From contig DATMMX010000047.1 in the NCBI GenBank assembly GCA_035569495.1, positions 75,937 to 139,936 of the forward strand: a stretch of DNA of 64,000 bases, given 5' to 3'. Position numbers and translations under genes: made by a program. The notes under the pieces were generated by a model. The model saw nothing but the letters and a program-made list of their open reading frames with translations, did no database searches and had not been told where the DNA came from. Each line of letters begins with the position of its first letter. The stretch's first letter is position 1. The DNA is from Candidatus Angelobacter sp. (GTDB lineage: Bacteria > Chloroflexota > Dormibacteria > Aeolococcales > Aeolococcaceae). This document shows, piece after piece, positions 1-64,000 of the stretch.

Positions 1-2
1 TC

Positions 3-974
3 GTCGCCGCCGGCCTCTCGGCTGCCCAGGCCGCGGTCACCAAGGAGCAGACGGCGATCAACACCGCCGACGCTCAGCGCTCCCAGGCGACCGGCATTCA
101 GGCGCAGATCGCCGCGCTGCAGCGAGCCATCGCCGGCGACCAGGCCAACATCGCCGCCGCCCTGGCGTCGCCACCGACGCCGCTGCCCAGCGGTGGCGCC
201 ACCCCGCCGAACACCCTGCTGCTGCAGGCGCAGCGCCAGCTCAACTCCGACGAGGCGGCGCTCGGCTCGGCGCAGGGCCAGCTCAGCTCGCTGCTCGCCC
301 AGTCCTCCGCGGTGGTCGCGGGCGGCGCCCAGACGGTGGCCAACCTGCAGGGCCAGGTGAGCATCGACCAGCAGCTGCTGAGCATCGCCCAGGGCGGCAG
401 CTCGTCGATCGGCGCCCCCATCGAGGGCGACGTCGTCGCGGTCAACGTACTGCCCGGCCAGGCGGCCACCCCGGGCGTGCCGCTGGTGGAGATCGTCGAC
501 CCCTCGAAGCTGCGCGCCACCGCCAAGTTCCCCATCAGCGAGCAGTCGCTGGTGGTCCCCGGCGCCAAGGCGGCGCTGACCTTCAGCGCCCTGCCCGGCG
601 CGCAGCTCCAGGGCAGTGTGGTCAGCGTCATCCCGGTCACCAGCGACGGGCTCACCTTCCAGGCAGTGGTCGAGGCCGGCAACCCCGACCACAAGGTGCT
701 GCCGGGCCTGACCGCGGCGGTCAGCGTCGCCGCCAGCGTACAGGCGGCGGTCGCCGTGCCCCGGCTCTGCGTGCTCGACATCGACCAGAACCCCTACGCC
801 TACGTCGTCGACGCGGGCAACGTAGCCCACCGCCGCACCGTGCAGGTGGGCGCCGTCGACGCCGACAACGTTCAGGTCACATCCGGCCTCAACGCGGGCG
901 ACCGGTGCGTGGTCAACGGCGCCCAGCTCCTCGAAGACGGCAGCAAGGTCACCGTCACCGCCACGAGGGCGTAA
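3..974 (+). CDS. HlyD-family membrane-fusion / periplasmic adaptor protein (5'-partial, continues upstream of window)
   Basis: The reading frame is open from base 3. The N-terminal part is a Q/A-rich coiled coil (…AQIAALQRAIAGDQANIAAAL…). The C-terminus has beta-barrel/lipoyl-like motifs typical of HlyD/RND adaptor proteins (VSIDQQLLSIAQGG…GDVVAVNVLPGQAATPGVPLVEIVDPSKLRATAKFPISEQ). Stop codon TAA at 972-974. Confidence 0.6.
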   Translation, partial: VAAGLSAAQAAVTKEQTAINTADAQRSQATGIQAQIAALQRAIAGDQANIAAALASPPTPLPSGGATPPNTLLLQAQRQLNSDEAALGSAQGQLSSLLAQSSAVVAGGAQTVANLQGQVSIDQQLLSIAQGGSSSIGAPIEGDVVAVNVLPGQAATPGVPLVEIVDPSKLRATAKFPISEQSLVVPGAKAALTFSALPGAQLQGSVVSVIPVTSDGLTFQAVVEAGNPDHKVLPGLTAAVSVAASVQAAVAVPRLCVLDIDQNPYAYVVDAGNVAHRRTVQVGAVDADNVQVTSGLNAGDRCVVNGAQLLEDGSKVTVTATRA

Positions 975-976
975 AG

Positions 977-2266
977 GTGGTGCGGCACCTCCGGGCGCTG
1001 CGACCTCTGCGCACGCTGCGGACGCTGCGGGTGACCTTCGGCGTCCTCGGCGCGGCGGCGGTGGCGGCCGCCCTGGCGCGGCCGTGGCTGGAGGTGCCGT
1101 TGCAGCCACGTCTGTCCGCAACCTCGATCCGCATCGTGGTGGGGGGACTGCCGACCAGCAGATGGGCGACCTACGGCGCCGCGCTGGCGGTGCTCGCCGC
1201 GGTGGCCCTGGCGGCGACGGTGTGGCGGCGCGGCCGTCCCTCGGCGCTGCTCGGCGCGGCGGGGCTGGCGGTGCTGCTGGTCTGCGCCCTGATGCTCGCC
1301 CAGGTGGTGCTCTGGGACGCGGGACTGCGCCACACCCTGGTCGCCCAGAACCTGCAGAAGTCCGTTGCAGTGCAGCAGTTCGGCTACAGCGTGCGGGCCA
1401 CGCAGCCGTCGGCGATCTTCCTCGCCCCGCTGTCGGGCGCCGGCAAGGTGGTGGCCGGCTCGCTCGACCACGGCTTCTACCTGGCCGTCGTCGGTGGCGC
1501 GCTGATGGCGGTGGCGGGGGCTCCGCCGCTGCTGCTCGCCGGCCGCCGCCGCCCGCGCCTGCTCGGCGCCACGGCGGCCGCGTCGATGCTGCTGCTCACC
1601 GGCGCCGCTGCGCCCGGAGTTGTGGCCTGGTATGTCGAGAACTCGGCGGCCGCGGCGGCGCAGCGCGGTGACACCGCGGCGGCGATGAGCGGCCTCGACC
1701 TCGCCGCCCGCCTCGTCCCCGCCTACCGCCAGGACCCCGACGACGAGCTGGCCCGCGGCGTCGCCCTGCTCCAGGCGGGCGACCGCAACAGCTCGCCCGC
1801 GCTCTTCGTGCTCTCGCGCAACGCCGCCTCCGCGGGTGATCGGCCCACCGAGCTGAGCCTGCTCGCCGAGGCCGTGCGCCGCTCGCCGCAGGACACCGTG
1901 GTGCTGGAGGAGTGGCGGGCCCGCTCCGTCGAGCAGGCGCTGCGCATCCACGACCCCTCGCCGGTGCTCGACCTGCCCGCGGCGGTCGCCGACACGGCGC
2001 TGGTGCAGTACGTCAGCGGCCGCCTGCTCTACGACGCGGGCAGCTACGACCTCTCGCTGCCCTACTTCCGGCGCACCCTGCAGCTCACCGGCGACCCCGA
2101 CCTGGGCTCCTCGGCACACACCTACATCGCCCTGGCCGACCTCGCCCTGGGCCGCCCCGACGAGGCCAAGCGCCACCTGGTCCTGGCCATCGCCCTCGAC
2201 GGCACCAGCAGCAACGGCCTGGCCCGGAGCACCGCCACCGGCCTCTACCGCGGCGTGCTGCCGTGA
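977..2266 (+). CDS. Membrane protein with N-terminal TM helices and C-terminal TPR-like repeats (hypothetical)
   Basis: GTG at 977 lies 3 nt after the upstream stop and has a GAGGG RBS. Several hydrophobic segments are present (AALAVLAAVALAATVW, AGLAVLLVCALMLAQVVLW, FYLAVVGGALMAVAG). The C-terminus has helical repeat character (…YIALADLALGRPDEAKRHLVLAIALD). Its stop overlaps the next start (GTGA at 2263-2266). Confidence 0.45.
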   Translation: MVRHLRALRPLRTLRTLRVTFGVLGAAAVAAALARPWLEVPLQPRLSATSIRIVVGGLPTSRWATYGAALAVLAAVALAATVWRRGRPSALLGAAGLAVLLVCALMLAQVVLWDAGLRHTLVAQNLQKSVAVQQFGYSVRATQPSAIFLAPLSGAGKVVAGSLDHGFYLAVVGGALMAVAGAPPLLLAGRRRPRLLGATAAASMLLLTGAAAPGVVAWYVENSAAAAAQRGDTAAAMSGLDLAARLVPAYRQDPDDELARGVALLQAGDRNSSPALFVLSRNAASAGDRPTELSLLAEAVRRSPQDTVVLEEWRARSVEQALRIHDPSPVLDLPAAVADTALVQYVSGRLLYDAGSYDLSLPYFRRTLQLTGDPDLGSSAHTYIALADLALGRPDEAKRHLVLAIALDGTSSNGLARSTATGLYRGVLP

Positions 2267-5200
2267 GCCGCCTGCGCCTGCTGGTCGCCTGCACCCTGGT
2301 CGCCCTGGGCACGGCTGCGGTCGCCGACGTCGCCGTGGCCGCCTTCTCGCGCGTCGACCGGGTGAGCTACACGCCGGCGTTCCACGGCGCCGCCTGGGTG
2401 TCGTCGCCACAGGCGGCGCCGCGCGCCTGGTTCCGGCTGCCGCTGGCGCTCGACCGCCGGCCCGACGCGGTCAGCATCCAGCTCGACGCGGACCAGACCT
2501 GGACGCTCTACGCCAACGGCGTGGCCCTTGGCGACGACAAGGCCGACCTGGCCGCGGGGTTCGCCGCGGTGCACACCATGGACCTGACCGCGCTCATGGT
2601 CGGCGGCGACAACGTCATCGGGGTCACCGTGGTCAACGACAACCGCGGCGCCGCCGCGCTGCGCGCCGAGGTCACGGTGGTGCAGGGGGGCAGACGCACC
2701 GAGCTGCTCACCGGCACCGCCCACTGGCGGGCCACCGCCGACGTGGCCGCGGTGGAGACGCCCGGGCTGGGGCCGGCCGCGATGACCTGGCCGGGCAACC
2801 CAGGCACCGGCGGGGTGCGCCTCGCCCCGGGCCAGACCATCGTCCCCGGCGCCGCCGGGCAGCTCGGCGTGGGCGCCGCACACAAGCCGTCGTCGAGCCT
2901 GCTCACCCCCGGGCAGGCGGCGCCCGCGGCGGCGGCGCAGCAGCCGTTGAGCTCGGCGCTGCAGGGGGCGCTGGGCAGCCTCGGCGGCAACGGCACCACC
3001 GTGGCGGGCGTGGCGGGGGCGAGCGGCGTGCCCCAGGCCGCCGGGCAGGCCGCGCCGGCGGCGTCGGCGACGCCCGCCCCGCGCGGATCGACGCGCGCCT
3101 CGCAGGCGCAGACGGTCACGCCCAAGCTGCTCGCCCAGGTCGACGCCGCCAACTTCTCCATCCCCGGCTTCGCCGATCCGTCGTGGGCGGCGGCGCCGGC
3201 GGTGCAGCCGCCGCGGGGTGACGTCAGCGCGGCCGTCCCCGCGTGGGTCACCGAGCAGCCGCTGGGCGCCCAGGTGGTGACGGCGCCCGGCGCGCCCACG
3301 CTGCTGACGGTGATGGCCACGGTGACCGTCCGCGACGGCGCCTCCGACGGCTGGCTGCGCGTCGGCGCTGCGGGTACCGCATCTCTCTACATCGATGGGC
3401 AGCTGGTCATCCCCCAGGTGGGCGCGACGGTGCCCTCCCCGGACGCCTTCGGCGGTTCCGGCACCAGCGGCGCCGACCCCTGGCGGCAGTCGTCGCCGCC
3501 GCTCAACGTGCCCCGGCAGAGCACCGGGCTGCGCGCCGCGGTGCCCTTCGTCAGCGCGTACCACCTCGGCCCGCTGCTGCACCAGGGAAGCAACCTGCTC
3601 GCCCTGGTGGTCACCTCGGGCGCCGCGCCCAGCGCCTACATGGACGGGCGGTTCACCACCGGCGGGGGGGAGGTGGCCATCGGCAGCGGCGCGGTATGGA
3701 CCGCCCGGTCCACACCGGGTTCGCTCACCGAGGCGGCGGCGACGCCCGCGCAGCCGCTGGGCACGGTGAATGCGGCGTGGCGCAACCGTCCCCCCGTGGT
3801 GCCCATCGACTCGGCGATGCTCAACCGTCCTGACAGCCTGCTCTGGGGACCGCGGCTGCTCGCCGTGGCCCTGATCCCCGGGGCCTGGGTGCTGATCGCC
3901 GCCGTGGCACGGCTGCGCGGGCGGCTGCGGCTCGGCACCCTGCTCGGCGTGGGCGCGATGGGCATGGCGCCCGCGCTGGTGGCCACCGAGATCGTCGGTG
4001 AGCTGGCCCGGCTGCCCAGCTTCCGGCCGCCGGGGGTGCTGGTGCCGCCCACCGCGCTGGCGCTGCTCGGCGCCTCGGTCGGCGGTGACCTGCTCGCCAC
4101 CGTGCTGGCGCTGCGCTCGGCCGGCCTCGGCCGGTTGGGGCGGCGGCTGCTGGCGCTGCGGCGGCGTCCCGCGGCCCTGGTGGTCCGGCTGCGGCGGCGC
4201 GCGGCGGGTGCGGCGGGGGCGTTCGGGACCGTCGTGGCGCATGCCCCTGTCCCCGCACCCGCCGGAGCACCCGCGGGGTGGGCGGTGGCGCGCCGCGCGG
4301 TGGCGCTTGGCGGTGGCGGCCGGGGCTGGAACCTGTCGGCCGCCTCCGGCGCCGTGGCGGGACGGCTGCCGGGGCTGCGTCCCCTGCCCGCGCTGTCGCT
4401 GCGCTCTCTGCTCGCCCGGCTCGGCGGCGGCGCGCTGTGGCTGGCTCATCGCTGGAGCGCCTGCGCGGTGGCGGCGGTGGCCGGCGGCATGGGGCTGCTC
4501 AACGCCTACCGGCTCGACTACCAGCCGTTCTGGCAGGACGAGTTGTTCAGCCTGGCCGGCGCGCGCGGCATCCGCGCCCACGGGCTGCCCATCTGGCCGT
4601 CCGGCTTCCAGTACTGGAAGGGCGAGATCTACAGCGTCACCATCGCCGTGGTGGGGCGCATCTTCGGCGACACGCCGACGGCGCTGCGCATGGTGTCGGT
4701 GGTGCTCTTCGCGGCCACCATCGCGGTCTTCGGGCTGATGCTGGTGCCCGAGGTGATCGGGCGGGGCCGCCGCTGGCTGCAGGTCGGCCTGACGGTTCTC
4801 TTCGCCACCGCGCCGGCGCAGATGACCTGGGCCCGCGAGGCGCGCATGTATCAGCTCGCCGACTTCTTCATGGTGCTGTTCCTCGCCCTCTTCCTGCGCG
4901 CCCTGCGCCGGCCGACGACGCGCAACATCTGCTTTGCCACGCTGGCACTTCTGGGCATGTACCTGTCCCACGAGGAGACCTTCATCGCCCTGCCCGCGGT
5001 GGCCGTGGTCGGCGTGCTCGCGCTGCGTTCGCAGCTCTGGCGCAACCGGCGCTGGATCGTCTTCGGCGGGGCGGCGTTCGCCGTCATCGGCGCGCAGGCG
5101 CTGCTCGCCTTCAAGGTGCAGCCGCAGTGGTTCGGCGCCGACCACAGCAACCGTCCCTACGTCGGCTTCGACACCACCGATGCCTGGTACTACTTCAGCA

Positions 5201-5997
5201 CGGTGTTCTTCAAGGGCGGCGGCGGGCTGGCGCTGGTGACAACGCTGGCGACATTGGGCAGCGTGGTCGGGCTGGTGCGGCGCAACCTGGTGCGCAATTA
5301 CCTGAGCGGCTTTCTCTGGCTGGAGATGCTGATGCTCAGCGTCGTCTTCGCGCCGCGGATCACGCGCTACACGTTCATCGTGCTGCCGCCGCTGTTCCTG
5401 CTCGCCGCCTTCGGCGCGCAGGACCTGCTCGACGGCGCGCGCCGCCTGCTCACGCCGCGTGGTGCACCGCCGCGACTCGCGCGCGCCATGCAGGGCATGG
5501 CCACCGCGGGCCTGGCCACGGTGGTGATGTGGCTGGGCGTGTCACAGCCGGTGTCGGTGCAGGCGTACGGACTGGCCGTCGCCGATGCGACCAGCTCGCC
5601 GGCGCAGATGCAGTACGTCGACTACCAGTACGTCACCGACTACATGAAGCGGAACTGGCGGCCCGGCGACATGTGGGTGGCCGCGGCGCCGCCCAACATC
5701 GCCGCGGAATACCTCGGCCGCCCGCCCGACCGCATCATCCAGACCCACTCCAACGACCGCTTCTTCTACATGTTCGAGAAGAACGGGCAGGCGGTGGACA
5801 CCCAGTATGGCGTGCCCGTGGTGCTCGCCCCGTCCGACCTGCAGCGGCTGCTGGAGGGGCACCACCGCGTCTGGCTGGTCACCGACGACACCCGCTACCT
5901 TGCCGGGTTGCCGCCTGGGTTCATCGGCGTGATCAACCAGCACTTCGCCAAGGTGGCGGAGGGGGCCAGCTCGGCCGTCTACCTGGGCTATGGATGA
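2263..5997 (+). CDS. Large multi-domain membrane protein: two N-terminal beta-sandwich (galactose-binding-like) domains fused to a C-terminal GT-C glycosyltransferase (PMT/ArnT, GT39/GT83-like)
   Basis: GTG 2263 overlaps the upstream stop. The N-terminus has a signal/TM segment (LLVACTLVALGTAAVA). Two repeats of a jelly-roll signature occur (TWTLYANGVALG … ASLYIDGQLV). The C-terminal ~600 aa is polytopic and carries the PMT/ArnT-type first-loop motif (…YRLDYQPFWQDELFSLAG…) followed by many TM helices and a soluble C-terminal domain. It is a single uninterrupted frame in the ORF track (1912..5997). Confidence 0.55.
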   Translation: MSRLRLLVACTLVALGTAAVADVAVAAFSRVDRVSYTPAFHGAAWVSSPQAAPRAWFRLPLALDRRPDAVSIQLDADQTWTLYANGVALGDDKADLAAGFAAVHTMDLTALMVGGDNVIGVTVVNDNRGAAALRAEVTVVQGGRRTELLTGTAHWRATADVAAVETPGLGPAAMTWPGNPGTGGVRLAPGQTIVPGAAGQLGVGAAHKPSSSLLTPGQAAPAAAAQQPLSSALQGALGSLGGNGTTVAGVAGASGVPQAAGQAAPAASATPAPRGSTRASQAQTVTPKLLAQVDAANFSIPGFADPSWAAAPAVQPPRGDVSAAVPAWVTEQPLGAQVVTAPGAPTLLTVMATVTVRDGASDGWLRVGAAGTASLYIDGQLVIPQVGATVPSPDAFGGSGTSGADPWRQSSPPLNVPRQSTGLRAAVPFVSAYHLGPLLHQGSNLLALVVTSGAAPSAYMDGRFTTGGGEVAIGSGAVWTARSTPGSLTEAAATPAQPLGTVNAAWRNRPPVVPIDSAMLNRPDSLLWGPRLLAVALIPGAWVLIAAVARLRGRLRLGTLLGVGAMGMAPALVATEIVGELARLPSFRPPGVLVPPTALALLGASVGGDLLATVLALRSAGLGRLGRRLLALRRRPAALVVRLRRRAAGAAGAFGTVVAHAPVPAPAGAPAGWAVARRAVALGGGGRGWNLSAASGAVAGRLPGLRPLPALSLRSLLARLGGGALWLAHRWSACAVAAVAGGMGLLNAYRLDYQPFWQDELFSLAGARGIRAHGLPIWPSGFQYWKGEIYSVTIAVVGRIFGDTPTALRMVSVVLFAATIAVFGLMLVPEVIGRGRRWLQVGLTVLFATAPAQMTWAREARMYQLADFFMVLFLALFLRALRRPTTRNICFATLALLGMYLSHEETFIALPAVAVVGVLALRSQLWRNRRWIVFGGAAFAVIGAQALLAFKVQPQWFGADHSNRPYVGFDTTDAWYYFSTVFFKGGGGLALVTTLATLGSVVGLVRRNLVRNYLSGFLWLEMLMLSVVFAPRITRYTFIVLPPLFLLAAFGAQDLLDGARRLLTPRGAPPRLARAMQGMATAGLATVVMWLGVSQPVSVQAYGLAVADATSSPAQMQYVDYQYVTDYMKRNWRPGDMWVAAAPPNIAAEYLGRPPDRIIQTHSNDRFFYMFEKNGQAVDTQYGVPVVLAPSDLQRLLEGHHRVWLVTDDTRYLAGLPPGFIGVINQHFAKVAEGASSAVYLGYG

Positions 5998-7439
5998 GGC
6001 GGATGCGGCTCGCGCTCGTGGCCGTTGTGGCGCTGTGCGTGAGCGGCTGCTCGTCGGGGCGGGCCACGGGGGCGACGCCGAGCCCGCTGGCACCGCTGTC
6101 CAGCGTTGCGGGCCCCTCGGTTGTGGCGGGCGGGGACGCTCCGAGTGTCACGCCGGGCGCGCCCGACACGGGCACCGGTGCGCCGGCGTCCGCGGCGCTG
6201 CAGGTGGAGCAGGACGTTCTCGCCAACATTGGCCAGAACGGGTGGGACAGCGCGGCCGGCCTCAACGGGGGGCTCGGGCAGCTCTGGATCAACTGGCGCA
6301 CCGGATCCACACCGCTGAGCACCAACTGGAACAACGTGCCCGCCGCGGAGTGCACGGTCGGCGGCGGCGGCACCCCGCAGTGCACCAGCTCGCCGCCGCG
6401 CACCGACCGGCTCACCGACCTGCGCTACCTGCACGCCCTGGCCCTGTACCGCAACCAGCATCCCGGCGACACCCGCTTCGACGCGCAGTTCAGCCGGTGG
6501 GCGGGGATCGTCAAGTCACTGTGGGGGCGCCCCCGCGACGAGCGGGGCTGGACGTACGAGGTGCTGGTCGACATCACCCGGCTCACCGGCGACGGCTTCT
6601 ACGCGGCCGCGGCGGCGCAGCAGGCGCACTACTACAGCGCCACCGTCTTCCACGCCTCGTGCGGCTGCCTGTACTTCACCGACACGGCGCACCCGCGCGG
6701 CTTCTACCGGCCGGTGGACACCGTCGAGGAGGCCGCCGCCCTCGCCGAGGAGGGCGCGCGCACCGGCAACCAGACGTACATCGCGCAGGCGCGCACCGCA
6801 TTGCAATTCCTCCTCGCCCACGGCTACCTGCGCGCCTGGCACGCCTTTCCCTACGCCTGGGACCAGGTGCTCAATGCCGACGGGTCGGTCAACAGCAGCC
6901 CGGTCTTCGCCGCGGGGCTGCCCAACGCCGGGCAGGAGGTGCGGGTGATCTGGCTGGCCCAGGAGGCGCAGACCCTGCTCCACGCCACCCGCGCCACCGG
7001 CGACACCCGCTACAGCACCCTGGCCACCGAGCTGCTCGACGCCATCACCCCGGCGCAGAACACGCTGGGCCTGTGGGACAGCGCGCACGGCGGCTACTGC
7101 GAGAAGGCCACCTTCTCTGGCAGCGGATTGGCCCAGCCGGGCTCGCCGTCTGTGGGTTGCTCGAAGAAGGAGGCGGGGCGGCAGCTCGTCGTGCTCGACG
7201 CGGTGCGAGTGGCGGCGACGGTTGGGCTGGGCAGCCGCTACGCGGACCTGCAGCAGCGCATGACCGCACTTGCGGTCGGTCCTGACTATTACTCGCACGG
7301 CGCCGGCTACGTGTACGAGGTGGCCCCGGACTACAGCCTCTTCCTCAACCACAGCGTGCCCGAGGACTGGGTCACCACCGAGGCGGACGGCATCGCCCTG
7401 GAGGCGCTCTTCGCGCTCAGCGACCCCTCGCCCTGGTAG
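5994..7439 (+). CDS. Lipoprotein with six-hairpin (alpha/alpha)6 glycosidase-like domain (hypothetical)
   Basis: ATG 5994 overlaps the upstream stop (ATGA). The lipoprotein signal is MRRMRLALVAVVALCVSGCSS (lipobox VSGC). The body contains W/Y-rich helical-hairpin motifs (AQFSRWAGIV…WTYEVLVD…YYSATVFHASCGCLYF…LQFLLAHGYLRAWHAFPYAWDQ) reminiscent of N-acylglucosamine-epimerase/GH76/GH88-type toroids. Confidence 0.5.
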   Translation: MRRMRLALVAVVALCVSGCSSGRATGATPSPLAPLSSVAGPSVVAGGDAPSVTPGAPDTGTGAPASAALQVEQDVLANIGQNGWDSAAGLNGGLGQLWINWRTGSTPLSTNWNNVPAAECTVGGGGTPQCTSSPPRTDRLTDLRYLHALALYRNQHPGDTRFDAQFSRWAGIVKSLWGRPRDERGWTYEVLVDITRLTGDGFYAAAAAQQAHYYSATVFHASCGCLYFTDTAHPRGFYRPVDTVEEAAALAEEGARTGNQTYIAQARTALQFLLAHGYLRAWHAFPYAWDQVLNADGSVNSSPVFAAGLPNAGQEVRVIWLAQEAQTLLHATRATGDTRYSTLATELLDAITPAQNTLGLWDSAHGGYCEKATFSGSGLAQPGSPSVGCSKKEAGRQLVVLDAVRVAATVGLGSRYADLQQRMTALAVGPDYYSHGAGYVYEVAPDYSLFLNHSVPEDWVTTEADGIALEALFALSDPSPW

Positions 7440-7463
7440 GGCCTCGGTCGGCTGCGCTTGTGG

Positions 7464-8696
7464 TCAGCTGACGACGCGGTACGAGGGGGTCGCGCGTCCC
7501 ATGGCGAGCTGCACCACGCCGAGCAGCGGCGCGTGCGGACCGAGGGCCGTGAGCTGCACGGGGACGGGTTCGACGGGCAGGGCGTGGCGGGCGACCGAGG
7601 CGCGCACCGCGTCGACATAGGCGCCGCTCATCATGGCCAGCGGGCCGCCGAGGACGATGGCGGTGGGGGAGAGGAGGTCGATGACGTAGGCGATGGCGCG
7701 GCCGAGGTGGTCGCCGGCCAGGCCGATCACCGCCAGGGCGTCGGGGTTCCCCGCGTCGGCGAGGCGAGCCACCACGTCGGCGGTGACCTGGCCGCGGTAG
7801 GCGGAGAGGGCAGCGCCGGCACCGCGCTCGATCGCCTCCTCGGCGAGGCGGGCGATGGCGGTGCTGCCGGCCATGGTCTCGACGCAGCCGCGGTTGCCGC
7901 AGCTGCAGCGGACGCCGTTGTCAATGGCGGGGGCGTGGCCGATCTCGCCGGCGAAGCCGCGGGCTCCGGTGAAGAGGGTGCGGTCGATGACGATGCCGGC
8001 GCCGATGCCGCTGCCCGCGTACACCCAGACCAGCGAGGCGTGGTCGGCGCCCGAGAGGCGGGCCTCGGCGATGGCGGCGGCGTGCGTGCTGTTGGCGACC
8101 ACGGCGGGAACGCGCAGTGCGGCCTCGATGCGCTGGCGCACCGGCGCGTCGCGCCAGCCGATGTTGGGGGCGACGATGCAGCGGCCGGTGTCGACGTCGA
8201 CCAGGCCCGGCACCGCGATGCCCGCGCCACGGAGCTGGTCGCGCTTGACGCCCGCGCTGGCGGTGGCCTCGCGCAACGCCTTCTGCGCGTCACGGACCGA
8301 CTGGTCCAGATCGCCGTGCACGGCCGGGGTGGTGCTGGTGGCGACCAGGTTGCCGAGGCCGTCGGCGATGGCGACGTGGGTGGTGTTGACGCCGAACTGG
8401 ATGCCAGCGAAGGCGACGGCGCGCTCGTTGTAGACGAGCAGCGACGGGGGCCGGCCGGTGCGGTGGGTGGCCACCTCGGTCCCCATCTCGCGCACCAGGC
8501 CGCCGCCGACCAGGTCCTCGATGATCGAGGAGACGGTCGGCTTGGAGAGGCCGGTCCGGCGCGACAGCTCCACTCGCGAGACCGGACGCCCCTCGCGCAG
8601 GATGTCGAGCACGATGGAGCGGTTGACCTCGCGCATGGTGTGGTGGGCCACCTTGGTGCCGGAGGCCCGCCGCACCAGCAGCTCGTCGGTGCTCAC
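7464..8696 (-). CDS. ROK-family transcriptional regulator (NagC/XylR-like, N-terminal HTH + sugar-kinase fold)
   Basis: GTG start. The N-terminus has a winged HTH (NRSIVLDILREGRPVSRVELSRRTGLSKPTVSSIIEDL). The ROK glycine-rich motif (GIGAGIVIDRTLFTGARGFAGEIGH) and the Zn-binding CxCGxxGCxE motif (VRCSCGNRGCVETMAG) are both present. Confidence 0.85.
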   Translation of the reverse strand: MSTDELLVRRASGTKVAHHTMREVNRSIVLDILREGRPVSRVELSRRTGLSKPTVSSIIEDLVGGGLVREMGTEVATHRTGRPPSLLVYNERAVAFAGIQFGVNTTHVAIADGLGNLVATSTTPAVHGDLDQSVRDAQKALREATASAGVKRDQLRGAGIAVPGLVDVDTGRCIVAPNIGWRDAPVRQRIEAALRVPAVVANSTHAAAIAEARLSGADHASLVWVYAGSGIGAGIVIDRTLFTGARGFAGEIGHAPAIDNGVRCSCGNRGCVETMAGSTAIARLAEEAIERGAGAALSAYRGQVTADVVARLADAGNPDALAVIGLAGDHLGRAIAYVIDLLSPTAIVLGGPLAMMSGAYVDAVRASVARHALPVEPVPVQLTALGPHAPLLGVVQLAMGRATPSYRVVS

Positions 8697-8734
8697 CGCC
8701 TGATCCTACCCCATCCCCCTCCGGGCGACCGCCG

Positions 8735-9550
8735 CTATGTTCGGGTTACTTCCGAACCAGCCAGGGCGGGCGCGGCGAGGTCGCCGTGGGCGCCGAGGTG
8801 GAAGCGCAGGTGGTCGGCGAGGCGGCCCCTCCAGTAGCCCCAGTCGTGGCCGCCGGGCCGTTCGACGTAGCCGTGGGCGACACCGAGGCGGTCGAGGTGG
8901 GCGTGGAAGCCGCGGCTGGCGTCGAGCAGCGGGTCCTCGGTGCCGCAGTCGAGGGCGAGGCGCAGCCCGGTGCGGCGTGCCGGGTCGCTGACCAGCGAGG
9001 TGATGTCGTGCGCCGCCATCAGCGCGTCGTCGTCGCCCCACATGCGCCGGCGCGCGTCGGGGACGTACTGGAACAGTCGCTGCGGGTCGAAGAAGCCGCT
9101 GGTCGCCGAGGCGCTGTCGAAGGTGCCGGGGTTGCGCAAGGCCAGCAGCAGGGCGCCGTAGCCGCCCATCGACAGCCCGGCGACGTGGCGGTCGGACGGG
9201 ACGGGCAGCTCGGCGTCGATCCAGGGCAGCAGCTCGCCCACCAGGTACGTCTCCGCGGCGGTGGTGCCGTCGACCCAGTCGCAGTAACCCGAGCCCAGCT
9301 CGGCGCCGGTGTCGCCCGCCATCACCAGGCAGAACGGCGGCAGCTCGCCCGCGGCGACCAGGCGTGCCGCGGTACGGTCGGCGGCACCCTTCTCCCACCA
9401 TACGAATCCACCGGCGTCGCGGACGCCGTGCAGCAGCACCACCACGGGCAGGTCGCGACCTGGGTGGCCGGGCGGCATCCACGTCCAGTGCTCCAGCCGG
9501 CGGCGGTTGGCCAGGCTGAAGATGGTGTGGCCGGCCAGGCCCTCAGCCAT
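8735..9550 (-). CDS. Esterase-family protein (putative esterase / esterase D-like alpha/beta hydrolase)
   Basis: The first ATG after the upstream garbage frame gives MAEGLAGHTIF…. The nucleophile-elbow motif is GLSMGGYGALLLALRNP. The signature …WGDDDALMAAHDITS… is typical of the PF00756 putative-esterase family. The ORF-track upstream extension (to 9925) is a low-complexity R/P-rich read-through. Confidence 0.7.
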   Translation of the reverse strand: MAEGLAGHTIFSLANRRRLEHWTWMPPGHPGRDLPVVVLLHGVRDAGGFVWWEKGAADRTAARLVAAGELPPFCLVMAGDTGAELGSGYCDWVDGTTAAETYLVGELLPWIDAELPVPSDRHVAGLSMGGYGALLLALRNPGTFDSASATSGFFDPQRLFQYVPDARRRMWGDDDALMAAHDITSLVSDPARRTGLRLALDCGTEDPLLDASRGFHAHLDRLGVAHGYVERPGGHDWGYWRGRLADHLRFHLGAHGDLAAPALAGSEVTRT

Positions 9551-10307
9551 CGGCCGCCGCCTCGAAGCGCGCCATGCGGGCGCGGATGTGGGCGAGGTCG
9601 GCGTCGTGCAGCGAGCGCACCACGGCCATGCCCAGCTGCAGGTGCGGCGGCGCGCAGAGCATCGTGGCGATGGTCTCGGCGACGTCCTCGGGCCGCAGGA
9701 AGCCGTCCAGCGCCTCGCGCGGCAGCGGAGTTGCGGACGCGGACGACCAGAACGCGGTGTCCACCCCGCCGGGGAAGACGCCGTGCACGCGCACGCCGCA
9801 GAGGCGCCCCTCTTCGGCGATGGCCTCGGTGAAGCCGCGCACCGCGAACTTGGTTGCGCAGTAGACGGATTCACCGGGCTCGCCGCGCAGCCCGGCGGTC
9901 GACACCACGTTGACGATCTGCCCACCGCCGCCCACCGCCATGGCGCAGAAGGCTTCGCGACAGAGCAGCACGACGGCGCGGACGTTGACGTGCCACATCA
10001 GGTCGAGGTCGGCGGTGCTGATGTGTTCCACCGGCGCATGCCGGGCCAGTCCCGCGTTGTTGACCAGCACGTCGAGACGGCCGTGCCGCGCCAGCACGGC
10101 GGCGAGCGCCGCGGTCACCGCGCCGTCGTCACCGACGTCGACCACTACGCCCTCACCCCAGGATGCGTCGCGCACCGACGCCGCGACGTCGAAGCCGACC
10201 ACCTCGGCACCGCGCCGGGCCAGCGCTCTCGCGGTGGCGGCGCCGATGCCCGCGGCGGCGCCGGTGACCACGGCGACCTGGCCACGAAGCGGAAGGGGCG
10301 TCTCCAT
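9543..10307 (-). CDS. SDR-family NAD(P)-dependent oxidoreductase
   Basis: The Rossmann motif is VAVVTGAAAGIGAATARALARRGAEV. NNAG is present (VLVNNAG). The catalytic triad is S…YxxxK (YCATKFAVRGF). The stop overlaps the esterase start by 8 nt. Confidence 0.85.
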   Translation of the reverse strand: METPLPLRGQVAVVTGAAAGIGAATARALARRGAEVVGFDVAASVRDASWGEGVVVDVGDDGAVTAALAAVLARHGRLDVLVNNAGLARHAPVEHISTADLDLMWHVNVRAVVLLCREAFCAMAVGGGGQIVNVVSTAGLRGEPGESVYCATKFAVRGFTEAIAEEGRLCGVRVHGVFPGGVDTAFWSSASATPLPREALDGFLRPEDVAETIATMLCAPPHLQLGMAVVRSLHDADLAHIRARMARFEAAADG

Positions 10308-10329
10308 TGTGCGAGCGGGGGTGCGCGGC

Positions 10330-11160
10330 CTAGCCGGCGCGGTGGTAGAGGAGCGGGTTGATCTCGCTCGCCGCGAGGTCGCCGGGGTGCAGGCCGGGCA
10401 GCCACCGCCCCAGGTCGGCGCGGCGCTCGTCGCTGTCGGCGGGGCCGACGCGCGTGCCGTCGGCGAAGTAGATCACCGTCATCACCTCGCGCATGGCGCC
10501 GGTCTGGTTGCCCGGGGCGCGGTGCACCATCCAGCCGTCGTGGAAGGTCGCGTCGCCGGAGCGGAGGGGGCCGACGGCGGCGATCGGCGCGCCGGTCTCG
10601 GCCAGCTTCTGGGTGAAGTGGGCGTCCGAGTCGTCGGAGATGCGGGTGCCGCGCATGTCGGCGTTGCGGTGCGAGCCGGTGGCGAACTCCATGCCCGCCT
10701 CGACGTCGACCAGCGGCATCCACATGGTGACCGTGTGGTCGGTGTCGAGCGGCCAGTAGTAGCGGTCCTGGTGCCACGGGGTGTGGCCGCCGCCGGGCTC
10801 CTTGAACAGCGCCTGGTCGTGGTAGAGGCGGACGCCGTCGACGCCCATCAGGTCGGCGGCCATCCTGGCGAAGCGGTGGGCGAGCACGAAGCGGGCCACC
10901 GCCGGGTCGCGCAGCCAGATGTTCCAGACCTGCAGGAAGGCCCTGCCGTAGGTGTCGCGCTCCTCCAGGGGGCGGTGCTCCTGGTTGAGGCGGCGCACGG
11001 CGGCGCCGATGTGTTCGCGGTACGCGCTCAGCTCGGACGGGGTGCAGACGCCGGGCACGACCAGGTGGCCGTCGCGGCGGAAGGCGGCCACCTGGGCGGC
11101 ATCCAGGTGATGCTCGCCGGTCAGCGCGGGCAGGGTGGTGGCGTCGAGGGTGCTGCTCAC
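10330..11160 (-). CDS. Phytanoyl-CoA dioxygenase (PhyH) family Fe(II)/2-oxoglutarate oxygenase, paralog 1
   Basis: The HxD facial-triad context is HTPWHQDRYYWPLD, with a distal His (FHDGWMVHRAPGN). The start was chosen at in-frame GTG 11158-11160 (VSSTLD…) preceded by GGAAGGA. The ORF-track N-terminal extension (MGRYSKEYLLFLEG) uses AT-rich codons (tat, agt, tta, ttt) atypical for this genome, so I treat it as non-coding. Confidence 0.7.
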   Translation of the reverse strand: MSSTLDATTLPALTGEHHLDAAQVAAFRRDGHLVVPGVCTPSELSAYREHIGAAVRRLNQEHRPLEERDTYGRAFLQVWNIWLRDPAVARFVLAHRFARMAADLMGVDGVRLYHDQALFKEPGGGHTPWHQDRYYWPLDTDHTVTMWMPLVDVEAGMEFATGSHRNADMRGTRISDDSDAHFTQKLAETGAPIAAVGPLRSGDATFHDGWMVHRAPGNQTGAMREVMTVIYFADGTRVGPADSDERRADLGRWLPGLHPGDLAASEINPLLYHRAG

Positions 11161-11203
11161 TGGTCCTTCCAGAAAAAGTAAGTACTCCTTACTATATCTG
11201 CCC
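11161..11203. promoter_or_regulatory. 43-bp AT-rich divergent control region with perfect inverted repeat AGTAAG-N5-CTTACT
   Basis: The sequence is tggtccttccagaaaaAGTAAGtactcCTTACTatatctgccc. AGTAAG (11177-11182) and CTTACT (11188-11193) are perfect reverse complements. The repeat is embedded in the only AT-rich stretch between the divergently transcribed PhyH1 operon and GH31 gene. Candidate -10 elements are on both strands (TATATC on the plus strand 6 nt before ATG 11204; TATAGT on the minus strand). Confidence 0.5.
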
Positions 11204-14176
11204 ATGAGCTTTCCCGCAACCTGGCAACCTCCCTCCGGCAGCGCACCGCCCGGCGGCGGCGGCGCCCGCGGCGCGGTGCGCGTCACCGAGCTGTCCCCGA
11301 CCTGCCTGCGCGTCGAGCTGACCCCGGCCGGCAACGCGTTCACGGAGGCGGCGACGCTGATGGTCCCGGTGCGGCTGCAGGGACGGCCACTGGAGGCTGG
11401 CGAGGAGGGCGCGGCGCGCCGTGTGTGGCGCTCGTCCTCGGGCGAGGTGGAGGTGGCGGTCGAGATCGGCGGGGCGCGTCCGCCCGGCCCCGGCGACGTC
11501 GAGGTGCGCTGGCGGCACGGTGGCGAGGCCGGCAGCTTCCGCGCCGACGACTCCGACCCCACCAACTTCCGTGGCACGGTCCGCTCCCTCGACGTGGTCG
11601 GCGGCCACAACCTGCCGGCGCTGCCGCCGTCGCTGCTCTCCCGGCGCGGCGCGGTGGTCATCGAGGACCGCAGCGCGCTGCTCGACCCCGGCGACGGCTT
11701 CCCCCGCCCGCGCCCGGTCGAGAACGGCGTCCACGACCTCTACGTCTTCGCCTACGGCCGCGACCACCGCACCGCCCTGCGCGACTGGATCGCCCTGACC
11801 GGTCGTCCCGCGCTGATCCCCCGCTACTGCTTCGGCCTCTGGTGGTCGCGCTATCACCCGCACACGCAGAGCGAATTCCTGGCCATCGTCGACCGCTTCG
11901 CCGCCGAGGGCATGCCCCTCGACGTGCTGGTGGTGGACGTCGACTGGCACCTGCACGGCTGGGAGGGCTACGACTTCGACCCGCGCTGCTTCCCCGACCC
12001 ACCGGCGTTCTTCGCGGCGCTGCGCGAACGGGGCGTCCACACCACCTTCAACGTGCACCCGCGCGGCGCCATCCAGCCGGAGGACAGCCACTACGCCGAG
12101 TGCGTGCAGCGCCTTCCCCCGGGCCGCGTCGAGCCGGGCGCGGGCGTGGGGCTCGACCTGGCCCGCGCCGCGGAGGCGCAGATCGGTGCGGACATGCGCC
12201 GCCCGCTGGAGGACATGGGCGTCGCCTTCTGGTGGACCGACGGCAACCACGCGCACCTCGCCGGCCTCGACCCGCAGATGGCCACCAACCACGCCTTCCA
12301 CGTCGCCGCCGCGCAGCGCCGGGACCGCCGCCCCGTGGTGTTCTCGCGCTACGGCGGCCACGGGTCGCAGCGCCACGGCATCGGCTTCAGCGCCGACACC
12401 CAGAGCCACTGGGAAGTTCTGGCCTACCTTGTCGATTTCACGGCGACCGCCGCCGACGAGGCGTTCGGCACGTGGTCGCACGACGTGGGCGGCTTCTTCG
12501 GGCGGCGGCTCGACGGCGAGCTGCTGCGGCGCTGGATGCAGGCGGCTCTGCTCTGGCCGGTGCTGCGTCTCCACTCCGACACCTTCGGCGAGCGCCTTCC
12601 CTGGGAGTACGACGGCGACGTGCTGGAGGCGGCGCGCACGGTGGCGACGCTGCGCCGGCGGCTGGTGCCGGCGCTGTACAGCCTGGCCCACGAGCTGCAC
12701 CGCACCGGGATGGCGCCGTACCGGCCGATGCACCTCGCCTTCCCCGACTGGGACGGCGCCGCGGAGGTGCGCGGGCAGGCGATGCTCGGCGACGCGCTGC
12801 TGACCGCACCGGTGGTCGAGCCGGCCCGCGAGCCCGGCGGCGTCTCGGTGCGCCGGGTGGTGCTGCCGCCCGGGGAGTGGCACGAGCTCGACGCGTCGCT
12901 GCACGGCGGGCGGCGGCTGCGCGGACCGGCTGTGCTCGACCTCCGCGTCGGGCCGCAGGAGATGCCGCTCTACGGGCGCGCCGGGGGCATCGTGGTGGAG
13001 CAGGACGCGGCGCGGCGCGGGGTCGACGGGCCGCCCGATCCGCTGATGGTCACCGTGTTCCACGGCGCCGACGGGAGCTTCGTGCACTACGACGACGACG
13101 GGATCACCCGGGCGCACGAGCAGGGCGCGGTGGCACTGACGCCGATCGTCTACGACAACGCGGGCGCCACGGTGCGGCTGGGGCCGGTCGAGGGCGACCG
13201 GTCGATGCTGCCCGAGGTGCGGCGCGTGGTGGTGCGGCTGGTCGGCGTCGACGGCGCACCAGGGGGACCGCCCGGCGGTCGCGAAGTTTCTGCCAGTTTC
13301 AACTGGAACCTGGCCGGCGGCTCGATCTCGATCGGCTTCCACGTCGCCGGCGTCGATCCGGCGCGTGAGGCCCAGCTCGACATGGCGGCGCGCATCCGCG
13401 ACGCGGTGCGGGCCGCGGAGGAGCAGGGGGCGGTGATCCAGGCCCGGCTCGACGGTGCGACCACCCCCGCCGGCGCGGCCGAGCGCATCCACGGTGCCCC
13501 CGTCACCGAGCCCGCGCGCAGCGAGGCCCTCATGGCGCTCACACGCGCCGCCGTCCACGTCCTGGTCGAGCACCGCGACGGGCGGCTCACACCGGTGGTC
13601 ACCGTGGCCCAGCCGGACATTCCCGGATACATCGCGGTCGCCGGCCGGCCCGATGCCGTCGACCTCGCACCTGGGCGCAACCACGACCTGCGCCATCACT
13701 CCTGGCCAGTGTCGCTGCGCCTGCTGCACGACGGCAAAACCGTCGCCGAGGTGGGGCGCACCTTGACCCAGGACCTCACCTACCTGCGTCTGCTCAGCGT
13801 CCGCAACGCCGGCGGCGAGTGGCAGCACCTCGGTGCGACGCTTGCACCGCATCCCCTCGACGAGCCGCAGGCGCGGATCGACCTCGAGCCGTTCGCCGGC
13901 GCGCCCATCGAGGTCGCGGCCGCGCTGCGCAGCGAAAGAGATCAGGAGGTGGTGCTGCGCTGCACCGAGAAGCTGGGCCTGCAGCTGCAGGTCAACGGAG
14001 AGGAGGTGGCGCTGCACGCGGAGCAGCACCGCAATCATCGCGACCGCCGCGCGGCCACGGTGCACCTGCGCGCCGGCGACAACACGATCCTGCTGCGCTG
14101 CGACGCGCCGGCGTACGACCACTTCATGGCCGTCCAGGTGAGCGCGCCCCACGGCGTGGAGGTGGTGCGCCCCTAA
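11204..14176 (+). CDS. Glycoside hydrolase family 31 protein (alpha-glucosidase/alpha-xylosidase superfamily), 990 aa
   Basis: The N-terminal beta-sandwich is followed by a (beta/alpha)8 core with GH31-like blocks (GRPALIPRYCFGLWWSRY…, MPLDVLVVDVDWHLHGWEGYDFDP, GVAFWWTDGN). C-terminal beta-domains follow. No signal peptide. Possibly a leaderless mRNA (no SD before ATG). Confidence 0.7.
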   Translation: MSFPATWQPPSGSAPPGGGGARGAVRVTELSPTCLRVELTPAGNAFTEAATLMVPVRLQGRPLEAGEEGAARRVWRSSSGEVEVAVEIGGARPPGPGDVEVRWRHGGEAGSFRADDSDPTNFRGTVRSLDVVGGHNLPALPPSLLSRRGAVVIEDRSALLDPGDGFPRPRPVENGVHDLYVFAYGRDHRTALRDWIALTGRPALIPRYCFGLWWSRYHPHTQSEFLAIVDRFAAEGMPLDVLVVDVDWHLHGWEGYDFDPRCFPDPPAFFAALRERGVHTTFNVHPRGAIQPEDSHYAECVQRLPPGRVEPGAGVGLDLARAAEAQIGADMRRPLEDMGVAFWWTDGNHAHLAGLDPQMATNHAFHVAAAQRRDRRPVVFSRYGGHGSQRHGIGFSADTQSHWEVLAYLVDFTATAADEAFGTWSHDVGGFFGRRLDGELLRRWMQAALLWPVLRLHSDTFGERLPWEYDGDVLEAARTVATLRRRLVPALYSLAHELHRTGMAPYRPMHLAFPDWDGAAEVRGQAMLGDALLTAPVVEPAREPGGVSVRRVVLPPGEWHELDASLHGGRRLRGPAVLDLRVGPQEMPLYGRAGGIVVEQDAARRGVDGPPDPLMVTVFHGADGSFVHYDDDGITRAHEQGAVALTPIVYDNAGATVRLGPVEGDRSMLPEVRRVVVRLVGVDGAPGGPPGGREVSASFNWNLAGGSISIGFHVAGVDPAREAQLDMAARIRDAVRAAEEQGAVIQARLDGATTPAGAAERIHGAPVTEPARSEALMALTRAAVHVLVEHRDGRLTPVVTVAQPDIPGYIAVAGRPDAVDLAPGRNHDLRHHSWPVSLRLLHDGKTVAEVGRTLTQDLTYLRLLSVRNAGGEWQHLGATLAPHPLDEPQARIDLEPFAGAPIEVAAALRSERDQEVVLRCTEKLGLQLQVNGEEVALHAEQHRNHRDRRAATVHLRAGDNTILLRCDAPAYDHFMAVQVSAPHGVEVVRP

Positions 14177-15885
14177 GCGCCCGGCCGCACCGTCACCACG
14201 ACGAGCGACGGGGTCGCCGGCCCGGTGCACAGCGTCTGCCGCGCGGCGCGCAGGTCCTCGCGCCGGTCCGTCCCCGGAGTCGCGCCGGTGCCCGCGTTGA
14301 CGTCGTAGCGCGGGAACGACGAGCTGCACACGTCGACGCGCAGGCGGTGTCCCGCCTCGACGCGGTAGGCGATGTTCCAGCAGTGCACAGGGAATCGCTC
14401 CACCGCGCCCCGGCGCAGCCGCGGCGTGCCCGGTCCGAAGCGGTGGCGTCCGCGCACGTACCCGTCGGTGATGTTGACCGCGCGTCCCGCCGCGTCGACG
14501 TCGAGCAGGCGGACGCAGACGTCGGTGTCGGCGGCGTCGGTGGCCAGCCAGATCGTCGCCACCACCGGTCCGGCCAGCTCCAGCGGCTCCCCCAGCGGAG
14601 GACCGGTGAACGAGCAGACGTCGGGCCGCGCGCCACCGCTGATGCCGTCCTGGTCCATCGGCCCGGCGGGCAGTCCCAGCGCCGGGCCACCGCGCGTTGG
14701 CACGGGATCCGAAGGGTCGTGCACCCACCACACCGCGCCGTCGTCATCGGGCCCGGCCACACCCAGCGACCCCGAGGACCGATCCGGCCCCGCCTGCAAA
14801 TACAGTGGCAGGGAGCGCACGCCCGGAGGCGGCCACGACGCCGCCTCGTCCCAGCGGTCCGCGCCGACGACGTAGTACGTCACCGGCGCCAGGTCGCGGG
14901 CGATGCCGCCGTCGCCGGCCAGCCACGACTGCGTCCACTCCACCAGCAGCGCGTCGTCGTACCTGCCGGCGTTGGGCGCGAGCGCGGTCAGCCCCGCGGG
15001 CGCCGGCGCGTGGCTGGTCGGCGCCATCACCAGCCGGTGCTGGGCGCCACCCGCCGCACCGCCCCGCTGCAACGCCGCGAACATGCTCACCTGGTCCTGC
15101 GCCCACAGGTCGTACCAGCCGCCGACGATCAGCACCGGCACGTCGAACGCGTCCTGCGCCGGCGGCCCCGGATCGCTCAGCCAGGTGTGGGTGAATGGCG
15201 CGGTGAAGAGTTCCTGCCAGGCGCGGCCAAAAAGCGGCGCCGCGGCGTACTCGGCGCGGTCGATCAGCGGCAGCCGTGACAGCGCGTGGTGCGCGCGCGC
15301 CGCCGCCACGTCGAGGCAGGGCAACCCGTCCGCCCCCACGCGCACCACCTGTTCGAACTCCAGCGCCAGCGCGTACAGCGCGCCGCGCGCGGCGTCGTGG
15401 GTGTCCGGCGCCTCCGCCGCCTGCCGCGGCATCCAGTGCGCCGCCAGGGACAGGCAGAGCGCGCCACCCTCGTGCATGGTCAGCGGCCGCCACCAGGCCG
15501 GGCACCGCGCAGGCGCGATGGCGCGCAGCCCCGCGGGCCGCGACCGCGCCGCGCGAAGCTGGGTCATCCCGGCGTAGGAGATGCCGTGCATGCCCACCGT
15601 CCCGTCGCACCACGGCTGCGCCGCCGCCCAGGCCACCGCCGCCGCGCCGTCGGCGCCGTCGCTCAACCCGAAGTCGAACACGCCGGATGACCCGCCCCGC
15701 CCGCGCACGTCCTGGGTCACCACCGCGACGGTGGCCGGGTTGCGGCCAAGGTTGACGTCAACCATCTCGAAGTCGACGCCGTAGGGGGTGCGGAACAGCG
15801 ACGCCGGCCACGGTCCCGCGCCGGACGGCGGCAGCCGCACCACCGTGTTCAGCCCGTCCACCCGCGCCCCGGCAGCGAGGCTCAC
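14173..15885 (-). CDS. CocE/NonD-family (S15, X-Pro dipeptidyl-peptidase-like) alpha/beta hydrolase
   Basis: Start taken at GTG whose GTGA overlaps the stop of the upstream lipoprotein gene. The N-terminal region is typical of the family (…VRLPPSGAGPWPASLFRTPYG…). The nucleophile region is AQPWCDGTVGMHGISYAGMTQ (GxSYxG). A C-terminal beta-sandwich domain is present. The first ~145 aa of the ORF-track frame (R/G-rich) are rejected. Confidence 0.7.
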   Translation of the reverse strand: MSLAAGARVDGLNTVVRLPPSGAGPWPASLFRTPYGVDFEMVDVNLGRNPATVAVVTQDVRGRGGSSGVFDFGLSDGADGAAAVAWAAAQPWCDGTVGMHGISYAGMTQLRAARSRPAGLRAIAPARCPAWWRPLTMHEGGALCLSLAAHWMPRQAAEAPDTHDAARGALYALALEFEQVVRVGADGLPCLDVAAARAHHALSRLPLIDRAEYAAAPLFGRAWQELFTAPFTHTWLSDPGPPAQDAFDVPVLIVGGWYDLWAQDQVSMFAALQRGGAAGGAQHRLVMAPTSHAPAPAGLTALAPNAGRYDDALLVEWTQSWLAGDGGIARDLAPVTYYVVGADRWDEAASWPPPGVRSLPLYLQAGPDRSSGSLGVAGPDDDGAVWWVHDPSDPVPTRGGPALGLPAGPMDQDGISGGARPDVCSFTGPPLGEPLELAGPVVATIWLATDAADTDVCVRLLDVDAAGRAVNITDGYVRGRHRFGPGTPRLRRGAVERFPVHCWNIAYRVEAGHRLRVDVCSSSFPRYDVNAGTGATPGTDRREDLRAARQTLCTGPATPSLVVVTVRPGA

Positions 15886-16328
15886 GTGCACCCCGCGGTG
15901 GAGCAGGTGCGCAGCAGGTCGAGCGTGACATGGCCGTCGCCCCCGCACCAGTCCGGCGCGGATGGGCCCGGCGATACGCAGGGGATCGCCGTCGGGGTCG
16001 GACCGCCGGGCGCCTTCCAGATGTCGCAGTGCAGCGAGCGTCCCGCCTCGGCGGCGACGCATTGCCAGTCGGTGTACGACCTGCCCCCGTCGCTGCTGAT
16101 GACGAACTCGCCGGTGCTGGTCGGGTCGGGGAGCCGGGTGTCGCGCCCGTCCACCTGGACGGCGCCGGTGTTGACCGAGAGCGTCACCGGGGTGCCGCTG
16201 GGCAGCGTCCCCGAGTACGTCCCCGCCGCCAGCGAGGCCGCACCGGCCTGGGTGGAGCCGCACGCGCCGAGCGCGCCGCAGCAGGCGAGCACCGCCAGCG
16301 CCGCCGCCACGCCGCGCACGCGCCACAT
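15882..16328 (-). CDS. Small Cys-rich lipoprotein (hypothetical, 148 aa)
   Basis: The signal/lipobox is MWRVRGVAAALAVLACCGALGACGS. The mature part has 8 Cys (…WQCVAAEAGRSLHCDIW…CVSPGPSAPDWCGG…LRTCSTAGCT). The ATG shares one base with the upstream stop (TGATG), and the stop overlaps the downstream GTG start (GTGA). The ORF-track upstream extension is wrong-frame garbage. Confidence 0.55.
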   Translation of the reverse strand: MWRVRGVAAALAVLACCGALGACGSTQAGAASLAAGTYSGTLPSGTPVTLSVNTGAVQVDGRDTRLPDPTSTGEFVISSDGGRSYTDWQCVAAEAGRSLHCDIWKAPGGPTPTAIPCVSPGPSAPDWCGGDGHVTLDLLRTCSTAGCT

Positions 16329-17440
16329 CACGGCAGCGGCGCCGGAGTGACTGAGGACAGCGTCGCCGACCCGTCGAGCGCGAAGGGGGCGCCGGCGAGG
16401 GTGCTCTGGGGCTGCGCCGCCGCCGTCCACTGCACGATCAGCCCGCCCAGCCCGGTGGCCACGGCATAGGTGACCTTTTCGGTGAGGTTGGTGGTCGCCG
16501 GCGCCGTGCCCGACGCGGTGCTCACCTGGGTGGCCACCAGGGTGATGGTGGCCTGCACCTGCCAGGCGTCCACCGGGGTGCCGCAGGCGTTGACCCGGAT
16601 GCGGCCGAGGTCGGTGGCGTCGATGGTCATGGCGGTGCCGGTCACCGGATCGGTCTGCGAGTCCTTCCAGGTGCCGGTGGTGCCGGGCGTCCCCGGGTTG
16701 TTGGGGTCGGGCTGGTACTGCGACGCCTGCGCCGCGGGAGTGCTGAGCAGGGTCAGCGCCGCCGCCGGCTTGAAGACGACCGCCCCACCCGGCACCGGGA
16801 TCGACAGCCCCGCCAGCGCGAAGCGCGAGGTTGGCGAGACCAGCGGGGTGCTCGGCTGCGCGCTGGAGTTGGTGGCGGCGTACTCGCCGGCGGAGTCCGG
16901 GAAACCGAGCACGGCGCCGGCCTCGGTGAAGCCGAAGCTGCCCTGGGCGGGCTGGGTGACGGCGCTCACCGTGCCGGTCGTCGCGGCGGCGAGGGGTGCG
17001 GCGGGGGCGCCACCGCGCGTCACGTTGCCCGTCTGCAGGAACGCCCAGCGGCCGGCGGTGGCGGCGTCGCTCACCTCGGTGGTGGCCGCGGCGGCCGAGG
17101 GCTTGAGCGGATCGAGCGGCGGGCACGCCAGGTCGTCGGGCGGGGGCGGCGGCAGCACGAACCCGGTCCCGTGCGGAATGGGCAATGCTGCCGGCACCGC
17201 GAGCTGAGGCACGCTGTACACGGGCAGCGCCTCGGCCAGTGGGGCGGGTGCGGGCGCTCCGGGGCGGGGCGCCTCCGGCAGCGGCCGGGTGCCCACGGTG
17301 ATGCTGAGCGGCACGTTCTTCATGCCGAGCTGCACCTGCACGGAGGGGCCGCAGCCGGTGGCCAGCAGAGGGAGCGCGGCGGCCAGGGGCAGCGCCAGGG
17401 CGCGGCCGTCGGCGCGAAAGGCGGCGGCGAGGCGGATCAT
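16328..17440 (-). CDS. Lipoprotein, Pro/Ala/Thr-rich (hypothetical, ~370 aa)
   Basis: Internal ATG (MIRLAAAFRADGRALALPLAAALPLLATGCGPS; lipobox LATGC) overlaps the stop of the upstream gene (ATGA). It has a proline-rich linker (PLPEAPRPGAPAPAPL…PPPPPDD) and then a T/A/G-rich beta-rich region. No recognisable catalytic motif. Confidence 0.5.
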   Translation of the reverse strand: MIRLAAAFRADGRALALPLAAALPLLATGCGPSVQVQLGMKNVPLSITVGTRPLPEAPRPGAPAPAPLAEALPVYSVPQLAVPAALPIPHGTGFVLPPPPPDDLACPPLDPLKPSAAAATTEVSDAATAGRWAFLQTGNVTRGGAPAAPLAAATTGTVSAVTQPAQGSFGFTEAGAVLGFPDSAGEYAATNSSAQPSTPLVSPTSRFALAGLSIPVPGGAVVFKPAAALTLLSTPAAQASQYQPDPNNPGTPGTTGTWKDSQTDPVTGTAMTIDATDLGRIRVNACGTPVDAWQVQATITLVATQVSTASGTAPATTNLTEKVTYAVATGLGGLIVQWTAAAQPQSTLAGAPFALDGSATLSSVTPAPLP

Positions 17441-17946
17441 CGTCCCTCCTGGAATCGGACCAGTGCGCCCAGGAAGGCCTGGGGGTCCTTGAGCTGGTTG
17501 CTGACGGTGAGCACCTCGAAGACGCCCGGATTGCGGTCGGGGAACCAGACGAAGAGGTGCACGTCGGGCCGGACCTGGTCGGCGACCCACTGGCCGGCCA
17601 CCCGGTAGTAGCGGTAGGAGCCGCTGCCGAGCTGCTTGCGGATGTCGTGCTGGACGTCGACGTCGGTGGTGTCCAGGTCGGCGCGCAGCGTGGCCACCTG
17701 GAGCGCGGCGTAGACGGCGCCCTGGGCGCGCAGGGTGTACAGCCGTCCCTGGTCGACCTGGGTGCGGGGCACGTCGAAGCCGGAGCGGGCGTCGGTCTCC
17801 TCGTGCACCGTGTAGCCGTCGACCGCCGCCGGGAGGATGCGCGAGGGGAGCTGCGGCGTGGTGGCGGCCACCGCGCTGCCGCAGGCGGCCAGCGCGGCGC
17901 CGGCGAGCAGGGCGAGCGGGGCGAACAGCAGGCGCGGCGCCCTCAC
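17437..17946 (-). CDS. Lipoprotein (hypothetical, ~169 aa)
   Basis: GTG start (VRAPRLLFAPLALLAGAALAACGS; lipobox LAAC) overlaps the TGA of the transglutaminase gene (GTGA). The mature part is …YTVHEETDARSGFDVPRTQVDQGRLYTLRAQGAVYAALQVATLRADLDTTDVDVQHDIRKQLGSGSYRYYRVAGQWVADQVRPDVHLFVWFPDRNPGVFEVLTVSNQLKDPQAFLGALVRFQEGR, with normal composition and no known domain. Confidence 0.5.
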   Translation of the reverse strand: MRAPRLLFAPLALLAGAALAACGSAVAATTPQLPSRILPAAVDGYTVHEETDARSGFDVPRTQVDQGRLYTLRAQGAVYAALQVATLRADLDTTDVDVQHDIRKQLGSGSYRYYRVAGQWVADQVRPDVHLFVWFPDRNPGVFEVLTVSNQLKDPQAFLGALVRFQEGR

Positions 17947-20213
17947 GCGAAGCGCCTCCGCAGCACCCGCGCCCGCCGTCGCGAGCGAGCCGCGCCCGCC
18001 ACCGGAGCGGGCCACGGGTTGGGCAGGCTGCGATCGTACGGCTCGCGCAGCGACGCCCGCGACGACAGGGCGAGCACCCGGGTCAGCCAGGGCTGCCCCC
18101 TGGAGAGCCGTCGCCGCAGCGAGGCACCCATCTCCCGCGCCGCCGCCACGTCCTCGGCCTGCAGGTCACGGGCCAGGTCGCCCCAGAGCGCGCGGGTGAC
18201 CAGCCAGGCGTACTCCTCGTGCTCCTCGTCGGGGCTGAGCCGGTCGAGGAACTCGAGGGGGGTGGACCAGGGGTCGCCGGCGCGCAGGTCGCCGGCCAGG
18301 TCGCGGAACTCCGCGTACTCGACGGCGATCTCGGCTGCGGCCCCGAACGCCCGGGCGTGGCGGCGCCGCCTGCGCCCGCGCCAGAGCTTGAGCGGCCAGG
18401 GGAAGAACATCACCAGCACGGCGGCGGCGACGCCGATGGGGGCGAGCACGGCCAGCCACCAGCGCACCACCTGGTAGAGCAGCAGCGCCGAGCTGGCGTC
18501 GGTGGGCACGTAGAGCTGCAGCGACACCTCCTCGGCGGGGTGGATCAGCGGGCTGTGGTTGGCCGGGTTGGCGTCGAGCGGGGAGACGGCGTGGGCCGGG
18601 ACGCCGATCACCGGCACCCAGCCGTAGCCCTCGAAGTACACCTCGGCCCAGTTGGCGCCGTGCCGCGGACGCAGCTCGACGCCGCCGCCCGGGACGGGGT
18701 CGCCACCGTAGAAGCCGTAGCCGAGCCGGGCGGGCAGCCCCGCCCAGCGGGCCAGCAGCACCTGGGCCGCGGCGATCTCGTAGGGCGACGCCCTGCCGCC
18801 GGCGAGCATGGCCACCACCCGCGACGGCGGGGTCGGCCCGGGCACGCCGGGACCGGCGGCGACGACGTGGTCGTAGAGCGCCTGGCGCAACGCCTGGAGA
18901 CGGTCCCACGGGTTGCGCGGCGCGTTGTCGAGGAGGTGGCGCACCTCGTCCGGGGCGGCGGGGATCCAGGTGTCGTCAGGGTTGACGCCGCGCGGGCTGC
19001 CTGCGGCCGACAGGTCCTGCGCGCTGGGCGGCTTCTCGCCGCTGACCGTGTAGGTGAAGGCGCCGGTCGGCGCGGCGGGCAGCATCAGCGCGCCGCTGCG
19101 CGGGTCGTACTGGGCGCGGCCGCCCTGCAGGTTGACGTGGGTCGCGCCCGCCGGGGCGGGCAGCACGCGCTGTTCGGGGTCGACCACCGTGACGGTGTAG
19201 TCCTGGGTCGCGCCCTTCAGGGTGGTCAGCGGCTGGTCACCGGCGACGTTGACCAGCCGGGAGGGGTCGTAGGGCGGCAGCAGGAAGTCGCTGCCGTCGT
19301 AGCTGTCCAGCTCGCCGAGGCGCCAGGGGCCGGAGAGGTCGCCGGGACCCCGGACCCTGGCGATGGCCCGGTCCTTGACCTGGTCGGGCGGGACCACCTG
19401 GGGCTTCTGCGGGGGGAGGGCGCGGGTGGCCACCGCGGCGGGGAAGAGGAAGCTCGAATGGTTGAGCACGACCAGGGCGACCAGGGCGAGGGCGAGGGCG
19501 CCGGCCCCGCGCAGGGAGCGGCGCAGCTCGAAGCCGCGACTGCCGCCGCTGCCGCCCAGCTCGGCGGCGTAGAGCACCATCAGTCCGGCGACCACCAGCA
19601 CCAGCGAGACGCCGGCGCCGAGCACGCCGCCGTCCGGGGGCTGGAGCAGGGCGCCGGCGAGCACCACGGGGAGGGGCAGGGCGAGGGCAAGCCGGGGCCG
19701 GGACGTGTTGAGCACCAGCGTCGCGGTGGCGGCGGCGAGCAGGATGCAGAGAGCGACCAGCACGAACCGCCAGCCGGCATCGAAGGGCACGGGGGGCTGG
19801 AGCAGGCCGCCGCCGCTGACCGCGGACTGCACCGCTTCGAGGGGGGAGACGCGGCTGTCGGTGGCGACGCTGACCAGGGAGGCGGCGACGAAGGCGGCCG
19901 GAAGCAGGGCGAGGCCGGCGACGCCGGGGCGGCGGGAGCGGGCGACGGCGGCGGCCGCGGCGACGCCGAGGGCGGCGCAGGCCAGGGCCAGGGGGCGGGC
20001 CTGCGGCGAGTCGAAGACGCCGCCGAGCATCCAGGCGGCGGCGGCGCTGCTGAGCAGGGCGGCCAGGCAGGCGCGGCGCACGGAGAGTGTGGGCTCTGCG
20101 TCGTCGCCGGGCGTGGCCACCGGGACCGGAAAAGCGGCGGGCACCCCCGCAGCGGCTTGGTGGTCGGGCCCGGCAACGGGAACGGAGGTTTTCGCGGGCG
20201 GCTCGACGATCAT
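17943..20213 (-). CDS. Transglutaminase-like (TgpA-type) membrane protein with C-terminal DUF4129-like region
   Basis: ATG (MIVEPP…) overlaps the DUF58 stop (ATGA). Six N-terminal TM helices are followed by the transglutaminase core (…ASPYEIAAAQVLLARWAGLPARLGYGFYGGD…HGANWAEVYFEGYGWVPV; the ASPYE Cys-position is degenerate here). A further TM helix and an acidic/Arg-rich tail follow. Confidence 0.65.
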   Translation of the reverse strand: MIVEPPAKTSVPVAGPDHQAAAGVPAAFPVPVATPGDDAEPTLSVRRACLAALLSSAAAAWMLGGVFDSPQARPLALACAALGVAAAAAVARSRRPGVAGLALLPAAFVAASLVSVATDSRVSPLEAVQSAVSGGGLLQPPVPFDAGWRFVLVALCILLAAATATLVLNTSRPRLALALPLPVVLAGALLQPPDGGVLGAGVSLVLVVAGLMVLYAAELGGSGGSRGFELRRSLRGAGALALALVALVVLNHSSFLFPAAVATRALPPQKPQVVPPDQVKDRAIARVRGPGDLSGPWRLGELDSYDGSDFLLPPYDPSRLVNVAGDQPLTTLKGATQDYTVTVVDPEQRVLPAPAGATHVNLQGGRAQYDPRSGALMLPAAPTGAFTYTVSGEKPPSAQDLSAAGSPRGVNPDDTWIPAAPDEVRHLLDNAPRNPWDRLQALRQALYDHVVAAGPGVPGPTPPSRVVAMLAGGRASPYEIAAAQVLLARWAGLPARLGYGFYGGDPVPGGGVELRPRHGANWAEVYFEGYGWVPVIGVPAHAVSPLDANPANHSPLIHPAEEVSLQLYVPTDASSALLLYQVVRWWLAVLAPIGVAAAVLVMFFPWPLKLWRGRRRRRHARAFGAAAEIAVEYAEFRDLAGDLRAGDPWSTPLEFLDRLSPDEEHEEYAWLVTRALWGDLARDLQAEDVAAAREMGASLRRRLSRGQPWLTRVLALSSRASLREPYDRSLPNPWPAPVAGAARSRRRARVLRRRFA

Positions 20214-21481
20214 CGGCGGATGCCCGCGCCGCCGCCGAACACCGCCGCCAGCGGCGTGCGCGGCCGCAGCTGCACCACCTGGCACCCCAGCGCCGCCGCA
20301 TGGGCCAGCGCGGTCGGATCGCTCTCCTCCCACACCAGCACCACCAGCACCACGTAGGCGCCCTGGTCGACGAGCAGCTTCAGCCGGGTCGCGGCGCGGT
20401 CGTCCACGTGCGGGGTCACCACCACGTGGTGCACGTCGCGGCGCACATTGCGCACCACCCGCTCGACCACGGTCTGCAGCGGCTCGGCCTCGCGCTGCAC
20501 CCGGGCCATGGCATCGAGCAGGTTGGTCTGGTCGCGCACCCCGCGGAGCGAGGGCGCCAGCGTCGCGCCGTTGGTCTCGACACTGACCGCGAAGCCGTCC
20601 CTGAGGTACCGCAGGCCCAGCGACGCCGCCGTCCGCACCGCCGCCTCGAAGGTGTCGCTGGGGTCGCCCGGGCTGTGGTGGCGGGAATCGGTGTCGAGGA
20701 CGATGGCGACGCGGTCGGTGATGCCCTGCTCGAACTCGCGGACCATCATCCGGCCGGTGCGGGCCACGGCGCGCCAGACCACGCGGCGCAGGTCGTCACC
20801 GGGCGTGTAGCGGCGCATGCCGTAGAACTCGAAGCCGCTCGGCCATGGCTTGGAGACCGGTGGCCGCACCGGCGGGTCCTCCCACTGGCGGGTGAGCGGC
20901 GTGTCCTGCACGCCCTCGGTCTGCGGGTGGACGAGGATCTCGCCGGCCTCGGCGACCACCACCTCGCGCCGGGTGAAGCCGAACGGGTCGCTCCAGATCG
21001 CGGTCAGCGGGCCCACCTCGTAGACGCCGCGGAGCTGCGGGGTCATCGCGTAGCGGTAGGTGGCGTCGCGTCCGGGGGCGACGGACTCGAGCTGGATGCG
21101 GCGGCTGCGGCCGAGGTGGGGATGCAGCTTCTCCTCCAGCACCAGCCCGGTGACCCGGCGGCGCGAGCTGAAGGTCAGCTCGACGTCGACGAGCTGGCCC
21201 TGGCGGACGCGCGTGGGCAGCTCGCTGCGCACGGCGTCGAGCGCCTGGCGCTGCCGGCCCAGCCACCAGGCCAGGGCGAGCACCACCAGTCCGCCGTAGA
21301 CCAGCAGGTAGAGGGTGCGGCTGCCCAGCAGCCGGGCGAGCAGCCAGCCGGCCACGGCGCCGCCGACGAGCATGGCGCCGCCCGCGGTCAGGCCGGTGCG
21401 CGCCAGCACGCGGGCGAGCGTGGGCACCTCGAAGCGCCAGGAGGGGCGCCACGGCGGGCGGCGGCTGCGGATGGCCTGCAT
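20210..21481 (-). CDS. DUF58-domain protein (VWA-like, MoxR partner)
   Basis: Two N-terminal TM helices are present. The core …GFEFYGMRRYTPGDDLRRVVWRAVARTGRMMVREFEQGITDRVAIVLDTDS… is characteristic of DUF58 proteins encoded next to MoxR ATPases. There are 7 nt between the MoxR stop and this ATG. Confidence 0.75.
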   Translation of the reverse strand: MQAIRSRRPPWRPSWRFEVPTLARVLARTGLTAGGAMLVGGAVAGWLLARLLGSRTLYLLVYGGLVVLALAWWLGRQRQALDAVRSELPTRVRQGQLVDVELTFSSRRRVTGLVLEEKLHPHLGRSRRIQLESVAPGRDATYRYAMTPQLRGVYEVGPLTAIWSDPFGFTRREVVVAEAGEILVHPQTEGVQDTPLTRQWEDPPVRPPVSKPWPSGFEFYGMRRYTPGDDLRRVVWRAVARTGRMMVREFEQGITDRVAIVLDTDSRHHSPGDPSDTFEAAVRTAASLGLRYLRDGFAVSVETNGATLAPSLRGVRDQTNLLDAMARVQREAEPLQTVVERVVRNVRRDVHHVVVTPHVDDRAATRLKLLVDQGAYVVLVVLVWEESDPTALAHAAALGCQVVQLRPRTPLAAVFGGGAGIRR

Positions 21482-21487
21482 GGGTGC

Positions 21488-22516
21488 CTAGCCGAGCGCC
21501 GCGAGGGCCTCGGTGCCGCGGACCAGCCGCTGGGGGGGCGCCGAGCTGCTGACCAGCGGCGGCTTGACCCGGCCGACCACGCGCTCCAGCACCTTGTCGA
21601 CACTCTCGCCGCGGAGCTGCGCCTCGGGGCTGAGGATGAGGCGGTGGCTCATCACCGGGTGGAGCAGCGCTTTGACGTCGTCCGGATACACGTCCTCCCG
21701 CCCCTGGCTGGCGGCGAGGACGCGCGCCGCCCAGAGCAGCGACAGCGAGGCGCGCGGGCTGGCCCCGAGGGTGAGCGCGGCGTCGTGGCGGGTGGCCTGG
21801 ACGATGTCGATGGCGTAGCGCAGCACCGGCTGGGCGACGGTCACCCCGCTGGCCCACTCGATCATCGCCACCACCTCGGGCAGGTCGACCATCGGCTGCA
21901 GCCGGTCGATGGCGGGCTGGCGGCCGTTGGCCATCAGCACCTCCTCCTCCGCCTCCGCCGACGGGTAGCCGATCGAGAGCTTGAAGAGGAAGCGGTCGAG
22001 CTGCGCCTCGGGGAGCGGGAAGGTCCCGGCCAGCTCGATGGGGTTCTGCGTGGCCAGCACCAGGAACGGCCGCGGCAGCGCGTGGGTGGTGCCCTCGACG
22101 GTGACGGTGCGCTCGGCCATGGCTTCGAGCAGCGCACTCTGCGTCTTCGGCGTCGCGCGGTTGACCTCGTCGGCGAGCAGGATGTTGGCGAACACCGGGC
22201 CGGGGCGGAAGGTGAAGGTCATCCGCGCCTGGTCGAGGATGCTGCTGCCGGTGATGTCGCCGGGCAGCATGTCGGGGGTGCACTGGATGCGGCCCACGTC
22301 GGCGTTGACGGTGCGCGCGATCGAGCGGGCGAGCATCGACTTGCCGACGCCGGGCGCGTCCTCGAGGAGCAGGTGTCCCTCGGCGAACATCGCCACCAGG
22401 GCCATGTGGACGACGTCGCCCTTGCCCTTGATCACCCGTTCGACGTTGGCCTGGATCTCCTCGAAGCGCCGGGTGAAGCGCTGCGCATCCATGGGCGGCA
22501 GGGCGGGAAGTGGCAT
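21488..22516 (-). CDS. MoxR-family AAA+ ATPase
   Basis: ATG with GGAGGAG upstream. Walker A is LLEDAPGVGKSMLARSIA and Walker B is FANILLADEVNRATPKTQSALLEAMAE (sensor/arginine finger context). The conserved MoxR C-terminal helical domain is present. The ORF-track extension to 24940 is read-through in another frame of the upstream gene. Confidence 0.9.
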   Translation of the reverse strand: MPLPALPPMDAQRFTRRFEEIQANVERVIKGKGDVVHMALVAMFAEGHLLLEDAPGVGKSMLARSIARTVNADVGRIQCTPDMLPGDITGSSILDQARMTFTFRPGPVFANILLADEVNRATPKTQSALLEAMAERTVTVEGTTHALPRPFLVLATQNPIELAGTFPLPEAQLDRFLFKLSIGYPSAEAEEEVLMANGRQPAIDRLQPMVDLPEVVAMIEWASGVTVAQPVLRYAIDIVQATRHDAALTLGASPRASLSLLWAARVLAASQGREDVYPDDVKALLHPVMSHRLILSPEAQLRGESVDKVLERVVGRVKPPLVSSSAPPQRLVRGTEALAALG

Positions 22517-22542
22517 GGGGATCTCTTTCTCCTCCAACGGAA

Positions 22543-25592
<3,050 letters not shown>

Positions 25593-25596
<4 letters not shown>

Positions 25597-27842
25597 CGCC
25601 GCACCCCCACCGGCGCCGGCGGCCGCCGGTCGAGGCGGTAGCGCCGGGGCACGAACGCGGTTGCCCCACCGGCGAGGCGCTTGGGCGCGAGCTGCGCACG
25701 CCCGTCGCCGGACACACCGCCGCGCGAGTAGGCGGCCACCTCGACGTGGTACCGGTCGGCGACGCGCCGCAGGAACGCGTCGCGGATCGCCGCCACCACC
25801 TGGGCGACGCCGCCCGGCCGCGACAGCAGCAGCACGATCACCGCGGCCGCCAGCACCGCCGAGCTGCCCGCCCCGGCGTCGACCAGGTTGGTCGCCAGGG
25901 CCAGGAAGAGCACGCCGAGGAAGGGACCGGCCACCGCGCCGAGCCCGCCGACCACGGTCATGAGGAACAGCTTCTCGCTGAGCTCGGGGGTGAACCCGCC
26001 GCTGCCCGCCCCGCCGATCTGGTACGCGAACACGCCGCCGGCCAGCGCGGCGAGGAAGCCGCTGATCACGAACGCCTGCAGCCGGGCGCGGGTGAGGTTG
26101 ACGCCGAAGGCCTGGGTCGCCTGCTCGTTCTCCCGGCTGGCGATCAGCGCGCGGCCGGTGCGGCTGCGGCGCATCCCGGTCACCGCCACGGCGCAGGCGG
26201 CGGCGATGGCGAGGACCAGGTAGTAGAGGACGCGCTCGTCGCTGCCCTGCAGGCCGAGCACGCTGGGGCGGTCGAGGCTGCTCGGGATCAGCGTCGCGCC
26301 GAGCTTCTGGCCGAAGAGCAGCGACTGGGCCAGCTCGGCGAAGGCCAGGGTGGTGATGGCCAGGTAGAGGCCGCGGATGCGCAGCGCGGGCAGCCCGACG
26401 ATCAGCGCGGTGACCGCTCCCGCCGCCGCGCCGGGGGGGACGGTGAGCCAGAACGGGAGATGTGCGCTGCCCGCCAGCGCCGAGGCCACCCAGGCGCCCA
26501 CCGCGGCGAGGCCGAACTGGCCGAGGCTGATCTGGCCGGCCCAGCCGGAGAGCACCAGCAGGCTGAGGCCGACGATGCCGTAGGTGATCAGCTGCCCCGC
26601 CTCGCCGGTGCCGCCCGGGGAGAGCACCCAGGGCAGGGCGAGCACGGCGACGGCGACGCCGCCGACGGTGAGGCGGCGCATGCGGCGCACGGGGGGCAGG
26701 TCGCGGAGCGCGGGCGGGATGGGGCGGGTCTCCCTGCTGGTCGCCCAGGCGCCCGCCGCGGCGGCGAGGCGGCCGGTGAGCTCCCTGGGCCGGAGCAGCA
26801 GGACGCCGACGATCACCCCGAAGAGCACCAGGTCGCGCACGCCCTGGTCGACGTTGCCCGCGATCACCGCCTGCTGGAGCACCCCGAGCACCACGGCGGC
26901 GAGCGCGGCGAGGGGCAGGCTGTCGAGGCTGGCCACCACGGCGGCGGCGAGGATGGTCACCAGCACCGGCACCGGCACGCCACCGGCGCCGCCGACGCCG
27001 GTGCTCATGCTGTCGAGCACCGCGGCGAGGCCGCTGAGCAGACCGGCGACCGTCCACACCAGCGCCTGCACCCCGACGGGGCCGATGCCCAGGCTGCGGG
27101 CGCGGTCCTCGTTGTCGGCGGCGGCGCGGATGGCCCGGCCCAGGCGGGCGCGGCGCAGGAAGACCACGATCAGGCCGAGGGCGAGCAGGGTGACGCCGAC
27201 GGTGAGCAGCGAGCCGAAGTTGAGCACCACCGCGCTGCCCAGGTGGAGGCTCGCCTGCACCGGCGGGCGGGTGTCGGGCGGGGCGGCGCCGAGGCCGGGG
27301 GTGTCGCCGTCGAACTGCTTGGCGACGAGCTCGGCGGCGTAGGTCAGCACGGTGGCGGCGGCGAGGGTGGCGACGGTGCCGACCAGGCGGCTGGCCCTGG
27401 CCAGCGGCCGCATCAGCCCGAAGTAGAGGACGAGGGCGAGCAGCGGCGCGAGCAGGATCGTGCCCACCGCGGCCAGCCCGTACTCGGTGGCCGCGGCGCC
27501 GCTCGACGCCGGGCAGCCGTCGCAGCCGAGGCCCAGGCCGCGGAGAATGGCGTGGTGCCGGACGATCTCGCCGAAGAGCACGGCGGTGATCGCGCCGACC
27601 TGCACCTGGGCGAGGTTGACCACCCGGCTGCTGCGGTAGACGAGCACCACGCCCATCGCCTGCAGGGCCAGGCTGCAGCCGGCGACCACGCCGAAGCCGA
27701 GCACGGCCGTCCGCTGCGTGGCGGTGGCCATGACCATGATGAACAGCACGGCGAGCACAGCCGTCGACACCACGGTGGTGCGCTGCAGCAGAGCCCCGGC
27801 CTGACGGCGCCGCGACGTCCACACGGCGGTCACGCGAGCCAC
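25593..27842 (-). CDS. Fused LivH/LivM-type branched-chain-amino-acid (HAAT family) ABC transporter permease (749 aa)
   Basis: GTG start. The N-terminal half is LivH-like and the C-terminal half LivM-like, both polytopic with the conserved permease loop (…RENEQATQAFGVNLTRARLQAFVISGFLAALAGG…). Confidence 0.8.
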
Positions 27843-27998
27843 TTCCCTGGCACGTGCGCTGGTCCTCCATCCGCCGCGCTTCTCTTCCCCGGCCCGCCTT
27901 CGGCCACGCTCGGCCGCGCCCCAACCACGCTATTCTCCGCGCCCGTATATGATTTCGTCAATATTACTGCCTAATTGTGCGGCGACAAGGAGACGGAC
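27843..27998. promoter_or_regulatory. Divergent intergenic control region containing conserved motif ATTGACGAAAT (minus-strand orientation) and GGAG RBS of the GH31-GH13 gene
   Basis: An AT-rich island ccgtatatGATTTCGTCAATattactgcctaattg lies in otherwise GC-rich DNA. The reverse complement ATTGACGAAATCATATAC contains a -35-like TTGACG for the minus-strand Liv/MoxR operon. The same 11-mer recurs at ~51662-51672. Confidence 0.45.
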
Positions 27999-30900
27999 GT
28001 GTCGATCCCCGGTGCACTGGCTGACGGCTCGCTGGTCACCGTCCCGCCCACCTGGCGACCCGCGCAGCCGCTGAGCCTGCCGTCCCCCCTCGACGGCGCG
28101 ACCCTCAGCACGGGCACGGGTGACGCCGTCCCGCTCGACATCCGTGCCGTGGGGGAGGGTGTGCACGCCATCGAGGGAACGTCCGCCGGCGCGCAATCCC
28201 TGCGCCTGGATCTTCCCTGCGGAGCTCTGGACGCGTTCGCGGGTGGCGGCGCCCAATTCGTGTCCATGAATCTGCGCGGGCGGGTGCTCGACGGCTGGCT
28301 CACCGACGCGGCCAGCGGGCAGACCTACTTCCACGCGCCGGTGCTGTACTCGTCGGCGGGGTGGGCGCTGGTGGTCGACACCGTGCTGCGCTATTCGATC
28401 GACTGCGCCGCGGCGTCCGCATCGGTCGTGTCGGTGACCGTTCCGGCGCCGTCCCTGCGGGCGTTCCTGATTGTCGGGACGCCGCGTCACTGCCTGTCGG
28501 TGGTGACCGAGATGACCGGGCGGGCGCCACTGCCGCCGCCGTGGGCGTTCGGGGTGTGGCACAACGTGCGCTCGGGCCCTGCGGCGGTGATGGAACAGGC
28601 GTCGCGGTTGCGCGCCGAGCGAATCCCGGCGAGCGCGCTGTGGATCGACGACCACTACTGCGCGGAGCACAACGACGGCGACGGGTTTCCAGGCAACTAC
28701 CGGCTGGCGCGGTACGGCTCGGTGCCGGAGATGCGCGCCCTGGTGGATTCCGTGCACGGGATGGGTTTCAAGGCGCTGTCGTACCTGAACTGCATGGTGT
28801 ACCGGGATACGCCGTGGTTCGCGGATGCGGTCCGGCGGGGGCTGGTGGTGCGCGACGCATCGGGGGCGCCGCTGCTGATCCCGTTCTTCAACCCGCTGCA
28901 CGCGCGCTCGGGGATCGTGGACTTCGAGGAGGACGCGGCGGCGATCCTCGACTTCAGCAATCCGCTGACGGTGGCGGCGTGGCAGGACAACGTGCGCGCG
29001 CTGCTCACCGGGGTGGGCTGGGATGGGTGGATGGAGGACTTCGGCGAGCAGCTGCCCGCATCAGCGGTCCTGCATGACGGCAGTTCCGGCGCGGATGCGC
29101 ACAACCGCTATGCGCTGCTGTACCACGGCGCGACGGCGTCGGTGCGCGCCGCTGCGAAGCCCGATGCGGTGGTGTTCGCCCGCTCGGGGTATCTCGGCTC
29201 GCAGGCGCTGCTGCCCGCCTACTGGGGCGGTGACCAGCTCTGCGAGTGGAGCGGCGAGTTCGGCATCGGCAGCGTCCTGCCTGCAGGGTTGTCCGCGGGC
29301 CTGATCGGTGTGAGCACGTGGGGGTGCGACATCTCGGGGCTGTTCGCCATGCCCGAGAAGCCGCTGTCGACGGGCGCGGGCGATCGGGAGCTGTGGATGC
29401 GCTGGGTCCAGCTCGGCGCGCTGACGCCGGTGATGCGCACCCACCTCGGCTTCAAGCCGTCGCCCACGCCGCCGCTCGACCTCTGGCACGACGAGGAGAT
29501 GACGGCGCACTTCCGCAGGTTCGCGGAGTTCCACGTGCGGCTGTTCCCGTACCTCGACACGTGCGCGCGAGAGAACGTGGCGACGGGCGTGCCGATCATG
29601 CGCGCCATGCTGCTGCAGTTCCCCGACGACCCGGTGTGCTGGACGCTGGGCGACCAGTACATGCTGGGGCCGTCGCTGCTGGTGGCGCCCGTGCTCTCGC
29701 GTGGTGCGCGCACTCGGCGCGTGTACGTGCCGGCGGGGGAGTGGCTGGAGCTGGGCACGGCTGTCGTGCACGCCGGGCCCGGGTGGGTCACCGTGGACGC
29801 GCCGCTCGACCGTGTCCCCATCCTGCAGCGGGCCGGCACGATGGTGCCGATGCTGGCAGAAACTCCGGAGACCCTGGCCGAGCCGCGCTTTGCATCGGGC
29901 GGGTACGACGTTGAGCTGCTGGTGGCGCCGGTTCCCGGCGCGGGGTCGGAGGCCGTGCTGGGCGACGGGACGCGGCTCTCGCTGGCGGGCGCGTCGCTGA
30001 CCGTGGACGGTCCCGAGCGCACCTACGTGGTGAAGGCGAACGGGGCCTTCATGGGCCTGGCACGCGGGACGGCGCTGGACTTCGAGCTGTCGCCGGCGGT
30101 GCGGCTCGCCTCGGCGGGAGTGCTCGACCCCGCTGAGCGGTCGGCGGCGTTGCAGAGTGCCCGTGCCGATGAGTCGGCGCAGGGAGTGCACCACGACGAG
30201 GCCATCTCTCCGGAGCCGCCGCGACCGGGAGTTGCAACCGTGGTGCGGGCGCGCGCCGCCGCTGGGCTCGGTGTTGCTGCCGGGTTCGTCCATTACACGA
30301 CGGACGGGTCCTCGCCGGAAGAGGCCTCGGAGACGCGCGCGACGGTCCGCATGCAGCCCGTCGCCGGTGGTTCGTGGGAGGCGTCGATCCCGCCGCAGCC
30401 CGAGGACGCCGTGCTGCGCTACGCCATCGAGATGCGTGACGCGCAGGGCGCGCCGCTATGGGCCGAGGACGCCGGCCCCGGCCTGGAACACCCCGATCCC
30501 GACGTGCCCTTCGTCCGTCCCGCCGCGCGCGTCTTCCGCCACGTCGTGCAGCGGCCGCGGGTGCCGTCGTGGATCGGCGAGGCGACCGTGTACCACCTGC
30601 TGGTCGACCGCTTCGCCCGCGACGACGGCTCCGCGGTCGCGCCCCCCGACGGCGTGCGCTTCCTGCAATTCGCCGGTGGCACGCTGCGCGGCATCACCTC
30701 GCGCCTCGACCGACTCGCCGCCCTCGGCGTCGACTGCCTGCTGCTGTCGCCGATCACGCCGGGCGAGATGCACGTCACCTACGACGTCAAGGACCTGGTC
30801 GCCGTCGACCCGCGCTTCGGCACCCTCGACGACGTGCGCACGCTGCTCGGCGAGGCGCACGCGCGTGGCATCCGCGTGCTGCTCGACACCGAGACCTCGT

Positions 30901-31949
30901 ACCTCGGCGTGCGCCATCCCGCCGCGGTGTCGGCGCGCACCGACCCGTCCAGTCCCCATCGCTCCTGGTTCCACTGGCACCACTGGCCGGACCGCTGGTA
31001 CAGCTGGTTCAGCGGTCGCATCTTCATGGGCGTCGACCACACCAACCCCGACGCGCGCCGCGCCCTGCTCGACGCCGCCCGCTTCTGGATCGACCTCGGC
31101 TTCGACGGCTACCGTCTCGACTCCGCCGCGGCCACACCGTTCGAGTTCTGGTCGGAGTTCGGCGAGGTGGTGCGCCGGGCCAACCCCGACGCCGTCACCC
31201 TCGCCGAGGCCTTCGGCGACGCGAGCTTCGTCCGCCACTACCGCGGCCGCCTCTCCGGCGTCCTCGACTTCCACGTCTCTCACCTGCTCCGCCAGTGCTT
31301 CGCCACGTGCGACGAGCCGCTCGCCGCTCTCGACGCCGTGATGCGCACCCGCGCCACCGAGACGGCCGAGGAGGACGGCGAGCTGGTTCGAGCCATCTTC
31401 GTCGAGAACCACGACATGCCCCGCTTCTCCCGCCTCGCCGGCGAGGACGACCGGCGCCTGCTGTTGGCGCTGACCGCCCTGCTGACACTGGGGCCGCCGC
31501 CGATCCTCTACTACGGCAGCGAGGTCGGCCTGCGGCAGGGCGCGCGTCTCGGCATCGACCCTGATGCGCGGCTGCCCATGCTATGGGACTCGTCGCAGGA
31601 CGCTGCGCTGCTCGACCGCGTGCGCGCCCTGGTGCACCTCCGTCGCGACCTGCCCGCACTGCGGCGGGGTGTCTGGCGCTCGCTGCTAGCGTCCGACCAT
31701 GCGATGGCCTACCTGCGCGACGCGGGCGGTCTGGATCGCGCGGTCGTGGTGCTGCGGCGAGACGGCACGGCGGCGGGCATCGACGTTCCGCTCGGCGACG
31801 TGTGGGCTGACGGCACCCGCGTGCGCGACGTGTTGGGCGTTGCCGCGGACACCGTCGTGCGCGGGAGCACCACGCGCATCACGCTCCCGCCGTGGAGCGC
31901 CGCGGTGCTCGTCAGGTCCGATCAGGGAGCCGCGAACGCCGGCCGGTAG
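27999..31949 (+). CDS. Bifunctional-architecture glycosidase: N-terminal GH31 domain fused to C-terminal GH13 (alpha-amylase family) domain (~1316 aa)
   Basis: GTG 27999 with GGAG 7 nt upstream (ORF track starts at TTG 27975). The GH31 blocks are LWIDDHY… and GVGWDGWMEDFGEQLP (acid/base region; compare YicI FKTDFGE). The C-terminal domain is GH13 (GVDCLLLSPIT, GIRVLLDTE, GFDGYRLDSAAA = region II with nucleophile Asp, LAEAFGD = region III, FVENHDMPRF = region IV). No signal peptide. Confidence 0.7.
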   Translation: MSIPGALADGSLVTVPPTWRPAQPLSLPSPLDGATLSTGTGDAVPLDIRAVGEGVHAIEGTSAGAQSLRLDLPCGALDAFAGGGAQFVSMNLRGRVLDGWLTDAASGQTYFHAPVLYSSAGWALVVDTVLRYSIDCAAASASVVSVTVPAPSLRAFLIVGTPRHCLSVVTEMTGRAPLPPPWAFGVWHNVRSGPAAVMEQASRLRAERIPASALWIDDHYCAEHNDGDGFPGNYRLARYGSVPEMRALVDSVHGMGFKALSYLNCMVYRDTPWFADAVRRGLVVRDASGAPLLIPFFNPLHARSGIVDFEEDAAAILDFSNPLTVAAWQDNVRALLTGVGWDGWMEDFGEQLPASAVLHDGSSGADAHNRYALLYHGATASVRAAAKPDAVVFARSGYLGSQALLPAYWGGDQLCEWSGEFGIGSVLPAGLSAGLIGVSTWGCDISGLFAMPEKPLSTGAGDRELWMRWVQLGALTPVMRTHLGFKPSPTPPLDLWHDEEMTAHFRRFAEFHVRLFPYLDTCARENVATGVPIMRAMLLQFPDDPVCWTLGDQYMLGPSLLVAPVLSRGARTRRVYVPAGEWLELGTAVVHAGPGWVTVDAPLDRVPILQRAGTMVPMLAETPETLAEPRFASGGYDVELLVAPVPGAGSEAVLGDGTRLSLAGASLTVDGPERTYVVKANGAFMGLARGTALDFELSPAVRLASAGVLDPAERSAALQSARADESAQGVHHDEAISPEPPRPGVATVVRARAAAGLGVAAGFVHYTTDGSSPEEASETRATVRMQPVAGGSWEASIPPQPEDAVLRYAIEMRDAQGAPLWAEDAGPGLEHPDPDVPFVRPAARVFRHVVQRPRVPSWIGEATVYHLLVDRFARDDGSAVAPPDGVRFLQFAGGTLRGITSRLDRLAALGVDCLLLSPITPGEMHVTYDVKDLVAVDPRFGTLDDVRTLLGEAHARGIRVLLDTETSYLGVRHPAAVSARTDPSSPHRSWFHWHHWPDRWYSWFSGRIFMGVDHTNPDARRALLDAARFWIDLGFDGYRLDSAAATPFEFWSEFGEVVRRANPDAVTLAEAFGDASFVRHYRGRLSGVLDFHVSHLLRQCFATCDEPLAALDAVMRTRATETAEEDGELVRAIFVENHDMPRFSRLAGEDDRRLLLALTALLTLGPPPILYYGSEVGLRQGARLGIDPDARLPMLWDSSQDAALLDRVRALVHLRRDLPALRRGVWRSLLASDHAMAYLRDAGGLDRAVVVLRRDGTAAGIDVPLGDVWADGTRVRDVLGVAADTVVRGSTTRITLPPWSAAVLVRSDQGAANAGR

Positions 31950-32764
31950 CCACTGCGCAGCATTGCCGCGTAGCGCGACTCATGAGCTTGGGCCGTCTCG
32001 CGAAGTTGGCGGTTGCGCCTGTCCGGCTCGGTGACGTGCCATGCCGGGTGGTAGCTGAAGATGAGCAGGCGGCGCGGCAGGGCGGTGCGGTTGTCGCGCG
32101 AGTCGTGGAGCAGGCCGGAGTGGAAGATCAGCGCTGAGCCGGCGGGCTGGGGGACGTCGTGCATGTCCGCGTCGGGGACGATGCCCTCGGGCAGCACCGG
32201 GTGGTGCGGCGCCTGGATCGGCCAGTCGCGCAGGTGCGAGCCGGGCAACACGCGCATGCAGCCGTTGTCCAGCGTGGTGTCGTCGACGGCGAGGGCGACC
32301 GAGAGCGACACGCGCGGGTAACCGTTGTGGTCGAAGTACGACCAGTCGCAGTGCAGGTCGAAGGAGTCGCCCTCGCGGGCGGCGGCGATGGGCAGGTTGC
32401 CGGGAAGGAGCTGCTTGTAGTTGAGCTTCTCCTCCATGGGCACCGGCTCGCTGTCGAGAATCGAGCGCAGCGGGGCGAGCAGGCGCTCGTCGGTGAGCAC
32501 CCGCGCGATCAGCGCCGACACGTCACTGAGTGGCTGCACCTTGCGCAGGCTGATCGCCTCGCCGCGACGGCAGACGTCGAGGCGCGGGCTGTTCTCGCCG
32601 AGTGCGATGGAGGCGTTGACGGTGAGCTCCATCAGGTGGTCGGCCTCGTCGCGCAGCGCGGCCAGCTCCGCCGCGGTGAGCAGGTCGTGCACCAGCACGA
32701 AGCCGTCGCGGCGGTAGTCGTCGAGCTGTTGCGCGCGGAGCGCGGTCGACGACGGCGCGATCAC
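31922..32764 (-). CDS. Phytanoyl-CoA dioxygenase (PhyH) family oxygenase, paralog 2
   Basis: GTG start (VIAPSSTALRAQQLDDYRRDGFVLVHDLL…) overlaps the upstream stop (GTGA). The HxD context is HCDWSYFDHNG and the distal His is LIFHSGLLHDS. The ORF-track N-terminal 116 aa (R-rich) are rejected. The 3' end overlaps the convergent GH31-GH13 gene by ~28 nt. Confidence 0.7.
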   Translation of the reverse strand: MIAPSSTALRAQQLDDYRRDGFVLVHDLLTAAELAALRDEADHLMELTVNASIALGENSPRLDVCRRGEAISLRKVQPLSDVSALIARVLTDERLLAPLRSILDSEPVPMEEKLNYKQLLPGNLPIAAAREGDSFDLHCDWSYFDHNGYPRVSLSVALAVDDTTLDNGCMRVLPGSHLRDWPIQAPHHPVLPEGIVPDADMHDVPQPAGSALIFHSGLLHDSRDNRTALPRRLLIFSYHPAWHVTEPDRRNRQLRETAQAHESRYAAMLRSGYRPAFAAP

Positions 32765-33507
32765 CCGGCGTCCTCCGCGAATCCCACGGACCAGATGGCG
32801 CCGTCGCGCGCCAGGTGCGACACAGCTGCGGGAACGTCGTCCTCCAGCAATGCGGCGGACAGTCGGTCGACGTCGCAGATGAGGCCGAGGCGCACCGGGC
32901 CGAGACCAGCCTCGACCTGGCCGACCAGCGCGGCGGCGTCGCGTCGCGGCGGCCGCGTGGCGCCGTCGAGGTGGTCGAGCGAGGTGAGCAAGACGATGCG
33001 CCCGGCATCGATGCGGGCCAGCAGCGTCGCGGCGCAGTTGTCGCCGTCGTAGAGGGCGAGCAGGGCCCACGCGCCATCGGCGCGGCGCAGGATCTCGGGC
33101 AGGGCACGCCACGGATTCGCGGGCGGCGCGGGCGCGGTGGCGATGGCGGGCGACGACCAGAAGCGATCGGCGTTGTCCCAGAAGACCTCGAGCTGGGTGC
33201 GTTCGGCGAAGCGAATGCGCGCCAGCTCACCGGCCAGCTCGTCGCTGCGGGTGCGGTCGTAGAGCACCACCCGGTCGGCGCCCGTGGCGGCGAGCAATTC
33301 CGCGGCGCGCTCCCGGGCATCCTCGAACGGCTCGCGGTGCGTGGCGAGCGCCCCATCGCGCGAGCTCACCACATGGACCACGCGTCCGGCGTCGTGCAAC
33401 ACCGAGACGACCTGCGCACCGCGCCGCTGCCGCGTCTCGGCCAGCGCGCAGATCACCCCGAAGCCCACCGGCTCCAGGTCGCAGATGACGACGTCGGTGG
33501 CGATCAC
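32761..33507 (-). CDS. Hypothetical protein (248 aa), no recognised domain
   Basis: GTG start (VIATDVVICDLEPVGFGVICALAETRQ…) overlaps the TGA of the GH35 gene (GTGA). Normal amino-acid composition; only the C-terminal third of ORF 32761..34770 is believable. Confidence 0.45.
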   Translation of the reverse strand: MIATDVVICDLEPVGFGVICALAETRQRRGAQVVSVLHDAGRVVHVVSSRDGALATHREPFEDARERAAELLAATGADRVVLYDRTRSDELAGELARIRFAERTQLEVFWDNADRFWSSPAIATAPAPPANPWRALPEILRRADGAWALLALYDGDNCAATLLARIDAGRIVLLTSLDHLDGATRPPRRDAAALVGQVEAGLGPVRLGLICDVDRLSAALLEDDVPAAVSHLARDGAIWSVGFAEDAG

Positions 33508-35447
33508 CGCGACACCGTCCAGACCTGCGCACCCCAGGCGGGCATGGTCACGGTCAGCGCCGGATGCGCAACCCCGCCTCCCACGGCGTCGTTCCAGCGC
33601 GAGGCCAGCTCCGCGGGTGCGGCGGCCGTGATGGTCGCCACGCACGGCTCGCCCGAGTGGTTGAACGCCGCCAGCACCTCGCCTCGCGGACCGCTCCAGT
33701 GCCGCAGCCGCACCGGCCCCTCGCTCACGGTGAAAGGTGGGCGCGGCAGCAACGGCTGCAACGCATCGGGGTCCTCCAGCACAGTGATGCCCTCGGCATC
33801 GAAGCCGTGCGGTCGCAGCGCGCCGTCGAGCACGGGCAGTTGCGGCCCGACGAACACCGACGCGCCCTTGCTCGCCGCCTCCCGGAGTCGCTCCCACGCC
33901 GCCGCGTCGGCGACCTCCGCGGCCGGCATCACGATGCACGCGTACCTGGACAGGTCCGGCAGCGCCGACGACGAGGCGTGATCGTGGTCGACGCTGTTGC
34001 GGTCGAGAACGGCACGAACCGCCGCGTCGAAGCTGCGCACGGCGGCGTCGTCGGCGTGGGGGAGACGGGTGAGCTGGAAATCGAACGGCATCTGCGCCGA
34101 GAACGCCGGTACCAGGCCGCCGAGAGTGGCCCGGGCCTCGCGCCGCAGCGTCTGCTCGCGGTTCTCCACCAGCAGCACGGGCGCGGTGCGCTCCATGGCA
34201 TCCAGCCCAACTTCCTCGCGCAGCCCCATCACCCGCCTGAGCAGCCCACCGAACTCGGCGCGGACGTTGCCGTGGCGGTCGACAGGACTGCCGTACCAGC
34301 GATCCCGCTCGACGGTCATGAAGAAGTTGCAGGCGCGTGCACCGGTGAGCAGCGCCACCAGCCAGACCAGCTCGGCGTCGGCGGGCCCGACCCGCATCGG
34401 CAGCAGCCAGGGCATGGCCAGCCAGCCCGCGCCCATCTCGGCCATCCACGGCAGCCGCGATCCCGCGGCGATGTGGCGCGCGATGTCGGCGACGAATCCC
34501 GCGCCGGGCCGCGCTGCGTATACGTCGATGGCGGCGACGTCGACGGCGTCGCTCCGCTCCAGCGCAACCGAGTCGAGCGGCGTGTCCAGGCGGGGGAAGT
34601 CGTTGTGAAAGGTGGGAACGCGGTCGAGTCCGCGATCGCACAGCCCGTCGCGCAGGCGCCGCAGCGTGATGCGCAGCGCCTCCTCGCGCCAGCGCAGCCA
34701 GTCGAGGCGGCGCACCTCGGGCTCGTCGCCGGCGTCGCGTGGGGGATCGACGTCCTCCAGCCCGTCCCACGCGGTGCCGTACAGCGCGTTGACGGCGTCG
34801 AGCGCGCCGTGGCGCCGCACCAGCCAGTCGCGGTAGGCGTCGAGCGTCTGCGGGTGATAGTCGAGCGCGTACGGGTGGGACTGGAAGAAGTAGCCGTGCT
34901 CGTTGTCCACCTGCACGGCGACGATGGGGCCGTCAGGATGCTGCAGCGGGGCGAGCTGCGCGACCACGCTGTCGTACCAGCGGTCCACGGCGGCGAGGAA
35001 GTGGTCGGAGAAGTAGGACGGCACGCGGATGTGATGCGTCGCGGTCGGCAGCGTGTAGGGGACGCCGTTGCAGCGCAGGGCCTGAAGCCGGGCGTCGCTG
35101 ACGACGCGCATCGGCAGGCCGCTGTCGAGCAGCTCGGCACCCTGGTGCGGACCGGGGCGCACCACCGCATATAGACCGCGCTCCTGGACCATGCGCAGGA
35201 AGCGCGCCACGTCGAGGTTGCCGGTGAAGTCGGGCGGGTCGTCGCCGCGGTCGTGCACCGACCAGGGGACGTAGGTGTCGACGCTGGTCAGGCCCAACGA
35301 GGCGACGGCGTCGAGGATGCGCGGCCAGTCGGCGGGGTCGTGGCGCCAGTGGTGGACGGCGCCGCTGAACATCGGCAGGATGCGGCCGTCGCTGAGGCGC
35401 AGTCCGCGGTCGGTGACCGTGACGGTGCGCACGGCGGTGTCGATCAT
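33504..35447 (-). CDS. Glycoside hydrolase family 35 beta-galactosidase-like protein
   Basis: ATG (MIDTAVRTVTVTDRGLRLSDGRILPMFSGAVHHWRHDPADWPRILDAVASLGLTSVDTYVPWSVHDRGDDPPDFTGNLDVARFLRMVQERGLYAVVRPGPH…) overlaps the SBP stop (ATGA). The conserved GH35 acid/base block is VQVDNEHGYF (compare IQVENEYG). Confidence 0.7.
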   Translation of the reverse strand: MIDTAVRTVTVTDRGLRLSDGRILPMFSGAVHHWRHDPADWPRILDAVASLGLTSVDTYVPWSVHDRGDDPPDFTGNLDVARFLRMVQERGLYAVVRPGPHQGAELLDSGLPMRVVSDARLQALRCNGVPYTLPTATHHIRVPSYFSDHFLAAVDRWYDSVVAQLAPLQHPDGPIVAVQVDNEHGYFFQSHPYALDYHPQTLDAYRDWLVRRHGALDAVNALYGTAWDGLEDVDPPRDAGDEPEVRRLDWLRWREEALRITLRRLRDGLCDRGLDRVPTFHNDFPRLDTPLDSVALERSDAVDVAAIDVYAARPGAGFVADIARHIAAGSRLPWMAEMGAGWLAMPWLLPMRVGPADAELVWLVALLTGARACNFFMTVERDRWYGSPVDRHGNVRAEFGGLLRRVMGLREEVGLDAMERTAPVLLVENREQTLRREARATLGGLVPAFSAQMPFDFQLTRLPHADDAAVRSFDAAVRAVLDRNSVDHDHASSSALPDLSRYACIVMPAAEVADAAAWERLREAASKGASVFVGPQLPVLDGALRPHGFDAEGITVLEDPDALQPLLPRPPFTVSEGPVRLRHWSGPRGEVLAAFNHSGEPCVATITAAAPAELASRWNDAVGGGVAHPALTVTMPAWGAQVWTVSR

Positions 35448-37165
35448 GCTTCGCAGGAGCCGCTGAAGTAGGGGTAGCCGGCGGGCACGGTGGCGTCGGT
35501 GACTCGGCGGCCGTGGTTCACATAGCACCACACTCCCTGCTGTCCCCACGGCCCAGTCGTGGTCGCCGAATACCACACCATGGCGCGGTCTTTCATGAAG
35601 GTGTAGTCGGTGTCGAAGCCGACGGTGCCTTCGAAGTAGGCACTCGGCGGGTTGGGGAAGTGCGTCTTCCACAGCCCGGCCTGGAAGGTCTGCGGTGTGA
35701 GGTGCGGTCCGGCCATCTGCAGCCCGGAGACCAGCATCAGCTCCATCTCGTAGCCGAACCAGCCGTTGTAGCTGGCGGGCGCGTATGGCCACGGGTAGCT
35801 GGGATCCTCCTGCATCACGGCCCAGTACCACGGGTTGTTGGGCGCGGCCACCAGCTTGTTCTCGTAGTCGAAGCCGAAGGCGTGATTCCACTGGTCGGAC
35901 GGCTGCAGGCCCGAGCCCCACCCGGTGTTGTACGAGAAGTAGCCCATCATCCACTCGGGGTGGTAGCCGGCGGTGTCCGCCTGCTGCAGCACCTGCAAGG
36001 TGCTGGCGGCGTGGCTGATGAAGAGCACGGTGGTGATGCCGTCGGTGTCGAGCTGGGCGACGGCCTGCTGCGCCTGCTGCGTGGACGTGCTGCTGCGGTT
36101 CTGGTAACCGACGCCCGACGATGCCGGGACGTAGTCCACCCCCAGGGTGTCCTTGGGCGCAATCGTGATGCCGCAGGCGGTGAGGTCATCGAGCAGATAG
36201 TGGAGGTCGATGGAGGCCGAGTCCGGGTAGCTGGTGTAGACGATCCCGAATTTCCGCTTCCCTTGCAGCACGGTGGGGGCGGCGTACGCCGGAGGCGGCT
36301 GGTCGCGCAGCCTGCACGCCTGGGCGGCCATGTTGTGCTCGTCCACGTCGTACGGTGGGTAGTAGTTCCACTCGTACGGCGCGGCGCGCTGGTAGTCGGC
36401 CGAGCTGCGCAGGTCGGGGCGGGCGGTCACCGAGACGATCCGATTGCGCGCCAGCTCGTCGAAGAAGTACTTCTCGCGTCCGCCGGCGTCCGGGCAGCCG
36501 AGCACCGCGAACACGTTCGCCTCGGCGGCGACGGTGTCGGCCCTCTGCACCATGGTGGCCTGCGGGCTGTCGCTGTCGCCCCCGCACTTGACTGGGACCA
36601 GCTCGATCTGCCGCCCGTAGAGCTGGAAGCGGTCGTTGAAGAACTTGTTCCACAGGTCGGTTGCGTTCTGCCCCTCGCCGAGACCGATGCGAATCGTGTT
36701 GGCGTCGACGCCCTTCCAGGTGCTGCCGCCGTTGTCGCCCTTCCAGTACGGCACGCACGGTGGCGACTGCGTGTCCTCGATCTGCCGCGGTCCGCCCGGG
36801 CCGTCCACGCAGTCGAGCGTGCGCGGCACCGAGGTGCCGCCCTGGTTGCTGGCGGCGCCGAGACCATTGGAGTTCGCGAGCGGCGTCGGCGTCGGCGCCG
36901 GGGTCGGCGTGGCGCTGCCCCCGCCTGCCTCGCCGTTGCCGTTCTGGTTGGCGCCCTTCCCGGCGGTGCTCGCCTGGTCGGGCGGCGGCTTGGTGATGTT
37001 CTGCTGGGCGACGGGCGCGAAGGCGGCGACCGGGGGCAGCGGGGGACGCGGCGGGTGCAGTGCGGGCAGCAGGGCGAGCACGAGCAGCGCGCTCAGCCCC
37101 GCGTAGGTCAGCCCGAGGCGCCGCCCACCACGGCGGGAGCGGCTTGCGCCGGCGACGGTGGCCAC
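35444..37165 (-). CDS. Secreted periplasmic-binding-protein type I (Leu/Ile/Val-binding-like) substrate-binding protein, 573 aa
   Basis: GTG start with GGAGG RBS. The signal/TM is LGLTYAGLSALLVLALLPAL. A long P/T/G-rich linker precedes a type-I PBP-like core (…RIGLGEGQNATDLWNKFFNDRFQLYGRQIELVPVKCGGDSDSPQATMVQRADTVAAEANVFAVLGCPD…). No cognate ABC permease/ATPase in this operon. Confidence 0.5.
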   Translation of the reverse strand: MATVAGASRSRRGGRRLGLTYAGLSALLVLALLPALHPPRPPLPPVAAFAPVAQQNITKPPPDQASTAGKGANQNGNGEAGGGSATPTPAPTPTPLANSNGLGAASNQGGTSVPRTLDCVDGPGGPRQIEDTQSPPCVPYWKGDNGGSTWKGVDANTIRIGLGEGQNATDLWNKFFNDRFQLYGRQIELVPVKCGGDSDSPQATMVQRADTVAAEANVFAVLGCPDAGGREKYFFDELARNRIVSVTARPDLRSSADYQRAAPYEWNYYPPYDVDEHNMAAQACRLRDQPPPAYAAPTVLQGKRKFGIVYTSYPDSASIDLHYLLDDLTACGITIAPKDTLGVDYVPASSGVGYQNRSSTSTQQAQQAVAQLDTDGITTVLFISHAASTLQVLQQADTAGYHPEWMMGYFSYNTGWGSGLQPSDQWNHAFGFDYENKLVAAPNNPWYWAVMQEDPSYPWPYAPASYNGWFGYEMELMLVSGLQMAGPHLTPQTFQAGLWKTHFPNPPSAYFEGTVGFDTDYTFMKDRAMVWYSATTTGPWGQQGVWCYVNHGRRVTDATVPAGYPYFSGSCEA

Positions 37166-37259
37166 GCTCTTTCGGCCTCCAACCAGGATGTGCTACGAAT
37201 TAGGAAGAGATATTACCAAATTGCCTCGGCGGAGGCCCGCCGTGTCCAGGGAGGCCACC
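37166..37259. promoter_or_regulatory. Divergent intergenic region (SBP/GH35 operon versus GH31 gene) with AT-rich core
   Basis: gatgtgctacgaattaggaagagatattaccaaattgcc is the only AT-rich segment for kilobases. RBSs are on both flanks (GGAGG for the minus gene, GGGAGG for plus ATG 37260). Confidence 0.4.
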
Positions 37260-39482
37260 ATGGCAGACGACCCAGCCCTCGGCACCCTTGCGCCGGCCGC
37301 CGAGTTCAGCTGCGAGACGCCCCGGCCCGCCAAGGCGCCCCTCTCCGCGCTGGACGAGCCCGTGCCCCTCTTCGCCCAGCCCGAGCGCAGCTTCGCCACG
37401 GCGGCTCGCATCGCGGGGATCGAGCCCGCGCCCGGCGGAGCGCGTGTGGCCGTGTACACCGATGGCGGGCAGGCCGCCGAGCTCCTGGTGCAGCGCACGG
37501 TCTCCGGTGCGCTGCGGCTGCGATGGTCGTTTCCGCCGGGTGCGGCAGGAACCGTCCGCGACGGCGACGGCATGCTCGCCGGCGGCGCCGAGCCCGATCC
37601 CTCCGCGGCCGCCGAACGAGATGCCTGCGGCGGCCTCACCCTCAGCGCACCCGCGTGGCGCTTCGTGCTCGACGCCGGCATGTCGTGGCGGCTGGAGCGT
37701 CCCGATGGCTCGCTGCTCACCCGCCAGCGCCGCGACGACCGCGCCTTCCCGCACTGGATGAGCCGCCCGCTCGGCACCTCCGGCGGCCCGGCGCTGCGCA
37801 CCTGGTCGCACGAATCTCTGCTCCTGGACCCCGACGAGCGCTTCTACGGCCTCGGCCAGCAGTACGGCGGCCTCGACAAGCGCGGCACTCGCCTGGTGCA
37901 GCACAACCGCGACGCTCTCGGCTCCAACGGCACCCTGCTCACGTACCACAACACGCCGTTCTGCTGGAGCAGCGCGGGTTACGGCGTGGTGGTGCACGCC
38001 GCCGGTCGCGTGATGTGGGAGATCGGCAGCCCGTCGTTCGAAACGCTCACCGTCGCCGCGGCGGGCGACGTGCTGGACGTCTTCCTGCTCGCCGCCGACA
38101 CACCGCAGACGCTGCTCGACTCCTTCTACGCGCTGGCCGGTCCGCCCGGCACCGTGCCCGACTGGGCGCTGGGCATCTGGATGTCGCGCTGCCAGTACCG
38201 CAGCCGCGACGAGGTCACCGACGTGGCGCGGCGGCTCGACGCCATGCGGTTCCCCTACGACGTGCTCCACCTCGACCCGCGCTGGATGCGCCCGCGACGC
38301 GCGGCCGACAACGACCACGGCGCTGACTTCACCTGGGACGACGAGCAGTTCGGCGACCCGCGCGCCTTCTTCGCCTGGGCGCGCGACGAGGCGCGAGTTC
38401 GTGTCAGTCTGTGGGAAAACCCGTACGCCCTGGCCGGTTCGTGGACGCACGCCGAGCTGGCCGGCATCGACGGCCTCGCCCTGCTCCCCGACGGCACGCC
38501 CGCAGCGCCGTTCGAATCGCCCAGCGGCCAGTCGTTCGTCGTCGACCTCACCGACGACGGTGTCCGCCGCTGGTGGACGGCGCAGCACCACCGCCTCCTC
38601 GACCTCGGCGCCGCCGCCTTCAAGACCGACTTCGCCGAGGGCGTCCCCGACGGCGCGCTCTTCGCCGACGGACGCAGCGGCGCCGACATCCACAACCTCT
38701 ACGCGCTGCTCTTCAACCGCCTGGTCTGCGACGCCGTCGCCGGCAGGGGAGAGGCGCCCTTCGTCTACGGCCGCTCAGGCTGGCTGGGCTCGCACCGCCA
38801 CCCGCTGCAGTGGTCCGGCGACGCGCAGTGCACCTGGAGCGACATGCGCGGCGCGCTGCGCGCCGGTCTCAGCGCGGCGCTCTCCGGCACCGCGTACTGG
38901 GCATCCGACATCGGCGGCTTCTACACCCTCGACGAGCCGCTGCCCGACGGCGAGCTGTACGCGCGCTGGACCTGGCTCGGCTGCCTGTCGCCGATCGCCC
39001 GCTTCCACGGCACCAGCCCCCGCGAGCCGTACGTGTACGCACCCGAGGTCGGCGACGCGGCGCTCACCGCGGCGCGGCTGCGCTACGCACTGATGCCGTA
39101 TCTCGCTGCGCAGTCGCGACGCGCCGCAACCGGACTGCCGCTGATGCGCCCGCTGCTGCTCGCATTTCCCGACGACCCGCTGTGCTGGCGCGACGCGTCG
39201 TCGTTCCTGCTCGGCGACGACCTGCTGGTGGCCCCCGTCCTCCATGCCGGCGGCGCCAGGCGTGTGCACCTGCCTCGCGGTCGCTGGGGCGACTGGTGGA
39301 CCGGCGAGGTGGTCGAGGGTCCGATCGACGTCGACGTGGCGGTGCCGCTCGACCGCGTTCCGCTCTACCAGCGCGAGGGCACCACGGTGCCGCTCGGCCG
39401 CGGTCTCCGCGTCGAGGAGGTGCTCGCCGGGCCGGTGCGCCACAAGCCGTGGGACAGCCCGTACCTGGACGAGTCCGCCTAG
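37260..39482 (+). CDS. Glycoside hydrolase family 31 protein (YicI/alpha-xylosidase-like), 740 aa
   Basis: ATG with GGGAGG RBS. The acid/base block is AAFKTDFAEGVP (YicI-type FKTDFGE). The nucleophile-region is VLHLDPRWM. C-terminal beta-sandwich domains are present. No signal peptide. Confidence 0.75.
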   Translation: MADDPALGTLAPAAEFSCETPRPAKAPLSALDEPVPLFAQPERSFATAARIAGIEPAPGGARVAVYTDGGQAAELLVQRTVSGALRLRWSFPPGAAGTVRDGDGMLAGGAEPDPSAAAERDACGGLTLSAPAWRFVLDAGMSWRLERPDGSLLTRQRRDDRAFPHWMSRPLGTSGGPALRTWSHESLLLDPDERFYGLGQQYGGLDKRGTRLVQHNRDALGSNGTLLTYHNTPFCWSSAGYGVVVHAAGRVMWEIGSPSFETLTVAAAGDVLDVFLLAADTPQTLLDSFYALAGPPGTVPDWALGIWMSRCQYRSRDEVTDVARRLDAMRFPYDVLHLDPRWMRPRRAADNDHGADFTWDDEQFGDPRAFFAWARDEARVRVSLWENPYALAGSWTHAELAGIDGLALLPDGTPAAPFESPSGQSFVVDLTDDGVRRWWTAQHHRLLDLGAAAFKTDFAEGVPDGALFADGRSGADIHNLYALLFNRLVCDAVAGRGEAPFVYGRSGWLGSHRHPLQWSGDAQCTWSDMRGALRAGLSAALSGTAYWASDIGGFYTLDEPLPDGELYARWTWLGCLSPIARFHGTSPREPYVYAPEVGDAALTAARLRYALMPYLAAQSRRAATGLPLMRPLLLAFPDDPLCWRDASSFLLGDDLLVAPVLHAGGARRVHLPRGRWGDWWTGEVVEGPIDVDVAVPLDRVPLYQREGTTVPLGRGLRVEEVLAGPVRHKPWDSPYLDESA

Positions 39483-40066
39483 CCTGCCCTGGCCTGTTGC
39501 TGGGCGACGTCGACGGCGAGCCGGCTGTCCTCCGGCGTCGCCGAGCAGGTGGTCACCGCGTACACCCTGGCACCCTTGGCGAACGCGACGCCGTCGCAGA
39601 ACACCTGCCGGTCGCCCCGCTGTGTCGGTCCGGTCAGCGTGAACCCGACGGAGTCCGCAACGCCCGTCGCACTGAACAGCACCACCGTGCCCGTGCTCTG
39701 CAGCGCACCGCGTTCCGACGCCAGGAAGCGTGTTGATGACTCCGCGCTCGCCATCGCGTACACGGACACCAGGACGTAGTCACCCGCCGCGGCCCCGCCG
39801 CGCAGGAAGATGCGCGAGTACCCACCGCGAAACCCTGCCGCATCCAGCGCGCTCGCCGTCTGCGCGGCCTGCGTCGGCAGCGACTGCGACGCCGTCCCGC
39901 GGTCCAGCGGGCCGCTGTCGGCCGCCGACATCGTGTACCCGGCGATGGTGGCGATCACCTGGTTGCCCAGGTCGCTGACGCTGTCGTCGCACGCCGCCAG
40001 CGGCACGCTCACCGCAACCGCGAGCAGTGCCGGTAGCCAACGGCGGGCGGGGATCGCCCGGCGCAT
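39479..40066 (-). CDS. Lipoprotein (hypothetical, ~195 aa)
   Basis: The signal/lipobox is MRRAIPARRWLPALLAVAVSVPLAACDDS. The mature region is Ala/Ser/Thr-rich with no known motif. Convergent 4-nt overlap with the GH31 stop. Confidence 0.45.
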   Translation of the reverse strand: MRRAIPARRWLPALLAVAVSVPLAACDDSVSDLGNQVIATIAGYTMSAADSGPLDRGTASQSLPTQAAQTASALDAAGFRGGYSRIFLRGGAAAGDYVLVSVYAMASAESSTRFLASERGALQSTGTVVLFSATGVADSVGFTLTGPTQRGDRQVFCDGVAFAKGARVYAVTTCSATPEDSRLAVDVAQQQARAG

Positions 40067-40155
40067 TCCATGCGTCGTCACGGCGGACGACGGTACCGCA
40101 TTGTGTCGAGGACGACCAGGGCGGCAACGTGCTGCTCATGGTCCAGAGCGCCTAG

Positions 40156-40542
40156 CTACACACGAGGCTCGAGGCCCGGTGCGCCGGTGACGGTGCGCCA
40201 GGCCTCGAAGCCGGCGAGAAACGCGACGATGCCGGCCACCGGAAGGGCGATCTCGATGGCTTCGAGCACCTCCTGCGCGGTGAGCCCAAGGTCGAGGGCC
40301 CGCTGGATGTGGCTGGTCAGGAACTCGGGCGGCGCCCGGTGCACGGTCAGCCCCATGATGATGAGGAGCTGCTTGGTCCGCATGTCGAGGGACCGCTCCG
40401 CCTCGTAGCTCTCGTGGGCCAGCGCGTTCATCGCCTGCAGCACGCCGAAGTCGTGGCGCGCCATCACCTTGTGGTACGTGGGCACGTAGCCGCGTCCGGC
40501 CGCCATGCGGTCGATGTAGGCCTGGGCCTCGCCGTCGCTCAC
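40156..40542 (-). CDS. Carboxymuconolactone decarboxylase (CMD/AhpD-like) family protein, paralog 1
   Basis: MSDGEAQAYIDRMAAGRGYVPTYHKVMARHDFGVLQAMNALAHESYEAER… is typical CMD. The ATG overlaps the PhyH3 stop (ATGA). The C-terminal 30 aa are near-identical to paralog 2 (LPVAGIVAFLAGFEAWRTVTGAPGLEP). Confidence 0.8.
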   Translation of the reverse strand: MSDGEAQAYIDRMAAGRGYVPTYHKVMARHDFGVLQAMNALAHESYEAERSLDMRTKQLLIIMGLTVHRAPPEFLTSHIQRALDLGLTAQEVLEAIEIALPVAGIVAFLAGFEAWRTVTGAPGLEPRV

Positions 40543-41372
40543 CGGGTCACCAGGCGGAACGCCGGGTGGTCGAAGGGCTCGCCGACGACCAGGCCGTAGC
40601 GGTCCGCGTCGTGGATGTGCTCGTCGCCCTGCACCAGCGCGCCGGTGAAGCGCGTGTCGGCGGGGAAGTAGTTGATGACGAACGCCCAGCGCGGCCGGCC
40701 GGTGGTGTTGGCGGGCGCGCCGTGCACCGTGCAGCCGTGGTGCACGGTGGCGTCACCGGGCCGGTAGTGGAGCTCGGCGGCCAGCGGGTACTGCTCGTTG
40801 AGACCGGGGTAGACGTCGAAGATGTCCTTGCCGTCGTCGAACCAGCGGCCCAGGTTGCCGAGCAGGTGGGAACGGCTGTGGAAGCGCAGCGCGCCCATGT
40901 CCGGCGTCACCTCGTCGAGGGCGATCCAGAAGCCGATGAAGCCGGTGCGATCCATGGCCAGGGTTGGGAAGTCCTGGTGGTAGTAGGTCTCCCCATACTC
41001 CACCGGCTCCTGCTTCTGCAGCTTGCCGAGCTTGACCGCCAGCATGTTGGCGTAGGAACGGATGCCGACCGAGCGCTCCATCAGGCGCTGCGCGTTGCGT
41101 CCGATCTGCTCGCCGTAGCCCACGGCCTCGAACAGGTCGTCCTCGTCGGCGATGTCGTGGTAGTCGTGCCAGGAGGGGTGGCCGATCAGGTCCTTGCCGG
41201 CGCGCAGCACGCTGGCGTCGCCGTCCGGGCCCATGCGCTGCTTGGCCCGCCCCAGCAGCTCCGCCGCCAGCGCCGGCGAGATGAGCTGGTCGAGCTTGGC
41301 CCAACCGTGCTCCCGGTAGTGGGCGACCTCCTGGTCGGTCACCTCGCGCATGTCAACGTGTGGCGTGTTCAT
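40539..41372 (-). CDS. Phytanoyl-CoA dioxygenase (PhyH) family oxygenase, paralog 3
   Basis: ATG (MNTPHVDMREVTDQEVAHYREHGWAKL…) with GGAGAG RBS. The HxD context is YYHQDFPTLAMDRTGF and the distal His is HHGCTVHGAP. Confidence 0.75.
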   Translation of the reverse strand: MNTPHVDMREVTDQEVAHYREHGWAKLDQLISPALAAELLGRAKQRMGPDGDASVLRAGKDLIGHPSWHDYHDIADEDDLFEAVGYGEQIGRNAQRLMERSVGIRSYANMLAVKLGKLQKQEPVEYGETYYHQDFPTLAMDRTGFIGFWIALDEVTPDMGALRFHSRSHLLGNLGRWFDDGKDIFDVYPGLNEQYPLAAELHYRPGDATVHHGCTVHGAPANTTGRPRWAFVINYFPADTRFTGALVQGDEHIHDADRYGLVVGEPFDHPAFRLVTR

Positions 41373-42243
41373 CGATGCTCTCCTGAACAACCGTTGCGGA
41401 TTCCTGGGTGGCTGCGAAGCGGTGCCGCATCTCGCCGACATGCTCGATGCGGCTGACCAGCTCGTCGCCCGCGGTGATGAACCGCTGCGGTGAACGGCGG
41501 TTGCCGACGCCCGCGGGCGTGCCCGTGAAGACCAGATCCCCTGCATACAGGGGGCAGACGGCGGAGATGTGGGCGATCAGCCGCGGCACCGAGAACACCA
41601 TCGAGGAAGTGCGGTCGTGCTGCACCTCCTCGCCGCTCAGCACGCAGCGCAGCTCCAGGTCGTCGCGATCGGGCAGCTCGTCGACGGTGACGATGGCCGG
41701 ACCGATCGGTCCGAACCCCGGGTACGACTTGCCCAGCGAGTATTGCGGTGCCGCCCCGTTGAGCTGCAGCCTGCGCTCCGAGATGTCCTGCCCGACGGTG
41801 ACGCCGGCGACCGCGTCCCACGCCGATTCCTCGGCAATGCGGTACGCATCGCGAGCGATCACCACCACCAGCTCCAGCTCCCAGTCGACGTTCCCTTGCG
41901 GGAGCGCGATGGTGCCGCCCGGACCCGCGATGCAGCCGGGAAACTTGGTGAAGATCAGCGGAACCTCGGGCACCGCGAGCTGCGCCTCGCCGGCATGTTG
42001 CGGGTAGTTGAGCGCGACGGCGAAGACCTGCCGCGGCCGCGGCACCGGCGGTCCGAGCTGCGCGGGATCGAACGGCGTGGACGGCTGCAGCGTGGTCGAT
42101 CGTGCCCACAGCACAAAGCGATCCCAGTCGCGCAGCAGTGCCCCGGGCGCCGCCGGCAGCAGGCCCGCGCTGGCCTCCGCCACGTCGAGGCACAGTGTGC
42201 CGGCGAGCAGGACCGCGCGTCCGCGCAGGTTGCCTAGCCGCAT
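41353..42243 (-). CDS. Fumarylacetoacetate hydrolase (FAH) family protein 1
   Basis: The FAH-fold C-terminal domain motifs are …NYPQHAGE…ELELVVVIARDAY…GFGPIGPAIVT…GDLVFTGTPAGVG…. Confidence 0.75.
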   Translation of the reverse strand: MRLGNLRGRAVLLAGTLCLDVAEASAGLLPAAPGALLRDWDRFVLWARSTTLQPSTPFDPAQLGPPVPRPRQVFAVALNYPQHAGEAQLAVPEVPLIFTKFPGCIAGPGGTIALPQGNVDWELELVVVIARDAYRIAEESAWDAVAGVTVGQDISERRLQLNGAAPQYSLGKSYPGFGPIGPAIVTVDELPDRDDLELRCVLSGEEVQHDRTSSMVFSVPRLIAHISAVCPLYAGDLVFTGTPAGVGNRRSPQRFITAGDELVSRIEHVGEMRHRFAATQESATVVQESIDEHATR

Positions 42244-42244
42244 C

Positions 42245-43120
42245 TCAGAGCTTCCATTGGTCCGGCGACGGTGGGGGAGTGCCGTGCCCCTCCAGCCAGG
42301 AGATGATCGGCGTGCGCAGGAGGCCGACCCTGCCGATCTCCGCCTCGACCACGTCGCCGGGCTTGAGGTAGTTGGCGAACGGGTCGTCCATGCTCGCCGC
42401 CACGCCGCCGATGGTGCCGGTGGTGAGGATGTCGCCCGCGCTGTAGCCCATCGGCGAGTGGTAGGCGACGAGCTGCGGGATGCTGACCTGCATGCGCGCG
42501 GTGTTCGACTTCTGCCGCACCGCGCCGTTGACGCGCAGCTCCATGTCGAGGTCGTGCGGATCGCCGATCTCGTCGGCGGTGACGATCCACGGACCGATGG
42601 GGCAGAAGGTGTCGATCGCCTTGCAGAAGGAGAAGACGCCCGACTCCATCTCGCGCCGCTGGATGTCGCGCGCGGTGACGTCGTTGAAGACGGTGTACCC
42701 GGCGATGTGCTCGACCGCCTGCTCGGCGGAGAAGAACTTGCCCGGCCTGCCGATGATGATGGCCAGCTCGATCTCGTAGTCGAGCTCGTTGGTCAGGTGT
42801 TCGGGGTAGATCACCGGCGCGTCGGGACCGACGATGGCGTCGACGTTCTGGAAGAACACGATGCCCTTGTTGACCGCGTGCGACCAGTTGATGCGCGCCA
42901 GGTCGTCCGCGTGCTCGCGGAAGTTGCCCGCGGTGTGGAAGAACTTCTTGGGGACGATCGGCGCGCGCAGGGCAACCTCGGCGAGGGCGAATGTCGTGCC
43001 CGTCTCGGCGACGTCACCGTCGCGCTCGAAGAACTGCCGCGTCGACGCGCAGTCCAGCTCCACGACGCGGTCCTCGACCACGCGTCCGACGCGTCCCTCG
43101 TTGAATGTCACCAGGCGCAT
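42245..43120 (-). CDS. Fumarylacetoacetate hydrolase (FAH) family protein 2
   Basis: MRLVTFNEGRVGRV…FHTAGNFREHA…YEIELAIIIGRPG…GPIGPWIVTADEI…GDILTTGTIGGV is the classic FAH-family (HpcE/ureidoglycolate-lyase-like) signature. Confidence 0.8.
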   Translation of the reverse strand: MRLVTFNEGRVGRVVEDRVVELDCASTRQFFERDGDVAETGTTFALAEVALRAPIVPKKFFHTAGNFREHADDLARINWSHAVNKGIVFFQNVDAIVGPDAPVIYPEHLTNELDYEIELAIIIGRPGKFFSAEQAVEHIAGYTVFNDVTARDIQRREMESGVFSFCKAIDTFCPIGPWIVTADEIGDPHDLDMELRVNGAVRQKSNTARMQVSIPQLVAYHSPMGYSAGDILTTGTIGGVAASMDDPFANYLKPGDVVEAEIGRVGLLRTPIISWLEGHGTPPPSPDQWKL

Positions 43121-43129
43121 GGCATCTCC

Positions 43130-45847
43130 CTAGCGTGGAACCGTGACGGCAGCGGCCTGGCTGCCCGTCTCGCTGACGTCGCCCAGGTACGCGGCGATCA
43201 CGCGCGGATCGTTGCGCACCTCGGCGGGGCGACCCTCCGCCAGCTTCTGGCCGAAGTCGAGGACGACGACGCGGTCGCAGCTGCGCATCACCAGGCTGAC
43301 GTCGTGCTCCACCAGCAGCACGCCGACGCCCCACTGGGTCGCGGCGTGGCGGATCGCGGCGACCAGCTCGTTTCGTTCGCTCCCTGACAGTCCGGCGCCG
43401 GGCTCGTCGAGCAGCAGCACCGACGCACCGGTGGCGATGGCGCGCGCCATGCCCACCAGCCGGCGCCGGCCGAAGGGCAGGTCGCGGGCGACGCGGTCGA
43501 GATCGGCGCCCAGCTCGAAGCGGTCGATCGCCGCCCACACCGCCGGCGCCAGCGTCTGGCGTCCGGGCCACAGCAGGTTGGAGAGGTACGCCGCGCGATC
43601 GCGCGAGTCCGCCGCGGCGAGCAGGTTCTCCCGCACCGTGAGGTCCTCGAACAGCTCCAGCGACTGGAAGCTGCGCGCGATGCCGCGGCGCGCCCGCCGC
43701 TCCGCCGGCCAGTGGTCGATCTGCGTGCCGTTGACCAGGACACGGCCGGAGCGCAGGGCGACGAAGCCGGTCACGGCGTCGATCAGGGTCGTCTTGCCCG
43801 CCCCGTTGGGCCCGATCAGGCCGACCACCTCGCCGGGCGCGACCTCGATGCTGACGCCGCTCAGCGCCACCACCCCGCCGAACTGAACGGTCGCATCCTG
43901 CACCTCGAGGCGCACGGGGTCGGCGGTGAAGCCCGTCGCCGCCGTCGCTGCTGACGTCTCAGCGGCGGGCGCCACGCGCGCGACGCGACCACGGCGCAGC
44001 CGCGCGATCAGGCGCTGCATCGACTTGGCGTTGCTCGACGCGATGCCGTCGGGGTCGCGCAGCAGCAGCACGATCAGGGTGACCCCACCGAACAGCGTCA
44101 GCCAGTTGCCGATGTTGGTGCCGAAGATGGCGTTGCCGATCAGGCTGCCGATCCCGCTCTGGCTCAGCGTCGCGCCGAACAGCGCGCCGGTAACGAAGCC
44201 GATGCCGCCGATGACCGCCAGCGCCGTCGCGTAGATGCTGCTGATCGGGTCGTAGTTGGAGAAGACGATGGTGTACGCGGACAGGCCGAGCAGGATGCCG
44301 CCGATCCCCGCCAGCGCGGCGGCGACGCCGAAGGCATAGAGCTTGGCGCCGACCACGCTGATGCCCAGCGACGCGGCCGCCCGCTCGTTGGAGCGCACCG
44401 CGATCATGCGCCGGCCGACGCGGCTGCGCCGGATGTTGCACACCGCCACCGAGCAGAGCAGCAGCACCAGGAACACGAACACCGTGTAGCGCTCGGGGTA
44501 TTTGATGGGGTCGAGGTCGATGCCGAAGAGGTGCAGCGGGCCGACCGTGGTGCCGGCGACGCCGCCGGTGTAGTCGGCGTTGCTGAACAGCAGGCTCTGC
44601 AGCGAGAGCCCGAGCCCGAGGGTGACCACCGCGAGGTGGACGCCGCGGGTTCGCAGCGCGGGCAGCGCGAAGAGCAGGCCGAACACCACCGAGGCGACCA
44701 CACCGAGGCAGATCGCCGCCCACATCGGCCATCCCGCGGCCACGATCATCCGCCCGGTGACGAACGCGCCCACGCCACCCAGCGCGTACTGGGCCAGTGA
44801 GACCTGGCCCGCGTAGCCGGTCAGCACCACCACCGAGAGCAGCATGATCGCCACCACCAGCGTGCTGCCCAGCGCCGTGTTCCACGTCACCGGGAACGCG
44901 AACAACACCAGCGCGACGAACAGCAACGAGAGCGGGACGAGCACACGCGGTTGCAGCACGCCGGAGCCCAGGGCGGGCAGCCGGTCCGCCGTCATGCCGC
45001 GCACCGGCAGGCGCTTGCCGCGCAGCACCAGGATGGCGACGATGACCACCAGCGGCAGCGCGTCGGAGACGCCCTGCTGGTTCCAGTACTGGCTCACCTC
45101 GCTCTGCGCGATGCCGATGGCCAGACCGCCCAGCAGGGTCAGGGGAAACGACGAGAAGCCGCCGATCAGCGCGGCCGCCAGTGCTGCGATGACGATGAGC
45201 GTCAGGTTGGTGGCCTGCAGGCCGGTGAGCGGTACCACCAGCACGCCGCTCGCCGCGGCCAGCATTCCGCCCAGCGCCCAGTTGGCCGTGGCCACGCGGT
45301 CCGGCGACCACGCCAGGCTGGCCGCCGCGCGCTGGTTCTCGGCGACCGCTCTCGACGCCAGGCCGAGCAACGTGAACCGCGAGATCGCCCACAGTGCAAC
45401 CGTCAGCACCACGGCGACGCCGAGCAGGATGAGCCGGTCCTGGCCGACGAAGATGCCGCCGATGCGGAACACCCCCTCGGGCAGCGCGGACGGCACCAGC
45501 ACCGTCGACGAACCGAAGCGCAGCAGGCCGACGGACTGCACGACGATGAGCACGCCCAGTGTGGCGATGAGACGCGAGATCGGCGAGGCGTTCTTGAGCG
45601 GGCGCATCACCAGCGGATAGGTGAGCGCGCCGATCAGCCCGGTGACGACCAGCGCCGCCGCGAAAGCGGGCAGGAATCCCCAGGCGTCGGAATGGCGCAG
45701 GTCGTAGTAGACGAACGCGCCCACCATCGCGTATGCGCCCTGAGCCAGGTTGATCACGCCGGAGCCGCGGTAGATCAGGACGATGCCCTGGCCGAGCAGC
45801 GTGTACACCGCCGCGATGCCCAGCCCGAGGATGGCAGCCTGCAGCAT
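43130..45847 (-). CDS. Triple fusion LivH-LivM-LivG: HAAT-family ABC transporter permease(s) + ATP-binding cassette (905 aa)
   Basis: The N-terminus is LivH-like (MLQAAILGLGIAAVYTLLGQGIVLIYRGSGVINLAQGAYAMVGAF). The middle is LivM-like. The C-terminus is LivG-like ATPase (GPNGAGKTTLIDAV; LPFGRRRLVGMARAIATGASVLLLDEPGAGL; LVEHDVSLV; …AAYLG). Confidence 0.8.
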   Translation of the reverse strand: MLQAAILGLGIAAVYTLLGQGIVLIYRGSGVINLAQGAYAMVGAFVYYDLRHSDAWGFLPAFAAALVVTGLIGALTYPLVMRPLKNASPISRLIATLGVLIVVQSVGLLRFGSSTVLVPSALPEGVFRIGGIFVGQDRLILLGVAVVLTVALWAISRFTLLGLASRAVAENQRAAASLAWSPDRVATANWALGGMLAAASGVLVVPLTGLQATNLTLIVIAALAAALIGGFSSFPLTLLGGLAIGIAQSEVSQYWNQQGVSDALPLVVIVAILVLRGKRLPVRGMTADRLPALGSGVLQPRVLVPLSLLFVALVLFAFPVTWNTALGSTLVVAIMLLSVVVLTGYAGQVSLAQYALGGVGAFVTGRMIVAAGWPMWAAICLGVVASVVFGLLFALPALRTRGVHLAVVTLGLGLSLQSLLFSNADYTGGVAGTTVGPLHLFGIDLDPIKYPERYTVFVFLVLLLCSVAVCNIRRSRVGRRMIAVRSNERAAASLGISVVGAKLYAFGVAAALAGIGGILLGLSAYTIVFSNYDPISSIYATALAVIGGIGFVTGALFGATLSQSGIGSLIGNAIFGTNIGNWLTLFGGVTLIVLLLRDPDGIASSNAKSMQRLIARLRRGRVARVAPAAETSAATAATGFTADPVRLEVQDATVQFGGVVALSGVSIEVAPGEVVGLIGPNGAGKTTLIDAVTGFVALRSGRVLVNGTQIDHWPAERRARRGIARSFQSLELFEDLTVRENLLAAADSRDRAAYLSNLLWPGRQTLAPAVWAAIDRFELGADLDRVARDLPFGRRRLVGMARAIATGASVLLLDEPGAGLSGSERNELVAAIRHAATQWGVGVLLVEHDVSLVMRSCDRVVVLDFGQKLAEGRPAEVRNDPRVIAAYLGDVSETGSQAAAVTVPR

Positions 45848-45848
45848 C

Positions 45849-46592
45849 TCAGTCGTGCGCCTCGACGCCGTGCGCGTCGCCGCCGGTGAGGTACGCGTCC
45901 TCGATGCCCGCGAAGGACGCGACCACCTCGGCGCTGGATCCCGACATCACGATCCGCCCGCGCTGCATCACGTAGATGCGGTCGGCGATGCGGGCGAGCT
46001 GCTGCACGTGCTGCTCGACCAGCAGCACGCCGACGCCACTGGTGTCCGCGGCCTTGCGCACCGCGTCGAGCAGCCTGCGCACCACCAGTGGTGCGAGGCC
46101 GTGCGACAGCTCATCACCGAGGAACACCCTGGGGCCGCGCCCCAAGGCGCGACCGAGTGTCAGCATCTGCTGCTCGCCACCGGAGAGCAGGCCGCCGAGA
46201 CGCCCCAGCAAAGGACGCAATTCGGGGAAGAGGTCGAGCGCCGCGGCCACGCCGGTGCGGCCGAGTCGCAGGTTCTCGTGCACGGTGAGCTGCATGAACA
46301 CCGACCGTTCCTCGGGGACGAAGGCGACCCCCGCGGCGGCGCGGGCGTACAGCGGCGCCCGCGTCGGTGACCCGTAGAGCCGCACCTCGCCGCCCATCGC
46401 GGGCAGCTCACCGGCCAGCGCGAGCAGGGTGGTCGTCTTGCCGGCACCGTTGGCGCCGAGCAGCCCGACGACCTCCCCCGGACGCACCTCGATCGCCAGG
46501 TCGCGAACGACCGCCTGATCGTGGTACCCGGCCGACAACCCCCGTGCTTCGAGCAGGGGGGTTGCCGGCATCGCTGCGCTGGCCGGTGTCAT
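45849..46592 (-). CDS. LivF-like HAAT-family ABC transporter ATP-binding protein
   Basis: GANGAGKTTTLLALAG; LSGGEQQMLTLGRAL; LLVEQHVQQ; …DAYLTG. Confidence 0.85.
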   Translation of the reverse strand: MTPASAAMPATPLLEARGLSAGYHDQAVVRDLAIEVRPGEVVGLLGANGAGKTTTLLALAGELPAMGGEVRLYGSPTRAPLYARAAAGVAFVPEERSVFMQLTVHENLRLGRTGVAAALDLFPELRPLLGRLGGLLSGGEQQMLTLGRALGRGPRVFLGDELSHGLAPLVVRRLLDAVRKAADTSGVGVLLVEQHVQQLARIADRIYVMQRGRIVMSGSSAEVVASFAGIEDAYLTGGDAHGVEAHD

Positions 46593-46598
46593 GTCAGC

Positions 46599-47828
46599 TC
46601 AGGAGGACACTTGGAAGTAGTTGACGGGTGCGTTGTTGACCAGCTGGAGCTGCCCCGACGACACCTTCTCCAGGTAGACGTTGCTGTTGGTGACGCGGGG
46701 GAAGTTGGTCGGTCCGGCGGCGTTGGGCGTCCAGTTGATCAGGCCCTCGACGTCGATGCTCTGCGCCGCCTTGAGCTCGGCGATCAGCCCGGCGCTGTCG
46801 AGCAGCCCGCTGGTGCTCTTGGCGGCGGTCGCCACCGCGTGCACGGCGAGCCAGCTGGTGACCGCCTGGGCGCTGCGGATGTCGGTGCTGGCGATGCCCG
46901 CCTTGCCGGCCGCGTCCATCTCCGCGTTGAAGTTCTTGATGCCCGGGAACTGGCCGCTCGCCGTCGCGGGCGGGAAGGAGCTGGTGATGTACATGCCGTC
47001 AGCGCTCGACCCGAAGGTGCTCAGGTTGCTCACGTCGATGTTCAGGGTCTGGTTGGCCCAGGTGGCGTTGAGGCCGATCTGCGCGCCCGCCTTCATGATC
47101 TGCGCCGAGCCGGTTGTGGACAGGATCTGCACGATCACGTCCGGGGTCAGGTCCTTCAGCGACTTGGCGTAGGGCTGGTAGTCGGTGGCGTTGAGGGGGA
47201 CGTTGACGGTTCCCGCGTAGGTCATCCCCGCCTTGGTGGTCTGCGCCTCGATCAGCTTGTCCAGCCCGGTGCCGGGGCTGGTGGCCACGGCCAGCCGCTT
47301 CAGTCCCTGGCGCGCGACCAGGTAGGGGATGGCGGGATAGGTGGTCACCGCGCCGCCCATCAGCGGCCACACGTCGGTGCTGCTCAGCTCCTGCGGCGTG
47401 TAGACGCCGAGGGGTCCGATCACCGGGATGCCGGCCTGCTGCAGCATGGGAATCGACTGCGCGCCGGTCTCGAAGAGCGAGCCGACCACGGCCACGACGT
47501 GATCCGACACCGCCTGCTGCGCGCAGGCCAGCTCCTGCGTCGGGCTGTCGTGGATGTCGCAGGTGACGATCTGCACCGGATGCGTGCCGATGCCGCCCGC
47601 GTCGCTGATCGCCTTGGCCGCCGCCTGCGCGCCGGCGCCGACCTCGGGGTGCTCGGCGATGGGATCACCGGTGAACTGGTACATCACCATCAGCTTGATG
47701 GGCGTGCCGGTGGCCGCCGCCGCGCCGCCGCCGCCGTTCCCCGTGGTGTTGTTGGAACTGCCACACGCCGCCAGCAGCAGGGTGCCCGCCAGTCCCACGG
47801 CGCTCGCCGCCGAGGCTCTCTTGATCAC
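46599..47828 (-). CDS. Liv-type (HAAT) ABC transporter substrate-binding lipoprotein
   Basis: The signal/lipobox is MIKRASAASAVGLAGTLLLAACGSS. The type-I PBP fold shows typical LivK-like segments (PIKLMVMYQFTGDPIAEHPEVGAGAQAAAKAISDAGGIG…VVAVVGS…). The ATG overlaps the CMD2 stop (ATGA). Confidence 0.8.
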   Translation of the reverse strand: MIKRASAASAVGLAGTLLLAACGSSNNTTGNGGGGAAAATGTPIKLMVMYQFTGDPIAEHPEVGAGAQAAAKAISDAGGIGTHPVQIVTCDIHDSPTQELACAQQAVSDHVVAVVGSLFETGAQSIPMLQQAGIPVIGPLGVYTPQELSSTDVWPLMGGAVTTYPAIPYLVARQGLKRLAVATSPGTGLDKLIEAQTTKAGMTYAGTVNVPLNATDYQPYAKSLKDLTPDVIVQILSTTGSAQIMKAGAQIGLNATWANQTLNIDVSNLSTFGSSADGMYITSSFPPATASGQFPGIKNFNAEMDAAGKAGIASTDIRSAQAVTSWLAVHAVATAAKSTSGLLDSAGLIAELKAAQSIDVEGLINWTPNAAGPTNFPRVTNSNVYLEKVSSGQLQLVNNAPVNYFQVSS

Positions 47829-48244
47829 GGATCTCTCCTTTCGGCCGAGGGCTCGAGGCCCGGGGCACCGGTGACTTCACGCCACGCTTCGAATCCCGCC
47901 AGGAAGGCGACGATGCCGGCCACCGGCAGCGCCATCTCCAGCGTCTCCAGGATCTGCTGGGAGCTGATCCCCAGGTCCAGCGCCATGCGCACGTGCGCGG
48001 TGAGCTGCTCGCGGTTGCTCCTCATCACGGTGAACATGGCCAGGAAGATCAGCTCCTTGGTCACCGGGTCGAGGGTTCGCTCGGCGGCGTAGGTCGCCTC
48101 GCCGAGCGCCTGCTGCGCCTTGAGCACGCGGATGTCGTGGTAGGCCATGATCTTGTGGTAGTCGGGGACGTTGCCGGGTTTCGGCCAGACCCCCGCATCG
48201 CGGGCGAACTGGTCGACGTACTCCTGGGCCTCGTTGTTGTCCAT
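47825..48244 (-). CDS. Carboxymuconolactone decarboxylase (CMD) family protein, paralog 2
   Basis: MDNNEAQEYVDQFARDAGVWPKPGNVPDYHKIMAYHDIRVLKAQQALGEATYAAERTLDPVTKELIFLAMF… is collinear with paralog 1. About 80% nucleotide identity over the 3' ~160 nt. The ORF-track N-terminal extension is garbage. Confidence 0.75.
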   Translation of the reverse strand: MDNNEAQEYVDQFARDAGVWPKPGNVPDYHKIMAYHDIRVLKAQQALGEATYAAERTLDPVTKELIFLAMFTVMRSNREQLTAHVRMALDLGISSQQILETLEMALPVAGIVAFLAGFEAWREVTGAPGLEPSAERRDP

Positions 48245-48306
48245 GTCGGCAATAACCTCGTGCTGTTCTCCAACCGGCCGCCAGCCTGGGTGTGCCCCTG
48301 GTGTGG

Positions 48307-49488
48307 TCATGCGAAGAGCTGGTCTGCGCCTCCGTGCTCGTCGAGAAGCGGCGCCGGTCCCGGCTCCGGCGGCGGTGTGCGCAGGAAGCTGATCGGCAGC
48401 CGCACGGTGCGCACCGTCCCCGCCGAGGGGTGCTGCGACTCGCGCACCAGGCCGGTGGCCAGGACGTGCGGGTCGGTGAGCAGCTCGGCCACGGTGTTGA
48501 CCCGGCTGGCGGGAATGCGCAGCGGGGGCAGCAGGCGCAGCCACTCGTCCGTCGAGCGGGTCATCAGCTCCTCTTCGAGGAACCGGTAGAGGGCGTCGAT
48601 GTTGGCGGTGCGGGCGCCGATGCTGGCGAAGCGCGGGTCGGCGACCATGTCGGGGCGCTGCACCAGCTCGAAGAACGACCGCCACTGCAGGTCCGTGTAG
48701 AGCATCACGCTGATCAGGCTGTCCGCGGTGCAGTAGGGGTGGCGATACGGCGAGTTGACGCGCGCGTAGCCCGTCGGACCCTGCGCCGGGTCGTAGACGG
48801 CGCCCCCCTGCTGTTCGAGGAACAGGAACGAGATCATCGACTCGAACATGGGCACCTCGACGGCCTGTCCCAGGCCCGAGCGCCCGCGCTCCACCAGCGC
48901 GGCGAGCACGGCGGCCAGGACGAACAGGCCGGTCGCCTTGTCGGTCATCACCGTGCGCACGTACTGCGGCGGACCGTCGTGGGTCTGCACCGCCGCGATG
49001 CCCGATGCCGCCTGGATGATGTCGTCGTAGGCGGGCAGGTCGCGGTACGGGCCGTCGCTGCCGTAGCCGGACGCGCCGCAGTGGATCATGCGCGGGTTGA
49101 GTGGCTGCAGCGACGCGTAGTCGATGCCCAGCCGCAGCGCCGCGGCGGGGGTGCGGTTGTGCACGAAGACGTCGGCCTGGCGGACCAGCTCCTCGAGGCG
49201 CCGGTGGTCGGTCTCGTCGCGAAGGTCGAGGACCACGCTCTTCTTGCCGCGGTTGGCGTTGAGGAACATCGGCCCGGCGCCGGTGCCGGTCACGTCGCCG
49301 ACCTGGCGGAGGATGTCGCCGCCCGGCTCCTCGACCTTGACCACCTCGGCGCCCATCTGGGCCATCAGCAACGTGGCGTACGGCACCATGAAGGTGTTGG
49401 AGACCTCGACGACGCGGATGCCGTGCAGCGGCGCTTGCGTCGCATTGGCGGCCTCGGCGCTCGCGCCCGTTGCGGCGGCGGCGTTCAC
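48307..49488 (-). CDS. Family III CoA-transferase (CaiB/BaiF-like)
   Basis: GTG start overlapping the ACAD stop (GTGA). …LHGIRVVEVSNTFMVPYATLLMAQMGAEVVKVEEPGGD…NRGKKSVVLDLR…VFVHNRTPAA…LNPRMIHCGASGYG… is the canonical CaiB/BaiF N-terminus. Confidence 0.8.
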   Translation of the reverse strand: MNAAAATGASAEAANATQAPLHGIRVVEVSNTFMVPYATLLMAQMGAEVVKVEEPGGDILRQVGDVTGTGAGPMFLNANRGKKSVVLDLRDETDHRRLEELVRQADVFVHNRTPAAALRLGIDYASLQPLNPRMIHCGASGYGSDGPYRDLPAYDDIIQAASGIAAVQTHDGPPQYVRTVMTDKATGLFVLAAVLAALVERGRSGLGQAVEVPMFESMISFLFLEQQGGAVYDPAQGPTGYARVNSPYRHPYCTADSLISVMLYTDLQWRSFFELVQRPDMVADPRFASIGARTANIDALYRFLEEELMTRSTDEWLRLLPPLRIPASRVNTVAELLTDPHVLATGLVRESQHPSAGTVRTVRLPISFLRTPPPEPGPAPLLDEHGGADQLFA

Positions 49489-50714
49489 GGCCGCATCCCG
49501 AACGAGCGGCCGAGCAGCTCGGAGACGATGCGGACGCGCTGGATGTTGGGCGTGCCACCGGCGATCGCCCAGCCGTGCGCGTCGCGGTGCAGCCGCGCCA
49601 TGCCGTATTCCTCGGTGTAGCCGTTGCCGCCGTGGAGCTGCATGGCGAGGTCGGAGACGCGCTTGCCCATCTCGTTGGCCACGCACTTGGCGATGGACAC
49701 CTGCAGTGCGTCGGGAATCCCCGTGCCCGCCTGGCGGGCGGCCGCGTCGATGAGCTGCCGCGCCGCCTCCACGCCCATCACCATGTCGGCGAGCTGGAGC
49801 TGCACCGCCTGGAACTCGACGATGTCGCGACCGAACTGGCGCCGCTCCTGGACGTAGCGCACCGTCTGGTCGAGCGCGGCCTGGCCGATGGCCAGGCTCA
49901 TGGTCGCGTTGCCCAGGCGCTCGATGCAGAAGGCGCCGAAGAGCTGCTTGAAGCCGCCGGGACCGACGACCAGGTTGGCGGCGGGAACGCGCGCGTTGTC
50001 GAAGTTGAGGTCGCACGACGGGATGCCGCGAAAGCCCATCAGCCGTTCCGGAGCACCGTAGGTGAGACCCAGGGTGTCGCCGTCGACGACGAGCGCGCCG
50101 ATGCCCCGTGCGCCGGGCGCGTCGCTCATGCGCGCGTAGAGCAGGTAGTGATCCGCCTCGCCGCCGTTGGAGATCCAGCGCTTGCCGCCGTTGACCACGA
50201 AGTCGTCGCCGTCGCGGCGTGCCGACGTCTTCATGTCGGTCGCGGCGGAACCGGCGTCCGGTTCGGAGATGGCGATGGCGATGGTGGCCGCGCCGCTCAC
50301 CACCGCGGGCAGCAGGCGCTGCTTGAGCTCGTCGCTGCCGAAGAGCTCGATGGCGCGCGCGGGTCCGGTGTTGGCCTCGAAGACCTGGAAGGCGGCGGGA
50401 CGGCACACCTTGGCCAGCTCCTCGATGACCACCAGCGCGTCGAGCAGCGGCGCACCCGCGCCCCCGTACTGCTCGGGCAGGGCGATGCCGAGGAATCCCA
50501 GGTCCCCGAGGCGGCGCCGCTCGCTTGCGGGGAAGGCCGCGCCGCTGCTCTCCAGCTCGGCGGCGAGCGGCGCGTAGACGTCCGCGGCGACCTGGCGCGC
50601 CAGGTTACGGATCTCGTCGCGGTGCTCGGAGGACCAGGCCTGATCGGGTGCGGACGTTGTCGAGGACACGGGAAGCCCTACGCCGACGCCGCTTCGAGCG
50701 GCTGGTCGAACCAT
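49485..50714 (-). CDS. Acyl-CoA dehydrogenase family protein
   Basis: …LGFLGIALPEQYGGAGA…AIAISEPDAGSA…WISNGG…CIERLGNA…HGGNGYTEEYGMARLHRDA…. The start is uncertain: ATG 50714 overlaps the upstream gene by 37 nt; the alternative GTG near 50669 (VSSTTSAPDQ…) lies after the upstream stop. Confidence 0.8.
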   Translation of the reverse strand: MVRPAARSGVGVGLPVSSTTSAPDQAWSSEHRDEIRNLARQVAADVYAPLAAELESSGAAFPASERRRLGDLGFLGIALPEQYGGAGAPLLDALVVIEELAKVCRPAAFQVFEANTGPARAIELFGSDELKQRLLPAVVSGAATIAIAISEPDAGSAATDMKTSARRDGDDFVVNGGKRWISNGGEADHYLLYARMSDAPGARGIGALVVDGDTLGLTYGAPERLMGFRGIPSCDLNFDNARVPAANLVVGPGGFKQLFGAFCIERLGNATMSLAIGQAALDQTVRYVQERRQFGRDIVEFQAVQLQLADMVMGVEAARQLIDAAARQAGTGIPDALQVSIAKCVANEMGKRVSDLAMQLHGGNGYTEEYGMARLHRDAHGWAIAGGTPNIQRVRIVSELLGRSFGMRP

Positions 50715-51631
50715 TGCTCGGCGCCCGCGGTCTGCATGCGCTGCCAGGCGGCGGCGATGGTGCGCAGCCGCGCCACCGCGTCGTGCAGGCCGGCGAGCAC
50801 GCCGGCGTCCTGCGCGGTGAGGTCGGCGAAGAGGTCATCGACGTCGGGAAGGCCCTTGATCGAGTCGATGACGCCGCCGAGCTGTCTGGCGGCGGTGCGC
50901 GACCGGTTGCTCGACTCGCCGCGCGCTGTGCCCGTGCGCGCGCGCGTTTCCGCAATGACCTCGCGCACCACGGCGCGGATGCTCGCGCCGTCCATGTCCG
51001 CGCTGGTGCGGCGGCGAATCTCCGCGATGACCTCGTCCAGCCGCTGCTCGATCTGGCCCGCGGTGTAGGGATGGATGTCGCGCACGCCCGCGCTGATGCC
51101 CGCGGCGAGCAGGGTGCGGATCACCCGCCCGTGCTGGAGCAGCTCGTAGCTGCGGCTGCGGCTGAGGCCGAACTCGGCGCGCACGTAGGCGGACCAGCTG
51201 CGGTGGCCGAGGGCGTGCCAGGCGCGGCGCTGGTGCGCCTCGAGCAGCAGCATCGAGGTGTCGCCGAGCGCGGTCTTGATGCGGTGGGTGAGCAGTCGCG
51301 CCTCGATCCGGTCCAGCGGCGCGGCCGGTGCGGGCTGATCGCCGTCGCCGGTCGTGCGGGGCACGACGCTGATCGGGCGCGGCGCCGCTGGACGGAGGCG
51401 CGCGGCCTGTTCTCTGAAGACAAGGCCGATGGCGTCGCGGATGGGCATGCCCGGGGCGAGCCCGGTGACGAGGCTCTGGGTCCGTGCGGCGAGCGCCTTC
51501 GAGACGGTCGCCGCCCCGCTCTCGGAGGCGGATTCGAGCTCGTTGAGGACGCGGTCGAGCACCCGTCTGCGCAGGCGCGGATCGGCGGCCGGCGCGGCGC
51601 AGGTGGATATCTCGATGGCTCCAACACCCAT
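50678..51631 (-). CDS. Hypothetical protein with putative HTH / ParB-KorB-like DNA-binding segment
   Basis: Reasonable composition. The segment …RRAWHALGHRSWSAYVRAEFGLSRSRSYELLQHGRVIRTLL… resembles GxSRSxVxxLLRL-type HTH. It is the first gene downstream of the TTGACG-N17-TAGCTT promoter. Function unknown. Confidence 0.4.
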   Translation of the reverse strand: MGVGAIEISTCAAPAADPRLRRRVLDRVLNELESASESGAATVSKALAARTQSLVTGLAPGMPIRDAIGLVFREQAARLRPAAPRPISVVPRTTGDGDQPAPAAPLDRIEARLLTHRIKTALGDTSMLLLEAHQRRAWHALGHRSWSAYVRAEFGLSRSRSYELLQHGRVIRTLLAAGISAGVRDIHPYTAGQIEQRLDEVIAEIRRRTSADMDGASIRAVVREVIAETRARTGTARGESSNRSRTAARQLGGVIDSIKGLPDVDDLFADLTAQDAGVLAGLHDAVARLRTIAAAWQRMQTAGAEQWFDQPLEAASA

Positions 51632-51736
51632 GACGGGTGAGAAAGCTAAATCAGTTAGATAATTTCGTCAATGGGGTGCGCGGGCGGTCCGTCCGGAATT
51701 GCGGACGCCCGCTGCCGGGGGCGGCTGAGGCCGCCT
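51632..51736 (-). promoter_or_regulatory. Predicted sigma-70-type promoter TTGACG-N17-TAGCTT on the minus strand with short (~4-11 nt) leader, sharing the motif ATTGACGAAAT with region 27952-27962
   Basis: The minus-strand reading is caccccATTGACGAAATtatctaactgattTAGCTTtctcacccgtcATG. It is AT-rich in a GC-rich genome and lies between the GntR gene stop and the HTH gene start. Confidence 0.5.
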
Positions 51737-52474
51737 TCAGAAGTACTCGCGAGGCGAGGCGGCCATGCGCATGAGCAGGCGGATCTTGGCGTCGAGGTGG
51801 CGCCGCCACAGCTTCTCGGCCTCGACGGCGTCGCGGCTGCGGATCAGCTCGACGATCTCCTCGTGCACACGGTGGAAGCGATGCGCCTCCTCGACGAACT
51901 GGCCCTGCATGGTGCTGGCGATGGCCCGGCCGGCGGTGATGATCACCTCCTCCATCATGCCGTGCATGATCGCCAGGGTCCGGTTGCCGGACAGGTCGAC
52001 GATGGTGCGGTGGAAGGCGTTGCCGGCGAGCACCGCCTCGCTGCCGTCGTTGCCGTACTGGCGCCGCTCCTCGTCGAGCAGGGTGGCCAGCGTCTCCAGG
52101 TCGGCGGCGCTGCGGTTGCGGGCCAGCCTGGCCAGTGCGGGCAGCTCGATCGCCATGGTCGCCTCGTGGACGTCGACCATGGGCACCCCCGCGTACTGCA
52201 GGTAGCGGCCGAAGTACCGCGCCGCCGCGCCCTCGGTGGGGGCGACGATCCGCGCCCCACCGCGCACGCCGCGAAGGATCTCGACCAGCGACTCCGACTC
52301 GAGGATGCGGATGGCCTCGCGCAGTGTCGGCCGGGAGACCCCGAAGGTCTCGCACAGCTCCGCCTCGTTGGGCAGCATCTCGCCGGCCTTGAGCTCACCG
52401 CGAAGCACCTGGGCTCGCAGCTTCTCCACGATCAGCTCCGCGGTCTTGGGGACGCGCAAGGGGACGTCGTTCAT
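51737..52474 (-). CDS. GntR-family transcriptional regulator (FadR/FCD subfamily)
   Basis: The N-terminal wHTH is …GELKAGEMLPNEAELCETFGVSRPTLREAIRILESESLVEI…. The C-terminal FCD helical domain has a His-rich ligand site (…AFHRTIVDLSGN…HRFHRVHEEIVELI…). Confidence 0.85.
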   Translation of the reverse strand: MNDVPLRVPKTAELIVEKLRAQVLRGELKAGEMLPNEAELCETFGVSRPTLREAIRILESESLVEILRGVRGGARIVAPTEGAAARYFGRYLQYAGVPMVDVHEATMAIELPALARLARNRSAADLETLATLLDEERRQYGNDGSEAVLAGNAFHRTIVDLSGNRTLAIMHGMMEEVIITAGRAIASTMQGQFVEEAHRFHRVHEEIVELIRSRDAVEAEKLWRRHLDAKIRLLMRMAASPREYF

Positions 52475-52675
52475 CTCACCTTTCGGACAACGCGGGCATC
52501 ATCGATAACGGTGGCCACGTTCGATCCCGCAGTCTACCCCGCGGCGATGCAGCCGCCATACGTCCCCAATGCTGTTCCCGACGCTTTGGATGCTGGGGGC
52601 CCGGGATGCTGACCGGTCCGTCACGGTCCGGATGACGTACGCTCGGCGTCTGGCCGGGCCACGCAACGCACCCCC

Positions 52676-53314
52676 ATGAGTGAGCAGTACCAACCGCACC
52701 CCGTCCGCGGCCGGCTCAACGCGGCCTGCTTCGCCGCCTTCGACGGCGTCATCAACCGTGCCATGCGCCGTCCCAAGGAGCAGGCCTTCGCCGACCTACC
52801 TGACGAGGTGGTCGAGATCGGCCCTGGCGTCGGCGCCAACTTCCGGTTCCTGCGCCCTGGCACGCGGCTGATCGCCATCGAGCCCAACCCGCACATGCAT
52901 GCTCGCCTGATCGCGCGCGCCGCGGTGCACAGGATTCACATCGAGCTGCGCAGCGTCAAAGGCGAGCGTGTGGATCTTCCCGACGCATCGGCGGTGGCCG
53001 TGATCTCCAGCCTCGTCCTCTGCACCGTGGAGCGACCGGCCGCCGTTGTGGCCGAAGTGCGCCGCATCCTCGAGCCCGGCGGCCGCTACTCGTTCGTCGA
53101 GCACGTCGCGGCGCCCGAGGGCACGGCGCTGCGACGCATCCAGCACGGCATCCGCCGCCCCTGGGCCTGGGCGTTCGAAGGCTGCTCCTGCGAGCGCGAC
53201 ACGGCGGGCACCATCCGCGCCGCGGGTTTCCGTGCCGTGGACGTCACCGACTACTGCCTGCGCTCGGTGATCGTCCCGGTCAACACGCAGATCGCCGGCA
53301 CCGCCATCGCGTGA
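52676..53314 (+). CDS. Class I SAM-dependent methyltransferase (Methyltransf_11-like)
   Basis: Motif I is VVEIGPGVGANFRF. Post-I acidic is LIAIEPNP. Motif II/III is …VISSLVLCTV…ILEPGGRYSFVEH. Confidence 0.7.
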   Translation: MSEQYQPHPVRGRLNAACFAAFDGVINRAMRRPKEQAFADLPDEVVEIGPGVGANFRFLRPGTRLIAIEPNPHMHARLIARAAVHRIHIELRSVKGERVDLPDASAVAVISSLVLCTVERPAAVVAEVRRILEPGGRYSFVEHVAAPEGTALRRIQHGIRRPWAWAFEGCSCERDTAGTIRAAGFRAVDVTDYCLRSVIVPVNTQIAGTAIA

Positions 53315-53326
53315 GGCAAGCGCGAT

Positions 53327-54232
53327 TTGTCGCATGATGCGCCGATGACCAACACCGTGCAGATCGGCATCGTCTACCCGCAGACCGAGCTTCCCACCGA
53401 CGCCGGGACGGTGCGGGCCTTCGTCCGCCAGGCCGAGGCGCTCGGCTACCGGCACGTCGAAATCTATGACCACGTTCTCGGCGCCGACCCGGCGGTGCAC
53501 ACCGGCTGGAAGAGGCCGTACGACGTCGACACCACGTTCCACGAGCCGCTGGTCTTCTACGGCTTCGTCGCCGCGCTCACCACGCTGGAGCTGGTGACCG
53601 GCATCGTCATCGCCCCGCAGCGCCCGACGGCGTTGCTCGCCAAGCAGGCCGCCGAGGTCGACATCCTCAGCGGCGGCCGCTTCCGCCTCGGCATCGGCGT
53701 CGGCTGGAACGAGGTCGAATACCAGGCGCTGGGACAGGACTTCACCACGCGCGGGCAGCGCCAGGAGGAGCAGATCGCCCTGCTCCGTCGCTTGTGGACC
53801 GAACGGTCGGTCACGCACGAGGGGCGCTTCGACACCATCATCGGGGCCGGCCTGGCCCCGCTCCCGGTGCAGCGGCCCATCCCGATCTGGATGGGTGGCT
53901 ACTCCCCCGTGGCCTACCGGCGAATCGGTCGCATGGCCGACGGCTGGTTCCCCCGGCCGGAGCCGGGCCCGGTCCTCGACGAGGCCCTCGCCATGATCGC
54001 CGAGGCCGCCACCGGCGCCGGTCGCGACCCGGCCACGATCGGCATGTCCGGTCGCCTCAACTGGGGCGCCGGCGCCGGCGACGCCATCGCTCACGACGCC
54101 GAGCGATGGCGTGGCGCGGGAGCCACCCACGTGTCGGTCAACACCATGGGCGCGGGGTTGTCCGGGCTCGATGGGCATCTCGATGCACTGGGCAAGGCCG
54201 CCGCGGCGCTGCAGCTCGCACCGTCGTCGTAG
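53327..54232 (+). CDS. Luciferase-like monooxygenase (LLM) class, probable F420-dependent oxidoreductase
   Basis: …IGIVYPQTELPTDAGTVRAFVRQAEALGYRHVEIYDHVLGA…GGRFRLGIGVGWNEVEYQALG…RFDTIIGAGLAPLPVQRPIPIWMGGYSPVAYRRIGRMADGWFP… matches the TIGR03619-type LLM family. TTG 53327 or ATG 53345 as start. Confidence 0.7.
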   Translation: MSHDAPMTNTVQIGIVYPQTELPTDAGTVRAFVRQAEALGYRHVEIYDHVLGADPAVHTGWKRPYDVDTTFHEPLVFYGFVAALTTLELVTGIVIAPQRPTALLAKQAAEVDILSGGRFRLGIGVGWNEVEYQALGQDFTTRGQRQEEQIALLRRLWTERSVTHEGRFDTIIGAGLAPLPVQRPIPIWMGGYSPVAYRRIGRMADGWFPRPEPGPVLDEALAMIAEAATGAGRDPATIGMSGRLNWGAGAGDAIAHDAERWRGAGATHVSVNTMGAGLSGLDGHLDALGKAAAALQLAPSS

Positions 54233-54291
54233 AGGCCGACGCAGTCGCGGGCAACCCGCACGGCGTGCGTCACGGCTATCGTGAGTCGTTG

Positions 54292-55245
54292 ATGGCAGAC
54301 GGCGAGGACCTCCCGTCCTTCACCAACCTCGACGAGCCGCTCTTCGAGGGCGCAGGAGCGACCAAGCGCGACCTGGTCGCGTACCTCGACGCCGTCTCCC
54401 CGCGCATCCTCGCCGAGCTGCACGACCGCCCGCTGTCCGTGATTCGCATGCTGCGCGGGCAGAAGGCCTTCATGCAGAAGAACGTGCCCAGCTACACCCC
54501 GCCGTGGGTGCAGACGGTGCGGCTCTGGGCCGAGACCTCCAAGCGCGACGTGTCCTACGCGCTGTGCAACGACCGCCGCACCCTGCTGTGGTTCGCCAAC
54601 CAGCGCGCCGTCGAGTACCACCCCGCGCTGGTGCGCGCCGGCCGTCTCGGCGAGCCGATGTACCTGGTCCTCGACCTCGACCCGCCGTCGGTCGAGGCGT
54701 TCTCCGCCGCCGTGCAGGCAGCGCTGATGGTGCGCACCGCGCTCGCCGATGTGGGACTCACCGGTGCGGTGAAGACAAGCGGCGCCAAGGGTGTGCACGT
54801 GTTCGTACCCGTTGCAGAGGCGCGCTTCGAGGACGTCGCGGCCGCCGCCCGGGCCATCGCGATGCGTGCCGAACGCATCGACACGAGCATCGCAACCACC
54901 GCGTTCATGAAGCATGCGCGTGAGGGAAAGGTGTTCATCGATTCCACCCGCGTGGGCGGCGCAACGGTTGTCGCCGCATACAGCCCGCGCATCCGGCCCG
55001 GCGTGCCCGTGTCATTCCCGGTGTCATGGGACGAGCTCGACCGGCTCGCACCATCGGACTTCACCATCCACAACGCCGCCGCGCTGGTCGCCGGCCGCGA
55101 TCCGTGGCTCGACCAGATGCCACAACCGCAGGTCCTGCCCGAGGACCTCGTCGACGAGGGCCATGCCATCCCGGTGGCGCGGGTGCAGGCCATGCACGAA
55201 GGCAAGCGGCGCGCGCGCAGCCGTCGCACGGACGGCGGCGGCTGA
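54292..55245 (+). CDS. Stand-alone NHEJ polymerase/primase domain protein (LigD PolDom-like)
   Basis: …LDEPLFEGAGATKRDLVAYLDAVSPRILAELHDRPLSVIRMLRG…LVLDLDPP…AVKTSGAKGVHVFVPV…KVFIDSTRVGGATVVAAYSPRIRPGVPVSFPVSWDEL… are the hallmark motifs of the LigD polymerase domain. There is no ligase or nuclease domain in frame and no Ku nearby. Confidence 0.75.
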   Translation: MADGEDLPSFTNLDEPLFEGAGATKRDLVAYLDAVSPRILAELHDRPLSVIRMLRGQKAFMQKNVPSYTPPWVQTVRLWAETSKRDVSYALCNDRRTLLWFANQRAVEYHPALVRAGRLGEPMYLVLDLDPPSVEAFSAAVQAALMVRTALADVGLTGAVKTSGAKGVHVFVPVAEARFEDVAAAARAIAMRAERIDTSIATTAFMKHAREGKVFIDSTRVGGATVVAAYSPRIRPGVPVSFPVSWDELDRLAPSDFTIHNAAALVAGRDPWLDQMPQPQVLPEDLVDEGHAIPVARVQAMHEGKRRARSRRTDGGG

Positions 55246-55251
55246 CGGGAT

Positions 55252-55860
55252 TCAGGCCCGAGCGATGGGGAACGCCGTGCCGACGCTGGTGGTGCTGAGC
55301 AGCGCGCGGATCGCGGCGGTGACCCGTCCGGCGACCACCGACGGAGTCGAGGCATCGAGCTTGCCATCCAGGTGCAGGAATGCCAGCCCGTGGACCAGCG
55401 CCCAGATCGCGGTGGCGAGCGCCTCGGCGTCGGCCTGAGGAAAGGTGCGCTCGACGATCGCGCGCACGTAGTGGGAGACGGCCGCCGTCGCGGCACGGCG
55501 CTCCTCGTCGTCCGCATCGCACGGCTCGCCGAACATGATGCGGAACAGGGCGGGTCGCTCCAGCGCGAACTGCACGTACGCGACTGCCACGCGCGCGAGC
55601 TCCTCGGGAGTCGAGGGCGCCGGGTGCGCGGCCGCCAGCCGCTCCGCGAGCTCGCGGTAGCCGACCGCCGCGACGGCTGAGACCAGCGCTTCGCGGTCGG
55701 CGTAGTGGCGGTAGGGGGCCGCCGGGGACACCCCCGCGCAGCGGGCGACCGCTCGCAGCGACAGGGCGCTCGCGCCGCTCTCTTCGAGCAGCTCCATGGC
55801 GGCGCGCAGCAGTGCCGCGCGCAGGTCGCCGTGGTGGTAGGTCGCCTTGGGTGTGGACAT
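55252..55860 (-). CDS. TetR/AcrR-family transcriptional regulator
   Basis: The N-terminal HTH is …LRAALLRAAMELLEESGASALSLRAVARCAGVSPAAPYRHYADREAL…. Divergent to the OYE/QOR genes with a palindromic operator between. Confidence 0.85.
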   Translation of the reverse strand: MSTPKATYHHGDLRAALLRAAMELLEESGASALSLRAVARCAGVSPAAPYRHYADREALVSAVAAVGYRELAERLAAAHPAPSTPEELARVAVAYVQFALERPALFRIMFGEPCDADDEERRAATAAVSHYVRAIVERTFPQADAEALATAIWALVHGLAFLHLDGKLDASTPSVVAGRVTAAIRALLSTTSVGTAFPIARA

Positions 55861-55944
55861 CGCTCAGCAGAGATGTTGACAGCGCTCACGCCGGTGCGCT
55901 CTAATGTGAGCACCGTCAACATTCTAGCCGGAATCGAGGGTTTT
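55861..55944. promoter_or_regulatory. TetR operator candidate: 17-bp inverted repeat ATGTTGACAGCGCTCAC / GTGAGCACCGTCAACAT (15/17) overlapping a near-consensus promoter TTGACA-N18-TCTAAT
   Basis: Arms are at ~55873-55889 and ~55906-55922, separated by 16 bp. TTGACA at 55876-55881 and TCTAAT at 55900-55905 face the OYE gene (GTG 55945, RBS GAGGG). Confidence 0.6.
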
Positions 55945-57231
<1,287 letters not shown>

Positions 57232-57236
57232 TGCAC

Positions 57237-58205
57237 ATGAAAGCTGCGGTGATCTACGAGAACGGCGACCCCGGTGTGCATCGCTACGAAGACGTGCCCG
57301 ACCCGGAATGCCTGCCCGGATGCGTGGTGGTCGACGCCGAGGCGATCAGCATCGAGGGCGGAGATCTGCTTGCGCGCGCGGTCGTGCCGCCGCCCGCGGT
57401 GCCGCACATCGTCGGCTATCTCAGCGCCGGGACGGTGAGCGAAGTCGGCCCCGGCGTCGAGGGGCGCGCGGTTGGTGACCGGGTGGTCACCCTCAACGCC
57501 GCCGGGTCGCATGCCGCGCGGCGAGCCGTCCTCGCGGCCATGACCTGGCCGATTCCCGCCGGGCTGGATGCGGCGCGCGCAGCGTGTGTGCCGGTCGCGT
57601 TCGGCACCGCGTACGAGTGCCTGTTCACCGCGGGAAACCTCACCGCGGGCCAGACCGTGCTGATCCATGCGGGCGCGGGCGGCGTCGGCATGGCGGCGAT
57701 CCAGCTCGCCAAGCGCGCCGGCGCGACGGTGATCGCGACCGCCTCCAGTGACGAGAAGCTGGAACGGCTGAGCGCGTTCGGTCTGGACCACGGCGTCAAC
57801 TACGCGACCACCGGCTTCGTCGACCGGGTCAACGAGCTGACCGACTCGCGCGGCGTCGACGTCGTCGTCGACTCCATCGGCGGCCAGAACCTCGTCGACA
57901 GCGTCGGCGTGCTCGCCTACCGCGGGACGCTGGTCAGCGTCGGAGTCGCCGCCCGCGCCGGATCGGCGATCGAGGCGCGCTCACTCTGGGCGCGCAACAA
58001 CACGTTGCGCGGCGTCTTCCTCGGCGGCGCGATCCTGCCCGAGTACGCCCGCATCCATCCCATGATCGCCTCCATGCTGGAGCGCGTCGCCAGTGGTGAG
58101 CTCCACGTCGAGATCGACCGCTCGTACCCGCTGTCGGATGCGGCCGCGGCGCACGCATATGTCGAGAGCCGCAAGGCGTTCGGCCGGGTGATCCTCACGC
58201 CCTGA
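57237..58205 (+). CDS. MDR-superfamily zinc-binding alcohol dehydrogenase / quinone oxidoreductase
   Basis: The N-terminus is MKAAVIYENGDPGVHRYEDVPDP. The Rossmann motif is LIHAGAGGVGMAAIQLAKRAGATVIATASS. GGGAGA RBS lies 7 nt upstream; 5 nt after the OYE stop. Confidence 0.85.
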   Translation: MKAAVIYENGDPGVHRYEDVPDPECLPGCVVVDAEAISIEGGDLLARAVVPPPAVPHIVGYLSAGTVSEVGPGVEGRAVGDRVVTLNAAGSHAARRAVLAAMTWPIPAGLDAARAACVPVAFGTAYECLFTAGNLTAGQTVLIHAGAGGVGMAAIQLAKRAGATVIATASSDEKLERLSAFGLDHGVNYATTGFVDRVNELTDSRGVDVVVDSIGGQNLVDSVGVLAYRGTLVSVGVAARAGSAIEARSLWARNNTLRGVFLGGAILPEYARIHPMIASMLERVASGELHVEIDRSYPLSDAAAAHAYVESRKAFGRVILTP

Positions 58206-58309
58206 CAGGTGGTGGCTGCGCCTTGGCGCGCGGGTGCGCGGCAACGTCTGCGCCCGCGGACCTGTCCGATCATGTAGCGGGCCGGTGCGGGGATGGAGGA
58301 AGGACGTCC

Positions 58310-60712
58310 GTGGCATATCAGAGACGGCTTGCGCCTGCCCTGGCGGCGGCGCTGGCGGCGAGCTTCGCCGGCCTGCTGGCGCCAACCCACTCCGTCTCCG
58401 CGGCCGCGGTCGCGGGTCCGCTCTCGGTGTCCGGCAGCCAGGTGGTCGACGCATCCGGGGCGCCGGTTCGCCTGCAGGGCATCACCCGTTCGGGCTACGA
58501 CACCGGCGACTGGCCGCCGCTGGTCAGCCAGAGCGAGGTGCAGCAGATGGCGTCGTGGAACGCCAACGTGGTGCGCATCCCCCTGGCCATGGACTTCTGG
58601 AACGCCGACTGCCCGACGCGGAGCTACAACGGCGCCTATCGCGGCGACGTCGACTCGGCGGTGCAGCTGGTGACGGGGCAGGGCATGCTGGCGGTGCTCG
58701 ACCTCAAGGCGAGCACACGCTTCCAGTGCGACACGCAGGGCGCGTATGCACTGCCCGGCGCCACCGAGGCAAAGACCTTCTGGACCTCGGTCGCCGCGCG
58801 CTACGCCGGCAACCCGCTGGTGGGGTTCGAGCTCTTCGACAGCCCGGACGTCTGCGCCACGGCGACGCCGTCGGTGGGAGTCAACCAGTCATCCGGGCTG
58901 TGCGCGAGCCCGCGCAACGTGCCCGCCGACGAGACCCTGTGGCGCGACGGCGGCAGCGTCCTCGACGGCTTCCCCAACGCCACCGCGCTCGCCGCGGCCG
59001 GCATGGCGACCATGTACGCCGATGTCACCGCCGCACTGCCCGCCGGCGCGCCGTCGCACCTGGTCCTCGTCGACGGCAACGGGTTGGGCACCGACCCGCA
59101 CTCCTTCGACACCGCCGGCGGCGGCTATTCGATGTTCCACGGCGGCAACCTGGTCTACGGCCAGCACGTGATGCCCTGCACCGCGATCTGGACCGAGTGT
59201 CCCACCCACGACTCCTACTACTCCTGCGCCACCGTCGCCGCCGAGCTGGACGGCTTCCAGACCGCTGACGTCCGGGTGCACCCCTCGCTCGTCGACGAGT
59301 TCGGCTGGCCGGATCGGAGCTGGGGAGCGCTCGACCAGCACGTCGTCGACCACCTCCACGACAGCAGCGCATTGAGTTTCGGCCGCGGCTTCATCGCCTA
59401 CGCTTGGGACGGCCTGAGCCTGAGCCCGTTCGACATCCAGCTCTCCGGCACCGCGGGTTCCGGCGATGCCACCCCTTCCGGCCTGCCGGTGAAGAACGCC
59501 ATGTCGGGCGTCTACGGCAACACCTGTCCGGGCCCGGCGCCGGCCTACCCGCAGGCGCTGGTCGGTCCCTTCACCGTGTCGGGCAACCAGATCCTCGACG
59601 GCAACAAGCAGGCCGTGGTCCTCAAGGGCGTCAACTGGGAGGGGATGGAGAACAGCAACTACCGGAGCGCGCCGCCCGAGGAGTCCGCCGTCGACCACCT
59701 CGCCCAGTGGAAGGGCAACTTCCTGCGTCTGGAGCTCAGCGACGACGCGTGGAACCAGGACTGCCCGGCGCAGACCTACGATCCCAACTACCGCCCGCTG
59801 GTGGACCGGGTGGTCAATTGGGCGGCGGCGCGCGGCATGCTCGTGCTCCTCGACCTGCACGTCGGCGCCCGCGTGCAGTGCGACATGTCGATCGGCCCCG
59901 CCGCGCTGCCCGGCGCCGCCGAGGCGCAGTCGTTCTGGGCGTCGGTGGCCGCACGCTACGCCGCCAACCCGCTGGTCGCCTACGAGCTCTACAACGAGCC
60001 GCACGTCTGCGCCTCCTCCGCGGATGCCTCGGTGGGCATCAACGAGTTCATCCGCGACACCGGCAATCGCGGCAGCGTCGCCTGCAAGACGGCCACGCCC
60101 TCCGCCGCCGACGAGATGCTGTGGGAGAACGGCGGCACCGTCGAGGACGGTCTCGCCTACCCGGCGGCGGGCATGGCGCAGCTCTACCGGACGATCATGG
60201 CCAGCATCCCGGCGGGCTCACCGCCCCACCTGGTTTTTGTCGATTCCAACAATTACTCCAGCGAGAACCAGTCCTTCGCGCCCACGCTGGGGAGCTACTC
60301 GATGTTCAGCGGCGGCAACCTGGTCTACGTCGAGCACGTCTACACCTGCTCGGGCACTCCGCCGGACAGCGCCTGCACGTCGCTGCCCGGCAACTCGGCG
60401 TGCAGCACGGTGGCCGCCGACATCGACGGCTACAACGCGGCGACCTGGATGGGACAGCACCCGGTCGTCGCCGACGAGTTCGGCTGGCCAGACTCCACCG
60501 AGGGCACGTACAACCAGAACGTTGTCAGCCATCTTGCGGCCAGGGGGATGGGATTCGCCGTGTACTCCTGGGCGGGCAACGCCTGGCAGGGGCAGGAAGG
60601 CGGCAGCGGGTTTCTGGCCATCGCCGACAACATTCCCGGCAGCAACGACGCGACCGTGTCCGGCCGGCCTGTGAAGGACGCCATGTCCGGCGTCTACCCG
60701 GTCAGTTGCTGA
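58310..60712 (+). CDS. Secreted tandem glycoside hydrolase family 5 protein (two ~390-aa GH5 repeats)
   Basis: GTG with GGAGGAAGGA RBS. The signal is VAYQRRLAPALAAALAASFAGLLAPTHSVSAAAVAG. Repeat 1 is SGSQVVDASGAPVRLQGITRSGYD…NPLVGFELFDSPD…LVDEFGWPD. Repeat 2 is SGNQILDGNKQAVVLKGVNWEGME…NPLVAYELYNEPH…VADEFGWPD. Both keep the nucleophile (DEFGW). Only repeat 2 keeps the NEP acid/base. Confidence 0.7.
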   Translation: MAYQRRLAPALAAALAASFAGLLAPTHSVSAAAVAGPLSVSGSQVVDASGAPVRLQGITRSGYDTGDWPPLVSQSEVQQMASWNANVVRIPLAMDFWNADCPTRSYNGAYRGDVDSAVQLVTGQGMLAVLDLKASTRFQCDTQGAYALPGATEAKTFWTSVAARYAGNPLVGFELFDSPDVCATATPSVGVNQSSGLCASPRNVPADETLWRDGGSVLDGFPNATALAAAGMATMYADVTAALPAGAPSHLVLVDGNGLGTDPHSFDTAGGGYSMFHGGNLVYGQHVMPCTAIWTECPTHDSYYSCATVAAELDGFQTADVRVHPSLVDEFGWPDRSWGALDQHVVDHLHDSSALSFGRGFIAYAWDGLSLSPFDIQLSGTAGSGDATPSGLPVKNAMSGVYGNTCPGPAPAYPQALVGPFTVSGNQILDGNKQAVVLKGVNWEGMENSNYRSAPPEESAVDHLAQWKGNFLRLELSDDAWNQDCPAQTYDPNYRPLVDRVVNWAAARGMLVLLDLHVGARVQCDMSIGPAALPGAAEAQSFWASVAARYAANPLVAYELYNEPHVCASSADASVGINEFIRDTGNRGSVACKTATPSAADEMLWENGGTVEDGLAYPAAGMAQLYRTIMASIPAGSPPHLVFVDSNNYSSENQSFAPTLGSYSMFSGGNLVYVEHVYTCSGTPPDSACTSLPGNSACSTVAADIDGYNAATWMGQHPVVADEFGWPDSTEGTYNQNVVSHLAARGMGFAVYSWAGNAWQGQEGGSGFLAIADNIPGSNDATVSGRPVKDAMSGVYPVSC

Positions 60713-60742
60713 GGGTTGCCGCGTCGGGTCGGCGCGGGTTCG

Positions 60743-63427
60743 TCAGCCGGTGTAGAGCTCGGCGGAGCTCAGGTTCACCTCGAAGCCGTTGAGCCCTTGG
60801 GGAAGCGCCTGCTCGCCGCCCGCGATCAGGACGCTTCCGCTCGACAGTGTTGTCGCCGTCGCGTACGCGCGCGGAGTGGCCAGGGAGCCCGTCGCCGTCC
60901 ATGCGTTGGTCGCCGGGTCGTAGAGGTAGGCGTCGGCATGCGCGGTGTCGGTGCTGTCCATGCCGCCGGCGATCAGCACGCTGCCGTTCGGCAGCAGCGC
61001 CGCTGCGTGGTCGACGCGGCCTCCGCCGGGGATCGACCCCGCTGAGGTGAAGCGGCCCGTCGACGGGTCGAAGAGCTCGGCGGTGGCGGTGTCGGTGGCG
61101 TCGGGTGCCGAGAAGAGGCCGGACAGCCCGGTCGCGGCGCCGCCGGCGAGCAGGACGCGTCCGCCGGTGAGGGTTGTCGCCGTCTCGTACGCGCGCGCCG
61201 TCTGCATCGCACCGGGGAGCGTGGACCAAGTGCCCGTCGCCACGTGGTAGACGACCGCCGAGGCCACCGCGGGACCCCACGCCGTGGTGAAGCCGCCGGC
61301 GACGAGGACGTCGCCACCGGGCAGAACCGCCGCCGCCGCACCACCGCGTGCCTGCGGCATCGCGGCCGCCTGCGTCCAGGTGCCGCTGGCCGCGTGGTAG
61401 ATCTCGGCGTCCGCAGTGAGCGCGGCGGTGCCGGAGGTGAAGCCGCCGGCGACGAGCACGTCGCCGTTGGGCAGTGGCTCGGCGACGGCGCCGGAGTGGG
61501 CGACGTTCATCCACGGCGCGGACTTCCAGGCGCCGGTGCTCGGGTCGAACACCTCCACGATCGAGACGGCGCCGCTCGACATCTCGCCCCCGGCGACGAG
61601 CACGTCGCCGTTCGGCAGTCGCGTCGCGGTGTGGTTGTCACGCGGCGCGCCCATGAAACCGGCCTCACTCCACGTGCCCGACGCCGGGTCGTAGATGCGG
61701 GCCCACCCCTCGTACCCGGTGAAATAGCCACCCGCGACCAGAACCCTGCCATCGGACAGGAGCGTCGCCGTCGACTGGCGCAGCGGCGTGCCCAGGGTGC
61801 CCGTCGGCGTGAAGCTGCCGGCAGCCGTGCGCGTGCAGCTGCCGATGGGGCAGTACGAACCGGCCATCGGTGGCGGCGGCTGGTCGGCGGCCGGTCCGCT
61901 GCCGGCGTCGACGAACACCTCGTAGGCGTCGCCGTCGCCGACCCCGACGTCCTGCGCGGTGCCGCCGAGGGTGATCGTGGCCACGCCGGCGTTCACGGTC
62001 GCGGTGCCGGACGCCACCGTGGTGAAGCCGGTCGCCTGCGCCTGGAGGTCGTTGGGGCTGTTGGTGGTGTTGTTGTTGTTGGGCCACGGACCGGTGGTGT
62101 CCACGATGGTTCCGGGCGGCTCGGGGGCGGGGGCGGCGAGCCGCTTCACCGTGTAGCTGACCGACTGGGCGGTCCACGGCACGGTGACCCCGAGGCTCAC
62201 CTGCTCCGCCGGCGCGGGGCCTGACGGGCACACGCCGGACCATGTGGGATCCCAGCACCGGTACTGGTGCCGGCCGGCCAGAACACGAATCTCCTTGTTC
62301 GACGAGTCCAGCGTCGCGAAGGCGGACAGGTTGTCCGGGTCGGCGGAGCTGGTCGCCACACGCTGCCCCATCATCTCGGCGTACGCCTGGTACACCCACC
62401 ACGCGGCACGCGGCGTGGTGCCGTCCGGCGTAAGCAGGCCGTCGAGGTTGCCCACCTGGCAGTTGCCACCGTCCGGGTTGGCGGCGCTGACCTCGTCGGC
62501 CTCGAAGAAGCAGCTGTGCACGCCCTGCACGCCCGCGTTGTCGAGCGCCCCGATCAACCCGGCCACCCAGCCGGGGACGGACTCCTGCAGCGTCAGGTAC
62601 TCGTTCGCCTGCAGTTGCACACCGTTCATCGCGGGGTCGTCCTGGGCGATCTGCTGGCGCAGCCACTGGGCCTGCTTGGCGGCGTCGTCGGGGTGCCCCC
62701 AGGCGGGCGTTCCCGCCGTCGTGCCGCAGCCGCCCGGGTCGCACGGACCGAGGTCGTGCCAGCTGATCGCGTCCCAACGCAGGTTGTTCTGCGCGGAGAA
62801 GGTGAGGAACGACTGGAACGCCGACTCGTTGGCGCTGCTGTAGAACGGGTCGAAGCTGCCGCCTGAGGGCGCCACCACCTTGGCGGTGGGGTCGACCGAC
62901 TTGATGTCGTTGTAGGCGTGCTGGAAGAGCACGAGCCACTCCTCGGCGGTCGAGCCCCCGCTCGCGCCCACGGTGGGCTCGTTCCACACGTCCCACCAGT
63001 CCACCGGGGATTCCGCCCGGTGCCGGGCGACGTCCCACTTGACGAAGTCGTCGAACTTGGGCAGGTCACTGAACGGAGACGCGTTGCCGGCCATCTGGTT
63101 CCAGTCGTCGGAAAGCACCCAGGTCATCCGCGCACCGTGCTCGCGGGCCGACGCGTCGTCGCCGGCGAGCACGCCGTTGCCGAAGGACGTCCGCCAGAAC
63201 TGCGGCCGCAGCGCCTGGGTGCGGCTCGGGTCGCGCGCGTCGCCGTGCAGGAAGCCGGTCGATGCCCAGTCGACGGGGCCGAGGACGGTGGTGGCGTCCA
63301 CGGAGAGCAGCGGGGCGGCCTGCGCCTGCACCGACCGCGTGGCACCGGTCACCGGCGCGGCAACCACCCCCAGGATTGCCGCGGCGGCGATGACGTGTCG
63401 CTTCGACCGCGAGGGGCGTCGATGCAT
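60743..63427 (-). CDS. Secreted clan GH-A glycoside hydrolase (GH39/GH30-like) fused to C-terminal 7-bladed Kelch-repeat beta-propeller
   Basis: ATG with GGAAGGGAGG RBS. The signal is MHRRPSRSKRHVIAAAAILGVVAAPVTGATRSVQAQA. The catalytic acid/base block is DWWDVWNEPT. The C-terminal ~380 aa contain 7 repeats of the LPNGDVLVAGG / LSDGRVLVAGG Kelch signature. Confidence 0.65.
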   Translation of the reverse strand: MHRRPSRSKRHVIAAAAILGVVAAPVTGATRSVQAQAAPLLSVDATTVLGPVDWASTGFLHGDARDPSRTQALRPQFWRTSFGNGVLAGDDASAREHGARMTWVLSDDWNQMAGNASPFSDLPKFDDFVKWDVARHRAESPVDWWDVWNEPTVGASGGSTAEEWLVLFQHAYNDIKSVDPTAKVVAPSGGSFDPFYSSANESAFQSFLTFSAQNNLRWDAISWHDLGPCDPGGCGTTAGTPAWGHPDDAAKQAQWLRQQIAQDDPAMNGVQLQANEYLTLQESVPGWVAGLIGALDNAGVQGVHSCFFEADEVSAANPDGGNCQVGNLDGLLTPDGTTPRAAWWVYQAYAEMMGQRVATSSADPDNLSAFATLDSSNKEIRVLAGRHQYRCWDPTWSGVCPSGPAPAEQVSLGVTVPWTAQSVSYTVKRLAAPAPEPPGTIVDTTGPWPNNNNTTNSPNDLQAQATGFTTVASGTATVNAGVATITLGGTAQDVGVGDGDAYEVFVDAGSGPAADQPPPPMAGSYCPIGSCTRTAAGSFTPTGTLGTPLRQSTATLLSDGRVLVAGGYFTGYEGWARIYDPASGTWSEAGFMGAPRDNHTATRLPNGDVLVAGGEMSSGAVSIVEVFDPSTGAWKSAPWMNVAHSGAVAEPLPNGDVLVAGGFTSGTAALTADAEIYHAASGTWTQAAAMPQARGGAAAAVLPGGDVLVAGGFTTAWGPAVASAVVYHVATGTWSTLPGAMQTARAYETATTLTGGRVLLAGGAATGLSGLFSAPDATDTATAELFDPSTGRFTSAGSIPGGGRVDHAAALLPNGSVLIAGGMDSTDTAHADAYLYDPATNAWTATGSLATPRAYATATTLSSGSVLIAGGEQALPQGLNGFEVNLSSAELYTG

Positions 63428-63448
63428 CGCAGGAGCCTCCCTTCCTCG

Positions 63449-63471
63449 ATCGCTCCAGGGCGTGGAGCGAT
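63449..63471. promoter_or_regulatory. Perfect 9-bp inverted repeat ATCGCTCCA-gggcg-TGGAGCGAT, 22-44 nt upstream of the GH-A/Kelch start codon
   Basis: Read directly from sequence. It lies between the RBS (63431-63440) and the upstream CDF gene stop. There is no U-tract on the minus-strand transcript, so an operator is more likely than a terminator. Confidence 0.45.
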
Positions 63472-63584
63472 GCCAACTCTACGGCTTCAAGCGCCCATGG
63501 CCAAGTCCAGCGGCGGCCGCACCCCGTCGGTCGACGCCCCGATCTCATTTGCATCAGGGTTGCGTCGAACGACCGGCATCCACA

Positions 63585-64000
63585 TCACCCGAGGCGCTCC
63601 ACCTGGAAGAAGTCGGGCGGCGCATGGTCGACCTGCAGAGTGGTGTGGGTGATGCCGAAGCGCTCGGCCAGCATGCGCTCCAGCTCCAAGCGGATGGCGT
63701 GACAGTCGTCCTTCGGATGCACCAGCACGTGCGCGGACAGCGCCGGGAATCCCGACGTCACCTCCCACACATGCAGGTCGTGGACGTTGACGACATGGGG
63801 GTGGCCGACCAGCGCGTTGCCGACCTCCTCCGGGTCGGTGCCCGCCGGGGAGGCTTCGAGCAGGACCCGTCCCGCCTTGGTGAGCAGTTGCGCGCCGGTG
63901 CGAAGCATCAGCCCGGCGACCAGCAGCGAGGCGATGGCGTCGGCCCGGGCGAACCCGGTGACGACGATGACGACTCCCGCGATCAGGGTTCCGGCAAAGG
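63585..64000 (-). CDS. Cation diffusion facilitator (CDF) family transporter (5'-partial; N-terminus beyond window end)
   Basis: The C-terminal cytoplasmic domain is …VGHPHVVNVHDLHVWEVTSGFPALSAHVLV…. The frame continues open to base 64000 with the TM-domain sequence (…AGTLIAGVVIVVTGFARADAIASLLVAGLML…). Confidence 0.7.
   Translation of the reverse strand, partial: FAGTLIAGVVIVVTGFARADAIASLLVAGLMLRTGAQLLTKAGRVLLEASPAGTDPEEVGNALVGHPHVVNVHDLHVWEVTSGFPALSAHVLVHPKDDCHAIRLELERMLAERFGITHTTLQVDHAPPDFFQVERLG

What the first reader, a model, noticed from the sequence alone, without database searches (positions are those of the whole stretch)
3..7439. Coupled operon: HlyD-like adaptor, membrane/TPR protein, 1244-aa beta-sandwich + GT-C glycosyltransferase fusion, six-hairpin lipoprotein
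Four genes are chained by GTGA/ATGA overlaps (2263-2266 and 5994-5997) and a 3-nt gap. The GT-C portion carries the PMT/ArnT-type motif (QPFWQDELF) but sits behind ~430 aa containing two jelly-roll sugar-binding-like repeats (TWTLYANGVALG / ASLYIDGQLV). This is far larger than actinobacterial Pmt. Combined with an efflux adaptor upstream and a periplasmic (alpha/alpha)6 lipoprotein downstream, it looks like an envelope glycan synthesis/export or protein O-glycosylation module of unusual design.
Basis: partly seen in the sequence, partly recalled or inferred. Interest (0 to 1): 0.55.

Follow-up and report, generated by a model that had tools for sequence, protein, structure and literature searches.

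The report
Lipid-linked sugar transfer operon, unusual design
These four genes are the tail of a conserved, so far unnamed eight-gene cassette of soil Dormibacterota and Chloroflexota that most likely makes a lipid-linked acidic sugar, flips it across the membrane and attaches it to a cell-surface glycan, using a giant sugar-binding, ArnT/Pmt-like membrane enzyme and accessory parts not seen before with such enzymes.

Summary
Four same-strand genes are translationally coupled at 3..974, 977..2266, 2263..5997 and 5994..7439.

- **"HlyD adaptor".** It is the C-terminal half of a 737-aa fusion with an MprF-type flippase-like (PF03706) domain. No efflux pump partner exists.
- **Upstream, outside the window.** UDP-glucose dehydrogenase, a 4-epimerase-like SDR and an ArnC-like GT2.

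The whole block is collinear in seven distinct genomes (four Dormibacterota lineages, one Ktedonobacteraceae, two unplaced metagenomic lineages) and is labelled hypothetical wherever a source names it.

Best reading: a three-component extracytoplasmic glycosylation system, probably transferring a uronic acid, with unprecedented adaptor, TPR and six-hairpin accessories. It is a new variant of a known kind.

The parts
3..974 (+). g1: last 323 aa of a 737-aa protein that fuses a PF03706 (MprF-type, PplT) flippase-like membrane domain to a periplasmic adaptor (MFP). Only the alpha-hairpin, beta-barrel and membrane-proximal domains of the adaptor lie inside the window.
   Evidence: NCBIfam TIGR01730 RND_mfp scores 111 bits against a cut-off of 94.9. 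Pfam HlyD_D23 and HlyD_3 match. The JGI gene table for the same contig lists a 737-aa product with LPG_synthase_TM plus RND-MFP/YknX_C.
977..2266 (+). g2: 429-aa membrane protein with five predicted TM segments and a C-terminal, predicted extracytoplasmic, TPR domain. It ends in the invariant tail SNGLARSTATGLYRG.
   Evidence: Weak Pfam TPR_2/TPR_12 hits at residues 340-409. Hydropathy analysis. Orthologue alignment at 54-66% identity. Syntenic homologues in L009, L011 and L012.
2263..5997 (+). g3: 1244-aa fusion protein. In order: signal/anchor, two CBM67-like domains, three TM helices, cytoplasmic loop, GT-C module, C-terminal extracytoplasmic alpha/beta domain.
2395..2757 (+). g3 residues ~45-165: first beta-jelly-roll, CBM67 / Bac_rhamnosid_N-like lectin domain.
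2764..3144 (+). g3 residues ~168-294: Pro/Gly/Ala-rich linker, predicted disordered and poorly conserved.
   Evidence: pLDDT 25-46. Gapped, variable columns in the orthologue alignment.
3145..3807 (+). g3 residues ~295-515: second jelly-roll lectin-like domain, with a disordered insert at about residues 390-426.
   Evidence: In homologue P0040, Bac_rhamnosid_N scores above its gathering cut-off at the equivalent position.
3832..4398 (+). g3 residues ~524-712: three extra TM helices followed by an Arg-rich loop predicted to be cytoplasmic. Together they return the chain to the cytoplasmic side before the GT-C module.
   Evidence: Hydropathy. Helices in the model; the loop has pLDDT <50. The topology is inferred from the positive-inside rule.
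4399..5544 (+). g3 residues ~713-1094: GT-C (GT-C_A class, PMT_2-type) membrane glycosyltransferase module with about 11 TM helices.
4537..4542 (+). Codons for D759-E760, the acidic pair in the first extracytoplasmic loop of the GT-C module and the putative catalytic motif.
   Evidence: Invariant in the 48-sequence family alignment. At least 90% conserved in the 99-sequence alignment. Aligned to the W.DE of stand-alone PMT_2 proteins.
5545..5994 (+). g3 residues ~1095-1244: C-terminal extracytoplasmic alpha/beta domain, with D1136 and W1204 nearly invariant.
   Evidence: Model secondary structure, pLDDT ~90. Conserved with stand-alone homologues over their full length.
5994..7439 (+). g4: 481-aa lipoprotein (lipobox VSGC, Cys19; alternative start at 6003). 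It has a disordered ~45-residue tether followed by an (alpha/alpha)6 barrel.

Best explanation
The four genes are the distal half of one operon. That operon encodes a three-component extracytoplasmic glycosylation pathway with extra scaffolding.

**Proposed pathway**
1. In the cytoplasm, a UDP-glucose 6-dehydrogenase and a 4-epimerase-like SDR make a UDP-uronic acid, most likely UDP-GalA. Both genes lie just upstream of the window.
2. An ArnC/GtrB-type GT2 with two C-terminal TM helices loads this sugar onto polyprenyl phosphate.
3. The PF03706 flippase-like domain moves the lipid-linked sugar to the outer leaflet. In this genome that domain is fused to the g1 adaptor.
4. The GT-C module of g3 uses the D759-E760 loop on the outer face to transfer the sugar to an acceptor.
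5. The acceptor is held by the two N-terminal CBM67-like lectin domains of g3, so it is most likely an envelope polysaccharide rather than a lipid or a protein.
6. Three accessories are predicted to sit outside the membrane beside the enzyme: the adaptor (g1), the 5-TM/TPR protein (g2) and the tethered six-hairpin glycosidase-like lipoprotein (g4). They would guide, trim or release the modified glycan.

**What is shown**
- Domain identities, folds, conservation of the fusion and synteny.

**What is inferred**
- The sugar, the flippase role of PF03706, the acceptor and the roles of g1, g2 and g4.
For: **Gene structure**
-.

**GT-C identity of g3**
- The C-terminal profile finds 1033 proteins at E<=1e-3 among 1.84 billion.
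- 37 of 46 family members carry PMT_2.
- P0040, which has the same architecture, scores PMT_2 64 bits and Bac_rhamnosid_N 40 bits.
- hhalign gives probability 100%.
- The family profile hits ArnT 5ezm at E 8.6e-5.

**Lectin domains**
-. CBM67 is a Ca-dependent rhamnose-binding module (PMC4690510). CBM67-like tandem lectins bind Gal, GalNAc, GlcNAc and L-Rha (PMC11186620).

**Upstream genes (relative L001)**
- The Ugd is TuaD-like at 413 bits.
- The GT2 matches ArnC over its full length at 220 bits and E 2.4e-65, and also matches PgfS.
- The flippase-like protein matches TIGR00374 (all).
- The GT2 has two C-terminal TM helices.
- Among the SDR's best PDB relatives are the UDP-GlcA 4-epimerases 6zl6 (162 bits) and MoeE5 6kv9 (156 bits); a chain deposited as UDP-glucose 4-epimerase, 7ys8 (164 bits), scores as high. 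UDP-xylose synthases score only 106 bits.

**Cassette conservation**
- The cassette is collinear in four Dormibacterota lineages, in Ktedonobacteraceae and in two further lineages.
- g4 stays linked even where the GT-C has diverged to about 27-34% identity over its C-terminal module.

**Precedents**
- Three-component paradigm: PMC11127046.
- Bactoprenyl-phosphate-GalA transferase RgtE with RgtD/F GalA transferases: PMC7663294.
- PF03706 as a lipid translocator domain next to glycosyltransferases: bioRxiv 10.1101/2022.03.11.483950 and PMC12713373.
Against: - No biochemical data exist for any member.
- g3 itself matches no curated model.
- The SDR's NCBIfam hits are ambiguous among dehydratase, GalE and TviC, and all fall below their cut-offs. 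Its top PDB hit, 5u4q, is deposited as a dTDP-glucose dehydratase. GlcA, a pentose or another sugar therefore remains possible.
- PF03706 has never been shown to flip polyprenyl-phosphate sugars. Known three-component systems use GtrA/SMR or MATE proteins (PMC11127046).
- No gene for building an acceptor glycan lies in the Dormibacterota cassette.
- An adaptor plus a TPR protein is not needed for a simple side-chain modification.
- The upstream genes are outside the window. For this genome they are known only from a gene table without DNA.
Confidence: 0.62

Rival explanations
1. Polymerising machine. The GT-C is processive, as Emb/Aft/Mpt enzymes are. It builds a polyuronide (for example a galacturonan-like exopolymer or wall polymer) outside the membrane from the single polyprenyl-phosphate sugar. 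The adaptor, the TPR protein and the six-hairpin enzyme would play the roles that Alg44, AlgK/BcsC/PgaA and AlgL/BcsZ play in synthase-dependent secretion: conduit, scaffold and trimming or release.
For: - The Dormibacterota cassette has only one cytoplasmic GT (the ArnC-like GT2) and one GT-C, and no acceptor-building genes.
- The accessory set of MFP, TPR and (alpha/alpha)6 enzyme parallels alginate, cellulose and PNAG systems (PMC3815931, PMC9384988).
- A g4 homologue elsewhere sits next to GH28 and GH2 genes, which suggests a uronic-acid polymer substrate.
- The lectin domains could hold the growing chain.
Against: - The best structural matches are the non-processive ArnT, Pmt4 and AglB.
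- No porin or outer-membrane component is present.
- Other carriers add GT4 genes, which could build a separate acceptor.
- Nothing measures processivity.
Confidence: 0.2
2. Protein O-glycosylation. g3 acts like Pmt or PglL-type enzymes and glycosylates secreted or S-layer proteins. The lectin domains would recognise previously attached glycans.
Against: - g3 has no PF02366 hit and no MIR domain.
- The donor pathway is Ugd plus epimerase plus an ArnC-like GT2, not a polyprenyl-phosphate mannose synthase.
- The tandem CBM67-like lectins and the glycosidase-like partner point to a carbohydrate substrate.
Confidence: 0.1
3. Lipid modification. As with ArnT or RgtD/F on lipid A, g3 adds a charged sugar to a membrane glycolipid to alter surface charge.
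For: ArnT is the closest solved bacterial structure and the only GT-C hit by sequence profile. The GT2 is most similar to ArnC. PF03706 proteins are linked to lipid head-group modification (PMC12713373).
Against: - Chloroflexota and their relatives are described as monoderm-type lineages lacking LPS (PMC10608941).
- NCBIfam ArnT-type models do not match g3.
- A 520-aa double-lectin ectodomain and a glycosidase-like partner are unexplained by a lipid acceptor.
Confidence: 0.06
4. Chance neighbours. The adaptor belongs to a drug or metal efflux pump encoded upstream and is unrelated to the glycosyltransferase genes.
For: g1 matches RND/MacA/CusB-type adaptor models.
Against: - No RND, ABC or MFS pump is in the cassette in any of the seven contexts.
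- The adaptor always lies between the PF03706 gene and g2. It is fused to PF03706 in two distant genomes.
Confidence: 0.02

Closest known systems
ArnC / ArnE-F / ArnT and Rhizobium RgtE / RgtA-D,F (GT2 polyprenyl-phosphate sugar synthase plus GT83-type GT-C)
   Same: An ArnC-like GT2 makes a polyprenyl-phosphate sugar derived from UDP-GlcA. A PMT_2/ArnT-fold GT-C with an acidic first outer loop then transfers it outside the membrane (PMC7663294).
   Different: - The acceptor there is lipid A or LPS core; here the host lineage is described as lacking LPS.
- The flippase candidate is PF03706, not an SMR pair.
- g3 carries two N-terminal lectin domains, three extra TM helices and a large cytoplasmic loop.
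- Adaptor, TPR and six-hairpin partners are absent from Arn and Rgt.
Gtr-type and GT136 three-component glycan modification systems; CsbB/YfhO-type teichoic acid glycosylation in monoderms (the latter from my own knowledge)
   Same: The logic is the same: a polyprenyl-phosphate GT, a flippase and a GT-C modify a finished envelope glycan outside the cell membrane (PMC11127046).
   Different: Those use a GtrA/SMR or MATE flippase and a stand-alone GT-C of 400-700 aa. They have no CBM, no MFP, no TPR protein and no glycosidase-like partner.
Mycobacterial EmbA/B/C and AftD (GT-C enzymes fused to carbohydrate-binding modules)
   Same: Large GT-C enzymes with covalently attached extracytoplasmic CBMs that bind the polysaccharide acceptor. 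They give structural matches at lower scores (bioRxiv 10.1101/2019.12.22.885152).
   Different: - Their CBMs are C-terminal or inserted in loops and belong to other families. In g3 the tandem CBM67-like domains are N-terminal and are separated from the GT-C by three TM helices.
- Their donors are decaprenyl-phosphate arabinose.
CBM67 of Streptomyces avermitilis rhamnosidase SaRha78A and the tandem CBM67-like Pleurotus ostreatus lectin
   Different: In g3 the domains are attached to a membrane glycosyltransferase rather than to a hydrolase or a free lectin. Sugar specificity and Ca-site conservation were not tested.
Synthase-dependent exopolysaccharide systems (alginate Alg8/Alg44/AlgK/AlgL; cellulose Bcs; PNAG Pga)
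   Same: The accessory set is similar: an MFP-like periplasmic domain, a TPR scaffold, an alpha-helical-barrel polysaccharide-cleaving enzyme and a sugar 6-dehydrogenase for a uronic acid precursor (PMC3815931, PMC9384988).
   Different: - Here the GT2 is a small ArnC-type enzyme, not a processive multi-TM synthase.
- Transfer is by a GT-C from a lipid-linked donor.
- There is no PilZ domain and no porin.

Membership tests
Pfam PMT_2 (PF13231), GT-C clan of GT39/GT83 | The protein itself scores above the Pfam gathering threshold. | tested here: not met
   g3 gives no Pfam family at E<=0.1.
Pfam PMT_2 (PF13231), GT-C clan of GT39/GT83 | Homology to bona fide PMT_2 members over the whole membrane module. 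| tested here: met
   The A3 profile hits PMT_2-positive proteins, for example P0092 at E 6e-23 in 1.84 billion sequences. 37 of 46 relatives carry PMT_2. hhalign gives probability 100%, E 1.1e-47 over 481 columns.
GT-C_A fold glycosyltransferases | A multi-TM fold superposable on solved GT-C enzymes. | tested here: met
GT-C_A fold glycosyltransferases | A conserved acidic residue or pair in the first extracytoplasmic loop. | tested here: met
   D759-E760 is invariant in 48 sequences and at least 90% conserved in 99 sequences. It lies just after the first GT-C TM helix. The outside location is inferred from hydropathy and the positive-inside rule, not measured.
GT-C_A fold glycosyltransferases | Use of a polyprenyl-phosphate-linked sugar donor. 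| not testable with these tools
   Support is contextual only: an ArnC-like GT2 with two C-terminal TM helices in the same operon.
ArnT / Rgt (GT83) orthologues | A match to curated ArnT-type models, with lipid A/LPS as acceptor. | tested here: not met
   g3 has no NCBIfam hit. The host lineage is described as lacking LPS (PMC10608941). g3 resembles ArnT in fold only.
Protein O-mannosyltransferase (Pmt, PF02366 with MIR domains) | PMT domain plus luminal MIR domains. | tested here: not met
   g3 has no PF02366 or MIR hit. Its ectodomain is CBM67-like instead.
CBM67 / Bac_rhamnosid_N-like lectin domains | Jelly-roll fold and sequence similarity to SaRha78A CBM67 and the Pleurotus lectin. | tested here: met
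CBM67 / Bac_rhamnosid_N-like lectin domains | Calcium-dependent L-rhamnose binding site residues. | not tested
   The defining paper (PMC3636921) was not available, and no residue mapping was attempted.
Periplasmic adaptor (MFP; TIGR01730 RND_mfp) | Score above the curated cut-off. | tested here: met
   g1 scores 111.1 bits against a cut-off of 94.9.
Tripartite efflux systems (RND/ABC/MFS pump plus MFP) | A cognate inner-membrane pump encoded with the adaptor. | tested here: not met
   None of the seven contexts has a pump. The partner is PF03706, which is fused to the adaptor in two genomes.
Three-component extracytoplasmic glycosylation systems | Polyprenyl-phosphate GT, flippase and GT-C encoded together. 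| tested here: met
   The ArnC-like GT2, the PF03706 flippase-like protein and the GT-C are collinear. The flippase candidate belongs to a different family from GtrA/SMR/MATE (PMC11127046), and its activity is untested.
Six-hairpin glycosidases (GH76, GH88, GH105 and relatives) | (alpha/alpha)6 barrel fold. | tested here: met
Six-hairpin glycosidases (GH76, GH88, GH105 and relatives) | Sequence membership in a defined GH family and presence of its catalytic residues. | tested here: not met
   g4 has no Pfam or NCBIfam hit and 7-14% identity to the structural matches. Conserved acidic residues D138, D142, D200, D362, E393 and E463 were noted but not mapped.
Synthase-dependent exopolysaccharide secretion systems | A processive multi-TM GT2 synthase as the polymerase. 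| tested here: not met
   The GT2 is 369-374 aa with two TM helices and matches ArnC at 220 bits. It aligns to PgaC only over about 110 N-terminal residues.

The most novel reading that the evidence does not exclude
The cassette is a previously unrecognised kind of envelope-polymer assembly line for monoderm-type Chloroflexota and Dormibacterota. A GT-C polymerase with built-in lectin domains would make an acidic, galacturonan-like polymer outside the membrane from a single lipid-linked sugar. A flippase-like domain physically coupled to an MFP channel, a membrane-anchored TPR scaffold and a tethered six-hairpin enzyme would feed, guide and trim it. This would be a GT-C-based counterpart of synthase-dependent secretion.
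Probability: 0.2. Interest if true: 0.75.

Novelty: new variant of a known kind. Interest (0 to 1): 0.52.

Why it matters
Dormibacterota and Ktedonobacteria are abundant soil bacteria whose cell envelopes are essentially undescribed.

This cassette is conserved, and every source that names any of its proteins calls them hypothetical. It makes concrete, testable predictions:
- a uronic-acid decoration or polymer on the cell surface;
- a donor lipid, polyprenyl-phosphate uronic acid;
- a catalytic pair, D759-E760;
- a lectin specificity.

It also supplies two architectural novelties:
- A GT-C enzyme with N-terminal tandem CBM67-like domains.
- A recurrent fusion or pairing of the MprF-type flippase-like domain with a membrane-fusion adaptor. 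This would extend both families beyond phospholipid flipping and drug efflux.

Ktedonobacteraceae carriers offer a possible experimental route, if a culturable one can be found.

Tried and rejected
**Searches that gave nothing or little**
- Direct Pfam and NCBIfam scans of g3 and g4 gave nothing.
- Single-sequence and 4-sequence profile searches against PDB sequences gave nothing.
- An 18-sequence C-terminal profile also missed ArnT. Only the 99-sequence profile reached it.
- The word-indexed homologue search found just 4 clusters for g3. It found only 7 with a 48-sequence profile, probably because low-complexity words swamped the candidate list. The exhaustive HMMER search was what opened up the family.
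With the 4-sequence alignment it found one MAG.
- The afdb50 fold library was unavailable.
- The CBM67 paper PMC3636921 is not held, so sugar-site residues were not mapped.
- The promoter and terminator scans found nothing meaningful.
- No tRNA or Rfam element lies in the window.

**Readings considered and rejected**
- An efflux-pump reading of g1: no pump is present in any context.
- An ArnT orthologue.
- A Pmt orthologue.
- A processive GT2 synthase.

Full report
**1. What is in the sequence**

The region has 69-79% G+C, so raw ORF lists are full of spurious frames. A GC3 frame plot and translations leave four + strand genes:

| Gene | Coordinates | Note |
|---|---|---|
| g1 | 3..974 | open at the left edge of the window |
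| g2 | 977..2266 | |
| g3 | 2263..5997 | 1244 aa |
| g4 | 5994..7439 | 481 aa |

- The GTGA overlap at 2263-2266 and the ATGA overlap at 5994-5997 exist.
- The JGI call starts g4 at the second ATG, 6003.
- All quoted peptide motifs are at the stated places.
- No promoter or terminator pattern interrupts the block.

**2. Curated libraries say little**

- g1 is a periplasmic adaptor. TIGR01730 scores 111 bits against a cut-off of 94.9, and Pfam HlyD_D23 matches.
- g2 has only weak TPR hits.
- g3 and g4 match nothing in Pfam or NCBIfam at E<=0.1.
- g3 matches no PDB sequence.
- The word-indexed search of 5.8 billion proteins found only four clusters for g3. All are full length (1240-1272 aa) and 58-100% identical.

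**3. Opening up the family**

- An exhaustive HMMER search with the C-terminal 520 residues found 1033 proteins at E<=1e-3 and 80 at E<=1e-30.
- About 60 of the best 150 are 990-1280 aa with the match at their C-terminal end, which is the same architecture as g3.
- The more distant hits are stand-alone proteins of 500-550 aa.
- Of 46 sampled members, 37 match Pfam PMT_2, 11 match Bac_rhamnosid_N and 10 match Glyco_hydro_2_N.
- P0040 has the same architecture and scores E 1.8e-69 to g3. It scores above the gathering threshold for both PMT_2 (residues 609-760) and Bac_rhamnosid_N (residues 273-386).
- hhalign of the g3 C-terminus against twelve stand-alone homologues (sampled members are PMT_2-positive) gives probability 100%, E 1.1e-47 over 481 columns. 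The alignment includes the W.DE motif and the C-terminal soluble domain.
- A 99-sequence family profile hits three things: the SaRha78A region that contains CBM67 (E 1.7e-46), the tandem Pleurotus lectin (about 1e-18) and ArnT (E 8.6e-5).

**4. Structures**

*g3, residues 45-1244*
- AlphaFold2 with a 48-sequence alignment gave pLDDT 79 and pTM 0.79. Domains score above 90 and three linkers are disordered.
- Foldseek against the PDB returned SaRha78A (2e-11), ArnT (4e-10, TM 0.57) and the Pleurotus lectin (2.4e-8). These were followed by STT3/PglB/AglB, Emb, ALG9/12, Pmt4 and AftB.

*g3 topology, from hydropathy, helix positions and the positive-inside rule*
- An N-terminal anchor comes first.
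- A ~520-aa ectodomain with two lectin domains follows.
- Three TM helices come next.
- A cytoplasmic Arg-rich loop follows them.
- About 11 GT-C TM helices come next.
- The conserved residues D759/E760, K786/E788, R861/Y863, H903-E905 and R1035/Y1036 are all predicted to lie on the outer face.
- An outer C-terminal alpha/beta domain ends the protein.

*g4*
- With 32 homologues the model reached pLDDT 84.9. It shows a lipobox, a disordered tether and twelve barrel helices.
- The fold is therefore certain. The family and activity are not.

**5. Context**

- The same contig upstream of the window encodes, in order: UDP-glucose/GDP-mannose dehydrogenase; an NAD-dependent epimerase/dehydratase; a GT2; and a 737-aa protein combining PF03706 (LPG_synthase_TM) with the adaptor. 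g1 is the C-terminal end of that last protein.
- The three other Dormibacterota-like lineages have the same eight genes, with PF03706 and the adaptor as separate, overlapping genes.
- In L001 the separate adaptor has its own lipobox.
- tblastn shows every component collinear in Ktedonobacteraceae GCA_054928955.1, in a JGI contig (L011) and in GCA_964427535.1 (L012). In L012 PF03706 and the adaptor are again fused, as a 776-aa protein.
- Flanking genes differ between genomes, so the block is the conserved unit.
- g4 is 39% identical in L012, although there the GT-C is only about 34% identical to g3 over its C-terminal module.
- No pump gene is present in any of these contexts.
- The relatives' GT2 aligns end to end with ArnC (220 bits, E 2.4e-65) and with PgfS. 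It has two C-terminal TM helices, which is the polyprenyl-phosphate GT type.
- The dehydrogenase is TuaD-like at 413 bits.
- The SDR's high-scoring PDB relatives, after a chain deposited as a dTDP-glucose dehydratase (5u4q), include UDP-glucuronate 4-epimerases (6zl6 at 162 bits, MoeE5 at 156 bits) and a chain deposited as UDP-glucose 4-epimerase (7ys8, 164 bits). UDP-xylose synthases score only 106 bits.

**6. Origin**

- The only GTDB genome with a close relative of g3 is a Candidatus Dormiibacterota MAG.
- A near-identical g3 (same 90% cluster) and the g4 protein (100% identical) are deposited as hypothetical proteins of a MAG labelled Candidatus Angelobacter sp.. NCBI places that genus in Acidobacteriota.
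- The label therefore conflicts with the relatives. I regard Dormibacterota as more likely.
- Every family member looked up either carries no name or is called "hypothetical protein".

**7. Interpretation**

- The core logic is the established three-component pathway: a polyprenyl-phosphate GT, a flippase and a GT-C acting outside the membrane (PMC11127046).
- The nearest chemistry is the Ugd/epimerase, RgtE, RgtA-D/F galacturonic acid system (PMC7663294).
- PF03706 is the MprF flippase domain. It is widespread and often paired with glycosyltransferases, though its flipping activity is proven only for aminoacyl-phospholipids (bioRxiv 10.1101/2022.03.11.483950; PMC12713373).
- Four features are unusual:
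  - the tandem N-terminal CBM67-like lectins on a GT-C;
  - the extra three-helix membrane hairpin and cytoplasmic loop;
  - the flippase-like domain coupled to an MFP adaptor;
  - the obligatory 5-TM/TPR protein and six-hairpin lipoprotein.
- The lectins and the glycosidase-like partner argue for a polysaccharide acceptor.
- The adaptor, TPR protein and alpha-barrel enzyme echo synthase-dependent exopolysaccharide systems (PMC3815931, PMC9384988). This keeps open a polymerising role for the GT-C.

**8. Verdict**

- This is a new variant of a known kind of system. It is uncharacterised, confined so far to poorly studied soil lineages and experimentally tractable.
- Interest is moderate.

Noticed in passing
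window 2263-7439 (g3, g4): A near-identical g3 (same 90% cluster) and the 100%-identical g4 protein are in NCBI as HXA29966.1 / VN193_14590 and VN193_14595, from a MAG labelled Candidatus Angelobacter sp. NCBI places that genus in Acidobacteriota. All close relatives are from Dormibacterota MAGs, so the taxonomic label or the binning of that MAG looks doubtful.
   Followed up: partly
upstream of window position 3 (same contig); L012:6191-8521: The PF03706 flippase-like domain and the MFP adaptor are one polypeptide in this genome (737 aa) and, independently, in GCA_964427535.1 (776 aa). In the other carriers they are separate overlapping genes, and in L001 the adaptor is then a lipoprotein (LAGC lipobox). 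This domain pairing is not mentioned in the PplT survey paper.
   Followed up: partly
L007:5780-14808 (and L008): A 38%-identical g4 homologue sits outside any GT-C cassette. It lies between two giant PATR-repeat proteins (1380 and 1140 aa) and next to GH28, GH2 and an AraC-type regulator. This hints that the g4 family acts on a uronic-acid-containing polysaccharide.
   Followed up: no
L012:1744-3723: In the GCA_964427535.1 version of the cassette, an asparagine-synthase-type amidotransferase precedes the GT2. Such enzymes amidate uronic acids in some O-antigen pathways (my own recollection). This would fit a uronic acid donor.
   Followed up: no
window 2764-3144, 3430-3540, 4207-4386 (g3 residues ~168-294, 390-426, 649-708): Three Pro/Gly/Ala- or Arg-rich inserts are predicted disordered (pLDDT <50). 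They account for most of the extra ~200 aa of the Dormibacterota proteins over the ~1050-aa family norm, and they probably explain why word-based searches failed.
   Followed up: partly
outside the window, upstream (locus 1457-2602; L001:1175-2356; L003:1165-2190; L004:1172-2203): A divergently transcribed alpha/beta-hydrolase fused to a GerE/LuxR HTH domain precedes the cassette in all four Dormibacterota lineages. It is a candidate dedicated regulator.
   Followed up: no
window 5994-6005; L001:13768-13969: The start of g4 is ambiguous between ATG 5994 (overlapping the g3 stop) and ATG 6003 (the JGI call). The 401-aa call for the orthologue P0159 is probably truncated, because tblastn aligns from residue 3 of g4, starting right at the g3 stop codon in L001.
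   Followed up: partly
window 2180-2263 (g2 C-terminus): g2 orthologues end in an invariant 15-residue tail, SNGLARSTATGLYRG, followed by a variable residue and then L/V-P. This is far more conserved than the rest of the protein and may be a docking peptide.
   Followed up: no
window 7464-14176: The genes after the operon are not conserved next to the cassette in relatives. They are a ROK-family regulator on the minus strand at 7464-8696, an esterase, an SDR, a PhyH protein and a GH31 glycosidase at about 11204-14176. The operon therefore ends at g4.
   Followed up: partly

What the first reader, a model, noticed from the sequence alone, without database searches (positions are those of the whole stretch)
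14173..27842. Nine-gene translationally coupled operon linking an SBP-less Liv-type ABC system, an MFS-ABC fusion, a MoxR-DUF58-transglutaminase triad, three orphan lipoproteins and a CocE/NonD hydrolase
All nine genes are on the minus strand. Gene order is LivHM permease, MFS-LivF-LivG fusion, MoxR AAA+, DUF58/VWA, TgpA-like transglutaminase, lipoprotein A, lipoprotein B, Cys-rich lipoprotein C, CocE/NonD S15 hydrolase. Seven of the eight junctions are 1- or 4-nt start/stop overlaps (ATGA at 25593-25596 and 20210-20213; GTGA at ~17943-17946 and 15882-15885; TGATG at 16326-16330; ATGA at 17437-17440). The other is a 26-nt gap with an RBS. The MoxR-DUF58-TgpA triad is widespread but functionally obscure. 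Here it is embedded between transporter components and secreted proteins plus a peptidase-family hydrolase. The transporter lacks any substrate-binding protein. I do not know a described system with this composition. Co-translation of all nine suggests one envelope-associated machine: transport plus ATP-dependent remodelling plus a transglutaminase/protease-like enzyme plus lipoprotein partners plus hydrolase.
Basis: partly seen in the sequence, partly recalled or inferred. Interest (0 to 1): 0.85.

Follow-up and report, generated by a model that had tools for sequence, protein, structure and literature searches.

The report
ABC importer welded to MoxR–pseudo-transglutaminase module
The nine-gene operon is real, and its core (a binding-protein-dependent Liv-type ABC importer fused to an MFS domain, plus a MoxR ATPase, a DUF58 protein, a catalytically dead TgpA-like membrane protein and lipoproteins) is a conserved, often multi-copy gene module in soil Actinomycetota and Dormibacterota that I could not find described in the literature I searched.

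Summary

Corrections:
- Six, not seven, junctions overlap. The other two are gaps of 6 and 26 nt.
- The transporter is not SBP-less. Its cognate 573-aa Peripla_BP_6 protein is at 35444-37165.
- The TgpA-like protein has lost the Cys-His-Asp triad (Pro/Ala/Ile instead), as has its whole clade.
- 'Lipoprotein A' is a split-off C-terminal domain that is fused to TgpA in most relatives.
- The S15 hydrolase is a cytoplasmic CocE-like enzyme found only in the closest subclade.

Main result: in 48 of 48 related loci with enough flank, the TgpA-like gene sits with the LivHM permease and the ABC ATPase gene (MFS part detected in 44). MoxR and DUF58 are present in 47 of 48. Two gene orders occur, and some genomes carry up to five paralogous loci. 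Flanking genes are variable catabolic enzymes.

Best reading: a substrate-specific uptake module whose importer depends on a MoxR/DUF58/pseudo-TgpA/lipoprotein accessory complex. The role of that complex is inferred, not shown. My literature searches found no description of this combination.

The parts
27932..27961 (-). Only sigma-70-like promoter match in 13800-28200 (TTGACG, 18 nt spacer, GAGAAT). It lies in the AT-rich 132-nt intergenic region upstream of g1.
   Evidence: 1 site found against 0.2 expected. One search gives the intergenic sequence. This is a consensus match only.
25593..27842 (-). g1: fused LivH-LivM type permease (749 aa, about 14 predicted TM segments).
   Evidence: BPD_transp_2, two stretches, E 1.5e-50. 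LivH 51-358, LivM 386-680. TM segments. Present in 48 of 48 complete related loci.
22543..25596 (-). g2: MFS domain (about residues 50-480) fused to LivF/UrtE-like and LivG/UrtD-like ATPase domains (1017 aa).
   Evidence: many of the closest MFS relatives are proteins of about 1000-1060 aa with the MFS at the N-terminus; present in 48 of 48 loci, 44 with the MFS part.
21488..22516 (-). g3: MoxR-type AAA+ ATPase (342 aa). Walker A, Walker B and the LATQNP motif are conserved across 60 homologues. GGAGGAG lies 12 nt upstream of the start. An alternative GTG start is at 22546.
   Evidence: (AAA_3 E 7.6e-61, AAA_lid_2).
20210..21481 (-). g4: DUF58 protein (423 aa) with two N-terminal TM segments. 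The position expected for a MIDAS motif reads DTDSRHHS rather than DxSxS.
   Evidence: DUF58, 47.5 bits; TM segments; clade consensus.
17943..20213 (-). g5: TgpA-like polytopic membrane protein (756 aa). Layout: N-terminal TM bundle, ectodomain about residues 252-576 with a transglutaminase-fold core (433-535) that lacks Cys, His and Asp, one further TM, then a conserved Arg-rich C-terminal domain predicted to be cytoplasmic.
   Evidence: A1: invariant P477 and E479 where the Cys motif should be; alignment to P. aeruginosa TgpA 6g49. The ATG at 20213 is supported by the conserved N-termini in A1.
17437..17946 (-). g6: lipoprotein A (169 aa, lipobox LAAC). It is a free-standing copy of the Mog1/PsbP-like domain that forms the C-terminus of the 900-1000 aa TgpA homologues.
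16328..17440 (-). g7: lipoprotein B (370 aa). About 100 residues of low-confidence Pro/Ala-rich linker are followed by an all-beta domain (residues 104-370).
15882..16328 (-). g8: Cys-rich lipoprotein C (148 aa, 9 Cys). Restricted to the closest subclade.
   Evidence: Present in 1 of 48 complete loci.
14173..15885 (-). g9: cytoplasmic CocE/NonD-family serine hydrolase (570 aa). The nucleophile Ser, Asp and His motifs line up with cocaine esterase. No signal peptide. Subclade-specific cargo.
   Evidence: TIGR00976, 300 bits; full-length alignment to CocE, E 7e-53: GISYAG/GVSYLG, GWYD, TSH/WSH.
35444..37165 (-). Cognate substrate-binding protein (573 aa, N-terminal TM anchor, Peripla_BP_6). It is the first gene of a separate SBP-GH35-h248-PhyH operon (31922-37165).
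   Evidence: Peripla_BP_6, 36.4 bits; 28-33% identity, E 3e-52 to 1e-73, to the proteins that adjoin the permease in L006, L007 and L008; an SBP homologue is within 10 kb in 33 of 48 loci.

Best explanation
The locus encodes one member of a conserved, modular family of substrate-uptake systems.

The engine is a binding-protein-dependent HAAT/Liv-type ABC importer. It consists of a membrane-anchored Peripla_BP_6 SBP, a LivH-LivM fused permease, and LivF-LivG fused ATPases that carry an N-terminal 12-TM-class MFS domain.

This importer is obligatorily paired with an accessory complex that spans the membrane. Inside the cell are the MoxR AAA+ ATPase, the membrane-anchored DUF58 adaptor, and the conserved C-terminal domain of the TgpA-like protein. 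Outside are the catalytically dead transglutaminase-fold ectodomain, its Mog1/PsbP-like domain (here the separate lipoprotein A) and lipoprotein B.

I infer that the ectodomain/lipoprotein assembly acts as a non-catalytic docking or capture platform for the substrate or the SBP. I also infer that MoxR and DUF58 assemble or gate the transporter complex using ATP, as MoxR-VWA pairs do for other complexes. The imported compound would then be degraded by the variable cytoplasmic enzymes encoded alongside. In this lineage those are the CocE-like hydrolase g9, GH35, GH31/GH13 and PhyH dioxygenases.

Shown: gene content, the genetic linkage, loss of the catalytic triad, domain fission, and predicted topology.
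Inferred: import direction (from SBP dependence), the physical complex, and the role of MoxR/DUF58/TgpA.
For: LINKAGE. Of 48 loci with at least 8 kb of flank, 48 have g1, 48 have g2, 47 have MoxR, 47 have DUF58 and 33 have an SBP homologue. The same gene set occurs in two orders: ABC genes upstream in 49 loci (plus 4 partial) and downstream of TgpA in 11. This argues for functional rather than accidental linkage.

IMPORTER. Hits are to LivH/LivM and LivF/LivG. The orthologous SBP adjoins the permease in L006, L007 and L008.

NUTRIENT-LOCUS PATTERN. The 80 loci come from 60 assemblies, and 12 assemblies carry 2-5 paralogous loci. Of 130 co-directional neighbouring proteins, the matched families are variable catabolic or binding types: SBP_bac_5 (12), short-chain dehydrogenases, alpha/beta hydrolases, PhyH, esterases, amidohydrolases, AMP-ligases, GH3 and a rhamnosidase. 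In the window, all glycosidases and g9 lack signal peptides.

DIVERGENCE GRADIENT across distant loci. Cytoplasmic engine parts are conserved: LivF 65%, MoxR 61%, LivG 58%, TgpA C-terminal domain 53%, DUF58 50%. Substrate-facing parts diverge: SBP 31%, MFS 30%, LivH 33%, N-terminal ectodomain 34%, lipoprotein A 28%, lipoprotein B 26%.

PSEUDOENZYME. An invariant Pro replaces the nucleophile Cys. Ala or Ser replaces His. A hydrophobic residue replaces Asp.

SINGLE TRANSCRIPTION UNIT. There is one promoter-like site upstream of g1 and no credible internal terminator. The junctions are overlapping or very short.
Against: - No experiment or structure links any MoxR-DUF58-TgpA triad to transport.
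- In P. aeruginosa the triad stands without an ABC system, and its TgpA is catalytically competent (PMC3507681).
- The substrate is unknown. HAAT systems classically take amino acids, urea or amides, yet the neighbours here are mostly glycosidases.
- The role of the fused MFS domain is unexplained.
- The pseudo-transglutaminase core is strongly conserved (54%) although it is predicted to be extracellular. This fits a constant partner or a new active site better than substrate-specific capture.
- Only 33 of 48 loci show the SBP at tblastn sensitivity.
- The promoter and terminator scans are weak evidence in a genome of 73% G+C.
Confidence: 0.45

Rival explanations
1. It is a cell-envelope biogenesis or remodelling machine. 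The ABC/MFS unit moves an envelope precursor. The TgpA-like scaffold and the lipoproteins attach or organise it outside the membrane. MoxR and DUF58 drive assembly. This is essentially the first reader's 'one envelope machine'.
For: P. aeruginosa TgpA is essential and was proposed to act on the cell wall (PMC3507681). Lipoproteins A and B and the ectodomain are predicted to be extracytoplasmic. Lipoprotein A has the fold of mycobacterial envelope proteins LpqN and TiME. In mycobacteria a moxR-DUF58 operon lies next to ripA/ripB (PMC12067865).
Against: SBP dependence and Liv-type architecture indicate import. Up to five paralogous copies per genome with variable catabolic neighbours is not typical of core envelope machinery. 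The transglutaminase triad that would perform cross-linking is absent. No peptidoglycan or lipid biosynthesis genes were among the families most often matched by the co-directional neighbours.
Confidence: 0.15
2. It is a sensor or signalling device. The SBP, ectodomain and lipoproteins sense an external ligand. The pseudo-TgpA transmits the signal across the membrane. MoxR and DUF58 switch the activity of the transporter, or of the MFS domain, on and off. In this reading the accessory complex is regulatory and not part of the transport path.
For: Lipoprotein A resembles the PknH extracellular sensor domain. The related bifidobacterial PFNA cluster couples MoxR-DUF58-TGM to a Ser/Thr kinase and a ligand-binding FN3 protein (PMC8430577, PMC6803598). 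The TgpA C-terminal domain is strongly conserved and predicted to be cytoplasmic (53%). No transcription factor is encoded in the operon.
Against: There is no kinase, response regulator or nucleotide cyclase in the core set. Nine stoichiometrically coupled genes is a costly way to build a switch. No precedent is known to me.
Confidence: 0.15
3. It is only a co-regulated operon. The importer, the MoxR triad and the hydrolase are functionally independent modules that share a promoter.
For: g8 and g9 are lineage-specific add-ons. In this window the SBP is in a different operon. Overlapping junctions are the genome's general style.
Against: 48 of 48 co-occurrence across two phyla, two gene orders and TgpA identities of about 35-46% is very hard to obtain without functional dependence. 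This TgpA clade was not seen without the ABC genes in any locus with enough flank.
Confidence: 0.1
4. It is a MoxR-vWA type conflict or defence system of the kind proposed for Actinobacteria.
For: The bpMoxR Pfam model gives a weak hit to g3 (E 2.7e-8). The loci are multi-copy and have variable neighbourhoods.
Against: There are no PADLOC hits for g3-g8. There is no beta-propeller or effector domain. The neighbours are catabolic enzymes and SBPs. AAA_3 scores far higher than bpMoxR.
Confidence: 0.03

Closest known systems
P. aeruginosa PA2875 (MoxR) - PA2874 (DUF58) - PA2873 (TgpA) operon
   Same: The MoxR-DUF58-TgpA order is the same. TgpA_N polytopic N-terminus, a large external domain with a transglutaminase-fold core, and co-transcription are shared (PMC3507681; the profile hit to PDB 6g49 is).
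   Different: Here the Cys-His-Asp triad is replaced by Pro, Ala/Ser and a hydrophobic residue across the whole clade. The triad is always next to a Liv-type ABC importer with an MFS fusion, an SBP and lipoproteins. An extra Mog1/PsbP-like C-terminal domain or split lipoprotein is present.
LivJ/K-LivHMGF (HAAT family) and UrtABCDE ABC importers
   Same: Two BPD_transp_2 permease domains, LivG- and LivF-like ATPases, and a Peripla_BP_6 binding protein.
   Different: The permeases are fused. The two ATPases are fused to each other and to an N-terminal MFS transporter domain. The SBP is about 570 aa with a TM anchor and has no close solved relative. The system is obligatorily linked to MoxR/DUF58/TgpA. 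All scores are far below the equivalog cut-offs, so the substrate cannot be transferred from these families.
Bifidobacterial PFNA cluster (pkb2-fn3-aaa_atp-duf58-tgm)
   Same: It is an actinobacterial operon with MoxR-type ATPase, DUF58 and a transglutaminase-like membrane protein next to a surface ligand-binding protein (PMC8430577, PMC6803598).
   Different: There is no Ser/Thr kinase and no FN3 gene in the core here. An ABC importer and lipoproteins take their place.
MoxR-VWA chaperone pairs (RavA-ViaA, NorQ-NorD, CbbQ-CbbO, Bat operon)
   Same: An AAA+ MoxR protein is encoded next to a VWA-related adaptor. This is the basis for inferring an ATP-driven assembly or remodelling role. That inference rests on established knowledge of the family and on the review PMC12067865.
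   Different: The DUF58 partner here has a non-canonical sequence at the MIDAS position. The presumed client, an ABC/MFS transporter or the TgpA scaffold, would be new.
Rhodococcus cocaine esterase CocE / CocE-NonD hydrolases
   Same: g9 aligns over its full length with the catalytic Ser, Asp and His motifs conserved. It passes TIGR00976.
   Different: The substrate is unknown. It occurs in this module only in the closest subclade.

Membership tests
HAAT (Liv/Urt-type) ABC importer | Two BPD_transp_2 (LivH and LivM type) membrane domains | tested here: met
   (two stretches, E 1.5e-50). (LivH 51-358, LivM 386-680).
HAAT (Liv/Urt-type) ABC importer | LivF- and LivG-type ATP-binding cassettes, including the LivG C-terminal BCA_ABC_TP_C motif | tested here: met
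   (LivF/UrtE 490-727; LivG/UrtD 754-1004). (BCA_ABC_TP_C 982-1005).
HAAT (Liv/Urt-type) ABC importer | Cognate Peripla_BP_6 substrate-binding protein | tested here: met
   It is not in the operon but at 35444-37165. It is orthologous to the SBPs adjoining the permease in L006, L007 and L008.
HAAT (Liv/Urt-type) ABC importer | Transport of branched-chain amino acids or urea | not testable with these tools
   Scores are far below the equivalog cut-offs. Most neighbours are glycosidases.
MoxR (MRP subfamily) AAA+ with DUF58/VWA partner | AAA_3 ATPase core plus AAA_lid_2, with Walker A and Walker B intact | tested here: met
MoxR (MRP subfamily) AAA+ with DUF58/VWA partner | Adjacent DUF58 gene | tested here: met
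   Present in 47 of 48 loci.
MoxR (MRP subfamily) AAA+ with DUF58/VWA partner | Canonical MIDAS motif (DxSxS) in the VWA-like partner | tested here: inconclusive
   The clade consensus at the expected place is lDtD...HSpG. No structure-based alignment was made.
TgpA-type bacterial transglutaminase (PA2873) | TgpA_N polytopic N-terminal domain plus a Transglut_core domain in an external loop | tested here: met
   (39.5 and 42.5 bits, both above cut-off). (TM pattern).
TgpA-type bacterial transglutaminase (PA2873) | Cys-His-Asp catalytic triad | tested here: not met
   Cys position: an ungapped match places an invariant Pro477 (motif SPYEI) 15 residues before the G of GLPAR. That is where the factor XIII motif GQCWVF...GIPAR, recalled from memory and not retrieved here, has its Cys. 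His position: TgpA 'DAHAW' aligns to 'GANW', so His becomes Ala. Asp position: it is hydrophobic in all 18 sequences of A1. The P. aeruginosa triad is reported conserved in PMC3507681.
TgpA-type bacterial transglutaminase (PA2873) | Transglutaminase activity | not testable with these tools
   Predicted absent from the residue changes.
Bifidobacterial PFNA cluster | Ser/Thr kinase (pkb2) and an FN3 protein next to MoxR-DUF58-TGM | tested here: not met
   No Pkinase or fn3 domain in g1-g9. Neither is among the 25 families most often matched by the co-directional neighbours.
MoxR-vWA-beta-propeller ternary conflict systems | bpMoxR-type ATPase with a beta-propeller or effector partner, or defence-system models | tested here: not met
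   bpMoxR gives only 33.6 bits against 204 bits for AAA_3. No PADLOC hits for g3-g8. No propeller gene.
CocE/NonD (S15) hydrolases | TIGR00976 above cut-off and a Ser-Asp-His triad | tested here: met
   (300 bits against a cut-off of 66). (alignment to CocE).

The most novel reading that the evidence does not exclude
This would be a new class of ABC importer in which transport requires a transmembrane accessory machine. In that reading a cytoplasmic MoxR AAA+ motor acts through DUF58 and the cytoplasmic domain of a pseudo-transglutaminase. It drives conformational work in an extracellular platform (the dead TGase fold, the Mog1/PsbP-like domain and lipoprotein B). That platform captures, unfolds or hands over a bulky substrate to the SBP and permease. 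The fused MFS domain would move a co-substrate or product. If so, this would give the first physiological function for a MoxR-DUF58-TgpA triad.
Probability: 0.15. Interest if true: 0.85.

Novelty: new variant of a known kind. Interest (0 to 1): 0.65.

Why it matters
MoxR-DUF58-TgpA triads are widespread, and TgpA is essential in P. aeruginosa, yet they have no known function. Here one clade of them is tied, without exception in the loci examined, to a defined and assayable partner: an SBP-dependent ABC importer. At least two carriers are cultured (Jiangella asiatica, Actinopolymorpha sp.). That turns a 'function unknown' triad into a testable hypothesis about transporter assembly, gating or substrate capture.

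The locus also shows three further things:
- a pseudoenzyme lineage of the transglutaminase fold under strong constraint;
- an unusual MFS-ABC ATPase fusion;
- a PUL-like, multi-copy organisation of uptake loci in abundant but poorly studied soil phyla.

Tried and rejected
- Sequence search of g5 against PDB found nothing. Only a profile reached TgpA 6g49, and the alignment starts after the Cys region. The Cys position therefore rests on an ungapped motif comparison.
- The SBP has no solved relative by sequence.
- The Foldseek AFDB library was unavailable.
- The exact-sequence look-up of P0001 failed, so the source contig was not retrieved.
- NCBIfam gave no specific family for the MFS domain, h248, DUF58, TgpA, the lipoproteins or the SBP.
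- Defence-system reading rejected.
- An internal terminator at 18411-18426 was rejected. It has 5 pairs, lies inside g5, and the count is no higher than in shuffles.
- My simple GC3-based gene caller failed on lower-GC loci such as L043. Linkage statistics therefore rest on tblastn.
- I considered that the glycosidase, S15 and PhyH neighbours point to Hyp/Pro-rich plant glycopeptides as the substrate. I kept this only as speculation because nothing tests it.

Full report
WHAT IS IN THE SEQUENCE

The window is about 73% G+C. Nine minus-strand ORFs between 14173 and 27842 show the coding signature of such genomes (GC3 0.93-0.98, GC1 > GC2). They fill the interval almost without gaps. The block is delimited by a divergent GH31/alpha-amylase fusion gene (27975-31949, +) and a convergent GH31 gene (11204-14176, +).

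The junctions are as follows:
- g1/g2: ATGA overlap
- g2/g3: 26-nt gap with GGAGGAG; an alternative GTG at 22546 would overlap
- g3/g4: 6-nt gap
- g4/g5: ATGA overlap
- g5/g6: GTGA overlap
- g6/g7: ATGA overlap
- g7/g8: TGATG (1-nt overlap)
- g8/g9: GTGA overlap

That makes six overlaps, not seven. The only sigma-70-like promoter match in 13800-28200 lies in the AT-rich spacer upstream of g1 (27961-27932). The single terminator-like hit is a weak 5-bp stem inside g5. Overlapping junctions are common here. The neighbouring SBP-GH35-h248-PhyH operon has them too. They therefore support co-transcription but are not unusual in themselves.

DOMAIN ASSIGNMENTS

- g1 is a LivH+LivM fusion.
- g2 is an MFS domain followed by LivF/UrtE-like and LivG/UrtD-like cassettes.
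- g3 is a MoxR AAA_3 ATPase with its lid domain. Its Walker motifs are conserved across 60 homologues.
- g4 is a DUF58 protein with an N-terminal TM hairpin.
- g5 has TgpA_N and Transglut_core.
- g6, g7 and g8 have N-terminal hydrophobic stretches ending in a Cys that I read by eye as lipoboxes (the g7 motif LATGC is non-canonical), and no Pfam or NCBIfam family.
- g9 is a CocE/NonD hydrolase. It aligns end to end with cocaine esterase with Ser, Asp and His conserved. It has no signal peptide.

CORRECTION 1: THE TRANSPORTER IS NOT SBP-LESS

A 573-aa TM-anchored Peripla_BP_6 protein is encoded at 35444-37165 on the same strand. It is 28-33% identical over nearly its full length (E 3e-52 to 1e-73) to three proteins in related loci. 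One lies immediately upstream of the permease in Actinopolymorpha (L007). One lies between the ATPase and permease genes in L008. One is divergent from the permease in L006.

In relatives L004 and L011, the GH35-h248(-PhyH) genes that follow the SBP in this window lie directly upstream of g1 on the same strand. The window therefore looks like a larger ancestral locus that was split by the oppositely oriented GH31-amylase gene.

CORRECTION 2: THE 'TRANSGLUTAMINASE' IS A PSEUDOENZYME

In an alignment of 18 homologues at 38-88% identity (A1), the segment before GLPAR reads xSPYEIxAA. Pro477 and Glu479 are invariant. An ungapped comparison with the transglutaminase active-site motif (factor XIII [22 protein letters not shown], recalled from memory, not retrieved here) puts the nucleophile Cys on that Pro.

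A profile of A1 matches P. aeruginosa TgpA (PDB 6g49). It aligns TgpA 'DAHAW' with 'GA[NT]W', so the catalytic His is Ala or Ser here. The Asp after GW..x is hydrophobic in all 18 sequences. P. aeruginosa TgpA has the intact triad and shows activity in vitro (PMC3507681). Membership of the catalytic TgpA family therefore fails on its defining feature, although the fold and the operon context are shared.

CORRECTION 3: LIPOPROTEIN A IS A DETACHED TgpA DOMAIN

Most homologues are 900-1000 aa long. After the C-terminal domain that g5 shares, they carry one more hydrophobic segment and a domain that aligns with g6 (A1 columns about 900-1100). The tblastn match of g6 falls inside the TgpA ORF of L004.

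Lipoprotein B has a low-confidence linker of about 100 residues and a confident all-beta domain. Structural matches to that domain are weak.

CONSERVATION: THE KEY RESULT

Contexts of TgpA homologues at 72, 52 and 49% identity keep the same gene order from permease to S15 hydrolase. Homologues at about 40% identity in MAGs labelled Mycobacteriales and in Actinopolymorpha sp. keep SBP, permease, MFS-ABC, MoxR, DUF58, TgpA and lipoprotein B, but not g8 or g9.

A scan of one genome per species returned 149 relatives. The best 80 loci come from 60 assemblies. Their labels include Acidimicrobiales, Mycobacteriales, Frankiales, Jiangella, Actinopolymorphaceae, Nitriliruptorales and Dormibacterota.

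Counts among the 48 loci with at least 8 kb on both sides:
- g1: 48
- g2: 48 (44 including the MFS part)
- MoxR: 47
- DUF58: 47
- SBP: 33
- g6: 22
- g7: 13, plus 26 more loci (among all 80) with divergent homologues found by clustering
- g9: 2
- g8: 1

Two gene orders exist: ABC genes upstream in 49 loci (plus 4 partial) and downstream of TgpA in 11. Twelve assemblies have 2-5 paralogous loci.

The 130 co-directional neighbouring proteins most often match SBP_bac_5, short-chain dehydrogenases, alpha/beta hydrolases, PhyH, esterases, amidohydrolases, AMP-ligases and glycosidases.

The MFS domain's closest relatives among 1.8 billion representatives are largely proteins of about 1000-1060 aa with the same N-terminal placement.

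INTERPRETATION

The conserved unit is SBP + LivHM + MFS-LivF-LivG + MoxR + DUF58 + pseudo-TgpA (with its Mog1/PsbP-like domain) + lipoprotein B.

SBP dependence and Liv-type architecture argue for import. Multi-copy occurrence with variable cytoplasmic catabolic neighbours argues for substrate-specific nutrient loci.

Across distant loci, the cytoplasmic engines are conserved: LivF 65%, MoxR 61%, LivG 58%, TgpA C-terminal domain 53%, DUF58 50%. The substrate-facing parts diverge: SBP 31%, MFS 30%, LivH 33%, N-terminal ectodomain 34%, lipoprotein A 28%, lipoprotein B 26%. The pseudo-TGase core is an exception. It is predicted to be external yet is 54% conserved, which suggests a constant partner or a non-canonical site.

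Predicted topology puts MoxR, DUF58 and the TgpA C-terminal domain inside the cell. It puts the pseudo-TGase domain, lipoproteins A and B, and the SBP outside.

I therefore favour a trans-membrane accessory complex that assembles, gates or feeds the importer. MoxR and DUF58 would act as the ATP-driven chaperone and adaptor, by analogy with other MoxR-VWA pairs (family knowledge; PMC12067865). In this subclade g9, GH35, GH31/GH13 and PhyH would be cytoplasmic cargo enzymes. Everything beyond the linkage, the residue changes and the topology is inference.

Rivals are listed separately: envelope biogenesis, signalling, mere co-regulation, and defence. Defence is disfavoured by the absence of PADLOC hits for g3-g8.

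COMPARISON WITH KNOWN SYSTEMS AND NOVELTY

The closest described systems are the P. aeruginosa PA2875-PA2873 operon (PMC3507681) and the bifidobacterial PFNA cluster (PMC8430577, PMC6803598). Neither contains an ABC importer or lipoproteins A and B. PFNA's kinase and FN3 genes are absent here.

Six of the seven full-text searches combined MoxR, DUF58, TgpA or transglutaminase, Liv-type ABC, MFS fusion and Dormibacterota terms. They found no description of this combination. The seventh retrieved the TgpA paper. The library does not cover most subscription journals.

I rate it a new variant of known kinds (a HAAT importer plus a MoxR-DUF58-TgpA triad) rather than categorically new. Interest is 0.65, because it offers the first consistent functional partner for an enigmatic triad and can be tested in cultured strains.

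Noticed in passing
window 31922-37165 (-): A second tightly coupled operon: SBP (35444-37165), GH35 (33504-35447), an unknown 248-aa protein (32761-33507) and a PhyH dioxygenase (31922-32764), all joined by 4-nt overlaps. In relatives L004 and L011, GH35-h248(-PhyH) lie directly upstream of the permease on the same strand. Here the oppositely oriented GH31-amylase gene (27975-31949) seems to have split one larger locus.
   Followed up: partly
A1 columns about 880-910 (long TgpA homologues such as P0021, P0034, P0064, P0106): Nine of the ten long homologues keep a lipobox-like L-x-[GA]-C motif at the end of the extra hydrophobic segment, just before the Mog1/PsbP-like domain. This is internal to a polytopic membrane protein. 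It could mean cleavage and lipidation by signal peptidase II of a fused protein, or it could be a relic of the gene fusion.
   Followed up: no
window 43130-47828 (-): A separate, conventional Liv-type system: Peripla_BP_6 SBP (46599-47828), LivF-like ATPase (45849-46592) and an unusual triple fusion LivH-LivM-LivG (43130-45847, 905 aa). It is followed by two FAA-hydrolase genes, a PhyH gene and a CMD-family gene.
   Followed up: partly
window 11204-14176, 27975-31949, 37221-39482 (all +): Three GH31 paralogues, one of them fused to a GH13 alpha-amylase domain. The two whose N-termini I checked have no signal peptide; the third was not checked. At least three PhyH-family dioxygenase genes are also present (10330-11661, 31922-32764, 40539-41390). 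This is an unusual concentration of probably cytoplasmic glycosidases around a Liv-type importer.
   Followed up: partly
window 14173-14176 and 31922-31949: Convergent genes overlap at their 3' ends. GH31 and g9 overlap by 4 nt, and GH31-amylase and PhyH by 28 nt. This leaves no room for terminators between the convergent transcription units.
   Followed up: no
L043 and L072 (same contig, JAHWKU010000002.1): Two TgpA-like modules lie about 16 kb apart on one contig. The second has its own SBP, permease and MFS-ABC genes, but no MoxR or DUF58 was detected within 10 kb. One MoxR/DUF58 pair may serve two modules.
   Followed up: no
L018, L024, L025, L032, L047, L049, L059, L064 (about 1000-2500 in each): In eight loci, mostly labelled Acidimicrobiales, a conserved protein of about 330-400 aa lies just upstream of the permease (in L018, the one locus whose gene map I read, between the SBP and the permease). 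I did not identify it.
   Followed up: no
window, whole (taxonomy): Proteins identical to g5 and g7 are labelled 'Candidatus Angelobacter sp.' (Acidobacteriota) at NCBI. Relatives at 70-86% identity are labelled Dormibacterota or 'uncultured Actinomycetes'. The taxonomic label of the source MAG is doubtful.
   Followed up: partly
loci L007, L015, L022, L035, L041, L054, L055 and others, about 13.6-16.5 kb: A family-5 solute-binding protein (SBP_bac_5) follows lipoprotein B in these loci (12 genes in 11 loci; L007 has a second copy two genes further on). In the loci whose gene maps I read (L006, L007, L054) no matching PepT-type permease was nearby. This could be a second, orphan binding protein recruited to the module.
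   Followed up: partly

Follow-up and report, generated by a model that had tools for sequence, protein, structure and literature searches.

The window, a stretch of 64,000 nucleotides, carries a set of genes on its minus strand, three of which encode lipoproteins, here called LipoA, LipoB and LipoC (A, B and C where their families are meant). The genes are listed by decreasing coordinate.

35444..37165, minus strand: TM-anchored Peripla_BP_6-like solute-binding protein (Pfam)
25593..27842, minus strand: fused LivH/LivM-type ABC permease (Pfam BPD_transp_2, twice)
22543..25596, minus strand: fusion of MFS_1 with two LivG/LivF-type ABC ATPase domains (Pfam MFS_1, ABC_tran twice, BCA_ABC_TP_C)
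21488..22516, minus strand: MoxR-type AAA+ ATPase, 342 aa (Pfam AAA_3, E 8e-61, and AAA_lid_2)
20210..21481, minus strand: DUF58 protein, 423 aa (Pfam DUF58, E 1.6e-12)
17943..20213, minus strand: TgpA-like membrane protein, 756 aa from ATG 20213 (Pfam TgpA_N and Transglut_core)
17437-17946, minus strand: LipoA, 169 aa, GTG start, GC3 0.96
16328-17440, minus strand: LipoB, 370 aa, ATG start, GC3 0.94
15882-16331, minus strand: LipoC, 149 aa from GTG 16331 or 148 aa from ATG 16328, GC3 0.95
14173..15885, minus strand: CocE/NonD-family serine hydrolase, 570 aa, GISYAG motif (TIGR00976, E 3e-89; Peptidase_S15; PepX_C)

The three consecutive lipoprotein reading frames lie where the first-pass annotation had placed them. 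The GC3 of the flanking genes is 0.93-0.97, compared with 0.94-0.96 in the trio, and the frame of highest GC3 changes at the proposed gene boundaries (scan resolution 150 nt). Thus the three are real coding sequences rather than chance open frames in DNA of 75% GC. The PROSITE PS51257 lipoprotein rule matches LipoA at Cys22, LipoB at Cys30 and LipoC at Cys24, and the lipobox cysteine is invariant across the alignments of all three families. Starts and stops overlap at all four junctions, as had been noted: GTGA between TgpA and LipoA, ATGA with GGAGG ahead between LipoA and LipoB, GTGATG between LipoB and LipoC, and GTGA between LipoC and CocE/NonD. The “stoichiometric” co-expression that had been read from these overlaps cannot be deduced from them. 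Farther upstream, ATG 20213 of the TgpA-like gene overlaps the DUF58 stop (ATGA), and the MoxR start, ATG 22516, has GGAGGAG ahead of it and lies 26 nt past the stop of the ABC gene. The single sigma-70-like site in positions 13800-28200 (27961-27932, minus strand) is upstream of the permease gene, with which the transcription unit, judged from the sequence, probably begins. The parts of the lipoproteins are as follows.

17946-17884, minus strand: LipoA signal peptide
17883-17881, minus strand: Cys22 codon of the LipoA lipobox, LAAC
17440-17354, minus strand: LipoB signal peptide
17353-17351, minus strand: Cys30 codon of the LipoB lipobox, LATGC
17350-17126, minus strand: LipoB Pro-rich tether, residues 31-105, including PPPPP
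17125-16331, minus strand: LipoB all-beta barrel domain, residues 106-370
16331-16263, minus strand: LipoC signal peptide
16262-16260, minus strand: Cys24 codon of the LipoC lipobox, LGAC

None of the three proteins has a match in Pfam, NCBIfam, PADLOC or the PDB sequence profiles, and the HMM searches (Pfam, NCBIfam) that had been proposed for placing them in known families yielded no placement. The statement that they show no recognisable domain therefore stands for curated domains, but not for the structure model of LipoA, whose mature alpha/beta domain of about 147 aa has a Mog1p/PsbP-like fold. Lipoproteins with adaptor, immunity or lipid-binding roles share this fold. Nor is “orphan” apt for A or, within the sampled loci, for B. 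Relatives that word-indexed searches missed were recovered by an exhaustive profile search for A, which gave 209 clusters, counted at 50% identity, and from metagenome loci for B.

The relatives of LipoA are informative. Among the best 150 clusters matched by its profile, 37 are longer than 600 aa and carry the A domain at the C-terminus, and Transglut_core is present in all 11 of the longer matches scanned (533-1397 aa). Of 56 metagenome loci, 40 have A in frame with TgpA, and the TgpA of locus L005 ends in an A-like domain behind an extra TM helix (E 6e-9). Judged from sequence, LipoA is the same domain as the extracytoplasmic C-terminus of the TgpA-like protein in many relatives. Because the fusions run from an Arg-rich stretch through a TM helix to the A domain, the latter lies outside, on the same side as the transglutaminase domain.

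Gene order tells a similar story. Dormibacterota-like relatives keep the order MoxR-DUF58-TgpA-A-B-C-CocE down to 44% (A), 31% (B) and 27% (C) identity, and synteny with TgpA is kept down to about 25% identity. The search for co-occurrence with TgpA that had been suggested found it to be near-universal: of 54 metagenome loci that carry this TgpA subfamily, 53 have B after TgpA and 51 have A. Since the loci were recruited by motifs of the subfamily, these figures hold for it only. A and B occur together in 50 of the 54, which, with the synteny and the A-TgpA fusions, supports the proposed functional tie of the lipoproteins to TgpA. In four loci (L076, L081, L090, L091) transporter genes lie between B and A. 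Upstream of TgpA, MoxR and DUF58 are each present in 32 of 32 informative loci; the MFS-ABC fusion precedes MoxR in 30 of the 32, and the permease is likewise present in 30.

From its N-terminus the TgpA-like protein is predicted to run through about seven TM helices, an extracytoplasmic, transglutaminase-like domain and another TM helix into a cytoplasmic tail that is rich in Arg and strongly conserved. Alignment to P. aeruginosa TgpA (6g49) shows Pro, Ala and Ile/Gly in place of the catalytic Cys, His and Asp. In the 796-aa open reading frame cysteines occur only at 12, 89, 119 and 196, so that the ectodomain has none. The altered motifs are these.

18774..18791, minus strand: ASPYEI, replacing the catalytic G-F-C-A-H-Y of active TgpA (Cys to Pro)
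18648-18662, minus strand: degenerate His motif HGANW
18603-18623, minus strand: GWVPVIG, where active TgpA has GW..D

Of 37 TgpA-A fusions that the A-domain profile recruited independently, 34 carry the same motif, [STN]P[YF]E, and in the remaining three the motif could not be usefully aligned. The protein is thus predicted to be catalytically inactive, a reading that stays a prediction because the conserved [ST]P[YF]E could support non-cysteine chemistry.

The first-pass annotation had offered the lipoproteins as substrates, inhibitors or scaffolds of the transglutaminase or the hydrolase. Translational coupling to both genes would favor a model in which an active TgpA, as transglutaminase/cysteine protease, or else the S15 hydrolase, takes the lipoproteins as substrates or cross-linking targets or is inhibited by them, but this now seems very improbable. 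TgpA lacks the catalytic triad and any ectodomain cysteine, and the loss of the triad is common to the independently recruited fusions. With the triad missing, only the role of scaffold or partner survives. The hydrolase fares no better. Although its gene overlaps that of LipoC here, CocE/NonD is found in only 3 of 31 long metagenome loci. No signal peptide, TM segment or lipobox was found in the protein, which is therefore probably cytoplasmic, on the other side of the membrane from the lipoproteins. The coupling to it that had been proposed is thus clade-specific; CocE/NonD is probably an add-on as the last gene of this clade's cluster, not a partner of the lipoproteins.

LipoB does contain the poly-Pro linker ascribed to it, and this segment is disordered in the AlphaFold model. 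Besides the lipobox cysteine, Cys106 and Cys286 are invariant. The barrel comprises about 260 residues. Its best structural matches, YmcC-like-fold lipoproteins and LmcA, reach a Z of at most 8.9, a TM of at most 0.38 and a Foldseek E of 3e-3 at best, and are thus weak.

LipoC has nine cysteines, and the count of eight in the mature protein, with four disulfides, must be revised. C17 and C18 lie in the h-region of the signal peptide and C24 is the lipobox cysteine; the mature part, 126 aa counting lipidated Cys24, holds six more (C91, C102, C118, C129, C143, C148), and so at most three disulfides. The lipobox and these six are kept in alignments of Dormibacterota-like homologs, and outside that clade only the first pair is conserved. 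Loci L010-L013 encode shorter homologs of 106-115 aa with one cysteine pair (58.5-22.6 bits). In other lineages unrelated proteins occupy the position: an SBP_bac_5 lipoprotein, a Peripla_BP_6-like binding protein or an unrelated small lipoprotein. LipoC is probably a clade-specific version of a clade-variable third subunit, and the variable gene usually encodes an extracytoplasmic binding protein. The Peripla_BP_6-like protein of the window is 36-40% identical to proteins in L010, L011, L012 and L013; in L010 and L012 these come next after C. Its homolog adjoins B or C downstream in other lineages, and 22 of 31 long loci encode the protein, which probably serves the Liv-type transporter as its receptor.

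Alternatively, the lipoproteins could be carriers of envelope lipids or glycolipids. LpqN-like A and LmcA/LprG/LolA-like B would shuttle a hydrophobic component that the MFS-ABC protein exports or flips, with TgpA and MoxR as an assembly scaffold. By analogy, the mycobacterial LprG-Rv1410 and LpqN-MmpL pairs would provide precedents, the MFS domain is fused to ABC ATPases, and a PF00756 esterase and an SDR are conserved nearby. Nevertheless this account, though possible, is rather doubtful, as the structural matches are at the level of fold only (5-13% identity, low Z and TM), the cluster holds no lipid-biosynthesis genes, and the Liv importer type of the transporter, together with its solute-binding proteins, fits uptake better than export. 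LipoA is only 4-12% identical to the Mog1p/PsbP-like envelope proteins LpqN (6e5d), DcrB (6e8a), TiME (7cu8), the PknH sensor (4esq) and the T6SS immunity proteins Tsi3/Tli. The Pfam families of these proteins matched none of 51 LipoA family members scanned, and, unlike LipoA, none of them is known to be associated with or fused to TgpA. LipoB shares a soluble antiparallel β-barrel, anchored to lipid or membrane on the outer face, with the YmcC-like-fold lipoproteins (2in5, 3fzx, 4fvs) and mycobacterial LmcA (7n3v)/LprG. It has no sequence relationship to them and differs in its larger barrel, conserved Cys106-Cys286 pair and long Pro-rich tether.

A pseudo-enzyme ectodomain is typical of receptors, and the TgpA tail is strongly conserved, so that A, B and C might sense an envelope or nutrient signal, as RseB/MucB-type or PknH-sensor-type domains do, with pseudo-TgpA acting through MoxR and DUF58 to switch the ABC transporter on or off. 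This is unlikely, since a conserved kinase, sigma/anti-sigma pair or transcription factor is missing from the cluster and the fold similarities are generic.

In Pseudomonas the TgpA gene presumably adjoins MoxR and DUF58, as here. The TgpA of P. aeruginosa (PA2873; PDB 6g49/6g4h) shares TgpA_N, the extracytoplasmic Transglut_core and the C-terminal TM helix with the window protein. The present subfamily differs in the substituted triad, in being almost always followed by A and B or fused to A, and in the preceding Liv-type ABC transporter with its MFS fusion (30 of 32 loci). The bifidobacterial PFNA cluster (pkb2-fn3-aaa-atp-duf58-tgm; PMC8430577) likewise combines MoxR-type ATPase, DUF58 and membrane transglutaminase-like genes, one after another, with an extracytoplasmic binding protein; its tgm has been described as presumably encoding a cysteine protease. 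What sets it apart from the present locus is a Ser/Thr kinase and an FN3 protein upstream and the lack of both a lipoprotein trio and an ABC transporter. MoxR operons of the MRP subfamily, such as mycobacterial moxR1-DUF58-vWA (PMC12067865), also place DUF58 and a membrane protein with an extracytoplasmic domain after the AAA+ ATPase. Here that third gene encodes a pseudo-transglutaminase instead of a vWA membrane protein, and the operons as described have no lipoprotein genes or ABC transporter. MoxR-vWA ternary systems have been tied to biological conflict (PMC12067865), and a faint bpMoxR Pfam match lies on our MoxR. An anti-phage or conflict system in which the lipoproteins act at the surface as sensors or effectors is nonetheless highly unlikely: PADLOC gives generic AAA noise only, the surroundings are transporter and glycoside-hydrolase genes rather than a defence island, and no effector domain is present.

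We consider it reasonably probable that LipoA, LipoB and LipoC are non-enzymatic partners, lipid-anchored on the outer face, of a pseudo-TgpA/MoxR/ABC module. This conserved module comprises, in order, the Liv-type ABC permease, the MFS-ABC-ABC fusion, MoxR, DUF58, pseudo-TgpA, A, B and a variable third binder. The lipoproteins would be co-transcribed and anchored on the outer face of the cytoplasmic membrane. LipoA, with its adaptor-type Mog1/PsbP fold, may dock on the pseudo-transglutaminase ectodomain. LipoB, a disulfide-stapled β-barrel on a tether of about 75 Pro-rich residues, could reach out from the membrane to bind a ligand or partner, and LipoC would be the Dormibacterota-clade version of the variable third binder. 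From the cytoplasmic side MoxR and DUF58, the latter with an N-terminal TM hairpin (TM 31-49 and 51-69), may assemble or remodel the complex via the conserved tail of TgpA. Genomic linkage suggests a role for the platform in serving or gating the ABC transporter encoded alongside. The module is probably an undescribed membrane system, carried on many soil metagenome contigs.

Three minus-strand genes for predicted lipoproteins, LipoA, LipoB and LipoC, are embedded in the following gene cluster:

14173-15885, minus strand, CocE/NonD
15882-16331, minus strand, LipoC
16328-17440, minus strand, LipoB
17437-17946, minus strand, LipoA
17943-20213, minus strand, TgpA-like protein
20210-21481, minus strand, DUF58 protein
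21488-22516, minus strand, MoxR
22543-25596, minus strand, MFS-ABC-ABC fusion
25593-27842, minus strand, LivH/LivM-type permease

Because the GC content of the window is ~70-77%, long chance ORFs are common in it. The three lipoprotein ORFs are nevertheless genuine. Third-position GC is 0.96 in LipoA, 0.94 in LipoB and 0.95 in LipoC, compared with 0.93-0.97 in the flanking MoxR, DUF58, TgpA and CocE genes, and the frame that carries this signal switches at the proposed gene boundaries (scan resolution 150 nt). The junctions, when read, display an overlap of 1-4 nt at all four boundaries from TgpA to CocE, as the first-pass annotation had claimed.

Gene junctions from TgpA to CocE
TgpA/LipoA, minus strand, CGC-GTGA
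LipoA/LipoB, minus strand, GGAGGGACG-ATGA
LipoB/LipoC, minus strand, GTGATG
LipoC/CocE, minus strand, ACGTGAGC

The PROSITE rule PS51257 specifies a Lys or Arg among residues 1-7, an h-region free of charged residues, and the pattern [LIVMFWSTAG]2-[LIVMFYSTAGCQ]-[AGS]-C, whose Cys must fall at position 15-35. By this rule LipoA (Cys22), LipoB (Cys30) and LipoC (Cys24; Cys17 fits too) are predicted lipoproteins, and so are 21 of 24, 18 of 22 and 7 of 9 of their respective close homologs. The lipobox Cys is invariant in the family alignments A1-A3 and A10. Third-position GC, frame switches, junctions and lipoboxes all agree that three consecutive lipoprotein genes are present. Farther 5', the TgpA-like gene starts at ATG 20213, overlapping the DUF58 stop (ATGA), rather than at the longest-ORF start, 20333; MoxR starts at ATG 22516, behind GGAGGAG and 26 nt past the stop of the ABC-transporter gene. 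The sole sigma-70-like site in 13800-28200 is upstream of the permease, an arrangement compatible with one ~13.7 kb transcript from permease to CocE. A search of the window and its leader region against Rfam gave no riboswitch or other RNA, which might have hinted at the ligand of the transporter.

Searches of LipoA, LipoB and LipoC against Pfam, NCBIfam and PDB profiles, the last with both narrow and broad alignments, returned no match, which upholds the view that none of them belongs to LpqB or another named lipoprotein or DUF family. A word-indexed search of 5.8 billion proteins found 24, 22 and 9 clusters, respectively. The resulting impression that the LipoA and LipoB families are tiny was rejected as a sensitivity artefact once exhaustive profile and context searches had been made. 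With a profile of mature LipoA, an exhaustive HMMER search recovers 209 clusters at E <= 1e-3. Among the best 150 of these 209, 104 are short proteins, of which at least 74 carry a lipobox and the remainder are mostly fragments, and 37 exceed 600 aa and have the A domain at their C-terminus. All 11 of the longer A-profile proteins that were scanned (533-1397 aa) contain Transglut_core, and several contain TgpA_N as well. One of these fusions, P0124 (1397 aa), bears an extra DUF4434 domain C-terminal to the A domain. The same arrangement is met in a distant locus, L005, that was reached through a 28%-identical LipoB homolog: its TgpA gene runs past the cytoplasmic tail into an extra TM helix and then an A-like domain (28% identity, E 6e-9). 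LipoA had been called an orphan; given the many clusters in which it is fused to the C-terminus of TgpA-like proteins, that label no longer applies, and judged from its relatives LipoA is a domain of TgpA.

The predicted topology of the fusions comprises ~7 TM helices, the ectodomain, a TM helix, an Arg-rich tail, a further TM helix and the A domain, and would place A on the outer side of the membrane, the same side as the transglutaminase domain. In 25 of 36 fusions examined, P0060 and P0062 included, the helix at the junction has all the parts of a lipoprotein signal peptide, from the Arg-rich n-region and the h-region to the Cys of the lipobox; three of the remaining 11 had a mis-placed domain match. 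In the window, the TgpA tail ends ...SRRRARVLRRRFA* and LipoA starts (V/M)RAPRLLFAPLALLAGAALAAC, so that the two genes, joined at 17943-17946, look like a split form of the same fused sequence. The internal signal peptide suggests that Lgt and LspA may process a polytopic protein. To our knowledge, processing of an internal lipobox inside a multi-pass membrane protein would be very unusual.

The TgpA-like protein is recognized by both Transglut_core (PF01841, E 9e-11) and TgpA_N (PF11992, E 6e-10), but its catalytic triad has been lost. When a profile of the window protein and its relatives is aligned to the periplasmic domain of Pseudomonas aeruginosa TgpA (6g49), the Cys of GFCAHYA is replaced by Pro in AS-PYEIA (motif 18774-18791), the His of DAHAW by Ala in HGANW, and the Asp that follows GWLSV by Ile/Gly in GWVPVIG. 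The Cys-His-Asp triad of 6g49 is thus absent from the window protein. Its only Cys residues lie at 12, 89, 119 and 196 of the 796-aa ORF, and none is in the ectodomain, which spans about residues 252-576 of the 756-aa protein. The substitutions are themselves conserved: the pattern [STN]P[YF]E...GA.W.E...GWVP..G.P is found in 34 of 37 fusions that the A domain had brought in independently; for the remaining three no usable motif alignment was obtained. This conservation indicates selection on the domain for a role other than thiol catalysis, and the window protein, judged from its sequence, is probably not an enzyme. The suggestion in the first-pass annotation that the lipoproteins are substrates or inhibitors of an active transglutaminase or of the hydrolase therefore becomes extremely improbable; the triad is gone, and the probably cytoplasmic location of CocE/NonD, which lacks any export signal, contradicts the proposal as well.

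Conservation of gene order points to a different set of partners. In eight related loci (L001-L004 and L006-L008 among them) the order permease, MFS-ABC-ABC, MoxR, DUF58, TgpA, LipoA, LipoB, LipoC, CocE/NonD is kept, with 4-nt overlaps retained where genes have been called, and synteny persists down to 44% (LipoA), 31% (LipoB) and 27% (LipoC) identity to the window proteins. In the more distant A-family contexts L009-L013, TgpA is always present, A is fused to it or follows it, and two more genes come next; the LipoB homologs there are 310-395 aa long and score 76-116 bits against the LipoB profile. A wider survey was made by scanning metagenomes with the TgpA alignment, which yielded 209 relatives, of which the best 80 loci were analysed; the family at large is known from metagenome contigs. 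Because the scan patterns were drawn from this TgpA subfamily, the counts describe the subfamily and not all TgpAs.

Occurrence of module genes among the analysed TgpA loci
LipoB, 53/54 loci with >=2.2 kb downstream of TgpA
LipoA, 51/54 loci with >=2.2 kb downstream of TgpA
LipoA and LipoB both, 50/54 loci with >=2.2 kb downstream of TgpA (order A-B 39, B-A 11)
LipoA in frame with TgpA, 40/56 loci with LipoA close to TgpA (same frame, no stop; an "open frame upstream" test, unreliable in high-GC DNA, was dropped)
MoxR, 32/32 loci with >=8.5 kb upstream
DUF58, 32/32 loci with >=8.5 kb upstream
MFS-ABC-ABC fusion, 30/32 loci with >=8.5 kb upstream
LivHM-type permease, 30/32 loci with >=8.5 kb upstream

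LipoA is fused to TgpA in many loci, and LipoA and LipoB are near-obligate companions of MoxR, DUF58, the pseudo-TgpA and the ABC transporter. Within the loci sampled, LipoB is no more an orphan than LipoA. In four loci transporter genes lie between LipoB and LipoA, which argues that transporter and module form one unit. The expected co-occurrence with TgpA is borne out; that with CocE/NonD is not, since just 3 of 31 long loci contain this gene. The hydrolase itself is a clear CocE/NonD (S15) protein, matching TIGR00976 at E 3.3e-89 and displaying GISYAG, a GxSYxG nucleophile motif, at residue 101. In the window an AAA_3/AAA_lid_2 ATPase is followed directly by DUF58, the arrangement of MRP-type MoxR chaperone operons. 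A defence system was also considered, but PADLOC gave weak generic AAA matches for MoxR (E no better than 1e-3) and none for DUF58, TgpA, LipoA, LipoB, LipoC or CocE, and a defensive role is hardly credible. The gene kept 5' of MoxR is unusual in combining MFS_1 and two LivG/LivF-type ABC ATPase domains in one polypeptide. A second Liv-type transporter gene, at 43130-45847 on the minus strand, encodes a single polypeptide of 905 aa that combines BPD_transp_2 permease domains with an ABC ATPase domain.

The predicted structure of LipoA is an alpha/beta sandwich of the Mog1p/PsbP-like type, superposing on Mog1, PsbP, DcrB and LpqN.

Structural matches of the LipoA model, each with its match value
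TM1622, 8.2
TP0453, 7.9
Mog1, 7.8
Tsi3, 7.5
LpqN, 7.5
TiME, 7.4
PknH sensor, 7.1
PsbP, 6.9
DcrB, 6.5

Sequence identity to these proteins is 4-12%. LipoA has no Pfam match at E up to 1, so that PsbP, DcrB-DUF1795 and LpqN are not reached, and a Pfam scan of 51 diverse A-family members found no family matched by more than one of them, and the Pfam families of these structural relatives by none. Kinship to the Mog1p/PsbP-like proteins thus appears, on the model, to be at the level of fold only. Generic resemblances to sensor and stress-response domains could be taken to indicate that the module is an extracytoplasmic sensor, a role we regard as distinctly unlikely. That the lipoproteins are carriers of envelope lipids, a reading suggested by the resemblances to LpqN, LmcA and LprG and by the MFS fusion, is somewhat less so, yet still unlikely.

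In the AlphaFold model of mature LipoB, a 73-residue, low-confidence Pro-rich tether, in keeping with the linker noticed initially, precedes an all-β domain of ~260 residues, mostly at pLDDT >90 except for one low-confidence loop. Foldseek matches to YmcC-like and LmcA-like β-barrel candidates are weak (E no better than 3e-3, TM <=0.38), so the domain is probably a barrel to which no solved structure is close. All of 45 LipoB homologs, at 19-33% identity, keep Cys106 and Cys286, consistent with a disulfide bond formed in oxidising surroundings outside the cytoplasm. No consistent family emerged from a member-by-member Pfam scan of these 45. Residues 31-52 (window 17287-17350), directly past the lipobox (GPSVQVQLGMKNVPLSITVG), are semi-conserved in very distant homologs and have low AlphaFold confidence; they may form a docking strand. 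The conserved N-terminal segment of LipoB has the pattern GP.V...G.K.VP..I..G. A scan of GTDB genomes with LipoB patterns, too clade-specific to bear on cultured taxa, found 2 loci, and tblastn of a plasmid collection with a distant LipoB and with a fusion protein found no match.

LipoC is the variable member of the set. It contains nine Cys residues, two in the signal peptide, one lipidated and six in the mature protein; the homolog alignment identifies LGAC, not VLAC, as the lipobox and shows the six mature Cys to be conserved. The count of eight mature Cys and four disulfides proposed earlier must therefore be corrected to six, with three disulfides possible. Homologs in the L009-L013 contexts are lipoproteins of 106-115 aa that score 22.6-58.5 bits against the LipoC profile and carry the first Cys pair only. 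The gene 3' of LipoB differs by lineage among the loci compared.

Genes found directly after LipoB
C-type lipoprotein, Dormibacterota-like clade plus a few loci elsewhere
Small "C2" lipoprotein, unrelated to LipoC, with the pattern WDC...C[DK][WY]
SBP_bac_5 lipoprotein
TM-anchored Peripla_BP_6-like binding protein
Permease

C2 (126-141 aa, without Pfam match) takes the LipoC position in L026 (13849-14274), L037, L046, L047 (13866-14252), L049, L056, L083 and L087. Kinship of LipoC and C2 was considered and discarded, as hhalign pairs their signal peptides only. The SBP_bac_5 lipoprotein, of peptide/oligosaccharide type, follows LipoB in L005 (2450-4084), L022, L025, L033-L036, L042, L044, L066, L078, L086 and L088; where genes have been called in these loci the adjacent transporter is Liv-type, and no Opp/Dpp-type permease was noticed. 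One Dormibacterota-like lineage, represented by L001, has a fourth small Cys-containing lipoprotein (13936-14442, 168 aa, without Pfam match) 3' of CocE/NonD. At E <= 1e-5, tblastn finds no counterpart of it anywhere in the window, where a GH31 gene converges on CocE.

The module is surrounded in the window (7464-14176 and 27975-39482) by three GH31 genes, one GH13, one GH35/42 and a ROK regulator, together with two PhyH dioxygenases, an SDR, a PF00756 esterase and a TM-anchored Peripla_BP_6-like binding protein (35444-37165). The set of GH31, GH13, SDR, esterase, binding-protein and GH35/42 genes recurs 3' of the module in L011 and L013. As most of the 80 loci lack it, a connection with glycoside use can be taken as a lead but does not hold generally. 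These MAGs seem to be inconsistently labelled as to taxonomy. P0025 and P0047, 100% identical to LipoB and LipoC, are labelled 'Candidatus Angelobacter sp.' (Acidobacteriota) at NCBI; the named relatives, like the GTDB locus L006, are Candidatus Dormibacterota, except for L007, which is labelled 'uncultured Actinomycetes'. The source of the window is therefore probably a Dormibacterota MAG.

On balance it is probable that LipoA, LipoB and LipoC are partner subunits of the pseudo-TgpA module. LipoA would dock on the transglutaminase ectodomain, LipoB would act as a tethered binder and LipoC as a variable third binder, while MoxR and DUF58 would remodel the complex through the conserved cytoplasmic tail of TgpA. 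That the resulting platform serves or gates the adjacent transporter, handing off to it, is a tentative extension. Equally tentative is the larger picture, in which uncultured soil bacteria of high GC content would possess an envelope machine, encoded by nine genes and not described before, that consists of an ABC importer with its MFS fusion, MoxR, DUF58, the pseudo-transglutaminase and a pair or trio of lipoproteins. In such a machine the fused form of LipoA, the commoner one, would be made within polytopic TgpA, lipidated by Lgt and then released by LspA at the internal signal peptide.

MoxR-DUF58-TgpA operons are widespread, and TgpA is essential in Pseudomonas; we know of no established function for these systems, Pseudomonas included. 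The transglutaminase chemistry has, by prediction, been lost here and the architecture, MoxR and DUF58, and a fixed set of extracytoplasmic partners have been kept, which argues that proteins of this subfamily serve mainly as scaffolds, or couple the two sides of the membrane mechanically, rather than as catalysts. Known examples of such systems include the MoxR-DUF58-transglutaminase triad of the bifidobacterial PFNA cluster (PMC8430577) and the MRP-type MoxR operons (PMC12067865). The literature searched contained no paper linking TgpA/MoxR triads to lipoproteins, an ABC transporter or a degenerate triad. LipoA, LipoB, LipoC and C2 have no model in the copy of Pfam that was searched, nor do the first three have one in NCBIfam. 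We regard the module as a subfamily of its own among MoxR/DUF58/TgpA systems, set apart by obligatory components that are new.

LipoA, LipoB and the linked ABC transporter are directly testable, named partners for such systems, and LipoA, LipoB, LipoC and C2 are new families for curation. The internal lipoprotein signal peptide, if processed, would represent a new route to making a lipoprotein. For the uncultured phylum Dormibacterota, the cluster provides a first handle on proteins of the cell surface.
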